Shown here in pieces: positions 1-64,000 of a stretch of 64,000 bases of DNA (its first letter is position 1; each line of letters opens with the position of its first letter). The DNA comes from Takakia lepidozioides (Eukaryota; Plantae; Bryophyta): assembly GCA_030704615.1 (NCBI GenBank), contig CM060733.1, positions 33,480,001 to 33,544,000 on the forward strand, in the 5' to 3' direction. A program made the position numbers and the translations under genes. The notes below the pieces were generated by a model, which did not search any database, was not told the origin of the DNA, and saw only the letters and a program-made list of their open reading frames with translations.

Positions 1-94
1 AAGCGTTTGAAGGGGCCAGAGCGGCCAAGGCCCTGCAACGTCTTTTTGCGAGATAGCATGCAAGCTTCCATTAACTGAGGCCAAAGACAAGCTT

Positions 95-634
95 TTGAAG
101 GGTTGGCGGCTCTCGTGGGCTAAAGTTGGTGTTCCGCAGTTCACAATAGCTGGGGAGGTTTCTGGCGAGTGCGAGAACTTCCTTCCGCCCAATTTACCCA
201 GTGCGCATCGTCTGTGGGAGCTGGTGAAAGGTGACAGTTCTCTTGTCTTGGCCAACCTGAGGCCCACCTGGAAACCTGATTACAATGTGGACATAACTTG
301 GGATGACCATATTGCAGGCATTCCCGTCGCTCACTTTCCTCATGCTGTGCATGAAATTTTAATTTTCCCTGCTATTGTGTTTAGACATGAAAGATTGGGT
401 TATTACTTGCCTGGATTTCCTGTCACTGATTATCCGGTGCATACACTGCTTGCCAAGGAGAAGCTTATCCGCTCCATTGTTAGAGTGGCTTTCTGGCTCA
501 AAGTAGACGAGGAACTGTGGCACTTTATGGATGAAGGTGTTTACATGCTTCACAAACACAGATTTATAAGTGGCTATTGCATCAAGGACCAGGAGTCCAA
601 ATTGCGGCGTGCACGATCCTCTAGCAAAAGGTAA
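95..634 (+). CDS. Unassigned ORF upstream of and overlapping gag (possibly a frameshifted gag N-terminal extension)
   Basis: 179-aa ORF with normal composition that overlaps the gag ORF at 570; no motif recognised. Confidence 0.3.
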   Translation: MKGWRLSWAKVGVPQFTIAGEVSGECENFLPPNLPSAHRLWELVKGDSSLVLANLRPTWKPDYNVDITWDDHIAGIPVAHFPHAVHEILIFPAIVFRHERLGYYLPGFPVTDYPVHTLLAKEKLIRSIVRVAFWLKVDEELWHFMDEGVYMLHKHRFISGYCIKDQESKLRRARSSSKR

Positions 635-1819
635 CACCTTTGTTTTTATCAAACAGACTACAATGCCTGTCACTACTCGGTTTTGCAAGGAGCCATGGAA
701 TGTACTAGATGAGTTGGATGATTTGGATCTTACTGATGATGTGAAAGTTGACGGTGACACTTTTCCTGATCCTATGTCTGAAACCTTGTCTCCCGAGGAG
801 CCACTGCCAGGTGATGATACCAGTCCGACCCAAGGGGTCCTTCTAGCCTCTGGTAATGTGCCTAACCTCAATATTCAGGGCATTTGTGATGCTATGGCTA
901 CGTTGTCTAGTTGTCCTGCTCTTATGCAGCTCTTTTTGGATAAGCAAGTAGGTTCGCCCTCAGTTACCAAGCTCAAGGAGGTCCATCGTGTTCACAAACG
1001 GCCTTATCCTGGCTATGAGGTAGGCCAGGACTTTGACAACTTCCTCAATTTTTTTGAGATGAGTGTCAAATTCAATGAGCTGCCAACTTCTATGATTACT
1101 GATTCCTTTCGTTTTTGTCTCAAAGGTGAGGCTCGTGACCTCTTTGCAACTAGCATCAAGGATCAGGGTGAGTTGCGATGGGGAGTGGCCAAACAGTTGG
1201 CGCTTCAGTTGTTTCGTGCAGACACGCCCATCAAGTACACCATGCCCGATCGTCCTTATCAACCTGGTGAGAGTATCTAGAAATACTACACTGACTTGAA
1301 AACCACGGTGGTCAAGGCCATTCCGGTACCTTCTGAACGCACTGCCATACTTAAAACCTACTTCATTACCGGATTACCTGCCTCTGATCAAGTCTACTTA
1401 CAAAAGCATCCTTATCGCAATGAGAGGCATATGGTAGAGATGATGGATGAGCACATGAGGTTTAAGAATGCTAAACTAGGCAAAAATTGTCTGCTGTTGT
1501 TCATTCTGCTCATCAACATACTTCCGATGTTCTCATGGGGTTGCCATGGTTAAGGGTGGCTCTACAGAGGCCTCTCCTACATTACTGGAGGAGGTTAAAA
1601 CCCTATAACAAGAGCTGCACACTCAGCTTTAAGCTGTCAGGGCAGAAGGATCCTGGAGGGCCGCACCTGCCAAGCCTCCTCCCGCTGACTATCATCGTGG
1701 CCATACTCAGACTGGCCCACGGTATGAGGTTAAAGGTAAACGTGTGGCATGTTTCATTTGTGGGTCACTTGAGCACTGGACCCGCTTCTGCACCTATGCC
1801 GATCTTGTCCCTGGTATGA
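570..1819 (+). pseudogene. gag: Retrotransposon gag with CX2CX4HX4C zinc knuckle
   Basis: FDNFLNFFE...CLKGEARDLF...YQPGESI*KYYTDLK...FITGLP capsid-like segment; CFICGSLEHWTRFC at ~1750-1791; in-frame stop at 1278. Confidence 0.8.
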
Positions 1820-2732
1820 TTGCAGAACACACACGAATTCAACAAGAACGGAAGGGCAAACAGCCTTTAAATGAAACCAATCGCTTGTGAAGGGCCAAGC
1901 GGTCAGTATCCCACAAACCCTGCAAAAGATGACTTTATTGTTTCTGTGATGTTGTCTAATGAATTCAAATTAATGCAATGTGAAGCGAATATGAAGCTTA
2001 GGAAGGAAAGAGTGCACCATCTCATGACTCAATGTCACATATGGCTCTTCTCGTTTTCCAACGACGCAATGGCATGAGCCTTGCGCGCGAGCGTACGCTC
2101 ACATAGGAGTGACGTGGCGTGAGCGTACGCTCACGCCAACTGACGTGGCATGAGCGTGATGTCAGCAGGCTGATATGGCGACAAATGCTGAAGTGGCACT
2201 GCGCTGTCATCTGCCACGTCAGCATGAATATGCGCCGCCTATAATCGAGGATGGTCCTATGACCGTGGGATTAATGCAGGGAATCCTTGCCTGAATACAA
2301 TGAAGACTACCATGGGGCCTACAATTGTAGGATCGAACATTGTGCAATTACAAATGTTTGTTTCACTTTTACAATTACAAAGACGAGAAAATATCCTCAC
2401 AAAGTATGTGCCATAGAGGCTGCCACGGGAAGACCTTGCTCCTTCCCCAAATAACAATGAGAGTTAGGATCATCTTCAAAAGATGATTGGAGTGCATAGC
2501 GACAGGAAAACATGTAGACTTCGAAAGGTGCAATGATCCATGTGCTTTTAAAAGTTGCCACTCAGAGCTCACTCAGTATAGTTGGAAGCATAATGAAGGG
2601 ATAAGGGACGCCATATCATTGTACCGCCGACGATATTGCAAACGAATTGATTTGAATTGAATTTCCATGACAATGTTGCAAATTGCACATTTCATAGCAT
2701 GGTCATCCACATACCACATTGCATAGCAGATG

Positions 2733-3818
2733 CTACCTATGTGTTGTATCCCGCTGCAATATAATATCGACCTCGTTGAAACTCAGAGTGGCCTGGTGAA
2801 CGAAGTTGTCACGTTTGGGATCGCAAACCATCTTCTTCAAAAATATGAAATACAAATGTTTGTAGGGTATGAATTTACCTCTCTTGCCCAAACTGGTTGA
2901 TAGCATATTCACAAAGTCAGGACATGTGCAATTGGGGAAATGGGAAACCGTGATGTCGTAGGCCCTGTCATGAACAACAGATGTCGAAGTGATCATTGTG
3001 TACACCCGACCATATCCTGGATCGAGCACTTCCGTGGTGCTTGCAACACGAGCTTGGAGCATTCTTGCGGACTCCATTTTGCCAAAGTGTTCAGTGGTTG
3101 GAGGGGAACGCCGAACCAGCTTTCCATCTCGTTTGGTTGGCCACAAGTGAGGATTTGCCGGAGGGACCCGAGAAGATGCAGAATTAGAAGCACATGCATG
3201 CAGTTGGGGTTGTCTCACAAGGGAAAAGTCTGTCTCCTCCAGCATTGCAATCTCCTGACTCATGAGATGTGTTCCCACCTTGACGGGCCAAACTGTTGGA
3301 GGAGCTGGTTTCATCACCACGGAAGGACGCATAGTACCATGCACACATCTACCACAATCGTCTGCGCATAACCAGAACTTGTGGTTCTTGGCTTCTGGTT
3401 GGCCGTATGGACGCATTAAACCCGTGAAAGTCGGAGCAGGAGTCCGGGCACCACCTCTAGATATAGATGAAGTGCACTTTTCGAAATTAGTTGCCCTGAT
3501 CGCTGTACATTTCACACGAGACCCTGCACTTGTGCGTTCTATGTGCCAAACATGGTCGGGGCATGTGGACTCCAACACATCAAGGGGGTAGTTTCTCTCC
3601 TGCATCATTTCAGTGGCACTGTTTGATGCTGGAGCCTACCGTCGTGTCGGAGGTTCCTCCAGAATGGAGGTTCCGGACATGGATCTGTCATGCAGGGGAA
3701 CACGAGGCTTCGAGAAGTTATTACGGTCTGCCCTGTGCGAATCGGAATCCGAACCAGGTGGGATGTTCAATTTCCTCTTACAGGAGCTGAATCTCTCCTC
3801 CTCTTCAAGATAAGGAAT
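2733..3818 (-). pseudogene. SWIM zinc-finger protein ORF carried by the insertion
   Basis: YDITVSHFPNCTCPDF...IPYKHLYFIF is a SWIM motif (CxC...CxH with one Cys replaced by Tyr). Same frame as the upstream ORF 3636..3932, separated by one TAG. No DDE domain seen. Confidence 0.65.
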
Positions 3819-3864
3819 TCTAGAAACAAGTGGCGTTCCCTGGGCATACGAGAAAAAAAAACAG

Positions 3865-6645
3865 AAGTAATGATCGGCGGCACCGACAGAAGTGATGGTC
3901 GGCACCGACCATCGCATCCACCCAAATGCCAAATATCAAAAGCCACCTTAAATTTATTTTAAAAAATAAAATAAAATAAAATCGGAAAGTGATGATAGGT
4001 GGCACCGACAGAAGTGATTCTCGGCACCGACCATCACATCCACCCAAATGCCGAATGTCAAAAGCCAAAAGCCAAAAAAAAAAAAAAAACAGAAAGTGAT
4101 GATCATCGGCGACATTGACAGAAGTGATGGTCGACACTGATCATCGCATCCGCCCTAATGTCAAAGCCAAAAAAAAAGATCAGCGGCACTGACAGAAGTG
4201 ATGGTCGGCACCGACCATCACATCCACCCAAATGCCGAATGTCAAAAGCCAAATAAAAATTATTATTTAAAAAAAAAAAAAAACAGAGAGTGGTGATCGG
4301 TAACAGAAGTGATGGGCGGCACCGATCATCACATCCACCCAAATGCCGAATGTCCAAAAAAAAAAAAAAAACGGAAAGTGATGATCGGTGGCACCGACCA
4401 TCGCATCCACCCAAATGCCGAATGTCAAAAAAAAAAAATAAAAAATGATGATCGGCGGCACTGGCAGAAGTGATGGTCGGCACCGACCATAACATCCGCC
4501 CAGATGCCGAATGTCAAAAGCCAATAAAAAAAATTATTAAAAAAAACAAGAAAAACAAAAAAAAAACAGAAAGTTATGATCAGCGGCACCGACAGAAGTG
4601 ATGGTCGGTGCCGACCATCACATCCACCCAAATGCCGAATGTCGAAAAATTAAAAAAAAAAAAAAAAAAAAACGACAACAACGGAGAGTGGTGATCGGTA
4701 ACAGAATTGATGGTCGGCACCAATCTTCACATCCACCCAAATGCCGAATGTCAAAAAAAAAAAAAAAAAAAACGGAAAGTGATGATCGGCGGCACCGACC
4801 ATCGCATCCACCCAAATGCTGAATGTCAAAAAAATAAAAAATAAAAAATGATGATCGGCGGCACTGGCAGAAGTGATGGTCGGCACCGACCATCGCATCC
4901 GCCCAAATGCCGAATGTCAAAAGCCAATAAAAATAAAAAATAAAAAAATAAAAAAACAGAAAGTGATGATCAACGGCACCGACAGAAGTGATGGTCGGTG
5001 CCCGACCATCACATCCACCCAAATGCCAAATGTCAAAGAAAAAAAAAAAAAAGAAAAAAAAAAAAACAGAGAGTGATGATCGGCAGCACCGATAGTTGTG
5101 ATGGTCGGTACCCAAATGCCGAATGAAAGAAAAGTATTTTAAAAAATAAAATAATAAATGATCGACGGCACCGACAGAAGTGATTTTCGGCACTGATCAT
5201 CACATCCACCCAAATGCCAAATGTCAAATAAATAAATAAATAAATAACCAGAATAATGATCGGCACTGATCATCACATCCTCCCAAATGCCGAATGTCAA
5301 AAAAAAAAAAAAAAAAACAAAAAAACAACAACAACGGAGAGTGGTGATCGGTAACAGAAGTGATGGTCGGCATCGATCATCACATCCACCCAAATGCCGA
5401 ATGTCAAAAAAAAAAAAAAAAAAACGGAAAGTGATGATCGGCGGCACCGACAGAAGGGATTGTCGGCACCGACCATCGCATCCACCCAAATGCTGAATGT
5501 CAAAAAAATAAAAAATAAAAAATGATGATCGGCGGCACTGGCAGAAGTGATGGTCGGCACCGACCATCGCATCCGCCCAAATGCCGAATGTCAAAAGCCA
5601 ATAAAAAAAAATAAAAAAAAATAAAGAAAACAGAAAGTGATGATCAGCGGCACCGACAGAAATGATGGTCGGTGCCCGACCATCACATCCACCCAAATGC
5701 CGAATGTCAAAGAAAAAAAAAAAAAAAAAAAAAAAAACGGAGAGTGATGATTGGCAGCACCGATAGATGTGATGGTCGGCACCCAAATGCCGAATGAAAT
5801 AAAAGTATTTAAAAAAATAAAAAAATAAATGATCAGCGGCACCGATAGAAGTGATTTTCGGCACTGATCATCACATCCACCCAAATGCCAAATGTCAAAT
5901 AAATAAATAAATAAATAACCAGAATAATGATCGGCACTGATCATCACATCCTCCCAAATGCCGAATGTCAAAAAAAAAAACAAAAAAACAAAAAAACAAC
6001 AACAACGGAGAGTGGTGATCGGTAACAGAAGTGATGGTCGGCATCGATCATCACATCCACCCAAATGCCGAATGTCAAAAAAAAAAAAAAAAAAACGGAA
6101 AGTGATGATCGGCGGCACCGACAGAAGGGATTGTCGGGACCGACCATCGCATCCACCCAAATGCTGAATGTCAAAAAAATAAAAAATAAAAAATGATGAT
6201 CGGCGGCACTGGCAGAAGTGATGGTCGGCACCGACCATCGCATCCGCCCAAATGCCGAATGTCAAAAGCCAATAAAAAAAAATAAAAAAAAATAAAGAAA
6301 ACAGAAAGTGATGATCAGCGGCACCGACAGAAATGATGGTCGGTGCCCGACCATCACATCCACCCAAATGCCGAATGTCAAAGAAAAAAAAAAAAAAAAA
6401 AAAAAAACGAAGAGTGATGATTGGCAGCACCGATAGATGTGATGGTCGGCACCCAAATGCCGAATGAAATAAAAGTATTTAAAAAAATAAAAAAATAAAT
6501 GATCAGCGGCACCGATAGAAGTGATTTTCGGCACTGATCATCACATCCACCCAAATGCCAAATGTCAAATAAATAAATAAATAAATAACCAGAAGTAACG
6601 ATCGGCACCGATCATCACATCCACCCAAATGCCGAATGTCAAATG
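3865..6645. repeat. Satellite of hairpin modules separated by poly-A tracts, with a ~670-bp higher-order unit
   Basis: Module GTGATGATCGGCGGCACCGACAGAAGTGATGGTCGGCACCGACCATCACATCCACCCAAATGCCGAATGTCAAAA. Matching landmarks at 5101/5772/6442 and 5287/5958 give a 670-671 bp period. Confidence 0.95.
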
Positions 6646-6904
6646 CAAAAAAAAAATAAAAAAATCTACGGCTATCAATTCCGCGACTATATGCCGTTTT
6701 CTCCCTGTTCTATCCGCGGTCAAAGGTACGCCCATGGAAATGACATGGCGAGGCGTGACGTGGCGTTAACCACGCTGGCGAAGACTGCTGACGTGGCGTC
6801 GGACCCATGAGCCAACGTGGCGAGAACCGGTGACGTGGCGTGAGCTTGGCCGCGCTCACACGCTCACGTGGCCAGGCTCACGCGAGGCATCCGCCCTCGT
6901 TTTC

Positions 6905-7190
6905 ATGTGTTGTTGACACAGACTTCATCATGTCTGTTGTTCCATTGTCCGTGGTTCGACTACTTGGTCTCAAACTCACCCCAGCCACAGATCTGCAGGT
7001 GACCATAGCAGATGGCACGCGTTATGAGCCCCTGGGTTTGGTCACCATCCCTATTAAGGTCAGTTGCAAATCAGTCACACTGACTTGCATAGTTACCATT
7101 GGCGAGCAATTGTTGTTAGGCTTGGATTGGATGTGTGCTGCAGGGGCCAAGATTGATGTGGTTGAAAACATCATGTGGCTTGCCAGTGGC
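6905..7190 (+). pseudogene. Retropepsin (aspartic protease), C-terminal part; N-terminal codons lie at ~2020-2058
   Basis: VVDTDF (degenerate DTG), IADG, LLLGLDWM motifs. Confidence 0.8.
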
Positions 7191-7430
7191 AGCTCCTCGC
7201 CCCACAAGGTGCAGCTCAGCTTTGTCTCCTTGCCTGCTGGTTGTGCCACTGCGCATCTCTCTCACATGCGCACCATTGTTGTTGAAACAAGACGGCAGGC
7301 TGGTGAGCAATACAACTGGACATGTTACTTTAACTTTGCCAAGGCTGCTCCTTCCACCTTGTATCAGTGGCAGCCACCTTTTCCTGGTAAGAAGAGTGGC
7401 CCTCCCATTCCAATCCAAGGTAACACCACT

Positions 7431-7695
7431 CTTCTTCGCAATCCTACTGACTTTGTTATACCTGCCTCCTCCCAAATGATTGTTTATCTTGGCCTCACAT
7501 TTCTTTGTCCACAAGGTAGTTATCTTGAAGTTGAGGGATGGAAACGCTTGATGCTTTCCAAACATTGCTTGATTGCATCTGGGGTACTGGATCGGGGCTT
7601 TCGAGGGGAGCTCAAACTTCTTGTTGCCAACCCAGAACGCATACCAATCACCATCTGCAAGGGTCAGGTCCTAGCACGCCTCACTGCCACCCCAT
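7431..7695 (+). CDS. dUTPase-like domain within the Gypsy pol
   Basis: FVIPASSQMIVYLGL...PQGSYLEV...GVLDRGFRGELKLLVAN...ICKGQVLARL resembles trimeric dUTPase motifs (GxIDxxYRGE; IxxGxRIAQL). Motif 2 (RSS) is degenerate and motif 5 is not seen. Confidence 0.7.
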
Positions 7696-7899
7696 TGACA
7701 GATTTGGGAGAGGTGCAACATGCTTTAAGTTTTGCTGACATTGGCCTGTCAGATGATCTTGTAGATCAATTGCATCTCTTGACACAATCCGTGGCTGCAC
7801 CTAAGGTCCGCCCCCTCACTCCTGCACAATCTGCTCATCTTGACCAGGTCATGACTGATATCAAAATGGGCTCTAGTCTCACTAAAAATGAAAGGTCTC

Positions 7900-9245
7900 A
7901 TCTATATCATGTTATTCGTGACAATCTAGATGTTTTCAGTGCTGGTTCTCATGACTTGGGTCGTACCGATGTTCTCCATCATAACATTGTCACTGAGGGT
8001 AGCCCTGTCAAACAGTATGCTTATAGAGAAAGCGTCAAAGAGCGCGAAATTATGCAAACCGAACTGACCAAGATGCTTGATGCCGGAGTTATTAAACCCT
8101 CTATTTCCCCCTAGGCCAACCCCATCGTGTTGGTTGCCAAGAAAGATGGTACCACTCGTTTCTGTGTTGATTTCCAACGTCTCAATGCCCTAACCAAAAA
8201 GGATGTATATCCCTTACCTCGCATTAATGATACTTTGGATCAACTCAATGGTGCCACTCTCTTCTCTTCCTTGGATCTTGCTACGGGCTTTTGGCAGGTT
8301 CTACTCAAAGAGTCAACCAAGGAGAAAACTGCGTTCACCTGTACGATGGGCCTCCAGTTTGAAACCATGCCTTTTGGATTATGTAATGCCACTGCCACCT
8401 TTCAACGTCTCATGGATATCGTTTTAGGGAACTTGCGCTGGGAATGTGCATTGGTATATGTTGATGACATGAACGTTTACTCAGCTGACTTTGATTCTCA
8501 CATGCTGGATCTGAAGCGAGTTCTGTGCAGGCTTAGAGGAGCAGGCCTCAAAGTAAAAGCCAAGAAATGTGATCTGTGCATGATGAAGCTTCATTTTCTT
8601 GGCCACCTTCTCTCAGCTAAAGGCATTAGCCCTGACCCTGCCAAAATTCAGGCTGTCTGGGAATATCCCACTCCACGTGACAAAGATTGTGTCCGTGCTT
8701 TCCTTGGGTTAGCTTCTTACTATCGTCGTTTCATTAAATACTTTGCTCACATTGCTGTTGTGCTTAATCAGTTGTTATGCAAAGATGTTCGCTTTCTTTG
8801 GGGCCGGTCCCAAATCACTGCTTTCGAGAAACTAGCCCTCACCAGTGCACCCATTCTGGTCTTTCCTGATTTTTGACTGCCTTTTATTCTTCAGACTGAT
8901 GCCTCTGACCTGGCTGCTTCAGCTATTCTATGCCAGAAGAGAGACGGCAGGGAACAAGTGGTGGCCTATGCTTCCAGGCGGCTTGACAAACATGAAAAGA
9001 ACTATAGCATCACTGATAAAGAGGGCCTTCCAGTCATTTTTGGGGTGAAACACTTCAGGCAGTATCTCCATGGCTATCCCTTTGTTATTCAGACTGATCA
9101 TCTTCCATTGAAGGCTCTCAAAACCCCACGAGCACTCTCGGGACGCTTGGCTCGGTGGTCACTTACTCTTCAAATGTTCGAGTACGACATTGAGTACAAG
9201 AAAGGCAAAGCCAACAGCAATGCCGATGCTCTCACCTGCATTGAG
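7900..9245 (+). pseudogene. pol: Gypsy reverse transcriptase and RNase H
   Basis: [68 protein letters not shown]; stops at 8112 and 8874. Confidence 0.95.
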
Positions 9246-9899
9246 ACTAAGTCCTCTGCCCCTTATGTTACCTTAGATGACCTTGCACACTGCTTACCAT
9301 CTGGTGCTTTACCCTTGCCTTCTTCCTCTCCTGACGGATCCAATTTACGTGCTTTGTTTGCTACTGTTCTATTTCTTTCACCTGATCTCATGTCTGAATG
9401 GGATTTGCTTTCCTTTTCTGCTAGTTGATATTGGTTTAGAGTGATGTCCTGCCACTGAGGTCATATTCTAGGTATGATATCTCTCTCTCTTCTCTGATTG
9501 AACTGTACCTTTCTCCTTCTAGTTTTGGTTTTGGCACTGAATCCTCTCCATAGGGAAATCTGCTTATGTGCTTCATTGTCCTTGGTTGCATCTTCATGAA
9601 GTCTCCCTTATCATTCAGTTGAGCTAAAAGCCTTCCCATGGAGATCACTGAGGCGGACACTCCGTTATGCTCACAATAACCCAAGGGCTAGCTATGGCAA
9701 CTGCAACCATGGAGGACCTACTTCACCAAGCCCTCCTCCAGAAGTGTAAGACCAACACTCATCTGTCGGGCCTCTCTTCCCGTCTTATCAGGCAAGTCAG
9801 CTATCATCTCTCCTCTCATAGGGAGCATGAAGGTAAGTTGCTTAAGGTAGTTCATGTTCATGGGCAAGAGACTACCGTGGAGGTCCCTACTAGGAGCTC

Positions 9900-10900
9900 T
9901 ATGCCTACATTGCTTGAGCTTTACCATTGCTCACTATATGCTGGGCATTTAGGCATTGATAAAATTGTCAAGAGACTCCAGGAAAAGTACCATTGGAAGG
10001 GGTTAACTAAGGATGTGGCAGATTTCATTTCTAAGTGTGTTTCATGTAAGTCCAAAACACTATTGTCTAGGACCATCGCTCCTTTTAAATTACAACTAAT
10101 TCCGGTGACTGAGATGTTTGCCCGAGTTGGTCTTGATCTTGTTGGACCCCTCAAAACTACGACTAAGGGCAATAGCTACATTGGTGTGGCTACTGATTAT
10201 CTGTCTAAGTGGGTTGAGATCCGACCATTGGTTGCTAAGGACAGTGACGAGGTGGTTCAATTCTTCTTTGATGAAATCCTGCTACGCCATGGTTGTCCCC
10301 TTAAATTTTAACTGATCAGGGTACGGAGTTTTGTAACCAGCTGATGGAGGTTGTGTGCTTTAATTTAGATGTCAAGCATCGCTTGACTGCTCCTTACAAC
10401 CCCCAGTGCAACAGGCTTACAGAGAGATTCAACAAAACCATGTGCCAGTTGTTAGAAAAGAACGGGGCTCTCACTAAAGAATGAGATGTTACTCTACCCA
10501 TTCTCATATTTGCCTACAGGACCTCGGTACATGCCAACACACGCTTTTCTCCTTTTGAATTATTGTATGGCCGCAAGGCTCGCACCCCTCTTCATGTCCC
10601 TATGCTTCAAACTCAGGTTGAGGAGCCCATCATATGAGAAGAATTTCTTACTCACCTCACTTCTCATCGTTTGGGTTTATTAGAGACGGCTAAACACAAC
10701 ATTCAGGTTTCTCAAGTTGCTCAGGCTAGAAATTATAACCATAGGGTTGTTTACTCTGAAATTTTTTCTCTAGGCCAGACTGTTTGTGTTTGGTTGCAGC
10801 CTGGCAAACATGTCACCAAGTCATGCGGATCGATGGGCCTTATTTGATTCATGCGATTTTGCCAAGTCGACAATACCGTCTCTTTCCTCAACATCCTTCT
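9900..10900 (+). pseudogene. Gypsy DDE integrase
   Basis: YHCSLYAGH...CVSC (HHCC), GLDLVGP, LTDQGTEF (after a frameshift at ~10305), NPQCNRLTERFN, DGPYLI. Confidence 0.9.
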
Positions 10901-11325
10901 ACCGCGGAGATTGCGGGGACTGTTCATGTTTCCCAACTTGTCCCTTAAAGGCGAAATTTGATTTGACCTGCCTCAACGTGGAGAATCGTCATGTGGTTTT
11001 AACTCCCAAGAAGCGTGCTCGGCTTGATTATGCTTCAGTTGCTACCTAGACTTACTCATGACACTATATTTTATTCAGCTAGTCCCTACCTAGGATCCAT
11101 CTCATTTCTCTTTGTAGTTCTCCAGGTTGCACACCTCACGAGATGGGGTTTTTCCCAGCAAGGTTTTGTCCTTTGCTCAAATTGCAGAGCAAGGTTTTTC
11201 TTGTTGCGGTTTTTTTCATCATATCTTGGTGTGACCTTGAGCGACACTGCTCCCTGTCTTGAGCATAGTGTTTGTTAGATGGCTCGATGGAGCTCGCTTC
11301 TCTGTGTGCCAGGAGGCTTTACATA

Positions 11326-11834
11326 TGTAATGACTAGATTCCTTCTACCTACCTTTTCGACATTTGGACGGACAGACGCTGGACGATGACCGTTGGAAAG
11401 AGGCTCGGATGAAACTAGCTGGAAACCATCTATTTTTAAACTAAGTATTGTCTTATGTTAACAACTAGCTTATCTCTAAAATAAAATGAGGTGGCGTCCT
11501 ATCTGGACAGACACCCGGATGAAATCCAAATAACCAATCAGGGCTTGCCACTTGGTTAGATGAGATTGTGGGCCTTCGTTTATAAAAGAGATCAGCACGA
11601 CGCTTAAGGCGCTGGTGTACGTTTGGTGTGTAAACCCTAGTGTACCTGTGTGAGAGATTTGGATGAAGAAGGTGTGAGTGACGATGTGTTGCTAACCCAT
11701 GTGAATGATTTTGACTCCTCTCCGTTGGATCCTGCCTATCTCGCTAGCCTGCTTTACCGAGCACACATCCCCGTGATAGCTCAATACCCGTAGAGGAAGA
11801 GGAATAACGGGGTGGGCGAGAATCTGGCTTTACA
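11326..11834 (+). repeat. Candidate 3' LTR of the Gypsy element
   Basis: TGTAA...TTACA inverted ends, TATAAAAG at 11581, located downstream of the integrase. The partner LTR is not in the window, so this is unconfirmed. Confidence 0.55.
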
Positions 11835-12667
11835 GGCCGTATGGCACCCTTTGAGATTTAACTCTTCTTCCCCTTCAATAATTCAACTATTATAGTTATT
11901 TGGCTAAAAATAATGTCATTTTTTGGCTAAAATATAATAGGGTTTAGCCAGAACTTGTCGTCGTGGCCTTCTGTGGAGAAACAAAAACTTGGCACTAGCT
12001 GGCATCCTAAAAAGCCTTGATTGCCAGCTCCTCAGTTTGTTTGCTTCAGTAAGGAGGAAAGAGAGGGCAACTCTCATTTATGGAAATGTCAAAATGCTTC
12101 AACTGCTCTGTTTGTTCAGCTTGAATGCTATTCCAGTATAAAATGGACATTCTCAGGGAGGAAAGGATTGCTGTATGTCCCCTTCAATCCTGCAGAGCTT
12201 CATCTGGGCATGTCAATTATTGACATTGACATTAGATTGTGCACAGCTCAAAGTTCATCGGATCAGTGTGCCTGTTGCACTGCTAAGGATAACTAGTTTT
12301 CTTTTTCATGATAACATAAAAACTTTGCGAATTACATGTAATGTGTAGGAGTATTACATGTATGTATAGAAATAGTCCACTCGCAGATGAAGCCAGTGTC
12401 GGAACTCCTGATTATGATATTTTTCCACTCTGTTTCTATGTTACACCACACCACTTTACCAATAGTGCCATGTAAAGTTCTGCAGATGCATGGCAATGTC
12501 TCTAACAACCAATCAAGTCAATTGTAGTAGGCCATTAGTGTTAGACTACCCTTGGGCAGGAAGGGTTAGCTGATTCTGCTGCATCGAAGTATTCAACCTG
12601 CCTCAAATTTTTTCTACACAGTTTATAGATCACCATAAAATATGTGATAGGGCAGTATGGATTGGCT

Positions 12668-14347
12668 ACTTCTGCTGCAAGAAAATTTGCATTCTGCTTG
12701 GTAATTTGCTGATGACGATTTCTGAGTATGAGGCGAGTGTTTCCCAGGCCAATGCCCATAGCTTGTCAAACTCTTCCTCAGGTTGCTCATAGATGTAAGG
12801 GGCGCCGAACGCTGAGAACAACCCAAGAAAGAGGAGCGTTTGAACCGAAAGCCGGCCAAAAAACTAGAGCACCCGCAACAGCAATATAACAACCTTGAAG
12901 AACAGAGTAAAATCCTTCCCCAGGACAATTTTTTCAAAATCTGATACGCCGGCGTTCCAAGCTGATCGCAATGCGACCGCTAGACGTTGAACAGTTTTTC
13001 AGAAATCTCCAACTTCGACTCCGATGAAGGTTTCGCAAGTGTGATTCCAAAACCTGGACTTGGAAAATAGCTGTAGGAGAAGACACCTAGCAGACCAACG
13101 AGAAGACTGTTTGCCAAAAAGAGAGAGCAAGGTGAAGCCAGATGTGAAGAAAAGGTAGATCCCCGTGACCAGCGAAACCAGAACCCCTAAACTCAGCTTG
13201 GCGTCTCGCCATAGCAGCACATCTGCTACTCTGTTGTTGCCAAGGAAAACATGCACCTTTGAAGAGCCTTTGAAATCCTTTCTCTCGGACTCGGGTTCTT
13301 CTGCTCGCAAGTGGGCAAATGAATCGATGGTGCGGCGGATACCCTCCTCAAGGGAAACCTGTGGAGTGTACCCCAGAAGCTTCGCAGCTCTCGAGCAGTT
13401 GAATTGTTCGGACCGTGGTCACTATCCGAAGTGCGATGGAGAGAACTGGGACGGCCGCACTCCCAATGGAGACAGCTGCTTTGTGATCCACTCGACAATG
13501 TAGGCAAGCGGCATGATCACCGCGATTGGGAGATGGTACTTAGGTCCTGGATAGCCAAGGCCCCCAACCATTTTAGAAACGAATACCCAGAACTTAATCG
13601 GTTCACAGTTGGTGATAAAAAAGCCTTTTCCAGATGCAACATCGTCACCAGGAAGCGTCCAGGAATCAGAGCTTGCTCAGCACATACCTGCTCGTGTGCC
13701 ACATTTTCCACGTATGTCCAATAAAAAAGATTCTCCCCGTCGCCTATTATGAACTTCAGTTTGCCGGCTTTCGCATTGGACACAAATGCAGGGATAGTTA
13801 ATCTGTCTCCAGGGCCGAAGATACCACTCGGCCGCAAGGCGGGAGTCCATGTTTCCCATTGGCAGCCAGTACCAATGCCTCCGCATGGGCCCTGGTATCC
13901 GAATAGAAATCGTTGTGTTTGTCAGGAATCGGAAGAGATTCGTCGCCATTGACAATGCCATGAACACCGTCAAATACAACACTAGGGGAGCTGGTGTGGA
14001 CGAGCTTGGTGACACCGCACTCCCAACAATCCTCAATCACATTGCGCGTGCCTACAACAGTCACATCATAATGGAGCTTGAAATTGTTGATGGACGAATC
14101 TGGGGCTGCCATGTGAAACACCACTGCCACTCCTTCCAAAGCCCGCACAACCTGCACCTTTTTTCTCAGATCTGCACACATATATGTACTGCGCTCGTCC
14201 AGTGGCCAAAGCACGGCTAAGAGGCCCTTCTTCGTCTCCGGGAGACATATCAAGTTGTGGTGCCAGGTCTATAATCCTCACAGCGAACCGCCCTCTCTCC
14301 AGCAGCTTCAGCACCACGTGACGGGCTGCGAAGCCCTGCCCCCCTTC
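12668..14347 (-). pseudogene. Intronless 3-beta-hydroxysteroid dehydrogenase/C4-decarboxylase with C-terminal reticulon domain (processed pseudogene)
   Basis: GxGFAARHVV, VFHMAAPDSSINNFKLHY, HTSSPSVVFDG, LRPSGIFGPGD, TYVENVAH, then reticulon VADVLLWRD. Contiguous with no introns; several frameshifts. Confidence 0.85.
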
Positions 14348-14608
14348 GCAGAAGAGAGTTGCTAGCTTGCTTAGTTTCTCTCTTCCGTCCTGCTTCCTTC
14401 ATTTCGTGCTCTTCCTATACTCGTTTCTAAGCCTCCTTGCCTCCAAGGTTGTTTTTCCTTGCACCTCCAATTCATTTTTAAGGGCCTCTGTCCTGTTTGT
14501 TTCAAAAACAAAAAGAATGAGGGCTTCTATCCCCTCTTCAAAAAGTATGTAAAAAATATTTGTTTGTAGGCCAAACGGTTCTATGAGTCATGGTTTGGTG
14601 TCGCTGCC

Positions 14609-17600
14609 TTAAGTCCATCTCTCTAGTTTCAACTCTGTCAACTGCGTGATTGACTCTGGCAACTCAAAATCCTCCAGCCCCAACACGAGTGTTTTGAGCC
14701 GTGTAAGCTTGCCCATACACTCTGGTAACCTCACCCACACATCTTTGTTTAGGTAAGATGTCAACTGCAATGTCTCCAGCTTGGTGAGTTGAGCGATGCC
14801 CTCCGGGAAACTCACAACAACCTCACACCCCTCCTCCACGTCAATCATCAACTTGAGCGATTGTAAACCTTTGAGTTGGTCAACTATTCATAGAATTCAT
14901 TGGAATCAAGCATGGTTTTGATACACTGCCTGTAACCACGGATACAGTCTGTGAGTTGTTGAACCTGCCCAAGATCAGTCACGTGTAGCTCTTGCAACCG
15001 TGTGAGTCGGGCAACAGACTTGGGTAATCTGCCTGGAGGTAGCGTAAGCCATCGCAATGTTGTCATCTCGCCCACCCACGACCACATCGCTAACCGGTCA
15101 CAACTAAACATGTTAAGCGACTCCAACTCAGTGAGTTTGGTGATGGACTCCGGCAGCTTCTCCAGCCTGTCACAATTTGTCAAATCGAGTGATTTCAAGC
15201 CGCTAAGTTCGCCAATGGTCCAAGGCAATTCTAGAAGATGGCGACACTGCGACAAGTTCAGGTCTTGCAATTGTGCCAATAGGCCGATAGACTGCGGTAG
15301 TCTTTGCAGGCTCTCCATCCATTCAAGGTGAAGTTGTTGGACACCTGTCAACTGTCCCAGGGACTCTGGCAAATTCTCAATCTTTTTACATGAAGACAAA
15401 TCCAGCCTTCGTATCGCTTTGAGATCTCCCACAGACTTTGGGACTTTTTCAAGAGAATGACACAATGCAAGTTGAGCACTTGCAATCCAGTGAACTTTCC
15501 AAGAGTCTTTGGTAATCTTTTGAGCCTATAGCACTTGTCCAAGTTCAACTCTCGTAAAGATATTAACTTCCCAAACTCAAATTCTGGGATACCTCCAACT
15601 TTTCACATCTTTGCAAATGCAATACACGCAATTCGGAAAGGTGGGTGATACTCGCTGGCAACTCCTTCACATCAGAACCTTCCAAAGAGAGCCATCTCAA
15701 CTGGCTGGAATGCCTCCGGAGGGAGTACTGCAAAGTTGATTGTGTGGTTCTCCTCAAGTCCAGCAAGCGAAGCTGCGGCATCTGGCAAATTCAGAAGTTG
15801 AATACTCCACACAAGATCCATCCAATGAAAGGCCTCGCACAGCTTCCGTCACCTGGAGATATAATTTGTCTGTAGAACAGTACTAAACAGCTGAAAATGA
15901 GAGGAGACATAATAAAGACAACACGAGAATTCAGATACATTGACATCCTGACATGCATAGACAAAGTTCAAAGTCAAACCTGTTTGTGTTGAAGCAAATT
16001 TTCCACCATTTGCACCCTCCATAGCCGACTTTGACGTCCCGGCATGTCACCTGATTCTTCTACGACAATGTTTTGTCCCATGTCTCGCAACTGATCATGC
16101 ATGAACAATTCCCCCTCCTCCCCTACTTTCACAAGTGATCTTTCTTTTAGGTTTTCTAAGCCCAGGGTTGAATGTATGCGGCATACCGTTTCAAATTCCT
16201 TTATTTTTGGCCAATCATCCACGTGATGATAGTCAGCAAAGAAGCAAGCAATGTCCAGGAATGCTTCTTTCTCATCCTTGCACAAATCATCATAGCTAAT
16301 TTTTAAACGCTTTCATAGTGTATCATTGGCATCACCGCCCCACAAAGGCTGTGTTTTTTGCAAACGTTCCAAGGCCCCTTTCCATAAATTTTCATAATCT
16401 TTGGTTTTAAGGAATTTACCCATAACCTCAAGGCTCAATGGAAGCCCACCGCAAGCCGCCACTACGTCCTCTAAGAGTCTCCCCAACCTTGTCCTCCGGG
16501 GGTCTTCCTTTGTAAAAGCATGTAAGCTAAACAACTGCATTGCATCCTCCGGGTTTAGGAACGGCATGTCGAACATCCCACTCTCACCCAAATGGCTGCT
16601 TCGGCTTGTCACAATCACTTTGCTGCCACTTTGGTCAAGTTCGTTGGGTGTCTGCATGAGCAATGCTTTGAGCTGCTCCTCGCTGTCAGCATCATCCACA
16701 ACGACGAGAATCTTTTCCCCTGCAAGCTCTCTCTCAAGAATGTGTTGACGGTGCTCAAAACTTCCAATGAAGTAGTCGTCGAGTTGAGGACACAAGTCCC
16801 GCAAAAGCTGCTTTTGGACCTCAACAAGTTCCCTTGTTCTCACATCTTGTAAGAAGCTACATGCATTGAAATCCTCGTGCATGAGATGGTATAGCTCCTT
16901 CACCAATGTCGTCTTACCAATTCCACCCATGCCAACTATACCAAGAATTGGAAATTTCTTGAGTTTCTGCCGTACACTAGCACTGCATTCAGATAGTCCG
17001 ACCATGTTGTGTGTTGGGCGTGATGGTAGTCTTGCACGGCTGATGGAATTGGCCTGCCAAACGTTGTGGTAGCCGAATGAGTGCACATGTGGAAGTTTGA
17101 GCAACATAAGCACATGTTGAACATGACTACAAACTTACACCCAGTGACATGAAGGTCCCAAACATCCTACTATCAAGCAAATATCGTGGCCCATAGCCAC
17201 AAGGGAACAATGACTAAGATTCACTCCAAGATCCAAAACCACTGTAAAGGACCTTCCATCTAGAGAAAGGGGGGACAATGTGCTAGCACTACTGAGCTTG
17301 CTGCAAGCATGGATGCAGTACAAAGTTCTCAATAATGTTCAGCACTATGGGAATTGTCTAGTTACAGTAAGTACATCACTAATACCAGTCACAACTTGCA
17401 GTTTCAAAAGGCTTCAAAGGAGCAACATGAGCAGTTCATCCAATACATCAGAAGAAATCTATACATGTGTCTGGTGGAGGCTGTGTAGTTTGCTGTCCAT
17501 CTCTATTAACATGATCAAAACAATCATTTACACCACGATCTAAAGATCCTACCTCATCACGACATGTTCGTAGGAATTGCAAGAGCTGTTGGTAGCTTTC

Positions 17601-19035
17601 ATGTTGCTTGTTACTTGGCTGGCAAACTTCCAGGTGATCACTATCTTCAAGTTTGTAGTTGTGATGGCCAGACAGAGCCTGTGCAGAAGCGAACTCCACT
17701 ACCACCCTTTCCTGACAACAACGCAGGCTTCTTAGGCTGCTCACCTCTTGCCAAGTTCAAGGGGTGATACTCTTTGGGAAATTTGCAGAGAATTTTAGAA
17801 GAATTTCAGTAGTGATGCTACCATGCTGTTGAATATACCATCCAGACTTGCCTTGACTACTTCCCTATACTCCTGATGTGCACCCCGGACCCAAGCAATG
17901 CACTTCTAGTTTACAATAATCATTCCAATGCTATTTATAATGTTGGTGATCTATCTTCAGGCTTCACAACCTTGACATGCCCCATCCACAACTGAACCTT
18001 CAAATTAATGAGAGCGACAATAACTGTATTATGATGACGGATGCTCACCATATTTTTCAGGGCCTTTCCCTCTGCAAAAGCTTTCACATTGATGCAGCCG
18101 TCCTTGACTGTGTCATCAAAATCCACAGACAACTCTGTCATTCGCCGTTGGAAAGGTTCCAAATTTCGCATGAATCCTGCCCATTGTGGTCTGGCACCCC
18201 ACTGGAATTTGCTGCATTCACTGGCATACGCAGCTAGGTCTGAACCAGTATGAGGCACGGCATAGAACACCACACCTCGCAGATTCTTTACAAAGCCCTT
18301 GGCACATTGCACAGCTTTCCTATCCAAAGCATTGTTAACATGGATATGTCTGGTCCTAGCAGCCTCAACCACCAGACGTTTTACCACAAGCCCGCCAAAG
18401 CTGTGGCCTACCAGCGCAAATGGGTGCTTGTGACCGAGCTTCCAAGTTTCACTGCATAGAGAAAACCACTGTGGCTTTAAGGATTTAGCACGTCAATGGA
18501 ACTTTCAACCGTTCTATTTAAGTTAGAATCTAAGACTTGCCACTCGTGATTGTAAATGTAAATGAGCCATCCGGGCCTGCAAAAATCTGGATTGATGATT
18601 CCCAACAAGCAATGCATTTGGTCCATTTGGTATCAATTATTTATTGTCTTCAAATGCACCGTCAGAAATCGCAAATGTTTTGTGGATGATAAGAGAGGTG
18701 CTTTTGTGGGTTGACAGAGTCTGCAGGTGTAGGACAGACCTTGTGACTAGACTCTGCATCAGATTCTTCCCGATATCAGAGACGTCCTCTGTGCCCCCTC
18801 CATGATGCGATGTGGCATTTGCATCATACGACAGTAACAACACCCGCACGTTCCCACCCAAATCTTGTGGTAACCACTGCTGAGGCCAGCACACTTCCGA
18901 GTTGTTGCGCTGCACCCATGTACTCTTCCTCGGTGGGGCTTCACTAGAAAACTGCAGGCCATGAAAGAAGACCACGTCGAAGCTTGTGTGGCGTGGATTC
19001 TCTGGAATTGGCCATAGCTGCTGTACAGGATTCAT
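14609..19035 (-). pseudogene. Alpha/beta-hydrolase-NB-ARC-LRR immune receptor (hydrolase-NLR), disrupted
   Basis: Hydrolase: VVFFHGL, WPQQWLPQDL, VGHSFGG (~18395-18415), FYAVPHTGS, DSDHLEVC. NB-ARC: GMGGIGKTT, LVVVDD, GSKVIVTSR, CGGLPL, FLDIACFF, MHDQLRDMG. LRRs follow. Stop at 16313 and frameshifts near 15570, 15470 and 14880. Confidence 0.9.
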
Positions 19036-19127
19036 CTGCGAGTTCTCACACAGCCGTGTTAAGGAGAAGTTACATCACCTCAGTGAGCTCTTAATCTTGG
19101 CACCTCTTAAGGGAATATTGTTCCGTG

Positions 19128-19479
19128 TGTTGGAGTATTGACTAATTTTCAACGGCAGATCTGATCACGACGATGACATCTGAAGCAGATCGGAAAACGA
19201 CAAACCCATACCAAAGAGTCCACGATCCAGAGCAATACCAACAACCAAACATATTTTCACTGCAGCTGAGCATCACAAACACATAACATGGGGAGTACAG
19301 CCAAATTGAGCAGCTGCAGAAGCTGTGCAGCTGAAGATGTGGAATGCATTCCAATAGCAGTCGCAGTCCTCTATATACAGGGAACACACGGAGGATATTG
19401 TGTTCAAGTGGAAGACACCTAGAAAAGATAGAAGGTGAAGCCCAGAAGGACGGTAATAAATTATAATGGTATCCCAACA
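19128..19479 (-). mobile_element. Possible solo LTR (Copia-like)
   Basis: TGTTGG...CCAACA ends, 352 bp, TATATAG box on the minus strand. Flanks CCGTG and AGCAT do not form a TSD. Confidence 0.4.
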
Positions 19480-20368
19480 AGCATGCAGTGGTAGGACGGG
19501 ACCTGCATTTTATGCTTCTCCTCCTTGTGTTTCTGATGTATGTGTGTCGTCTGAGAATTCACATGGCAATTTTGTTATGTGCAATTGAGTTGAGAAGATA
19601 GGCTGACGGAACGACATCTTGTTACCACGCGTTACCTTGAAGGAGACCACCAACCTCCTCCCTGCCATCTCCTACAATGGTTCTCTGGGGATGAAGAGAA
19701 TTGTGGGTTGTATGAGTAGCAAGTCATTGTGTCACAGAGACTTGCACAGACAGCCCTGTTTCATGCAACAACACATGAGGGTCTAGAAAAAGTATAGTTA
19801 GCTCCCTATCGACCTCATGCACGAAAATGTCAGAGCTTTCAATAAAATTTGTGAGGGCCTCCTTCCCAAGTCCCTCCTCATGCTGCAAGAAAAAAGAGGA
19901 TGAAAGCCTGGGAGAGAAGAGAAAAAAGAGAAAAAGACCAGATGAAATATTAATTCTGGGAATTTTAACCCGCGAGGGCGGGAATCTTAACCGCTCAAAA
20001 GACAATTTGATTAGATCCAACGGACGAGTAAACTGAAATGGCAGAGATATTTTGTGGAATAAATTATGACGATGCAACCCATCTAACTTTAGCAGTGTAC
20101 AGTGGGTCCTTGCGACGACGGGACAGAGGAAGGAAGAAGTATGGCTAAGATGGGCACCGAAACAATTGCATTCTCGGCTTTGTCTCATTGAATTCCTCTG
20201 CTCTGATTTGCGACTGATGTGTTTTTCTGAAAGATTGGGTGATGGGTTTTGTCTGGGTGAAGGATTGGTGATGGGTTTGGAGGCTGCTCCAGAGATGTAG
20301 AGAACAGAGTTGAGAGAGGGAGAGAGAGGATCGGAAAGGGAGATGTGAAGGAGTGAAGAGGAGCAATC

Positions 20369-23300
20369 ATGCACATAAATGGAGCAGCACTGGTGAAAGA
20401 AGGGAGCAATCAGAAGGGGGGAACCAGTCTGTCCCGCAGGGGTAGGAAGGCGCTCTCACCCTTCTCTCCATATATCAAGGCTGTGAACGATGCCAAGAAA
20501 AACCAGTGGTCGGCCTCGAACACCGATGGGTTCTTTCTTGTGAGTTCCTTCCCTTTCGCTCAGTGACTTGTCGACTGCAATTCCCACTCTATCTCAAGAG
20601 TGGGTAAGTTGATGGATTCAGGGTGGTGTGGATTCAAGTAAGCCCGACTCTTCTTCTTCCTTTTTAAGAATTCGAGGCTTAACAGTAGAGGTTTGTTAGA
20701 GTAGCCAGACTCCGGGGTTGACATCATGGTTACATTCTGCGCACGATTGTCACTGGGATATTCTTTTTGCAACTCTCAGGGAAGGAAGAACTAAAATTAT
20801 CTGTACAGAGCTCAGGTCAGTTCGACCTAGGATAGTGCTAGCGACAAATGTGGCCTGGATTTAGTGTACGCCCGTGGAGTGGGTGAGGCGCAAGGGGATC
20901 CTGATGACAGCCCGCATCCTTGTAGAGAAGAATGGGTGTCTGTACCTCTTTACATAAGCAGCATGTTATGAGATATAAGGTGAAGGGGCACACAGCGTCG
21001 ATTAGTTGCCTGATTTAATTTCCTCCAGGTCAGCTATGTATTGGGTTTGTGAGTGGGGCTGTCAATGGAGAATCATCATTAATAAGTGAAGCTATGTTAA
21101 TTCTGGGGGGAATTACTTCTTGATACCTGGCTGGCTTTCAAGAGTTCTGTCGAAGCAGGACTCGATGTGAAAGGCTTGCAGGCTACATGTCTAAAGACTA
21201 ATTTTGATTTCAAGTGGCAATATAGGCTTGTTCACACTAGCTAGATCTTGTCTTCTGAGCTGATTACCAATATGTGCAAATTTGCAAGTATGACACCACC
21301 ATGAGTGGTTAGTATGCTGTTTAGCTTGATTCTCTGTCCGTGCTGCACATTATATCTTACTGTAGAGTCCAAGTGCTTCTTTGGTGCCACCAACTTTTTG
21401 AAAGGAACTCAACTGCTCATTCCTTTTGTCTCAAGCAGGCCTATTCAGGCCCATGTTCTTCTTCAGCTGAGTATATCCTCCTTGAGGAAAGGTGCAACCT
21501 TTTTCTGGAAATCTCTTAGACTACTACGATTCCATCCAATCTGAAACCTCTGGAGTTTGTTACATGCAGCAAAGCCCTTTTTGTTGGTTATGTACAGCCA
21601 AGTCTGTGATTTTTGATGTTTGATCAGGTGTAAGCTATTGCTTGAGAGTATGGGGCCATGTGGCAGTGCTGAGCATGACCCCGCTGGTTGATGTTGGAAT
21701 TGACAGATGGCGACAGCTGAAAGTGTGTTGTCCTTTGACCTCATCCATGAGAAAATAAGGTATGTCAAATCTCTAGTCTCCATCCCCACAGAGGCTCAAG
21801 TGGATCTGAGATTGCCATGAGTATCTGTGTCTCTCTATTCTGTCAAAAATGTTCTAGGTTTTACTAGGGTTCTAGTTTTAAATGAAATAACATCATTATA
21901 AGACCTGCTGCTCGTGCAGAGAGCATTTTCTTAGTGTGAATGTTCGGATGTCAATTGCAGGAATTGCAGAGAGGTTCCAGCAACAGTTGGGTTGTATAGC
22001 AACTTCAGAGGGGGAGAGAGGCTGTGCCATGCACTTGCCAGCATGATGCAGAGGACTTTCATGGGTGTGGAGGTATTCAATCCCTTTTTGCGTGGGTTTA
22101 TATTGTAGTGGCCTGTCGGGCGAATATATTCCCTTGAAGCCCTGGAACTACCCTTTTTCTCATCCAGCAAGATTTTGTCGCAGAGATTGGTCAGGGAAAT
22201 AGTCAGTGCATGTTTAGTATGGGTGAAGATGCTATACATTAAAGAATGTACTCATAAGACATTTTTTGTCATAGCCTTGTGGCCTGCTATGCTATTCACG
22301 TTCTAGAGTGTGAGGTCAGATCCAGGGTGGCGCTTGCCTTGGCAATACCTGGGATTGGCAGTTCTGTATGAGAGTTTGATAAGTCTTTTACTATATTTAT
22401 TGTGTAGTGTTTCCAGTGAGATCTCTCTCTGTCTCTCCCCTATTATTTCTCTCTAAAATCTCTCTTGTTAGTGCTGTCCAAAATTGACTCAGCAGTGAAA
22501 AAGTAAGGCTCAGGGTCCTTACATCAGTCTTCTTGTATGGGTCACCTTGCTTCATTCGACCATTCCCTGCTCTATGGTGCAAACAACCTAGACCACTTAT
22601 TGCTGAAGACTGTGCATCCACCCTTGGGGAATGTTTAGTATCCAGTAGAGGCAGAAATGGCAGTCACTATTGCCTACAAAAGTACTCTAATTTGTTGATC
22701 AGCTAATAATCTTCAAGTTTCCCTCCTCTTTTCTTGAATTGGCTATTTTGTGTTGATCTTTGATTGTAATTGACATGTTTGTCGTTGTACAGGTCAATCC
22801 AGCTCACATCTGCATTTCCAGTGGCGTCACTGCGTGAGTTCTTGGCTTGAATTTTGTCCTCCCCCTTGTTGGGGTACTCATGTACATAGTCTACATATAA
22901 GTAAGATGGTTCAGAGGCTAAGTGCTATATTTTCAATTTAAATCCGGTATGCGCACCTACAAGTGCACCGACTATGATAGGATCTTTGTAGCCTTAGACC
23001 ATCACTGCGATATTGTTGTCTACCAGCCATTTCGAAAACAGTCCTCCTCTGTATATGTGTCTACTATTTCACAGCAAGTGTATGTAGATACACTGTACAG
23101 TTTGGTGTCATGTAGATTTGATTCACATTCTTCTGGGGTATTGGAAGGGCAGTGTGTTAGATCTCTTCTTCTTTGCTACCTGCGATCCTGGAGATGGGTG
23201 CCTTATTCCTGCACCTTACTTCCCGGCCTTTGACAATGACATGGCGATCCGGGTGAGCCTCCTCATTACCTTGTGCACAATCTCATCTTTGCTTTCCCTT

Positions 23301-26072
23301 CTATCTATTTCTGGTAGGGTGCAGTCTTGCAGAATGCTGATGGCTGTTTTGTGGCAGTCTGTCTCATGCTCTGTTTCTGTCTCCGCGTTGCAGTCTCTGT
23401 CCCATTCTCTGTCCCTCCCTCACTGGATTTCTCCTTTGGGATCAATTTTATGCTAAGGTATAGAGCATTTTGTCAGCCCAAAACACTGATTTCAGAAATG
23501 GGAATGGCTGCCGTTCTGCTCTTAAGCAAGTATGCCTCTTGAAGTCCTTCAGGTGTAATAGCTCTAGTACCGTATATCTTATGGTATAACAATGTTTGAC
23601 ATGGGTAATGGCAGAATGAGGTGACTCCTATACCCATTCAACCAGCTGATACCCGCACCTACATTCCCACGGCCATGGAGATGGAAGCTGCCGTGACAGA
23701 GGCTGCAAAACGAGGCATTCGTGCCCGCATTCTGCTGATCACAAATCCTGGCAACCCGTTGGGCACTTTATATCCCGAGGCAACCCTGAAGGTGCTATCT
23801 CAAACCTGATAGTCTCCATACACAGTCTCTGATGGTGCGAGACCCCAATTTGAATTTCACATGAATGTGCACACAAACTACAGTGGCACTGCATACTACT
23901 GCAGTCACATGAGCCCCCTGACACCCAGAGTGCATCATAGAGAGGGTCACTGAAAACTGTATGCATTTTAACTCACTGTGCATGGATAGTTGAGCAGCAC
24001 TGATGGCAGTTACATGAGTTTCATTTCTGTGGTCGTGGACAGTGTCTTTTCTTGCGATCTTGTACTCGAATAATGCTAATTCACAAACCTAGCTGGTTCT
24101 GGTACATTTAAACACAAATGAGATCATCATTTCATCTTTCATTAATGTTGGCCGTCCTTTCAACCTTGTGATAACACCTAGTTTTTGAGTAATTGGGCAC
24201 TAGGGAACTAGCTGAAATTGTGGGCAGTCAAGTGAGTCTGGCATGAGAGGTACCGTGATCACTCAAGTGTCCAAATTTCCAAATTCAGGATCTGTGAATG
24301 TCGGAGAATTGTTGGCACATGGGTCTGCTGTGTTGTCTCAATGTACGAATTAGGTTTCACTCCTCAAATGGCCTGCAGGATGAGTAGGATCCTTTCATTA
24401 AGAGGAAGCATGTTTGATAATGAAACTGTTGGTGGTAACAGGAGCTACTGCTGTGGGCTGTCAATCGAGGACTGCATGTTCTTTCGGATGAAATCTATGC
24501 TAACTCCAAATTTGGGTAAGATCCAAGGTTGGCCTATCTGTTCAGACTCTTGTCTCAGTAGCCTTGTAGCTAGAGGTCCTGCTTGAGAGAGAAGGGATGG
24601 AGAAAAGATACTGAATCTGTTGAACTGATCCCTCATGAATAGGCCCTCAGCCGAGCAGTTTGTGAGTATGGAGAAGGTGGCTAGCAATGCAGTCTCAGAG
24701 AAGCTGCTGTCAGCGGACGTAGTGGCAGAGCTTGTTCACACAGCATATGGTATGAGCAAGGACTTTGGGATGAGTGGCTTTCGTGTGGGTTGCCTTCACT
24801 CCAAAAGCAAGGATGTATTGGAGGCAAGTTTTTTTTACTCATCTTGCATTCACTACCGCCAGTTTGATCCATCTTACTCAGCACTTCAATCAAAGGCATT
24901 GGACATCTGTTCTGATGGTCAATGAACTATTCAACTGATGGAAGCTGTTTGAATTCTTCATAATTCTGCTGGTTGTGGCATATTGCAGTTTTGGCAAAAT
25001 ATGGGCATGTTTGCGGCTGTCTCCAATGACACTCAGCATGCCCTTGCTATCATGCTGGAAGATGAGGAATTTGTTGATGCATATGTGTCTGAGAACAATA
25101 GGTGCGATCTTCTTTCCTCTCCATCTATGGATGGATGTCGGCCTTTCTTCTATCAAGATAGTCTTCAACAAGTTTGGAGAGGAAGTGAATGAGTGAGAAG
25201 GAAATTAGGGGAGGGTGCTAGACTTTTATGAGTTATGATCTGACGCAACGTGGTACTGGACACCCTTTGTTGGGCGCTGTTTTCAAGTTGTTGGGACAGA
25301 ATTGCCATCTCTTTTGACATGTGGCTTGTTTGACTGAATAGGCGCCTCAAGAACTCATATGAGCTGCTTGCAAAATCATTGGAGGCAGCCAATCTCAAGT
25401 ACATGCCGGCTTGCGCAGCGATGTTTTGTTGGCTCGACCTCAGAGGTCTTCTGGCTGAGGTATGTCTTACTGTCTTGTTGTTTGATTCTTTGTACGACCG
25501 ATTCACGCATGCTTGGTTAGCTGGTTCATGAGAACTTACGACGTTTGCCCGCCTCGTTTCTCCAGCAAATTGATTTTCCCAGCCAATGTAGTAGTGCATA
25601 GTTACAAAGTTTTAAACACCTAGTTCTGTCTAGTGTCTGCCAACTATTATAAATGGAGGGAATAATATTGGGATGTTGATGTGCAGCCCACATTTGAGGC
25701 TGAGAACTGTCTATGGAGGGAGATTGTGGAGGAATGCCGAATTGTGCTAACTCCAGGTGTGTTGCACGAGCCTCTGTTTCGGCACAAGCCTCTCTATTAT
25801 GTGTGTGATCCGAGCAATTCTGTCCTTGGTTTTGTGAGGTAGATATGTATTTTCATGTGAAGTCAAACATGGATGGGGGCTCAATATCTGGTGCAGGTGA
25901 AGCATGCCATTATGCAGAGGCTGGGTTTTTCCGAGTTTGCTATGCTTCCATGCCTCCTGCAATGCTGCAAGTGGCTTGTGATCGCCTCGCATTGTTTGTG
26001 GAGAGAAGACGCAGAAAGCGGAAGTCTACAGATATCCTTGACTTGCAGGACAGGACAGCAAGGTCTGGATGA
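20369..26072 (+). CDS. ACC synthase-like PLP-dependent aminotransferase (class I/II), about 12 exons
   Basis: Exons read LSRRGRKALSPFSPY..GFFL / MATAESVLSFDL / LYSNFRGGERL / ISSGVTA / CDPGDGCLIPAPYFPAFD / ITNPGNPLG / LSDEIYA / GMSKDFGMSGFRVG (PLP Lys) / AMFCWLDL / LTPG / GFFRVCYA. Splice sites are GT-AG except one GC-AG; no disablement seen. Confidence 0.9.
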
Positions 26073-26556
26073 GTCTGTCAAACTGATAAGTTTTAGACAT
26101 TTGTTCTTGTCTGGGTTTAATCTGCTAGGATGGTAAATAATGTAGAGGGTTTGTGGCATATTCCGCCACTTCATCCTTTGTAATCTCTCTCTCCAGGTGT
26201 GTCCAAAAAGTTTGGCATAAATGTGTAGATCTCTCTCCCTCCATCTGTGGTGAAGGCCTTCTGGGGACAATCTGATAGGAAGCAACAGAGATACCAAAGT
26301 GAACCTTAAAGTGATGTGAGTTGCCCCTATACTCCTGCACCCAGGTTCTGCTGGACAACCTGTCAATAGCAGGCTAATGCCTACATACTTTCTTCTGTTT
26401 TCATTCATGGGCTCAAAAGAGCAACCACCTCTGAAATACTGAAGAAGGGAACACAATCGTGCACCCAAGATGGCACCCTCTCTCAATGCGCAATTAGAAT
26501 GAGGTCCAGCAATCGGTTATTGCAACAGTTCTGATTGGTCGTATATAAATTTGAAG

Positions 26557-26898
26557 GCCTCTCATTTTACAATAATTGGGACGATATGCCGCACTCTCGA
26601 GCTGACCGGTGGGCCCCGCGCATGGACGCCTGGCTCCCCCCCGCCGTGCGTGCGGTCGCCCACCTGCTGCCATGGCCCCACCAGCCGCGGCAGCCCCGCC
26701 CGCGGCCCAGTCCAGCGCGGCCAGTCCGTTGCCCGTGAATCCAGTTCCCCACAGTCTGTCGGCTGTGCATGCCAGTCCGCTGTGCCAGTCCTCGTAAGTC
26801 CACCCAACAGTCCGTTGTGCCCGTCTGCAGCCTGCCAGTCCGCGTCGGCCGAAGGATCTGGATCATCCATTCTGAGAAACCCATCTGCGTCATCCATG
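26557..26898 (+). repeat. MULE left TIR
   Basis: Imperfect inverted match to 46437-46750. Confidence 0.9.
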
Positions 26899-28366
26899 CC
26901 AGTCCCGGCCAGTCCACCCAACAGTGTGCCCGCCAGTCCACGGCCCATGAGTTCGCTTTCCTCCAGTCCACTGATAATGCCGCATCTGGACCGTCCGTTC
27001 GCAAATGCCATCTGAGCCCTCCATTTTTAGGGCATGAATTGAAACCTTATCTCTGCCGCCTGCCACTTGCCAGCAGCCGCGAACGTGTGCACTGATGCTC
27101 CTTGCACGTTGTCCATCGTGTCCAGTGTATTGCGGCACGTTTCTTGCAGGTTCTAAAGCGTGTCCTCTGTATTGTACAAGGCATGGACGTGGAAGTAGAA
27201 GGTGATGATATACTAAAAACGGGATGCTGGATTATACGGCCTCTTCGACAAAGTTTGCAAACACCCAAACCAGGACCCTTCAACAGGAAGGACCTCCAAT
27301 GGAAGAGAGACACGCCATATGGTTATATGGGTGCCAGACAGAATGTTCTGAAGGCCTGCATACCGTGGGATAAAGTTGACGACTTTCTCCTTGGAGATGA
27401 AAGTTTGGTGGACTACCTCACTCAGTTTTGGGTGAATGTCCATACTAAAGTGCAACCCGACATGCTAAAAGAGCCGAGAGCTAGCAGTTCTCTGAACAGT
27501 ATCATGTGTGCTCCATCCTCATCGTCCTTTTGTAGTCTGATTGCATGTCTGTTGCCATTTTTCGTACCCACGTTCTGTGATTTCATGCTTCCAGAAGTCG
27601 ATGGATATCCATTGTGATTTTTATGTCTAGGTATCAATGCTGCTATGGTCCTGATGACAAACGCACCAACAATGCGATAGTGGAGGATCCAAAACTGAAA
27701 ATGACCTCTTTTGGGTGCTGGAACATCTCACCCTCATAAAAGCCCAAAGAGAAAGAAGTCAGAATATGGAGAGTCTTACAAGCATGGTTGCCAATGCTGT
27801 TTCAAGGTCCAGCAATGCTATCTCGCCCCCGACATTTGTGTCCTCACGTACTACAACAATATGAAGCATATAGACGCGAAAGAGAACCCATGTCATGGGA
27901 AGTCTGTTGAGTTCAGGAACACTCGCCACGCCTACGCACCACACATTAGCGAGGAATTGAAAGCATGGGTCATGGAGTGTCTGTGCCGAGGCCTGTCAGT
28001 CGCCCAAATCATGATGGAACATAAAGAGCACGTCATGAACAACACTGGGTTGGGGGATGCATGGGCACGGGATGATTTTTTGCTAGAGCAGGATGTGCGC
28101 AACCTGGTCGAGAAACGGGCGTGGCAAACGTTCAAAAAACATGCCAACGATGCGGAGAGTGTCCGCATGTGGAAAGACCAGAACCCGAAATCGGTCTTCT
28201 TCTATCAAGAGGAAAAATTGGCGCCAACATTCAAGCACTACGATGGCGACTTAACATTCACAATCGGCATACAGACTGAGTGGCAGAAGAAGCGAATGCT
28301 TCAATTAGGCCATGCACGTATCGTTTCAACCTTCGGGACAAATCACCACAAGGCACTCTTCATCCC

Positions 28367-28682
28367 TGTCAAGTTATTTTACCACTAGTGTGAAACTAGC
28401 TAGGAAATAGCTAGCTTTTACATATTGACATTTGGGATTGGCCCAAGTGTCAATCCAGGGGTCAAGGCAGATTTAGGCCCTGGAGTGGTTATCTTCACGG
28501 CAAGCCCGGGAGGCTCATCTTTCTCGAGTTGAGCCTCACCGCGCATAGCTATGGCGCCGTAGTGTGGATTCCCCATGGCGTGGGGTGCACTTGGCTTGAC
28601 TTGTATTTGAATGATAAGATTATATATGCATGAGTTTATGCTTCAGATTTGTGAGCTCGTGCTTGTATTCTTCTTCTTTATC
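28367..28682 (+). repeat. Repeat A1 (5' terminal)
   Basis: Direct copy of 39450-39754; about 7 substitutions and one 11-nt indel by eye. Confidence 0.95.
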
Positions 28683-29364
28683 ACTCGAGAAAAATGAGTT
28701 CGTATCTGTGAGTGCCAGATACGAGTTAGTTGTAGCACTTGTGGTTTTTGCTTGAGAATGAGAGAAACCAGGTTGTTATGCAAAGAGCACCGTGGAGCTC
28801 TTGGTTGTTAGAAGCGGAGGCGATGTGGGTTACGAGGTGGTAGACCTTGGCATTCGATCTTCAGCTTCAGAGATGAAAGCACCATGCTGCAGGTAATTCC
28901 AGAGCACCTTGATGGTTTCAGATTGTGTACATGAATGAGCAAGCACGATTGGGAAGAGGACCAGTCAAGAGCATGTTATAGTGGCTTTGGTGGAAAACCT
29001 GAGAACTGGACTTGGGAATGCGAGCTTTCATTGTGTGAAGGATTGCAAGACCAAGCGAAAGGGCTGATTTGGCTTGGGGCAAATCAGTGCACTTTGTGGA
29101 GTATGTTGAGATTGGGTTTCAATCTCGAGCTTCAGCATTGAGAGGGCTCTTGTCATGGCAAGAGCAGGGCTGGAACAGGAGCTAAGAGGTGCGGCAAGGC
29201 CATGGAATGTGCACCTAGGGTTTCAGAGCTTGGAAGAAGAGCTCTTGCACCACAAGAGGAGTGTCTTGTGGCTGGAAATGTAAGCCTTAGGGTTTCAAGA
29301 GCTTGACAAGGGCTGTGGAGTGCTTAGTCTTGTCTTAGAGAGCATCAAGGAGCTAAGGAGCCAA

Positions 29365-29830
29365 GATAGGGGGCTGATACCTCTTGTGTGAAGAGGTTGC
29401 ATGTGTGGAGCATGTATTCAGCTCATTGAAGCTTCCATCTTCAAGCTTGGAGGGCAAGCAAGGAAGAGGGAAGGGCTGACTTCCCTTATGTGAGAGTAAT
29501 GCATGTGTGGAGCATGCTTTCAGCCTGATGAAGGCTTGTACTTTCAGGTTTGGGAGTGCAAGAAATGAAGGAAAGGGCTGGTTTCCCTGTAGGGCATGTG
29601 TGGAGCATGCTTCCAACCCGCTGAAGCGTGTATTTTCAGGTTGGTGGGTGCAAGAAAGAAAGCAAAGGGGCTGATTCTCTGGTGGTGAGAGTGGGGCATG
29701 TGTGGAGCATGCCTTCAGTCCATTGGGCTTTTGTTTTCAAGCTTTAGAGAACTAGAAGAGAAGGTAAGGGGCTGATCTGCTCTTATGTGACAGTCCGACA
29801 CTTGTAGAGCGTGTTTTGAGTTGGGGTTTC
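29365..29830 (+). repeat. Degenerate ~100-bp tandem repeat in the retroelement leader
   Basis: GCATGTGTGGAGCATG at ~29399, 29501, 29594 and 29696, each with a preceding GGGCTG motif. Confidence 0.75.
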
Positions 29831-30221
29831 AACCTCAAGCCTAGATAGAGCATGGCTCTTGAAGTGGCAGGTGTAGGGGGCTGGAATAGGCTCTAAGACA
29901 GATGCTATGGCCAAGGGAAACGCTTGAATGAGTGCTCACAAGGGCTGGAAACCAGCAAGGCTTGGTTGTTTGCCATTGAGTTTAGTGGCGTGTTTGGGGA
30001 GTCTAAGTGAGAAAGAAGGCTTGGTTTGTGGCAACCATCTTCCTCATGGCTTAGGGCTACTATTGGTGGTGTATGGGAGCCAAAAGAGCAAGAATACCTT
30101 GCTGTTTTCTTCACAGCCGCCATAGCTCGGTGCAAAGAAGCCTAGAGTCCAAGAGACACAAACCCTAGCGTGGCGTGGCTAAACCCCTTGGAGAAATGGC
30201 TAAACTGCCATGAGTGACCAT

Positions 30222-31080
30222 GGATGGGCTGTGAGGGGCTGTGACAGGCTGTGCCCTGTGGCCTATGGGGCTATGACGGGCTGTGACAGGCTGTGAGGGG
30301 CTGTGAGGGGCTATGACAGGCTGTGCCCTGTGGCCTATGGGGCTGTGATGGGTTGTGACAGGCTATGACAGGTTGTGGCCTTTGGGGCTGTGACCCCTCT
30401 GACCTGTGTAGGGCTGTGACGGGCTGTGACAGGCTGTGCCCTATGGCCTGTGGGGCTGTGAGGGGCTGTGACAGGCTGTGCCCTGTGGCCTGTGGGGCTG
30501 TGACGGGCTGTGAGGGGGGCTGTGACAGGCTGTTGCGGGCTGGGACAGGCTGTGCCCTGTGGCCTGTGGGGCTGTGACGGGCTGTGATGGGCTATGAGGG
30601 GCTGTGACAGGCTGTGGCAAGCTGTGACGGGCTGTGAGGGGTGACAGGCTGTGCCCAGTGGCCTGTGGGCTGTGAGGGCTGTGAGGGGCTGTGACAGGCT
30701 GTGCCCTGTGGCCTGTGGGGCTGTGACGGGCTATGAGGGGTTGTGACAGGCTGTGGCCTGTGGCTTGTGGGGCTGTGACGGGCTGTGACGGGCTTGATAG
30801 GCTGTGGCGAGCTGTGACAGGCTGTGATGGGCCGTGTGGGGCTGTGGCGGGCTGGGACAGGCTGTGGCCTATGGCCTGTGGGCCTGTGAGGGGCTGTGAC
30901 AGGCTGTGACCTGTGGCCGTGGGGCTGTGACGGGCTGTGATAGGCTGCGGCCTGTGGGGCTGTGACCCTGTGACCTGTGTAGGGCTGTGACGGCTGTGAC
31001 CAGTGAGTTGTGTGGGCCTGTGCTGGTCTGTGGTGCCCGTGTTGACCTGTGGACGGCCTGTGCTGACTCGTGGAGGCACT
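30222..31080 (+). repeat. GGCTGTGA/CAGGCTGTG minisatellite in the retroelement leader
   Basis: Dozens of same-strand GGCTGTG(A/G/C) units. Confidence 0.95.
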
Positions 31081-31899
31081 GGTGGACTGCCTAAGGACTG
31101 GCATGTGGTCTTGAAGGCCGAATTTTGAAGCTCGTGGAGGGCGGTTTGAGGAGTATCTCCATGATATTCCCATGGTCATGCAAGTGAGGGAAGAGAGGAG
31201 AGGAAGAGTGTTGGGATGAGGGCATGCTGGGGTTAGGCATTGCTTTAGCTTCTCTTCCTCGTAGTTTCCACCCTCTCATTAGGCCAAGACCTTTCCGTAG
31301 GTGGAGGCAAGAGTCAGTCTGGGTTTGGGCTGGGGTGTTCTTGCAAGAACAACACCGTGGAGTTATTTTTGGTGTGGGGGAGTTGTCGTTCTGATTTCTT
31401 GTGTTTGGATCCCCTCCATACCTGCATGCTTGACTGTGCGCCATGCTAGTTTTGTGTGGGCGCTTGTTTTTATAGGTGATTGGTCCGATTTGATCACCGG
31501 CCAGTCCTAGAGCATGCTATCGATGGTGAGGCTGGGGTGATGACCAGCCAGACCATCATTGTTTCTCCTGTGGTGAGGTTGGAGGTGATGACCAGCCGGT
31601 GGATGCAGGTACAGGTGTAGGCTATGTTAGGAACTTAGTATTCCAAACCATAAGCCGCAACAGGTTCTCTACCCGGTTACCTTGTGGAGAGGGGGTTAGG
31701 GACATGTTCATGACCGGTTGAGTGTCAACACGGAGGTGCCACTAGTTGCTGGGGACAGTGCTGGTTCGAGCACTAGCGATACTAGTGGGTACACGAAACG
31801 AGGTGTGCGGTTTAGGCCACCTTCACTTCCCGTGTCTTCTACGGAAGGTTCTAATTCGGATTGTGAATTAGGAGGACTCATACCGGCGGTGCAAGTTGT

Positions 31900-33160
31900 T
31901 TCCTTGCCATTGTTGTGGGACACAATGGAGGAGATGTATGGAGCTACCAAGGGGCAACGAAGGTACTCTGGGGCGGTGGGCACCATTGAGTTGGATGATT
32001 TTATCCAATAGTTTGATAGTTGGTGTGATTTGCATCAAATGCGCAATCCACAACTATTTACGCCTTTCATGGCATGGAAGGGGCTGTTTCAGCACCTTGA
32101 GGGGCCGCCTATGGATGATTACCATGAGTTTAGGCGGGGGCATGAGGTTGAGATCAAGGAGTGGAGGATGTACTGATCACCCGACTATGTCTCCATCACT
32201 AGCGGCACTAGAGTCACGAGGGTAGTGGCTACACCTGTCGCTGCACCGGCAACTTCAGCAAGCAGCAGTGGGACTAGTAGGACTGGTGGTACCGTAGATA
32301 CAATGTCCACCCAAGCCACTACCGCACCAGCACCAGTACCTGTGCTTGCCTTCAACCCTGTTGTGGAGTTCTTCGAAGAGTTGAGATGGAACTACCAAGG
32401 GGTGAGGACAGAGAAGTTGCGGAGCTTGTAAGAGTTCCAACGGAAGCCTACTGAGAGCTTGAGGGAGGCTTTCACTCGCATGAGGCGCTTGATAAATGTA
32501 ACCCAAGGGGTTACGGAAGCTCAGGCAGTCCAATTCTGGTATGGGATATTGGACAAGGAGCTGAGGAGAAGGGTGCGGGATGCAACTCTCCTACAAGCGG
32601 CCCAACCCACCTTAGCAAATGTGTTTTTGTTGGCAGAGCGGATAGAGCTCAACACGGTGGAGGAACGAGTGGTCATGGTGGGATTTGCTAAGGAGACACC
32701 ACAGGGTAGTGGTGCTCCTAGCCAACCACTACCTCAACGTGCTCAAGGCAACAAGGGGGCTCAGGTGAAGCTCAGGGAAGGGCAGAGAGGACCTCAGATG
32801 CACGGGTCTCTCCCTTCATTTGCAGACCAACAACGGGCGGATGTGGTGTGTTGGACATGTGGAGGACCCCACGTCAAGAAGGATTGTCCAGAGGGAGGCA
32901 AAGGGCCGGCACATGCACAACCTGCACAGTTGCAGTGTGGGCATTGTGGCAAGCACGGGCATGGAGAGGCCCAGTGTTATGGTTTGTATCCCGAGTTGCG
33001 CCCAGGCCAATTCCAAGGGAACAATGGTGGCTGGGGGCGAGGGGGAGCAGCCCAAAGAGGACGAGGTGACCAGGCACGGGGTGTAGGCCAATGGCAAGCT
33101 CAACATGGCCAAGGACACGGAGGTCAGGGTGTTGACCAAGGCATGGCCATCCGGCTTTAG
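31900..33160 (+). pseudogene. gag: gag of the DNMT retroelement with two zinc knuckles
   Basis: ELDDFIQ*FDSW, FQRKPTESLREAFTRM, CWTCGGPHVKKDC and CGHCGKHGHGEAQC; in-frame stops. Confidence 0.8.
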
Positions 33161-33849
33161 CAGCTAGAGCAGAGGCTCACTGCCATGGCTACAACTCATG
33201 TGGTACCGGCTCCAAGGCCGGATAGTCCACCTCCTGCTCCTGAGGGAGGAGATATAGGAGGCATGGGATTCATGTGCGGAGCAGCACTACCACTAGTGCA
33301 GGTGGAGTCTGCTGCAGCCGTGACTCGAGGAGCAGCACGAGTTCCTGAGCCACGAGGTGCAGAGGTGGAGTTGGATCCACAGCGTGGGGAGGCAAGCCGT
33401 CAGGCTAGGCTCCCTCAGTCATTCACATTGGCGGAGACAGTGTCGACGCCATCCATGGCACCTAGTTCTCGTCCGACTGTTACCGAGGCGGAGGTTACTA
33501 TGCCATTGGGGAGAGCTACACGGGTAGCACCACTACCTAGTGTTGCCAAGGCTACGGCAGCTAGTGTGCTGCTGGGAGCGGCCACATCTGTGTATCAGGC
33601 TCCATTGTTCTTGGCTACCATGATTGCGACGCCGGGGGTAAGACCAGCTGAGGTGTTCAGGCTGGCAGCTACACTCTGTGAGAGTAGGGAGGTTATTTCA
33701 TCTTCTGCAGAGATAGTGGGAGGTGTAGTGCCGGAGGGATCCTCGGATTTGAGGGTCAAGACTGCCACGGCGGCGCCATGGCAAGCTGCAGTTGCCAGGT
33801 TGATAGAGCTGCCAGCTAGGTCATCCATTGAGCGCACCATGGTTATACC

Positions 33850-34260
33850 TAGAGTTGTCATGTTAGACAACCAGGATGGCATTTTTTGTTTGAGTGGACC
33901 GACAGGCAAGAGGTACCGGCCACTGCGGGTCTTGTTGGACTCGGGAGCTCAGCCATTGATGCTGGGCAGAGCTGCTATTGCAGGCTTGGGCCTCACGGAG
34001 GCGGATATGGAGCCTTGTCCTTTCCAGATACATATGTCTCTAGGAGGATCAGAGCAGGCTCGGGGCATGACACGACATGAGTTGGCTATCAGACTACAGC
34101 CGGATCATCCTACAAATGGCTCAGTGATGAGAGCCAAGGCTATTGTGACAGACGCGGTCTTGTACGATGTCCTTGTTGGTGGGGCAGTGTTGTACCTCAT
34201 GGGCTTCACCCTGGATTTTTGGGAGGAGTCAGCTTCCTATAGGCCCGGATGGCAGTCAGG
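33850..34260 (+). pseudogene. Retropepsin domain
   Basis: RVLLDSGAQ and YDVLVGG within ORF 33185..34645. Confidence 0.8.
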
Positions 34261-34640
34261 GGAGGGTCGGCGCGTGCAGCTCCCTTTGACGTTCATAGGA
34301 GGAGTTGCGGTTGCCCAGCGAGGCAAGATGCCGACACTAGCAGCATTCACAGCGGCAGTGAGTTGGCCTGGAGAGTTGCTTGAAGGCAACGCTCATTCAG
34401 AGGATGTGCCACCTTCGGGAGAGCAGGATGACATGTATGGTATGATGGAGTTGCCTAATATGGTTGCTCAGACTCCATTGTGGGGCACGAGCAAGGATTT
34501 GCAGCGGGATGCTGATCGACGGGTGCAACAAGCCTGGGTGGAGGTTTTTGTACCGTCAGGAGAGGAGGAGAGTGCGGATTGCACCAGGATCACCTCAGTT
34601 GTCTCCATTGGGTACCACACCTATTGTGTGGCAGTATCCG

Positions 34641-35580
34641 GATGAAGGCATTTGTCTTCTGGACTTGTTTGGCGGGATCAGCACCGGATTGGCTACTGTG
34701 TTACAGGCAAGTGTACAAGTTCAGCGTTACCTGTATGTGGAGAGGGATGATACTGCACGACGCGTTTCACTTCGTCATGTTGCTCAGTTGGTACAGCAGT
34801 ACCCTGAGTTGTTGCCGGTGTCTGCAGTTCGTGGATATCAGCAGGCCTTGCCAGCAGACATTTCGTTGCTGGGGGCGCAGGATTTGGAGCGGGTTGGTTC
34901 CATTGATCTGGTAGTGGCAGGTTGGCCCTGCCAAGGGCATTCATCAGCCGGGCATGGCAATGGATTGCGAAACTCGAGGTCAGGTCTGTTTTGGGAGATG
35001 GTGCGGGTTTTGCGCCACTTGCAGCTTCATCAAGCTGTATCTCCAGCATACATCTTGGAGAATGTGCCACTGATGGGCGATTCTTGGGCCAGGGTGATGG
35101 CCAGTGTGCATCAAGTCCGGTCGTGGCTTGGATCAGCAGTGTTGCTAGATGCAGCTACAGTGCTCATCGTCCACGGCTATGTTGGACTAACTTGATGCCA
35201 CCCGCACTGCTCAAGCGTGCATTTGATGGGGTGCAGCGGCCAGCACATCTCACAGTGGATAGCATTCTGGACACAGGGAGGCAGTCTCAGCGTGTGAGAC
35301 ACGATGACCGTTCGCCTTTGGCAGTGGTCAACAAGGTGGGTCAACCACGAGCAACATTACCTACACTGCTCAGCTTCCCAGGATCGCATGCTTTCCGGGA
35401 TAGTGGACCTGGCCTCCTGTGGGATGCTCAGTTGCAGCAGTTAGTGGAGCCTAATGCTGACGAGCGTGAGCGGGCAATGGGTTTTACCACTGGTACCACG
35501 TCGGTGTCGTCTCTTTCTGAGGCATCACGTCGTCAGGTGTTGGGGCAAGCAATGGATCTCAATTGCTTGACCTGGATTAT
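34641..35580 (+). pseudogene. C5-cytosine DNA methyltransferase domain embedded in pol
   Basis: Motif I LDLFGGISTG, II YVERD, III ADI, IV AGWPCQGHSSAG, VI LENV, VIII AHRPRLCWTN, IX EPNADERERAMGF, X RQVLGQAMD, in canonical order; one frameshift at ~35160. Confidence 0.92.
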
Positions 35581-35989
35581 CAGCTTGGCTATGGCTGAGC
35601 AACGCAGAGTGCGGAGAACACTTCCCTATGGTCTCTCTGCCTACCGAGACGGTACAGGCAGTGAGTGGGGGCGAGCATGTGAGGACCACGGGGTGCAGGC
35701 ATCCATGGCACACGTGGGGGGTGCTCGAGGTTCAGAGGGAGTTGGCAGCCAAGGTGGCGGTGATAGATGAGGTTGGGGATTTTTCTCGGGTGGAGGAAGT
35801 CCTTGAGGATGAGATGATGGGGCAGGATGAGGCCTTGTCATTGACTGAGCGGTAGGGAGTACTGCTCAAGAGGTTGCAACATAGCAACCACTGGACGCGT
35901 CCTCTACCTCTAAGCCCACTGGACTTAAGGTTGCAGTTACGGAGGACAATTGGGAGCCTGACATTGGACCCATTGTCACCGGAGGAGAG

Positions 35990-37360
35990 AGACGATATAT
36001 GGCGGTTCCTGAGGGCTTACAGGAATTGCTTTGCCTTCAGTTTGAAGGACTTGGGAGCACTGAAGGGTCAAGAGATCCGTATTGAGTTGGCCACTGACAC
36101 GCCAATCTTTCGGAGACCCTATAGATACAGTGACATGGAGAGATCTTTGATTCAGATGAGGACTCAAGATCTCTGGGAGGCAGGTTTGGTGGAGCTCTCT
36201 GGTGGAGAGTATGCTTCAGCCACAGTGATGCCAGCCAAGAAGGATGTCTATGGCAATTGGACGGAGAGACGTATGTGGGGTGATTACCGGCCTGTAAATC
36301 GTCAGACCAAGTCCGATAAGTATGCCATGCCAACACCAGAGGAGATCTTTGATGCCATCGGGCATGCTAAGGTCTTTAGCACTTTGGATTTACGATCCGG
36401 ATATACTAATCAAGGAGGCGGACAAGCAGAAGACGACATTCTGGGGGATCAATGAGCACGGCAAGGATTGCCTATATCAGTGGCGGTTCTTACCATTTGG
36501 GCTTAAGAATGCTCCTGCAGAGTTTCAGAGAGTCATGGATAGGATTCTAGCAGGGGTGGACTTTGCTCGGTGCTACATAGATGACATCATCATCTTTAGT
36601 GTTACGGTGGAGGAGCATGAGAGACACCTTCAGGTGGTATTGGAGCGCTTGAGAGCGCACGGATTGAAGTTGCATCCGGGGAAGTGCAAGTTTTTCCACA
36701 ACCAGATTGAGTATCTGGGTCACATGATATATCCTGGAGGATTGGGGGTACAGCAGACTAAGGTAGAGGCCATTGCACAAATTCCACGCCCCACGGATGT
36801 GAGCCGAGTTCGAGCTTTCATGGGGTTGGCAAACTATTATAGACGGTTTGTCAAGGGATTTAGTACTATTGCAAAGGCTCTAACCAAGCTGACCAAGGTG
36901 GACCAGGAGTGGCAGTGGGAAGATGAGCAGGAACGAAATTTTCAAGAGCTCAAGGCGAGGTTGACCTCGGCGCCTATCCTGAGACGACTGGGCGTCCCTT
37001 TCAGCTGCATACGGATTGGAGCATGCTGGGGCTTGGAGCGGTGCTCACACAGGTGGATGATGAGGGAAGAGAGTTCGTAGTGGCTTATGCTAGCCGCTCG
37101 AACAACGCTGCAGAAGCTAAGTACAGCTCATATGAAGGAGAGTGCTTAGCTGCAGTGTGGGCCGTGGCACACTTCAGGTGCTATCTATACGACAATCTTT
37201 TCACCCTTGTCACGGATCACCAGCCACTCAAGTGGTTGATGGAGTCAGACAAGCTTACGGGGAAGCTTGCACGGTGGGCACTCATACTCCAGGAGTATGA
37301 CTTTCAGTTGTGCATCGACCGGGTTTGGTCAATCGGGATGCGGATGGATTGAGTCGCAAT
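35990..37360 (+). pseudogene. pol: Reverse transcriptase and RNase H
   Basis: GDYRPVN, LDLRSGY, LPFGLKNAPAEFQR, CYIDD, FMGLANYYRRF, HTDWS, ECLAAVW, TDHQPL; frameshifts. Confidence 0.95.
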
Positions 37361-37749
37361 CCATGCACGAGCCAGCAGGATGACACTGGAGCTCGGTGGC
37401 ATGGTGAGACGGACGAGGAGATGGTGCCGGGATGGCACGCATCTGCATTTTTGTGTATCTTGGCATCGGGAGGTCAGGTTGGACCTACAACATGGATGAC
37501 TGTAGACGGAGTGTCTGAGGACCCTGAGGCTAGTGATGAGCCAGGTGGTGCCAGAGATATACATGAGGATTCGGCTGTGTTGGACTACCTCCGCACGGGA
37601 GACACGGCAGCCACTGTGACTGCCAGGGAGAGGGATCGGATCCTGCAACGAGCCAAGAGGTTCAAGTGGGAGGGGATACACCTACTTCGAGTGTGGGAGG
37701 ATGGTCGAGTGAGGATTGTGCCTCACCCCACACAGCGTGCACGGTTAGT

Positions 37750-39000
37750 GCGGCATGCCCATGAGGAGTTGGGGCATTTTGGAGTGCGACGCACTCACAG
37801 TTTACTGCAGGGGCAGTATTGGTGGCGTGGTATGCATACAGAGGTGCAACAGTTCGTGGTTAGGTGCATGGTGTGTGACAGGGTGCGTGCTTCATTCAAC
37901 GCCCCTACACCACAGTTGCATCTTTTACCAATCATGGGATTGGGCTACAGGTGGAGTCTTGACTTCGCAGGACCGTTGCCACTGACTATGCGCCACCACA
38001 GATATGTGTTGGTGATGGTGGAGCACTTCTCCAAGTGGATTGAGTTGGTTCCATTGCCTGACAAGGCTAGTGAGGGGGCTGCGTATGCATTCTTGGATCG
38101 TGTGCTTAGCCATTTGGTGCTCCAGCTGAGGTACTCACGGACCAAGGGAGAGAGTTCTTGGGGGAGTTTCAGGCTTTGTGTGATAAAGCCTTGATAGACC
38201 ACCGCACCACTTCTCGGGATCATCCTGAGGCCGATGGCTTGGCAGAGAGAGTTGTTCAGACGGTGAAGAGGGATTTGTGCAAGTATGGCTTGCAGAAGGG
38301 ACACCTAGGAGATTGGGATCTTCAGGTTCCTTGGTTAGCCATGGGCTACAGGTTCAGCAAACAAGCATCACTTGCCTCCTTCTCACCATATTTCCTTCTC
38401 TTTGGCCGAGAGCCGGATTTGCCTACAGCCATTCGTAGGGACACTGCTCAAGTCCTTAACCTTGACGATTCGGACGTGTGGGTACGTGCATGTATTCAGC
38501 GTGCAGAGTTGTTCAAGAAAGTCATGCCCATGGCTTTTGAGAACCTTGCCATTGCACAACACTGTGATACGTTGAGGTATGCCACTATACGTGGTGGAGG
38601 ATATCGTCTTGGGGTTCGGAGGTTTAGCCCTGGTGACTATGTTTATTTGCAGCAGACTGCTTCTACGACTCTGGATGTTACTGCAGGGCGTGTTATTTTG
38701 AGGGTTCGAGAGGTGTTGCCCTCAAGGGTCTTGATCTTGGAGGGTCGGGATGGCATGACTTGGAAGGACCATGTGCGTAATTGTGCGCCATATCACCTTC
38801 CCAATGTCGATGGCAGAGTTCACCCAAACTTGGCAGTGGTACCTGCAGGTTTGAGGTGCATGCTCTGTGGGTCTGCCAAAGGGGCAGCCACCATGCTGGT
38901 GTGTGATCGATGCTCAAGGGGTTGGCATATGGGATGCTTGACTCCACCTCTTGAGAAGGTTCCTGACGGAGATTGGTTGTGTCCACACTGCTTGGGATAG
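37750..39000 (+). pseudogene. DDE integrase with C-terminal PHD finger
   Basis: HEELGH...CMVC, SLDFAGP, LTDQGREF, ADGLAER; PHD CMLC..MLVCDRCSRGWHMGCLTPPLEKVPDGDWLCPHC (C4HC3). Confidence 0.93.
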
Positions 39001-39258
39001 TGGCAGTGGACATGACTGGAGGCAGCTAACAAGACATGGGAGGCCAAGCTCATAGGAGTCAATACATGAGATCCCAAGCTCAAGTTCACAGGTTGCAAGA
39101 CGGCGACTAACGATGGGGCAACTCTTGCACCCGACCTCTTGATCTATCGAGTTTGAGTGTAGTAGGGATAGTGGTGGAGGACTTAGTGAGGCTATGGTCA
39201 GTATCACATCTTGTGGCTACCTGGACTTAGAGGGACCTAAGCACTAGCTAGGGGGACG

Positions 39259-39447
39259 ATTGTGTGGACTAGTGACTGCCATAGTGGGCAGTATAGTGGC
39301 AGCCTAGTGACTGACTAGTTGTAGCCTAGTGGTTGGACTAGTGGCTGGACTAGTGGTGGACTAGTGATATACTAGTGTGTGGCGTGCACATGTGTTGTGT
39401 GGTTTTGGACAGCGATGTAGTGTGTAGCGATATGTATGCGCATGACA
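39259..39447 (+). repeat. Repeat B1 (internal)
   Basis: Direct copy of 39756-39945 (about 3 substitutions, 1 indel); rich in ACTAGT/TAGTGG. Confidence 0.95.
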
Positions 39448-39449
39448 GC

Positions 39450-39754
39450 TGTCAAGTTATTTTACCACTAGTGTGAAACTAGCTAGGAAATAGCTAGCTT
39501 TTACATATTGACATTTGGGATTGGCCCAAGTGTCAATCCAGGGGTCAAGGCAGATTTAGGCCCTGGAGTGGTTATCTTCACGGCAAGCGCGGGAGGCTCA
39601 TCGAGCCTCACCGCGCCTAGCTATGGCGCCGTAGTGTGGATTCCCCATGGCGTGGGGTGCACTTTGCTTGACTTGTATTTGAGTGATGAGGTTATATATG
39701 CATGAGTTTATGCTTCAGATTTGTGAGCTCGTGCTTGTATTATTCTTCTTTATC
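39450..39754 (+). repeat. Repeat A2
   Basis: Copy of A1, joined to B1 by the dinucleotide GC. Confidence 0.95.
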
Positions 39755-39755
39755 T

Positions 39756-39945
39756 ATTGTGTGGACTAGTGACTGCCATAGTGGGCAGCATAGTGGCAGC
39801 CTAGTGACTGACTAGTTGTAGCCTAGTGGTTGGACTAGTGGCTGGACTAGTGGTGGACTAGTGATATACTAGTGTGTGGTGTGCACATGTGTTGTGTGGT
39901 TTTGGACAGCGATGTAGTTGTGTAGCGATATGTATGCGCACGACA
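39756..39945 (+). repeat. Repeat B2 (3' terminal)
   Basis: Copy of B1; ends GACA followed by the TSD TCCC. Confidence 0.95.
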
Positions 39946-40494
39946 TCCCTTTCACAATTTATCCACTTGCAGAAGTAGTGGATGTACGCACACTGGCAGC
40001 ATCTGACATTCTGCATTTGAACAGTTCCCATTGTACACGTTGATGGTCTTCGACGAGTGGCTTAACGGTATACCAGTTGCGTACATCATATGCGCGCGTG
40101 AGCGGACAGCAGACATGGTGCCGTGGATGGCAGCCTTGCGGGACTCTCTCCTCGCAGAAATGCCGGACTGGCGACCCAATGCCTTCATTGTGGACGATGC
40201 CGACGCCGAAATAAACGCCATTACGTAAGTTTCATGTACCCTCCTGTACACTCGCGTGCAAGTCCGTCGTCTGCTTCCATTGTCTGTCTCTTCGGCAAGT
40301 CCCCTGCCATACAACGCAGTCTTGGCTGCAAGTCCGGCCCATTCATTTCTGCAAGTCTCCTGACAAATCAGTCCGCTGGTAATGTCCTCTAGCGAAGTCC
40401 GCTGGAAGACTCACTTGCGCAAGTACGCTGCAAGGTCAGTCTGCTCGGGTGTGCTGCCAGCAATGTTTGGGTAAGTCTGTTGCCGGTCTCCTAA

Positions 40495-40995
40495 GGGCAA
40501 GTCCGCTGGCAGACCAGTCCGCCGGAGGGGACTGTTCGCAAGCAGTCCGCTGCAAGACTCACGTGCGCCAGTTTGCTGCGACCTCAGTCTGGTCCAGCAA
40601 GTCCGCTGGCAAGCAGGTCCACCGGAGGGGACTGTTCGCAAGCAGTCCGTTGCAAAACTCACGTGCGCCAGTTTGTTGCGACCTCAGTCTGGTCGAGCAA
40701 GTCCGCTCGCAGGCGAGTCCGCCGGATGGAACTGTTTGCAAGCAGTCTGCTGCAAGACTCACGTGCGCCAGTCTACTGCGACCTCACTCTGGTCCAGCAA
40801 GTCCGCTGGTAGGCAGGTCCGCCGGAGGGGACTGTTCGCAAGCAGTCCGCTGCAAGACTCACGTGCGCCAGTCTACTGCGACCTCACTCTGGTCCGCTGG
40901 CAGACGAGTCCGCCGGAGGGGACTGTTCGGAAGTCTGCTGGCAACCCAGTCCGGTCGGGATGCCCTCTGGCCAAGTCCGTTGCAAGACTCACTTA
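40495..40995 (+). repeat. 100-bp tandem repeat (~5 copies) in a MULE transposase intron
   Basis: GTCCGCT(G/C)G at 40501, 40601, 40701, 40801 and ~40892. Confidence 0.9.
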
Positions 40996-42569
40996 CGTAA
41001 GTCCACTGCGAGGTCAGCGTGGTCACGTTTGCTGGCAGTGTCGTGAGGGCAACACTCATGGCAGGTCAGAGTGGGCGAGTCTGCTGCCTGAACAAATCCG
41101 TTTGGAACAAACGGGCAGACTAGTCAACTAGACAGTCTACTGGGTTAGTGCCCAAATCCACCGGCAAGTCCTCTTTGAAGTCTCTCATGTGGGCATGTGT
41201 ACTTTGCAGGGCTGTTTTTTGAGGAGTGCTAATTTTCCTGTGCCTTTGGCATGTCCGGCGGGCTTGGATGAAGCAATCATGCACGAAAACCAAAGATCCT
41301 ATCACTGCCGCAAACTTGCTGAAAGATATGGGAGACCTCATGTACTGTAGAGGTGGACCAATCAATCCCAAAGAAGGTCTTGCATGGGTAGCAACAACGC
41401 TCCGACGCATGAGAAAGAAATATCCGAATGGGCATGAATTTCTGGACTACATCGATAAGGAATGGCGTCCTAAAATAGCAATGTGGTGTACAGCAGCTTG
41501 CCATGTTCCGCATGCTAGTCAAGACACCAATGCTAGCATTGAGGCATACCATGGAAACTTGAAGGCAAGACTGAGGATGGGGAAAGGCAAATGACTGGGC
41601 GTAGAGTGGATTGGCTCATATGGGAACTCACAGGCCGTGTGCTAACACACTACTGGTATGCAATTCACCTAAAGACGCACGGATTCATAAGGAATGTCAA
41701 ACAGGAGAAGTACATGTCCAGTTCTGTGCTTGCGGCACGCGATATCCCAGCTTGCAATGTCACTCTTCCGTTCTATCCTAGGCAACCAGCCTATGTTCTA
41801 AGCACCAATCACCCAAACACAATTTACATTGTTTACAACCCCGGATGCGAATGGGCTTCTTGCACTTGCCCATGGGCAATGAAGGGCAATTTGTGCAAGC
41901 ATCAAGTCCGAGTCCTGAAGTTGCTTCATCCACACTTGCAGGATGGACTCATAGTGCGCGCTTGTGGCACGGCGCTGGGAACCATTCATGGAGGATTGCA
42001 TAATGTGTTTAGGGTTCATGCAAGTGTCGGCGACGAAGAGGGTTTGGGAAATGCAACAGAGGGCCCTTCCACAGATGACTTCCCCTATGATGCAGAGCCT
42101 ATCCTCGTACCATCCTCCATGGATGAAGAATTTGCAGACATACTTCGCATTGTTGGGGACGACAAATACCTGCAGAAACATGTGTTGTCTTCTCTTCGTA
42201 TCTGTAGGGGGCAGCTTGTTGATATTCTCGCCAAGAGTGCTACAAGAATGCTGCACCCTGCGGCAGCAAAGAACTTCCGTCCTGTAAATGACAACAACAA
42301 TATGTCGCTGAAAAGGAAACGAGATTTTGTTGAGGCATGGAAAACGCGACCCAGGGTCTTACACAAAACAGGGAAGAAGGTTGGTGCCCCAACACCTGTA
42401 GCACACATATACTCCACAATCCGGAGAGTCACAGACCGTATACCAGTTTTAAAGTAGAGTAGGAAATGTAAGAAATGGTACAGTATCATTCTCCCCATGA
42501 AATAAAATTTCGGTGGTACGATTGCATGTGCACCAGACGTCCAACCTGCCTGCCAACCAGCCTGGTAAA

Positions 42570-42705
42570 CCAGTCTTCTGGCGTCTGAACCAGTCTGCTC
42601 AATCAGTCTTCTACCGTCTGATCTAGTCTGCTCAACCAGTCTTCTGGTGTCTGAACTAGTCTGCTCAACCACTCTTCTGGTATCTGAACCAGTCTGCTGT
42701 ACCAG
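42570..42705 (+). repeat. 33-bp tandem repeat (x4) between the convergent MULE genes
   Basis: CCAGTCTTCTGGYGTCTGAACYAGTCTGCTCAA units. Confidence 0.8.
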
Positions 42706-43351
42706 GCTGGGACTCAGTCTTCAAACAGTCTGCTGTGCCAGCCTTCTCCTGAGCAGACCAGTCTCCCGGTTCTGAACGTGCCTGCACCTGGCTGACCAGT
42801 GAGCCTCATGCGGTCTGCCCATCAGACTGGCCATTCTCAGCACGGTGGACTCTCTTACTCTGCTGACCAGACTTGGCAGTCTACTGGCCAATGCCATCCG
42901 CCTGTACTATACCACTCCGGTGACTCTCGACAGTCTGCTCACCAGTGCAGACTCTTGGTTCCCAATCGCATCTGTCAGTCTGCCGGACTGGTCCCAACTC
43001 CTCAGTTTGTCGGACTCTCGTCAGTCTGGCGACATTGCCATCTGTCTGCTCACAAGCCTAGGCATACCCTCTTCCCGTACTCTGGCAGTCTGCTACTCTC
43101 GGCTGTTTGCTGACCAGTAGATTCCCTTGGTATGTTAAACAAAATGATTGTGTGTGCATAGGTAAGTCCGCTTAACAACATGCAATGAATTGGTCACAAA
43201 TCTACAGCGACTACTCCACACTGCACTCATATGCGACCAATAGGATGTGTATACAAAGTCATATTTTATTTCGTTGCAAAAGCTCAAAAACATGCTTACA
43301 TGACAAATACGTCCTATGGTGCACCTCTAAATCTCGGACCCAGATGGATAT

Positions 43352-44427
43352 CTATGAGGATACTGCTTTCTCAGCAGCACTCAAACCAGTCATGATGTAC
43401 TTAAGACACTGCATCCGTTGGCCAAGTGCAAACTTGAACGTAAACCAGTGTTTCGTGAAAGGTACTCCTCTCTCTGCCCTTTTAGAAGAGGTTCGAGTAT
43501 GCCCAGTTTGTAGCCATTCATAATATCCTTGGATGAAGGACATGACGTAAAACCCGCATTCCCAGCTGAATGGCTGTTGGGGCACTTCAGGCTGGTTGAA
43601 CTGAAATGCCCTAACCTCCTCCCAACCCGGTGAATCAACACTGTAGCCTAAACACTCCGCATGCAGCTTCCGTATCCATGACAAAACATATGGGCAACCA
43701 TGCAAAGACTCGATGGAGTTCATGTGAGTGTAGCAACCTTTCCGCACATCGATGACAACAACACTCCAGTGCGCCCTGCAAGACAAATCTCATGAGTCTC
43801 ACGGCAGCAGTCCACTCAGCAGACCACTCCAATTGCCTCTCCAGCAGACTCTACAAACTCCCACACTGCACGGGTTCCACTACACCGACTCGGCAGAGTC
43901 ACGACTCAACAGACTCAGAAGACTCATCACCCAGCAGACTCGGCATAATGAGGCGATGGCGATGTCAGGTCATGCACATCTTGCATTGAAACATCCGAAC
44001 CCACCCCATACCGTGCGCGCACCTCCGCCAAAGTGCGGGCCTTTGGATTTGCGCCACGAAGTCTGGCGGTGGCCGCATTCACCACCCTCATTGAACTTTG
44101 AACTGGCCACGGCTTGAAGCCAGGTGGGATATAGCGCTTGTTTTTGCAACCCGTGTCAACACAATGGCGGTTTAGCTGCACTTTGTCCTTGATAATTTCA
44201 CTACAGAAGGGACAGTGGAGCTTATCCTTCTGCCAGTTGGAGTATGCAGGCTTCACTGCGCGGAGGTCTAAGAATGCTTCGACTATTTTCGCATCATACT
44301 CCTCAGGTGAGTACCAGTACCTTCGCTCCTTTAGCCTAGACTTGTGCATGAAATGCAACCAGTCTGCTCCACCCTTTGCACAAGCATCCTCCATGGCTGC
44401 AGAATCAGACAAGAGATGCAGCGGCAA
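43352..44427 (-). pseudogene. Ulp1/C48 SUMO-protease-like gene carried by the MULE (further 5' exons possibly to ~46428)
   Basis: HWSVVVID...MNSI...PQQPFSWECGFYV supplies the His and the Gln/Cys catalytic motifs; the upstream ORF has a CPFC..HC finger-like motif. Confidence 0.75.
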
Positions 44428-46436
44428 TGAGCGACAGACATATTAAGAATAAGAAAGCAGAGAAGGGCGGAAAAGAGAATGGAAAGAAACCAAAGCACAA
44501 AGCACAAAGAGGAAAGCTCACCGGGCAACAGACGACGGTTGTTGCGACGATTCGGTGCTCACGCGACTGTCCGCGCCTCGAAAACCTAACACGCACAAAT
44601 GACCATTGGGAGGTGGATGGGCCCTAAACGAAACAGTGCGAAAGAAGTCGAGCGGGAAATGGACCCTGCATGTGCGGAGTGACGTGGCGAGATTTCACTG
44701 GCGCCCCTTTTTGGCCGCCATCGCATTAAATAGTTGCAGACCCCTCACACGTACTGGCGGTATGCCACTGCACGGACAGTCCAGTAGACGGGATGAGTGG
44801 GACTATCGTCAATCTGTCGTCGTCGCATTCATCAAGTCCAGCAGACTTACTCCTGATGACAAAGACGGCCGAGCAGACCCAGTACCCTCCACAACAGACT
44901 CATATGCCACCGTAAGGATAGACTGACGACTGAGGTTAAGCGGATTGACGAAGAGACTAAGGCGAGTGCGGAGTCTGATGACGTGCCGCGACGTGACTGG
45001 GCCTCCTTACCGCCGTCGCTACATTTATTGCGTCCAGCAGACTTAAACCTAATGACATAACGGCCGAACAGACCCACTGCAAACAAACTTGCGCAACAAC
45101 AGACTCGTATGCCACTGCACGGACAGTCCAGTAGACGGAAGGTTCAACAGACTGACGAAGAGACTGGCGCAGAGTAATTTGCGCGACAACAGACTGATTT
45201 CTAATAGACTAATACCCCAAAAGACAAAGTATCCCCTAGGTGGCCGGGTGATACGAGAGTAAATCGTAAACCGCGTCCAGCAAACTTACACGTGATAATA
45301 ATCACGGCTCAACATACCCAGCGCAAACAGACTTGCGCCACAGTAGACTGACTTTGTGACAGTCCAGCTGACTGATATAAGAAGAGACGGACAGACTAGC
45401 AGTCCGACGGCTCAGCAGACTCACGACAATGCGGATAATTAAAAGGTAGTAGTTAAACGGACTTATATCCGAAGAGACGGACTTCCAGCTGACCGACGGT
45501 TCAACAGACTGACGAGAGAAGACACTTCGGAATTCGGCAGGCAGTGACGGCCCAGTAGTCCAGTGAAGAACAAACTCACGCCACACCAGACTTGTATCCT
45601 TACAGACCAACAGTCTAGCAGACCAGACTGATATCGCATCAGAACCACGCTTGGTGTCGCCGTCATGCCGTGGTTGCATTTCATCCGTCCAACAGACTTG
45701 CATATGCCCATACTCATGGCACAACACACTGCTTAGAGAAAGTACTGACAAAGACGCAGTCGAAGAGCCTGTTGATCCACGCGCATTTGTAGTCGTAAGG
45801 ACCTCGAACATCCACAAGCAACGTGAATCCACATCTCTCAGGCTACGTCTCCTTTCCCATTGTCCAATTTTCAAGGAGACGGTAGTGGTTGAGATGTGAT
45901 GTTTCAGGAGGTGCATCTGGATGTTTGAGGACCTTCGGACTGGATCCTGTTCCGTTCACACTCTCCGCAGTTCCCAGACATGTGGTGGCAGAGACGTCCT
46001 CCCCTGAACAGTCTCATCGGTGGACATAAATTCTGCAATGTATACACGCCCCCACGTGCATATGCTTCTGCGATTTCCGCTATCGTGTTACCAATGGTTT
46101 CCTGCTCCATACGAAGGAGCTCGGACTCAGAGACACACCACAAACCGTAAACGCATGCAATTTTTCCACATATCGTCCTAAAAAATAAGCACGTCAGCAC
46201 AAAACGAAGGCGAAAATAGTGGAAGCATATGCACGATGGTGGCTGTAGAGCCCCGCCAGCCCTCTCATGTTCAGGCACACCCTTCATCGTCATTAAAATC
46301 GCCATAAACAAGAACAACAGCCGCATGCGTGCAAAGTTACCTCCGCAACATTGGACAACAAAAAGCCGCAAGAACGAGACAACAAGAACGAGTGGGCGAG
46401 TTCGTGGCAGGGTGTTACGATCTTCCATGCCCTAAA

Positions 46437-46750
46437 CATGGATGGCGCGGATGGGTTTCTCAGAATGGACGATCCAGATCCTTCGGCCGGCGCGGACTGG
46501 CAGATTGGGGGGGCAGCAGACGGGCACAGCGGACTGTTGGGTGGACTTGCGGGGACTGGCGTGCACGGCAGACTGGCGGTTTGGTGGACTGAGGGGAACT
46601 GGACTCACGGGCAGCGGACTGGGGGCGGGGCTGCCGCGGGCGCGGCTGGTGGGGCCGCGGCAGCAGGTGGGCTACCGGGGCATCAGTGCGCGGGGCCCAC
46701 CGGTCAGCTCGCGTGCGGCATAACGTCCGAATTATTGTAAAATGAGAGGC
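46437..46750 (-). repeat. MULE right TIR
   Basis: Inverted match to 26557-26898. Confidence 0.9.
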
Positions 46751-46959
46751 AATTTGAAGAGTCTGTTTGGCATGAAACATGGCAGAGAAGCCATGTTATG
46801 TGGCACGGACATGAAGTAGTATGACAAAGCTGAGTATTGTGGTTGTCAGAAAAAGATATGGATTGACAGTCTTGAACTTCAATATTCTTTTTGCTCCCTG
46901 CAATGGTTGGATTTGCAACCGCTGAGGCTGAACTGACCTAGTAAATTTCACATCCAATT

Positions 46960-47200
46960 CCAGTTTGTGTTCCTTGAAACCCGCATACAAAGCCATCTTC
47001 GGCATATCCTCGGCCCAATACATGTTAGCAATGAGGTCTCAAGTCCGCCTGCCAATGCTGAGGCAAATGGACCCCGCCGGAATGCCATCAACACAAATTG
47101 CTCTGAACCAAGGATGGGGATCAAATTACGGAACTGAAATACTCACTGGACTAAATGCTCCATTGCATTTCTGAAGTGTCACCCGTTCAGACGCGATGCC
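46960..47200 (-). pseudogene. GNAT (RimJ/RimL-like) acetyltransferase fragment
   Basis: ERVTL...PHPWFRAICVDGIPAGSI...YW; stops and deletions. Confidence 0.55.
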
Positions 47201-47361
47201 GGCAAGTCGATGTGGCTCGAGCAGAACGTCACCGAAGGCCTTCTTTAATGTGATTCTACTTACATACTGCTATCAGACATATATATATATATATATGCGC
47301 GCTGCAGTAGGCCGTTGAGACAACAGAGCAAAGGTCAGGCAAATAATGGAGAGAGAGCTGT

Positions 47362-47590
47362 AAAAGAGAAGCCAGGCCGCTGCTGCATTGAGGTCAACAG
47401 GCAAGTGCATCCGCTTATTGAGGAAATCCATGGTAAGGTTCAGAGATTGTCTGTGATGAAGGAGGCTCGGTATGTGCCTGACACACGATTTGTATTGCAT
47501 GATGTGGAGGAGGAGATGAAGGAACTATCTCTGGTTGCAACCACAGTGAGAAGCTAGCCATGGCTTTGGGGCTCATCAGCACCCCTCCAC
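47362..47590 (+). pseudogene. PPR E+/DYW domain fragment
   Basis: KEKPGRCCIEVNRQVH..YVPDTRFVLHDVEEE..HSEKLAMALGLISTPP, with a frameshift. Confidence 0.85.
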
Positions 47591-48502
47591 AGCTGGAATT
47601 GTCACCCGTAGTCATGACATGAAACCAACATCATTTTTTGCCAATCAACCCTGCCTCCCTCCCTCCTGGTATGGGTCTATTTTTCTCTGTTTCCCTCCCA
47701 AATCTTAAAACCCCAAACCACCCGAGTTACGGGTCACTAGGCTTTCCCGTGCCTGCTCTTCTGGCAATGCCATAAGGCGCTTCAACCAGCACTGGAAATG
47801 AAATGTGTCTGCAACCTGAGCAGCCCCTTTCCCATCCCTTGCTTCCATGTGACACATGCTATCTCTTCCTACAATGGAGGGTAGCTGCCAAACACATCAC
47901 ACAGTGCACACTGCATTGCCATGGGAGGGGGACAGTAGCATAAATGACGCAGACGTGATCCGCTTCATACGTTGAACACCGGTCAAGAAAGGAGGACTTA
48001 CACGAGCAGCATTGAATTGAAGGAGGCCAACTCTGATACCAGGGACCCTGCTGGCATCGCCTGTCCAGCTGACTGCATCATGCTCCCACCAGTCAGCGCC
48101 TAGGCTTCATTGGATCTATGCAGCTTCCCACCAACTAATAACCTTAAACACCAACAAACACACCAGCTGTCTATGACCTCCGTGCAGAGCAAGAGATTGA
48201 GTGCCCGACACCCAGTGTATCCAGCTTCGACTCTGCCATCTTCCTCCCCAATTTCACGCACACAGTAGTTTCAGGGGCGTTTCTATGTACAAACCACAAA
48301 ATAGAAAACATACAGAGCACTGCTGGAAATAGTAAAAGGCAAGTGGATGGCTAGCAAAGAAGGTTCAAGTACCAGAATAACAAAAGCAAGAGAGAGGCTT
48401 TGGATAGCAAGGAAGTGATACCAACAATAGTCGGGCTCATGGGTATTAGAGGCTTGGTCTTTCTTTCCCGTCTTCTCTTTCCCCCAAGCTCTCGCAAGAA
48501 TG

Positions 48503-50051
48503 CGGCCCTACTCTCTTTGCTCTGATTTATGGACCAAAGGATGACGACTACAATGTGATGGCTTATGACATGGGTGACGGTGTGTGGACTCACTTTGCTT
48601 CATTGTTGTTGTGGAGTTGGTTTCGTTGGACACATGTGGACTCACTTTGCTATACAAATTCATTGTTGTTGTGGAGTGGTTTCCGTGCACACATGGGTCC
48701 AAGGCTTGTAGAGAAATGAAATGAAATGGTACTTTATAACGTCCGCGGAAAGCTCATAGAGCTTATGGGACAAAATGGAAACATGAGAGAGGAACAAGTC
48801 CAGAAACCACAATTAATGTTCTAGCGAATGTCGAAGGGTGAAGGCCTCGTGCAGGTAGGCTGCCAAGCATTTTTGATCCTCATAGTGGAAGACATCAGTG
48901 AGAGTTTGGGTTCCACTGAATAAACAGTGGAATCTCCCACGGATCTCGTAGTATAGAGGGCAGTAGAAGAAGAAGTGTGCTTCAGTTTCGATTTCCTGGC
49001 TGCGCCCTATGCAAGCTGGACATAGGCGGTCCTCCCGTTGCAGGTTTTCCCATCTGCCAGTCTCTATCCGTAGGTTGTGGGAACCCACCCTGAACCGCCC
49101 CAATGCCCTCAGGAGGGAAGGAGATAAGGATGCTGAAAGGTAATTTGGTCTCAAGATTCTATTGTCGCGGAGCACCAAGAATGTCTCTCGATAGAAGTGG
49201 AGCTTTGTTGTGAGATTGGGTAGCTTCCAAGTTCTCTGGACATGTAATTCCATAAGCTCTCTCCTAAAGAGTCTGTTGCGGTCATGTCTGGACGTGATGT
49301 ACACCTCATCTGGATTCATTGGTAATAGGAAAGCAGTAGAAAGTCCGTTACGTTGAAATAAACTGTCCACTCGAGCATACCAGGAGTTCCTGAAACCTGC
49401 AGCTTTGAGCCTCATAAATGTTGTGAGGGCCCTTGCCACGAGCCCCTTGGGTGGAAGGGCCTGTAATCTATGGAGAAAGATTGTAAGCCGGAAGAGGGCC
49501 TCGGATTGCAATGGTACACATGCGAACTCTGCCCCTAGGATCTGAGATGGAGTTGTGCTCCTGGCGCCAAGCATTGCTTGGAGAAAAGATGACTGTAATG
49601 GCTCCAAATTCTTTTCCCACCAGGAGACAGGGACACCAGGTGCCCAGAACTCACAACCATAGATGGTAGCAGGGCTGACGACAGTTGTCAAACAGCCACT
49701 TTTTGGTAGAGAGTGGGCCGGCTATTGCTAGTTGGGCTTCTTCATCACGGAGATGATCCACTCTTAGGAATATGGGAGTTCCAAGTTTCTACAAAGACTG
49801 TAGAGTGGGTGGAGATTGCAAGAATGGAGTTCGAAACAAGGGCCACCATGTACTACTATTCACCCGTGGTGACCCATGACAATCTCATAGTCATTTCGAC
49901 TGGCATAGAGTATCCAAAAGTTGTGCTGTATGACATGAAGCAACACACATGGACATCCCAACCACTTGGTTTACAAACTAGGATCGAGGAATTCAATATT
50001 ATTTGTAGCTTAGTTTTGGTTGGCGGTTTTAGCTTAGGTGCAAAAGTCTAG
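48503..50051 (+). pseudogene. Truncated paralog of the F-box gene at 61233, interrupted by a LINE
   Basis: Matches ~61855-62330 (GPTLFAL..MAYD..GVWT; EWVEIA..GG.SLGAKV*); upstream 48200-48495 matches ~60905-61185. Confidence 0.85.
48715..49705 (-). mobile_element. 5'-truncated non-LTR retrotransposon (RTEX-like C-terminus)
   Basis: TSD GTAGAGA at 48708-48714 and 49706-49712; (CATTT)n tail; ORF 48813..49691 with YGCEFW, SHNLRIETGRW, CPAC..ETEAHFFFYC. Confidence 0.85.
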
Positions 50052-50224
50052 ACAAGCTTTTCTTTCCTTTGAACTCCCATCGGTTTCTTGTATGGCTTCT
50101 TACATCCTCTATGCTCTAGGCATTTGGCAGACATGTCCACGAGGGTAGTAGTCAGAATTTGTTACACTTCCAGCTTTCACAATGTGAGCGTGGACCTGTT
50201 TGCCCTTTTCATGTTCATGGATGA

Positions 50225-50440
50225 TGTGTAGAAACACGTTTGGTTTGAATCCAGTTTGGATAGTGTGGGAGTGCACCTACTTTCGAGCTTCCAGGCCTTT
50301 TGTCTTGATGCACTTATTCAATCTTGAGACAGATGTAAGTATGCGAATCTGCTGAAAGGCCTCCTTGATTCAAAATGTGCATAGCCTCTGTCAGTTGTCC
50401 TGCTTGATATATTGTCCTCAACAGCACAAGACTGCCTTGT
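50225..50440 (-). pseudogene. PLS-class PPR N-terminal fragment
   Basis: GQLTEAMHIL..GLSADSHTY / KCIKTKGLEARK*VHSHTIQTGFKPNVFL. Confidence 0.6.
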
Positions 50441-53233
50441 GGACTTCCTTTCCTCGTCCTCTTTTGAAATAGGCGGACATGGTCGAGGTGCCTGATTTTA
50501 TGGACTGTGCTTCTGCTGCTTCCAGTTGAACATCTGTCACTGGCCTTACTCTTGTGCTTGACATGATCTAGCCTCCTCAAATGCATCTGGACTCACTCCA
50601 TACCAGCCTTCTTTCTTTCAGCTACTCCTACCTCGACAACAAAAATGTGTAGATCCTCCTTGCCCCTAGCAACTGACATTGACAACCTAATATGTATTTA
50701 GCAAACACCCATATCTTCAATCTCCGTCTCATCCAAGCCTTCGCGATGATCTAATTACTAGTTTGAAGAAACTTTCATGACTGTCAAGTATAATTGCCAG
50801 ATTTTGACCATGCGCACACTCTCTTATATTGTGTCGAGTACACTTTATCAGTAGAATCAACCGCAGAGGAACACCTGCTGTCCCAGGATATTATCCTCTA
50901 TCCCACAATCGTCCAGAAGGTGTGTTTGAGCAGTTCCATTTCAAGTGATCTCAGACAACAAGCTGCTGTAAGGCAAGAAATATTTTGAACACAACCCCCA
51001 ACAAGACCTGCGATTGCACTCTTCATGATCTCTTAACCAATTGCCTAAAATTCTTCTAGTGTTGCCGCCATCCAAGAGACAAACACCTGAGGCTCGCCTC
51101 CAAGACGCAAGAATCTCCAACCCACCAAGCGCTGTGATGAATTAGACGCCTCAAAGGCAATGGACAATGAGGAGGACCAAGAACCCCCCCAACTCTGCGC
51201 CCACTGTGTTTGAACCCCCACTGCAGGTAACTTCATGAAATTTCTGCCAGCTGTGCGTACGCACACTCCAGTCTTCGTTTTGATACTCTCACTTTCTCTG
51301 ATTTTGGAACTGGTTTAGGTTTATTTTGATGTAATTTGCTTGTGGCCTTTGTGATGATCTGCTTGCTATGGTCAGTATATTTGTCCAGCAGATGCAGGAT
51401 GCGCTCGATATGCAGAAGTCATGATGCGAGATTTGCAAGCTCTCTAGTAGAGCATGTGAAGGTGGTGAAAGTCACTGTTGTCATGATTGTGGTTGCAGGA
51501 TTTTATCGTGCAAATGTTGCAGAGCAAATTTATACGTTGTACAATGCTGCAGTGATCCAACGGAAGTGCGCAACGTCAGAGCACCTCAGGAAACTTGAGC
51601 GGCTTCGAGTGACAGGTTGCACGGGGAATCGGCATGCTTCGATGCAGACAAGTGCTCTTCAAAACGATAAAGGAAATTTACTCTAGGGCCCTCCGAATTG
51701 CCCCCAACTGCACAGCATCACACCACACTTGTATTGATTAGAGCCAGAGAATTTCATTCCCGGCACCATGTGACAGCGACTACCTCTCCCCACGAGGCAG
51801 TCAGCTGGACAGGCGATGCAAGCAGGGTCCCTGGTATCAGAGTTGGCTTCCTTCAATGCTGCTCTTGTAAGTCCTCCTTTCTTGGCCGGACGTCTGCGTA
51901 TGCTATTGCCCCCCCTCCCATGGCAATGCAGTGTGTATTCTGTACTACCCTCCATTGTAGGAAGAGATAGCATGTGTCACATGGAAGCAAGGGAGGAAAA
52001 GAGGTTGCTCAGTTTGCAGACACATTTCAATTCCAGTGCTGGTTGCAGGTCTTGAGGCGCTGGACGGTAAAGCCTAGTAACTGGGAGCTGTCTTCAAAGC
52101 ATGTAGCTTTTTGTCACTGGTGGTATTCTTCACTGTAACTGAGTTCAAGCCCAGAATTTTGAATTCAAAGAGGGATTGTGCACACCGAGGACCTTGACCA
52201 CAGATACCAGCGCAGGAGCGGAATCAATGAATGCAGCACCTATGTTACTCTGTTTGATGCAGCTTTAGTTGCTTGATCTATGTGGATGATCTCGGAGTAG
52301 AGAAGCGGGGTGCTCGACGATGCACAATTACTTTGGAGCGTGTCTGTATGCCTTGGTATGTTGAAGCACTGCCACTTATGTAGCATACAGAACCCCCTAA
52401 GATTACAAAGTCAAGTGGATTCGTGAATCTTCGTTAGATGTATGTCAGCGCCCAGGCTTCATTGGATCTATGCAGCTTCCCACGAACTAATAACCTTAAA
52501 CACCAACAAACACACTGCTGTCTGTGACCTCCGTAACTATATCTCTGCAGATTTTTTCTATCTCCTCTCCTCTCTCCCAAGGAAGGTAACAATACTCCGA
52601 GTCAAGTCAACACAGAACAGACAAGTTGTCGTTGAAGTGAGCCTTTCACGATTTTAGTAGGAGAAATGTGCCCAACACCCCTCCCTCCAACTCTTATTTA
52701 CACAAATTCATGGTTTAGGGTTTTGATACAAACCCCAAAACCCTGAAGTGGGTCCAGAGATGCAGACTCCTTCTAGTTAAATATGTATTGATTCAAAGCC
52801 CAAACCCTGAGGTGTCCTGGAGGAAGCCTTGTCACCTTCTAGTTGACATATCTAGCTTAATCCTGGAACTGTGAACTACGTATGCAGACATCAACTCTGC
52901 AACATCAAATAGCCATGAATCTTGCAGATGCTAGCACCCCAGCTTTCTGACAACTGTATGAAGAACAAACTTCGACGATTGGGCTGCTAGAGTCAAACTG
53001 TCATCTTACCTTATAAATGATCACCTCTCAGGAATGAACTTAGACAGGCCAGATAAAACACTGTCAATATTGAACCAAGTTCCAAGCCATTTTTGACCAT
53101 TCAGACCATTACATAACCTTGAAGGCGTGTTAGTGCATCTTCCTTCTTCCTATCTACTCTACAGCTAAGCCTCCGACAATGTGATATCAATTTGCACAAG
53201 GAATTGCATTTTGCAATAGTCTGTCCTTTCCAT

Positions 53234-53760
53234 TCACTCATACGGGATCTGCATGTAGGATGCATCTGACAAAAAGGGCACAACAGCATACATGCCATTT
53301 AATGCGCACCTAATGCAATCCAGCACTATGGAAGGAAACGCAAATGTGATTGCTAGCCAGCAGTGTGCCCCGAATGTTCCCCAGTAAACTGCCTGTGGCA
53401 CCCACTCATTCACCGTCCCAATCACCTGAACAATGGTCTCCAGCAACATGCCGGTTACAACATGGAATTGGAGGAAATGAAGCCACCAATTATTGCGCAC
53501 CACACCAAGATATGCACCGAAGAAACATGCAAGCAAGAACCATCCAGGTACGGAACGGATAAGAATCAGAAAAGGGTATGTACTCATAGTCTTCAATAAA
53601 GGAGTGCAGACTGTATGCAGTCTCTGCATACATCCAAGTCTCACTCAAGGGCCAGAATGTGCCACCAAAACTTGGGCTTCTCCGTGTCATCGGAGGAAAT
53701 CCCTTAAAGGACGGCACATCCTCTGCTGAAGCCCTTGCACGTTTCCTCTCTGATTTCTAG
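53234..53760 (-). pseudogene. TIC20: Tic20-I chloroplast import channel pseudogene
   Basis: FPPMT, ETWMYAETAY, GAYLGVVR, FHVVTGMLLE, IRCALNGMYAVVPFLSDASYMQIPYE; frameshifts and deletions. Confidence 0.88.
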
Positions 53761-54885
53761 CTGGAATGGAGGAAAGTCTGAGAAAGGTATACTAATACCA
53801 ATCAGTTTGGTAATAGTAAATGAAGGTACCCGTATGGTGGCTCTTTCAACTACCTACAGCAACCCTGCCAGGTGTCCTTGATGCAAAGGATGAGTTGCTG
53901 TGATGGGAAAACTTAGAATTTAAACCAGAACACGTGCTTTATGGGGAATGTTAGACAGGAGGTCAGTCGAGAGAGCAAAAGAGAATGCAGGAGAAACATG
54001 CTTGAGAGGCTAGGAGAGAGGGAGGGGATAGGAGGGCAATATTACCTCCTAAGCTCCTGATGCTTTCTTGGTAAATGAGGAAGCAATGCCTGTCCAGCCC
54101 TACGGCATAAATGAGGGAGATCACAATCCAGTGTAAACACTGCACCTACAGGCACAGAGATGAGACCGTCAGATGGATAACTACCATCACACAGTAAGCA
54201 TTGGCATGACCTAACCAAAAATACACATTCTCCCTTCCCTCTTTGGAAAACAAAAGCATGCTTAGAGAAGCTGTTATACTTAATCCCTTGACTTTTCTAT
54301 TATCATAAAGCTGAGGCAGAAATTCATACGGCCACCACACCAATCATAACTTTTACGGGATTATACAATGAACAAGAGCCTCTCTAGATTGGACAGAGAG
54401 ACCTAGATATCTGGTCCCAAAATCTGCAGGTCAGCCCAACCAAAAAAATTAGAATGCCTTGCTGACATTGTGCTCTCTAAAGTTTGAAAGAACTACATGC
54501 AGCAGAATTTGATCATGTGATGTAAGCCTTACTTTACACGGTACGTGAAACAAGAACGAGAACAGTCACTAGTCTCAATCCAAGCACCACTTCGTGCCCT
54601 ACAGTGAAACCAATCGTCAGTCTAAAAGTTAGAAAATGCTTTACGAGCTATGAGGTGAGCCCATGAGAATTTTCCAAAGGCAATGGTACCGTCGAAACAG
54701 CCTTCATGCGTATGCACACACTACAAACCCGCGTTGGGGCCAGAAAGTGACACGGGAGTTCACAGGCAGGCAACGATGCGCCACAACTTGGAGTCAACAT
54801 CACATTGCCCTGCATCAAACAAGCTCTCTCTGGCAGGCTAAATCTCAACAGAAAATACAAACCGATACAGACAGCCAAATGATAA

Positions 54886-55330
54886 TCACAATGCAACCAT
54901 CCCTTTCCTGTATGCAGGAACTGCACCAAGGCCCTGTTGTCAGATTGTTATTTCACATTGGCAGAAGACAGAAGCAAGTACTTACCCTTCGGAGGCCTTC
55001 AAAAGGCCACGAGCCAAGAGGGACTCGAACCCACCGGGATGCCCAGCCAGAAGTGGCTCGCATTTGGTCCAAAGTTCGGCAAACTGCAAGTGCTTAGCCG
55101 GGCCAAACACTTGCCCCCCTTTTTGTAGTCGTGTCCATTCAGAATGCACACTGAATGCATACAAATGTAATGCAATGCAAATCCCCATGCAGGACTGACA
55201 GGAAGGCAAATGCAGGACCGACCGACATGGAGTGACTCACCAACTTGCAAAGTCCTGCTGAAGCCATGCTGCCTCATCGTTTAGGGGTTAATTTAAATCT
55301 GCAAAGTGAAGTCCAGCAACCGATCCTCAT
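54886..55330 (+). repeat. Direct duplication, copy 1 (copy 2 at ~58404-58850)
   Basis: Near-identical ~440-bp segments flanking the Dof-like gene region. Confidence 0.9.
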
Positions 55331-55881
55331 ATACAAAAGCCTTTCCCATCCCTTGTGATCAGACAATTTTCCTGTTCACACATTTCTATCAAGAGCCTTC
55401 ATACAAAATTGACACAGCTACGACTGCACTTTGGAGACAAAGTAGTCCTCTCCCTCTCCTTCTCACTCTCGCTGCCAACCTCTTCTTATGGTGCCTCTCT
55501 TTCTTAAGGCGTCCTTGGCTCTGCCCTCTCTTCTCGATGCCTCCCCTTGCCATGAACAGCTTCCCTGTCACAGAATTGGAGCGACAAGTCAACTGGTCAA
55601 CTATTGTTGTCTAAGTCCCGATTTATAGGGGGAGGGGACGTTGTGCAAACTGCAAACGATATGGGATAAATGATTGACCAATTGGCGCTGGCATGTCCCA
55701 TAATAGCTGTCCCTTAAATGCGGGCTCACGCAACTTTGGATGACATTCGTGCAAATCTGAGGTTTCCATTACAAGCTTTTTGTGTCGGTGGTTTGCATGG
55801 CATTGTGGGTGAGGCACAGCTGCGGGGCTCTCGTCGTGATTCTGCTGTGCACCTCGCCTTGTCTGTCTGCGTTCCTTTGCA

Positions 55882-56892
55882 ATGGACTTTACTGCACTCG
55901 CTGGAGATCTCATGTTGTGGCCTGAGCTAGAGCCTGAGCCAGAGCTCGATTCATCCTCCCAATTGCTTGGTGTTGTTCAGGGAGAGGCAGGGCCAGAGCT
56001 AGAGCTCGATTCATCCTCCCAATTGCTTGGTGTTGTTCAGGGAGAGGCAGGGCCAGAGGTAGAGCTCGATTCATCCTCCCAATTGCTTGGTGTTATTCAG
56101 GGAGAGGCAGGGCCAGAGGTAGAGCTCGATTCATCCTCCCAATTGCTTGGTGTTGTTCAGGGAGAGGCGTGGCCAGAGGTAGAGCTCGATTCATCCTCCC
56201 AATTGCTTGGTGTTGTTCAGGGAGAGGCGTGGCCAGAGGTAGAGCTCGATTCATCCTCCCAATTGCTTGGTGTTGTAGGTTCTAGAAAGCGTACACAGGG
56301 AGAGGCATGGCCAGAGCTGGAGCTCGATTCATCCTCCCAATTGCTTGGTGTTGTACGCTCTAGAAAGCGTAATAAAGGAGGAGACGGCGGCCTGGCGCTC
56401 ATGGATTACCAGGGGGACAAAAGATGTCCTCTGTGCCTGTCGGAGAACATCAAATTTCTCTACTGGAACAATGGGCTGGCGAAGGGTCAACCTCGCTGCG
56501 TTTGTCAGAGCGGATCCTGCGGCCCCCATTTTACCTTCACGCTTGGAGGTAAGTTGCGAAAACGACGTAATTTTATGCTTGCGGATGCCATACCAGCTGC
56601 TGCTGCACACCAGGTTTCCAGCGATTTTATGCACGGGGATGCCATACCAGCTGCTGCTACACACCAGGTTTCTAGCCCTCATACGTTGAGCGCCATGGAT
56701 ACAGTTGACCGCTACATGCGGTTGTTGCGAGAAGGTCTCGTGATGTACACGCCTTCCGGGGGGAAAATCTCTATCCAACAAAAGATGGTGAATCTGGAGC
56801 AGCTCCAAAACACTCTACAGCGCTTGGATAGGGAGGTCTCGCAACGTATGCACCTTTATGAGGAAAACTCTATGTCCACAAAAAGCTATTGA
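55882..56892 (+). CDS. Atypical Dof zinc-finger protein with 7 x 20-aa acidic N-terminal repeats
   Basis: CPLCLSENIKFLYWNNGLAKGQPRCVCQSGSC..FTLGGKLR resembles Dof CPRC..TKFCYYNN..QPRHFC..C..WT.GG.LR; open 336-aa intronless ORF; 60-bp tandem units. Confidence 0.75.
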   Translation: MDFTALAGDLMLWPELEPEPELDSSSQLLGVVQGEAGPELELDSSSQLLGVVQGEAGPEVELDSSSQLLGVIQGEAGPEVELDSSSQLLGVVQGEAWPEVELDSSSQLLGVVQGEAWPEVELDSSSQLLGVVGSRKRTQGEAWPELELDSSSQLLGVVRSRKRNKGGDGGLALMDYQGDKRCPLCLSENIKFLYWNNGLAKGQPRCVCQSGSCGPHFTFTLGGKLRKRRNFMLADAIPAAAAHQVSSDFMHGDAIPAAATHQVSSPHTLSAMDTVDRYMRLLREGLVMYTPSGGKISIQQKMVNLEQLQNTLQRLDREVSQRMHLYEENSMSTKSY

Positions 56893-57702
56893 TTTGGAGG
56901 AGATCCAAAAAACTTTATGGGGCTTGGATAAGGGGATCTGGACAGAGGCCAAAGTTTTGTGCAAGAGAAGGTTTCACTGCACTCAACTGCTTCAGGGTGT
57001 ACATATTCGTGACATTATTTGGTGTACATTGTAGTGAGGATAATTAATGGAGCATTTTGCCCTGCTTCTTGAATTCAATTTTAAGCCATGCTATTGTTTG
57101 CATGAACTGGCTAGCACCTGCAAGTGTTGGGCATGCACTGAGCACTTAAGTGTACTGGCAGATTTGTATATAATTTACTTGAGGTCCTCTCAGAACCTCA
57201 CAGATTTTCTTCATTTGGGGTGTTTGTCAATTGTTGCTTAAACTTTGAAGCTCTGCGCCTTAAGGGGCCCATGGTCTCTAGTGAATTAGTTCCTCAATGA
57301 CATTTCCATGACCTCCCTCTATGATTTACCCCCCATGAGCGTTTGACAACATTTACTTAGACTCTGGAAATCTTAGTAGTTGCCTACCTGTAACTGGGCT
57401 ACCACATATACGACACAGGGCCGGGGACCCAATGGCAAGGCTTGAAATCTTACACTCACAGCAAAACCTGCATGAATTTGAAATTATATGAATACTCACA
57501 ACAATTCTTGGGTAACACTACTCCCTCAAAAGTGTATAAGAACATTTATGGTCCGCATCACTTCTCAGAGTTCCATGGAGCTCTAATGCTTTGGATGACG
57601 ATTGAAAGAAATGAAGAGGAAAAAGAAAGCCAGAACATTGCTGAATGCACATTAAATCTGAAATCAGGTCACTAATGTGTAAAGCAGAAGCATTCTTCTT
57701 AC

Positions 57703-57960
57703 CATTGGTTACAAGGTGTTTTGGTAGGACACTCCATCAACTCAAAGCAGATGCCACACTCCCCGTCCATATCTTCCAGAGGGGTGGGCAGTGCTAGCAT
57801 CCACAGAGCTAGCACTGCTGTCTTGCTTGCTCATACTCAGATCAAAGTGAGACACAAAACCCCCACTGCAGAGTCTGACATAAGTAAGAACTGTCCCATA
57901 GGCTGATCGCCACTTCACACCAAGAAGACTTCCATCTCCGCTTCATTGTCAAACTGAAAG
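57703..57960 (-). pseudogene. RING-finger exon fragment, RAD5/16-type SNF2 helicase-like
   Basis: VRLCSGG... and ECGICFELMECPTKTPCNQW followed by a GTAAG donor; frameshifted. Confidence 0.45.
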
Positions 57961-58403
57961 AATAGAATGGCCACATCTACATGTGAGCATTGTCTGCAGT
58001 GAAGTTTTAAGTATCAAAAGGCAAGAGTAATCACCCTTCACCCCTCTGTTAGTGCAGTAAACTTTGATGCAGCATCAAAGTATGCATATCCACTCCATCA
58101 TTCACTCTATGGGGTGATATTAAGGTTTTGAAGTTGCCGACAGAGGAAGAGGTAATGAGTAACAATGTGTGTGTGTCCCAAGTTATTTAATACATCATGG
58201 AACTTGGTCTTGCAGGAGTCAAAGCAGTTTTACACTCAATTTTTTCCCATATTGATGGGAGATCTTGTTCTAGACAATGGGACTTACCATTGTGCTGCTA
58301 CAGTTAGTTTGAAAGAGACCTTTGAAAGTCCAGCCACTTCAGTTATTAGGTGAAATGGGGATGAGTTGAACAAAGGCCACTTAAACCATAGACATCTACA
58401 AGT

Positions 58404-58850
58404 CACAATGGAATCCCTTTCCTGAATGCAGGAAGTGCACCAAGGCCCTGTTGTCAGATTGTTCTTTCACAGTGGCAGAAGACAGTACCAAGTACTTACC
58501 CTTCGGAGGCCTTCAAAAGGCCAAGAACCAAGAGGGAGTCGAACCCACTGGGATGCCCAGCCAGAAGTGGCTTGCATTTGGTCCAAAGTTCGGCAAACTG
58601 CAAGTGCTTAGCTGGGCCAAACACTTGCCCCCTCTTTTGTAGTCACGTCCATTCAGAATGCACAATAAATGCATACAATGTAATGCAATGCAAATGCTCC
58701 CCATGCAGGACTGACATGCAGTCAAATACAGGACTGACTGACATGGAGTGACTGATCAACTTGCCAAGTCCTGCTGAAGCCAGGCTGCCTCAGCGTTTAG
58801 GGGTTAATTTAAATGTGCAAAGCAAAGTCCAGCAACCAAAATTCCTCATA
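58404..58850 (+). repeat. Direct duplication, copy 2
   Basis: Matches 54886-55330. Confidence 0.9.
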
Positions 58851-59379
58851 TAGCCAGAAGTGGCTTGCATGTGGGAATTTGCAAGTGCTTGACTGGGCCA
58901 AACACTTGCCCCATTTGAATGCAAGCAATGATAAAACGGTGACACGCCCATGAAGAAATGTGCCCAAGCCATCGAGGCCTTCCAAAGGTTTCTGCGGCAC
59001 ACCTTCCTTCCATACTGTTGGCTGAACCTAATTTTCTGACTGCACTTGTTCTCTGACACTCTACTCTACATCCATATAGGATTCTGTCACTGCTCTGCCA
59101 GCTATGGATTTGCAAGCAGTCCCCATGACAGTAGGAATGGATAGACAAACTCCATATAATACACCTCTCTATTGTGTTGAATGCCTACATAACACCTGCT
59201 TGCACATTTTGCAAAAGATGGATTGCAGGCAGCCAGGAAAAACTGGTAAAGTATGTCTTACAGTAGCAGAGTCGTTGCACTGTCATCCAGACTCCTGCAT
59301 TCACAACTAATATATTATTTCCAGGAGCACAAGCTATTGACAGTTGTACAACCGATTGTGAAGCAGTGGTGGGTGCTTG

Positions 59380-59490
59380 TGGCAGGATCCACCAACTACA
59401 GTCTTTTTGTTGTCAATTTGCACAGGAGCTGTGGGCATCACACCGACAGCCGCCTCTCATGTCTACATGGTGTGTCATCCGTGCATAACC
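59380..59490 (+). pseudogene. SNF2 helicase C-terminal (motif V) fragment
   Basis: QDPPTTVFLLSICTGAVGITPTAASHVYM resembles VFLLSxRxGxVGINLTAASxV. Confidence 0.6.
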
Positions 59491-61232
59491 TCATGGCCAT
59501 TTCTTGAATGTTTGAGTTTGTCTCTTCCGGTTGTCTCAACTGTGGTGCTTCAGTGGTTCCTCATCAGAAATTTGGGGTTGGGCTAATGGTATGTAGAAAA
59601 AGAAAAAGGGCTGAAAGAAAGAATGAATGAAGCTGGAGTGATGGTAAGATGGGCTGCAAGTAATTTTGTAGTTCTATATCACTGTGTGGTTACTGATTGT
59701 CATATAGGTTGGAAAGGAAGACAAAGGATGCATCTTTGTATGTGTGTTGCAACGTCCACTAATCTCGGAGAAATTCTAGGTTCTACCTCACTGCGAGACT
59801 CATCGCAACTGCTAACTTAATGCTCTTTTGATCTGTTCTGTGTGCATCATTTGCTCAACAGCTGGAGCCCTGCCTCAATCCAGCAGTGCGTACTACTTGT
59901 CCCTATAGTACTTTCAAAATCGCTTATATTTTCTTATCTCTGTTGCGTACGCAGCTTCATGCAGACATTTGTGCATTACTTGCCAAAATGTTGGTGCAAT
60001 TATGGATTGCAATTGTCACCAACCAAATTCAACGAGTTTGAGATCCTCTTTTCATGATGGCTGACATTCACACAGACGTAACCTGTGGTTCAACAAATTT
60101 GAAGCTTATGTGATGACTAGTTGTCTGATCAAATAAGAGAGACCTGGCATGCAACTTTGTTTGCAGTGATGACCTTGTAAATGCATGAAGAGTAGCATGC
60201 CATTCTACTCTAGCAGAGACATCTGCAATTCATCAAGAACATGCGAGAGCACATGTGCAGTGCCGGAATCTAAGTAGCAAAACATGGATTCTGTTGGGAT
60301 ATTCGAATGCTTGGATTCAGAGGAATAAGCTCCTCTTATTGTGAACCAGAGTTAGTGTGACTCATTGAACATGTAGAAATTTCAGTCTAGTGCCAAGGTG
60401 GGGTAAACCCTTGAGATCATCCATGATGGCCTCTCCCATGTCACAGGGTGGAAACAAGTTCAGGGAGTTTTCTGCCTAATTTCATTTTCATCACACAATT
60501 TCCTGGCAACAGACATGGCTTTGGACACTACAGCCTCTAAGTCAGACTTATCCAGCAGGGTCAAGGCTTGCAGACTTCGATTAAGATCCTTGAGAATCTC
60601 TTCTACTCTCTTCCGGCAGGACTTAGCCTGTTTGACAGGGGACTCCTGCTTCCAAGATGTAGAGTCCATTAACTTAGGATATCTGATATTAATTATTTGT
60701 TGCAACTGGCCCCACCATGTGACCTTGAATTCATCTCGTCGGGAGCTTAAGGGAGGGATGCCAAACTCGCCCCGAACAGTGATCGCACAGAGAGAGAGAG
60801 GGAGAGAGAGAGTGGAAAAGAGGAGAGGGGAAGCACACCTAATGTCCACAGAGTTGGAGCGACTCGTATGAAGCTCGACCTTGGGGCAGAGCAAGAGATG
60901 GAGTGTTCGACTCCACTCCATCCCGCCTGTGTCTCCAGCTCCCACTCTGCCATCTCCCTCTCGATTTCACGCACACAGTTCCAGGTTTCTGTGTACAAAC
61001 TACAAACCACGAAAATAGAAAACATACAAAGCACTGCTGGAAATAGTAATAGGAAAATGGTTAGCAAAGAAGGTTGAAGTAGCAGAATAGCAAAAGCAAG
61101 AGCGACGCTTTTGATAGCAAGTCGGACTCGTGGGTTTTCTCAGAGTCGTCTTTCTTTCCCTTCATCTCTTACCCCCAAGCTCCGTGTAGGATCACAAGAA
61201 CACCATTGGAGAGGTTTAGTCGCCTCCGCAAT

Positions 61233-62330
61233 ATGGAGGAGATTTGGAGCATGCTCCCATTCGAGTTAGTGATGGTGGTGTTGGCCTTTTTGCCATATCG
61301 AAGTCTTGTCCGCTTTCAGTCGGTTTGCAAGTTGTGGAATTCTCTCCCATCGACTGCTAGTTTCCAGCAACTCTGTCAGCAACTCCCTCTTCACGAAGAC
61401 TCCTATCTCTTGTCTTTTGGCATATGCCCACATGTTTGCATGTTGTACACCCCCACAACTCGACGGTGGCACAAAATCGGCCTCAAACTCCCGAAAGATA
61501 ATGTAGTATCCAGTGTTGGTGCTGCAGATGGAGGCTTATTACTTTGCACAACGGATGAGGGCGATGCTGACTTATGATGGATTGTGTTCAATCCTCTCTT
61601 GAAGAGTTCCAGACAATTGCCTGCCCTGCCTCTGGCTAACTCAACACATTTCCGGGATGTGGATACGATGCACTTGATTGTGGATAGACGCAGCAAGACC
61701 TACAAGATCTTTGTGATATCACACGAGTATCGCCTGGACTACACAGTTGATTTACATTGGAGAACACACATCTATGACTAGTGTTGGACCGAGACAGGAA
61801 AGATGCCGGCATGTGAACGGGGGTGGTGGTGGTGCCGTGCAGGAAGTGTTCTATGTGGCCCTACTCTCTTTGCTCTGTTTTATGGACCAAAATATGACGG
61901 CTACACTGTGATGGCTTATGACATAGGTGCCGGCGTGTGGACTCGAGTTGATTTACACATGCCTAACTTTGGTGGAGATCGTATTGCTAGTCCAAGGCTT
62001 GTAGAGAGTGAGGGTCGCCTGTTTCTAGTTGGGGGTCGTGCTAGAGATCGCTTCCTAGTTGCAATATGGGAGTTCAAAGTTTCTATCGAGACCGCAGAGT
62101 GGGTGGAAATTGCAACAAGGGAGTTCGCAACAGTGGCCCCCATGTACTACTATCTTCAAGTGGTGAGCCATGACAATCTCATAGTCATTTGGACCGGCAT
62201 ACCCTATCCAGAAGTTGTGATGTATGACAGGAAGCAACACAGGTGGACACCTTACTTACAAACTGGGACCAACGAAAGCGAGAGTGTGAAGGGTTTGGTT
62301 GGCGGTCTTAGTTTAGGTGCAAAAGTCTAG
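61233..62330 (+). pseudogene. F-box (kelch-like/associated domain) gene with two in-frame stops
   Basis: IWSMLPFELVMVVLAFLPYRSLVRFQSVCKLWN, ADGGLLLC, VFNPL..RQLP, PRLVESEGRLFLVGG; stops at 61575 and 61779. Confidence 0.88.
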
Positions 62331-62332
62331 AC

Positions 62333-62591
62333 AAGCTGCTGCATTGAGGTCAACAGGCAAGTGCATGCGGTCGTTGTAGAAGACAAAGTGCATCCGCGCA
62401 TTGAGGAAATCCATGGTGAGGTTAAGAGATTGTCTGGGCAGATGGAGGATGGGTACGTGTCTGACACACGATTTGTATTGCATGATGTGGAGGAGGAGAT
62501 GAAGGAATTCTCTCTTTGCCACCACAGTGAGAAGCTGGCCATGCCTTTGGGGCTCATCAGCACCACTGCCGGATCTCTCCGCTCCACGTGA
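62333..62591 (+). pseudogene. PPR E+/DYW domain fragment
   Basis: SCCIEVNRQVH..GYVSDTRFVLHDVEEE..HHSEKLAMPLGLIST; truncated before the CxxC motif. Confidence 0.88.
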
Positions 62592-64000
62592 TCACCAAGA
62601 ATTTTGGGGTTGTTCATCTTAAAGACTGGGTAGCCCAGCAATGTGAATCACAGTTTTGTTCTCGAATATCATTTCGTAAAGGAGATAGAGAATACTGACA
62701 CCGACCACAATTCTTCGTGGCGACCATCGACCATCTGATCCAGTGCAAAACTCCTGAATCCAAAACTTAGAATCCGAATCACACCCAAATTATAAACCAG
62801 GCAGATTGTTGCTTTTCTAACTTCCTTTCTTATATACGTGTTACATGGGTTTTATATATTGGTTGGATTGTTATGTGTAGTGGTTTACTGTGGCCAAATT
62901 AGTGCCGATCATCTTCCCCCTCTGCAAACATGTCAATCGGACCCCATCCGACTATCTCACGAATAAGTCAACTTTTGGATAGTGGAATTTTGAGTACATA
63001 AGGAGTGTTACGGATTTCTCACCTACTCTCCTCTTAGTGTCTAGGGGATCATCTGGTCAGCTGTGGATGACTATTTAGGGTCCTTCAGGATAGCCAAAAT
63101 GACAGGCATGCAAAAACAACTTCCATGTGAACTGTGCAGAGATGAAAAAGATCAATGGTAGTTGAAAGTGATGAAATCGCAAATACAAAGGAGGGGAAGC
63201 AAGCCTGCCATGTGCCAGCCATGGGTTTAGCAGACTTTACCTGTCAATTCACTTCTCTTTTCACTATCTGCTTGAGAAGAACTCCGTTGGGATTGGAGAT
63301 CACAAATACAAGCACACCCTAGAACTTTTTCTCCCATCGGCATCAACTGCATTGGAGTCCCAGGGAATTACAGCACAAGGAGAGCACAACCACACCCGTG
63401 CAGGGTAGTCATGAATATTCTGAGGTGATAATAAGCACCCCTGAGCAGATTCTTCTCATTTGTACAATATTCTCTTCCTTGGGGCTCTTGTGAACTCTGT
63501 ATTGGAGCAATTCAATACGTAAACAACAAGAAGTTTTTCTCTCGATTCTTTATCACCGACTTGTAAGACCTCTGGTGCTGCGAGGTCTTGTCTTCACTTG
63601 CTCACAACCACGAAATCAGCTGGAGACTTCCACTCTCGACTTGGTATTGCAGGACAACTCACAAGATTTGGAGATGATCAAGCTCTCACTAGTGATCTTT
63701 TTCTTTCTGTCTCAGTCGATGAGGGGCCCTCCTGGATCACAATCTGCATGGTTGGATGGGCAAACACAGTCTTTGGATATTCTAGGGCATGAATCTTGGA
63801 TGGAGGAAGAGGAGGAGGAGGGAGAGGAGGAGGCGGCCCAGGTGCCTGAGCACTTTTTTTTTTTTTTAAGCTTTTCAAATTTCAAAATAATAAAAATAGC
63901 GTTATCCAGGAACGAATGTACGATAAAAGGGATGTGGATGAGTTAATTAGGTGATATACTGATCGTGCTGCCCGAGATTGTTTTTACTTGTTTACTTCTA

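What the first reader, a model, noticed from the sequence alone, without database searches (positions are those of the whole stretch)
28367..39945. Retroelement carrying an epigenetic writer and reader (DNMT in pol, PHD on integrase) with non-LTR-like termini
Seen: gag-PR-C5 DNMT-RT-RH-IN-PHD in one orientation, split repeats, 4-bp TSD. Established: DNMT-carrying retrotransposons are reported from dinoflagellates and charophyte algae, and PHD-integrases from green-algal Gypsy elements; typical land-plant Gypsy elements have neither. Inference: the protease-released DNMT is packaged and methylates the new cDNA or insertion site while the PHD selects chromatin, giving a self-marking mobile system in an apparent land-plant genome. 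This copy is decayed, but its repeats differ by only about 2%, so younger copies may exist.
Basis: partly seen in the sequence, partly recalled or inferred. Interest (0 to 1): 0.92.

Follow-up and report, generated by a model that had tools for sequence, protein, structure and literature searches.

The report
Liverwort retrotransposon carrying a DNA methyltransferase
This is a decayed copy of a Ty3/Gypsy-type jumping gene that carries its own DNMT3-like DNA methylase and a histone-reading PHD finger; the type was described in 2018 from the alga Klebsormidium, and here it is shown to be a conserved family in liverworts, which are land plants.

Summary
Window 28367-39945 (+) is one 11.6-kb retroelement. 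It starts TG, ends CA and sits between 4-bp target duplications (TCCC). It encodes gag-PR-DNMT-RT-RH-IN-PHD and has split direct repeats A1...B1-A2-B2. Seven frameshifts and at least five in-frame stops break it.

It is not a one-off gene capture. Collinear copies with the same DNMT, the same split repeats and their own 4-bp duplications lie in Calypogeia fissa and Marchantia polymorpha. Intact algal relatives have the same domain order in one ORF. The DNMT is DNMT3-like by sequence and by fold. Across the liverwort copies its dN/dS is about 0.16-0.27.

The design is already published: KnitGypsy-Dnmt3 of Klebsormidium nitens combines Gypsy domains, a Dnmt3 and DIRS-like repeats (de Mendoza 2018).

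New here:
- a land-plant (liverwort) host range;
- the PHD as a clade-wide feature;
- a Tf1-like self-priming primer-binding site (PBS) supported by compensatory changes;
- a conserved 10-bp palindrome, GACAGCTGTC, at the B|A junction.

The repeat that reverse transcription should produce (B+A) is out of register with the integrated ends (A...B). This points to a circular intermediate opened by the integrase. Self-methylation of the cDNA and PHD-guided targeting remain untested. Verdict: new member of a known kind, moderately interesting.

The parts
28363..28366 (.). Left target-site duplication, TCCC
   Evidence: Identical 4 bp at 39946-39949.
28367..28682 (+). Repeat A1. It starts TGTCAAG, which is the integrase-type left end. 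In reverse-transcription terms it holds the 3' part of U3, then R and U5.
   Evidence: Matches A2 with 7 substitutions in 305 bases plus an 11-nt indel.
28520..28529 (+). Self-primer motif TTTCTCGAGT inside A1; proposed start of the transcript (start of R)
   Evidence: Perfect reverse complement of 28683-28692. The same pairing, with different sequences, occurs in L008 (15 nt), L007 (12 nt) and L010 (24 nt). RNAalifold finds the helix with compensatory changes.
28683..28692 (+). Primer-binding site of the self-priming (Tf1-like) type, ACTCGAGAAA, directly 3' of A1
   Evidence: No complementarity to a tRNA 3' end (no TGG start), read directly from the sequence.
28693..31699 (+). Long non-coding leader with tandem repeats: a 102-bp unit x3.3 at 29387-29718 and a 10-bp unit GGGCTGTGAC x about 80 at 30226-31074
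   Evidence: Tandem Repeats Finder. The ORFs here have no Pfam hits.
31700..33157 (+). gag in one frame, with a CCHC knuckle at 32936-32977; broken by in-frame stops at 32009, 32174 and 32429
   Evidence: Translation. Conserved at protein level in L006, L007 and L008. Aligns with the N-terminal region of P0179.
33161..34642 (+). Aspartic protease region, with LLDSGA at 33932-33949
   Evidence: Aligns with the parts of P0049 and P0179 that carry Pfam Asp_protease_2.
34596..35650 (+). DNMT3-like C5 cytosine methyltransferase domain, split by a frameshift near 35150. Motif I is at 34662, motif IV (GWPCQ) at 34920, motif VI (ENV) at 35052, motif IX at 35465 and motif X at 35537.
   Evidence: Pfam PF00145, E 8.5e-12. 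Best solved-structure relatives are DNMT3A, then DRM and DNMT3B. Motif coordinates. The model of the intact relative matches DNMT3A/3B/3C.
35856..37077 (+). Reverse transcriptase, with YIDD at 36574; two frames, frameshift near 36405
   Evidence: Pfam RVT_1, E 7e-25.
36927..37349 (+). RNase H
   Evidence: Pfam RT_RNaseH, E 2.6e-32.
37301..38856 (+). Integrase: HHCC zinc finger at 37754-37876, then the rve core; frameshift near 38110
   Evidence: Pfam Integrase_H2C2 E 1e-15 and rve.
38857..38991 (+). PHD finger (C4HC3, all ligands intact) at the very C-terminus of pol; stop codon at 38998
   Evidence: Pfam PHD, E 4.5e-11. Best solved relatives are CHD4, KDM5A/B PHD1, PHF21A, BAZ2A and AIRE. Conserved in L008 and in algal relatives.
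39229..39258 (+). Polypurine-tract-like motif AGAGGGACCT...AGCTAGGGGGACG, directly 5' of B1
   Evidence: Conserved at the same place in L007 and L008, and as G-rich tracts in L010 and L036.
39259..39447 (+). Repeat B1 (ends GACA)
   Evidence: 97.9% identical to B2.
39444..39453 (.). 10-bp palindrome GACAGCTGTC spanning the end of B1, a 2-nt spacer (GC) and the start of A2
   Evidence: The same palindrome lies at the B|A junction in L008, L009, L010, L013, L017, L029, L032, L035 and L036.
39450..39754 (+). Repeat A2; lacks the 11 nt TTTCTCGAGTT that A1 has
39756..39945 (+). Repeat B2, joined to A2 through one filler base (T at 39755); ends CGACA, the integrase-type right end
39946..39949 (.). 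Right target-site duplication, TCCC

Best explanation
SHOWN. Window 28367-39945 is a dead copy of an integrase-bearing Ty3/Gypsy-type retrotransposon. Its repeats are about 2% diverged, and it carries 7 frameshifts and at least 5 in-frame stops. It belongs to the streptophyte 'Gypsy-DNMT3' kind first described as KnitGypsy-Dnmt3, and it sits in a bryophyte genome, most likely a liverwort. A single gag-pol polyprotein carried, in order: gag (CCHC), aspartic protease, a complete non-permuted DNMT3-like C5 methyltransferase, RT, RNase H, a DDE integrase, and a C-terminal PHD finger.

SHOWN. The family is conserved in Calypogeia and Marchantia and has intact relatives in Closterium and in environmental green algae. 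The DNMT and the PHD evolve under purifying selection. Reverse transcription is set up for Tf1-like self-priming: the 10-24 nt directly after A1 pair with a site inside A, and the pairing is kept through compensatory changes. A polypurine tract (PPT) sits directly 5' of B1. The integrated ends are the start of A (TGTC...) and the end of B (...GACA), flanked by 4-bp target duplications.

INFERRED. With the PBS after A and the PPT before B, reverse transcription should yield a linear cDNA whose long terminal repeat is B+A. The integrated copy is shifted by one B relative to that product. It also contains an A|B joint with 0-2 filler bases, exactly like an LTR-LTR circle junction. The cDNA is therefore probably circularised. 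The integrase then cuts 3' of CA on both strands of the conserved palindrome GACA-GC-TGTC, which gives recessed CA-3'OH ends, and inserts A-PBS-internal-PPT-B-A-B. Only this form keeps a full B+A repeat downstream and can replicate again.

INFERRED, WEAKEST. The protease frees the DNMT3-like domain in the particle or pre-integration complex, where it methylates the new cDNA at CG. The PHD, which is closest to fingers that read the unmodified histone H3 tail (H3K4me0), tethers the integrase to non-promoter chromatin, playing the part the chromodomain plays in chromoviruses.

The confidence given is for the whole statement. Taken apart, it is about 0.9 for identity and anatomy, about 0.45 for the circular-intermediate route, and about 0.35 for cDNA self-methylation with PHD targeting.
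For: Anatomy.

Family membership across genomes:
- The nearest DNMT relatives (63-70% identity) are Calypogeia fissa and Marchantia polymorpha proteins.
- Collinear copies exist in L006, L007 and L008.
- L008 and L007 have the same A1...B1A2B2 layout, TG...CA ends and their own 4-bp duplications, CATC and ACAT.
- The B1-palindrome-A2-B2 arrangement is also present in Closterium, locus L036.

Intact single-ORF relatives with the same domain order: P0179 (PR-DNMT-RT-RH-IN-PHD, 2358 aa), P0177 and P0049.

DNMT3 affinity:
- By sequence, the solved-structure hits at E<=0.001 are DNMT3A/3B and plant DRM chains only.
- The AlphaFold model of the P0179 domain has pLDDT 93.5, and its top 50 Foldseek hits are all DNMT3A/B/C.
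- The catalytic Cys and the ENV motif are invariant in 62 relatives.

Selection: dN/dS is 0.16-0.27 for the DNMT and 0.09 for the IN C-terminus plus PHD.

DNMT tree: the liverwort copies form one clade (SH-aLRT 100) inside the 'DNMT before RT' group, which also holds Closterium.

Self-priming.

Palindrome and junctions.

Precedent: retroviral integrases cleave palindromic LTR-LTR junctions of 2-LTR circles (PMC1180852 and PMC1905944, listed).

PHD class. PHD conservation. The PHD is present in 36 of 56 DNMT-bearing polyproteins.
Against: - No experiment or read data here show a circular intermediate, methylation of the cDNA or histone binding.
- The KnitGypsy DNMT gave no methylation in yeast; the authors called this inconclusive.
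- A 2-LTR circle has two palindromes, so it should also give A-B-A-internal-B insertions. None was seen, but only three complete copies were examined.
- The liverwort PHDs have lost the acidic stretch (GSPDDE-like) that the algal relatives keep before the second Cys pair, so H3K4me0 reading is uncertain.
- dS is saturated (>1), so the dN/dS values are rough.
- The structure model is of an algal relative 42% identical to the window's DNMT, not of the broken window gene.
- No K. nitens sequence was compared directly.
- CpG depletion of the element (o/e 0.46) is no stronger than that of the rest of the window (0.54), so it says nothing about self-methylation.
Confidence: 0.65

Rival explanations
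1. One-off capture: a single Gypsy copy picked up a host DNMT gene fragment, or a chimeric or nested arrangement mimics a fusion.
For: The window copy is broken, and the DNMT sits in a different frame from PR and RT.
Against: The DNMT lies between PR and RT in copies from Calypogeia (L006, L008) and Marchantia (L007). It is in frame within single intact ORFs of 2188-2358 aa. dN/dS is 0.16-0.27. In L008, PR and DNMT share one frame.
Confidence: 0.02
2. The split repeats are a rearrangement, a nested insertion or an assembly error peculiar to this copy of an ordinary LTR element.
For: A1 and A2 differ by an 11-nt indel. The algal locus L010 shows extra repeat units that may be rearrangements.
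Against: The same A1...B1A2B2 order, TG...CA ends and separate 4-bp duplications occur in three genomes. B1-palindrome-A2-B2 occurs in Closterium. The K. nitens family was described with DIRS-like repeats.
Confidence: 0.03
3. It is a DIRS, PAT or Ngaro-type element that moves by a tyrosine recombinase, with the DNMT standing in for the DIRS methyltransferase.
For: The A1-B1-A2-B2 repeats are the hallmark of PAT, Ngaro and VIPER elements (PMC4157794). DIRS elements carry a methyltransferase domain.
Against: No tyrosine recombinase was found in any ORF of the element. An HHCC plus rve integrase is present. The ends are TG...CA with 4-bp target duplications. The methyltransferase is a C5 DNMT3-like enzyme, not the DIRS adenine-type domain.
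Confidence: 0.03
4. Same element, different route to the termini. A DIRS-like series of template switches during reverse transcription uses B1-A2 as an internal bridging template. This directly yields a linear A-internal-B-A-B cDNA that the integrase inserts, with no circular intermediate.
For: The repeat layout is formally that of split-direct-repeat elements, whose models rely on internal copies of the joined ends. It would explain why only one form is seen in 3 of 3 copies.
Against: The conserved PBS directly after A and the PPT directly before B predict a B+A repeat by the standard rules. The A2|B2 joint carries 0-2 filler bases, like an end-joined circle junction. No primer site is evident next to the B1|A2 junction.
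Confidence: 0.2
5. The DNMT domain does not methylate the element's own cDNA. It may act on RNA. It may act in trans on host DNA, for example to imitate gene-body CG methylation or to disturb host silencing. Or it may be kept for a structural role in the particle.
For: The KnitGypsy DNMT showed no DNA methylation in yeast. Purifying selection shows only that the domain is useful, not what it does.
Against: The catalytic Cys, ENV and SAM-binding motifs are invariant across 62 relatives, and the fold is that of DNMT3 DNA methyltransferases. A related DIRS-borne Dnmt3 does methylate CG de novo.
Confidence: 0.25
6. The contig is algal or a contaminant, not a land plant.
For: Intact relatives come from green algae and metagenomes. 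The species could not be named.
Against: The window carries NB-ARC plus plant-type LRR gene fragments, and the best named NB-ARC relatives are from Sphagnum. The closest element copies (65-75% nucleotide identity) are in chromosome-scale liverwort assemblies with similar G+C. The liverwort copies form one DNMT clade.
Confidence: 0.05

Closest known systems
KnitGypsy-Dnmt3 of Klebsormidium nitens (de Mendoza et al. 2018, PMC5890265)
   Same: A Gypsy-type domain set with a Dnmt3-related, non-rearranged DNMT inside the pol ORF. DIRS-like repeat structure. DNMT under purifying selection. Streptophyte host.
   Different: The host here is a land plant (liverwort-like). The DNMT lies between PR and RT and a PHD ends the integrase; the text I could read does not say whether K. 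nitens copies have either feature. Sequence relatedness to K. nitens copies was not tested.
DIRS order: PAT, Ngaro and VIPER elements with split direct repeats
   Same: The A1 ... B1 A2 B2 repeat layout, including an internal copy of the joined ends.
   Different: Those elements use a tyrosine recombinase and, as far as I know, make no target duplications. This element has a DDE integrase, TG...CA ends and 4-bp duplications.
Tf1/Sushi and plant Tcn1 elements (self-priming Ty3/Gypsy)
   Same: A PBS complementary to the 5' part of the element's own transcript instead of to a tRNA. In plants, self-priming is known for Tcn1 in mosses and club-mosses (PMC6317226).
   Different: Those elements carry a chromodomain and ordinary LTRs and have no DNMT. 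Phylogenetic relatedness was not tested.
Chromoviruses (chromodomain at the integrase C-terminus)
   Same: A chromatin-reader module fused to the C-terminus of the integrase, presumed to direct integration.
SymbioDIRS-Dnmt3 of dinoflagellates, and EpiLTRs (bioRxiv 10.64898/2026.05.21.726589)
   Same: Retrotransposons that carry DNA methyltransferases, in the EpiLTRs together with a chromatin reader.
   Different: These are independent acquisitions: a DIRS backbone in one case, and a DNMT4-like enzyme plus a Dam-like enzyme with a chromodomain in the other.
Integrase cleavage of palindromic LTR-LTR junctions in foamy virus and HIV-1 2-LTR circles (PMC1180852, PMC1905944)
   Same: A palindrome built from the two ends (CA...TG) is cut by the integrase to regenerate integration-competent ends.
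   Different: There the palindrome arises only when the ends are joined. Here it is a permanent internal part of the repeat, and its use is inferred only.

Membership tests
Ty3/Gypsy (Metaviridae) LTR retrotransposons | pol order PR-RT-RH-IN, with an HHCC zinc finger and a DDE (rve) integrase | tested here: met
   Pfam hits and motifs, with the DNMT inserted between PR and RT.
Ty3/Gypsy (Metaviridae) LTR retrotransposons | Two identical long terminal repeats at the ends | tested here: not met
   The repeats are split: A1 at the 5' end and B1-A2-B2 at the 3' end.
Ty3/Gypsy (Metaviridae) LTR retrotransposons | TG...CA ends and a 4-5 bp target-site duplication | tested here: met
   TCCC in the window, CATC in L008 and ACAT in L007.
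Ty3/Gypsy (Metaviridae) LTR retrotransposons | PBS next to the 5' repeat and PPT next to the 3' repeat | tested here: met
   A self-priming PBS directly after A1 and a conserved polypurine tract directly before B1.
Gypsy-DNMT3 (KnitGypsy-Dnmt3 kind) | Non-rearranged Dnmt3-type domain inside the pol ORF | tested here: met
   Motif order I, IV, VI, IX, X. DNMT3A is the best match by sequence and by fold. The domain is in frame in the intact relatives.
Gypsy-DNMT3 (KnitGypsy-Dnmt3 kind) | DIRS-like repeat structure combined with Gypsy domains | tested here: met
   compared with the description.
Gypsy-DNMT3 (KnitGypsy-Dnmt3 kind) | Purifying selection on the DNMT | tested here: met
   dN/dS 0.16-0.27 against three liverwort copies; dS is saturated.
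Gypsy-DNMT3 (KnitGypsy-Dnmt3 kind) | Sequence and phylogenetic relatedness to the K. nitens elements | not tested
   No K. nitens sequence was among the proteins retrieved. The nearest named algal relatives are Closterium spp..
DIRS order (DIRS1, PAT, Ngaro) | Tyrosine recombinase | tested here: not met
   No recombinase domain in any ORF of the element or its leader.
DIRS order (DIRS1, PAT, Ngaro) | Split direct repeats A1-B1-A2-B2 | tested here: met
DNMT3 family | Catalytic fold and motifs of DNMT3A/B | tested here: met
   Foldseek top 50 hits are all DNMT3A/B/C (E 5e-19, TM 0.84 normalised by target) for the P0179 domain. The window's N-terminal half hits DNMT3A at E 9e-6.
DNMT3 family | PWWP or ADD reader domains next to the catalytic domain | tested here: not met
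   None found by Pfam in the window or in the intact relatives. A PHD lies about 1000 residues away, on the integrase.
DNMT3 family | De novo CG methylation activity | not testable with these tools
   Published assay of the K. nitens domain in yeast was inconclusive.
Tf1/Sushi-type self-priming elements | PBS complementary to the start of the element's own transcript | tested here: met
   Perfect pairings of 10-24 nt in four elements, with compensatory changes. The transcript start itself was not mapped.
Tf1/Sushi-type self-priming elements | RT/IN phylogenetic placement in the Tf1/Sushi/Tcn1 clade, and a chromodomain | not tested
   No reference sequences were in hand. The C-terminal module is a PHD, not a chromodomain.
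PHD fingers that read unmodified H3K4 | Intact C4HC3 ligands, and nearest solved relatives in that class | tested here: met
   All ligands are present. The top hits are CHD4, KDM5A/B PHD1, ATXR5, PHF21A, BAZ2A/B, UHRF1 and AIRE. That these read the unmodified H3 tail is established knowledge, not tested here.
PHD fingers that read unmodified H3K4 | Acidic residues that contact H3 K4 and R2 | tested here: inconclusive
   Algal relatives keep D/E-rich stretches. The window and Calypogeia copies have GSAKGAAT and GSTSGATT instead.

The most novel reading that the evidence does not exclude
An integrase-bearing LTR retrotransposon lineage has evolved a DIRS-like life cycle. It spans green algae to liverworts, including the model plant Marchantia. 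Its cDNA must be circularised, and the DDE integrase then opens it at a permanent internal palindromic att site (GACA-GC-TGTC). This explains how split direct repeats can coexist with TG...CA ends and target duplications. The same lineage carries a DNMT3 writer and an H3-tail reader, so that it sets its own chromatin state on arrival, and some land-plant copies are still mobile.
Probability: 0.25. Interest if true: 0.85.

Novelty: new member of a known kind. Interest (0 to 1): 0.6.

Why it matters
- Host range. This extends DNMT-carrying Gypsy elements from a charophyte alga to land plants, including a laboratory model, Marchantia polymorpha, and the algal sister group of land plants, Closterium. 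The published idea that a transposon methylates its own DNA could therefore be tested in tractable plants.
- An old puzzle. The family makes concrete the question of how an element with a DDE integrase can have the split repeats of recombinase elements. The self-priming site, the polypurine tract, the circle-like A|B joint and the conserved palindrome give a specific, checkable model.
- Annotation. LTR finders that require two equal terminal repeats will miss or mis-annotate this family. Its DNMT fragments are already deposited as anonymous host proteins in liverwort annotations.

Tried and rejected
- The Dof-like ORF was used as a host marker and found no relatives, which cost one search.
- An exact look-up of a window ORF gave nothing on record.
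- Rfam found nothing in the window.
- A literature search for the assembly accession gave nothing. Searches for liverwort or bryophyte DNMT-retrotransposons found no paper. The held library is not the whole literature.
- CpG observed/expected does not single out the element.
- The metagenome scan for the junction 19-mer gave 25 loci. Only L013, L017, L029, L032 and L035 look related; the others are probably chance matches to a palindromic pattern.
- L029 and L035 show no split repeats, as expected if short-read contigs collapse repeats.
- One strand folding failed on a length limit; the alignment fold covered the question.
- The careful tree search did not finish in time, so the quick IQ-TREE tree with SH-aLRT support was used.
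- The A1 of the Closterium copy L036 lies in a run of N, so its 5' end and target duplication could not be read.
- Explaining the 11-nt difference between A1 and A2 by the self-priming mechanism was considered. It does not follow from the standard scheme and is left unexplained.
- The window is not human sequence: it carries plant NLR and Dof-type content and plant transposons.

Full report
**1. The observation**

The feature is real and its borders are exact. The element runs from TGTCAAG at 28367 to CGACA at 39945, and TCCC lies on both sides.

Its repeats are split. A1 (28367-28682) recurs as A2 (39450-39754), with 7 substitutions in 305 aligned bases plus one 11-nt indel. B1 (39259-39447) recurs as B2 (39756-39945) at 97.9% identity. 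The order is A1 ... B1 A2 B2, and nothing else in the window resembles them.

On the + strand Pfam finds a C-5 DNA methylase, RVT_1, RNase H, the integrase zinc finger and core, and a PHD finger. Direct translation adds a CCHC gag and an LLDSGA protease motif.

The whole coding region aligns collinearly with an intact 2358-residue polyprotein from an environmental contig (P0179, residues 188-2344). The alignment comes in nine pieces with seven frame changes. At least five in-frame stops are present. Twelve lesions in 7.3 kb is roughly what about 1% of neutral decay per copy would give, so the copy may have been intact when it inserted. This last point is an inference.

**2. Where the window comes from**

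The window is not human. It holds:
- NB-ARC and plant-type LRR fragments (14884-17110, - strand);
- a 3-beta-HSD exon;
- a Dof-type zinc finger;
- a second Gypsy element.

The NB-ARC piece finds its best named relatives in Sphagnum, at 37-40% identity. The DNMT half of the element finds its closest relatives (63-70% identity) in short proteins annotated in the liverworts Calypogeia fissa (assembly GCA_965154635.1) and Marchantia polymorpha subsp. ruderalis (OAE22373.1). The species could not be named, but an algal or contaminant origin is unlikely.

**3. A family, not a one-off capture**

The three liverwort loci carry collinear, decayed copies at 65-75% nucleotide identity.
- L008 (Calypogeia) has gag, PR and DNMT, then RT, RH, IN and PHD. 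A 4.5-kb insertion lies inside the DNMT.
- L007 (Marchantia) has gag, PR, DNMT and the integrase N-terminus.
- L006 (Calypogeia) has gag, PR, DNMT and the start of RT.

Nei-Gojobori dN/dS between the window and these copies is 0.16-0.27 for the DNMT, 0.07-0.12 for the integrase, 0.09 for the integrase C-terminus with the PHD, and 0.03 for RNase H. Because dS is saturated, these ratios are rough.

Intact single ORFs with the same domain order exist:
- P0179 (PR-DNMT-RT-RH-IN-PHD);
- P0177 and P0049 (gag-PR-DNMT-RT-RH-IN).

A second architecture, RT-RH-DNMT-IN-PHD, is common in chlorophytes such as Scenedesmus and Monoraphidium.

In a quick maximum-likelihood tree of 165 DNMT N-terminal halves, the liverwort copies form one clade (SH-aLRT 100). 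That clade lies on the side of a supported split (95) that holds every 'DNMT before RT' element, including a 16-row clade entirely from Closterium species. Of the 56 polyproteins that share the DNMT, 36 also carry the PHD.

**4. What the two extra domains are**

*DNMT.* At E<=0.001 the window's DNMT N-terminal half matches DNMT3A/3B and plant DRM chains among solved structures, and no DNMT1 or bacterial enzyme. Its motif order is not permuted.

An alignment of 62 relatives keeps the catalytic Cys (GW-x-CQ), the ENV motif and the motif VIII arginines invariant. An AlphaFold model of the P0179 domain (pLDDT 93.5) has DNMT3A, 3B and 3C catalytic domains as its top 50 Foldseek matches (E about 5e-19). 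There is no PWWP or ADD domain next to it.

*PHD.* The PHD is the last domain of pol, and all eight zinc ligands are intact in the window and in Calypogeia. Its nearest solved relatives are CHD4, KDM5A/B PHD1, ATXR5, PHF21A, BAZ2A/B, UHRF1 and AIRE. By established knowledge, this class reads the unmodified H3 tail. The liverwort copies lack the acidic stretch that the algal relatives keep, so the specificity is uncertain.

**5. The termini and how they may arise**

The split repeats are a family trait.
- L008 and L007 show A1...B1A2B2 with TG...CA ends and their own 4-bp duplications, CATC and ACAT.
- Closterium L036 shows B1-A2-B2. Its A1 lies in a run of N.

Three further conserved features emerged.

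(a) *Self-priming site.* The 10-24 nt directly after A1 are the perfect reverse complement of a site inside A: 10 nt in the window (28683-28692 against 28520-28529), 15 nt in L008, 12 nt in L007 and 24 nt in L010. The sequences differ between elements but the pairing is kept. RNAalifold recovers a 12-bp long-range helix with compensatory changes. This is the signature of Tf1-like self-priming, which in plants is known from Tcn1 elements.

(b) *Polypurine tract.* A conserved polypurine tract lies directly 5' of B1.

(c) *Palindrome.* The B1|A2 junction is the 10-bp palindrome GACA-GC-TGTC. The identical palindrome is present in the window, L008, L009, L010, L013, L017, L029, L032, L035 and L036; L007 has a degenerate version, GACGACTGTC. 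L029 and L035 are of the other DNMT architecture.

By the standard rules, a PBS after A and a PPT before B give a cDNA whose terminal repeat is B+A. The integrated copy is instead A-PBS-internal-PPT-B-A-B. Its A2|B2 joint is the U5 end abutting the U3 start with 0-2 filler bases, which is what an LTR-LTR circle junction looks like.

The simplest reading has three steps:
1. The cDNA is circularised.
2. The integrase cuts 3' of CA on both strands of the palindrome next to the PBS-side repeat, which gives recessed CA-3'OH ends.
3. The permuted molecule is inserted with a 4-bp duplication.

Retroviral integrases are known to cut palindromic LTR-LTR junctions (PMC1180852, PMC1905944). All of this is inference, and no intermediate has been seen. 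The main rival is a DIRS-like chain of template switches that makes the linear form directly.

One intact relative, L009, is a perfect 8262-bp tandem or circular contig. This is compatible with a circular form but could also be an assembly effect.

**6. Comparison with what is known**

De Mendoza et al. 2018 described KnitGypsy-Dnmt3 in Klebsormidium nitens. It has a Dnmt3-related domain in the pol of a Gypsy element, Ka/Ks below 0.2, and, in the legend of Fig. 4c, repeats 'the same as that of a DIRS retrotransposon'. They proposed self-methylation of the cDNA. In yeast, however, the KnitGypsy domain gave no methylation, which they called inconclusive. Later papers refer to 'streptophytes (Gypsy-DNMT3)'. 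PHD fingers are noted as a common accessory domain of Chlamydomonas transposons.

I found no paper that reports this family in liverworts or any land plant, though the library searched is partial.

The window element is therefore a new member of a known kind. It fails one defining feature of ordinary LTR elements (two equal LTRs) and one of DIRS elements (a tyrosine recombinase). It is best filed with Gypsy-DNMT3.

**7. Verdict**

Interest is moderate (0.6), for three reasons:
- the host range now includes a model land plant;
- the PHD, the self-priming site and the palindrome are clade-wide traits not covered by what I could read;
- the mismatch between the reverse-transcription repeat and the integration ends gives a testable model for an integrase-driven, DIRS-like cycle.

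Natural intact relatives were used instead.

Noticed in passing
window 28520-28530 versus 39602/39603: A1 carries 11 nt (TTTCTCGAGTT) that A2 lacks. These are exactly the bases complementary to the self-priming site, and they sit in the loop of a GAGGCTC/GAGCCTC hairpin. The Calypogeia and Marchantia copies keep the motif in both A copies. It may be a post-insertion loop deletion or a by-product of priming; unresolved.
   Followed up: partly
window 6840-10311 (+): A second Ty3/Gypsy-like element with a dUTPase domain (Pfam PF00692, E 1.5e-7) upstream of its RT and integrase.
   Followed up: no
window 13798-17110 (-): Host gene fragments: a 3-beta-HSD exon, then LRR and NB-ARC pieces of an NLR-type gene. 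The best named NB-ARC relatives are from Sphagnum.
   Followed up: partly
window 40497-40895 and 41591-42454: A 100-bp tandem repeat (4 copies, 89% matches) lies just 3' of the element, followed by an ORF with a SWIM zinc finger, possibly from a MULE-type transposase.
   Followed up: no
window 55882-56889 (+): A 336-aa ORF with a Dof zinc finger (E 8.5e-8) found no relatives at E<=0.001 in the large protein search.
   Followed up: partly
L009:1-18357: The contig carrying the intact relative P0179 is a perfect tandem or circular repeat of 8262 bp with a single non-coding unit. It could be extrachromosomal circle DNA, a tandem array or an assembler wrap-around.
   Followed up: partly
L010:8591-18801: The intact relative P0177 is framed as A'-B-A-PBS-ORF-PPT-B-A-B-A'. 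It has an extra left B and a variant A' on both sides, and a 4-nt TGTC duplication at the left palindrome. This may be an array, a nesting or an assembly artefact.
   Followed up: partly
P0199 (Monoraphidium neglectum MNEG_11595), residues 2260-2407: In this RT-RH-DNMT-IN element, the PHD is followed by a Tudor-like domain (PF21743), a second chromatin reader on the integrase.
   Followed up: no
L006 and L008 (Calypogeia fissa); L007 (Marchantia polymorpha): Fragments of the transposon's DNMT are deposited as ordinary protein-coding genes ('unnamed protein product', 'hypothetical protein AXG93_2318s1200') in liverwort annotations.
   Followed up: yes
whole window: CpG observed/expected is about 0.54 across the window, with TpG+CpA in excess. 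This fits a CG-methylated genome. The element (0.46) is not distinct.
   Followed up: yes
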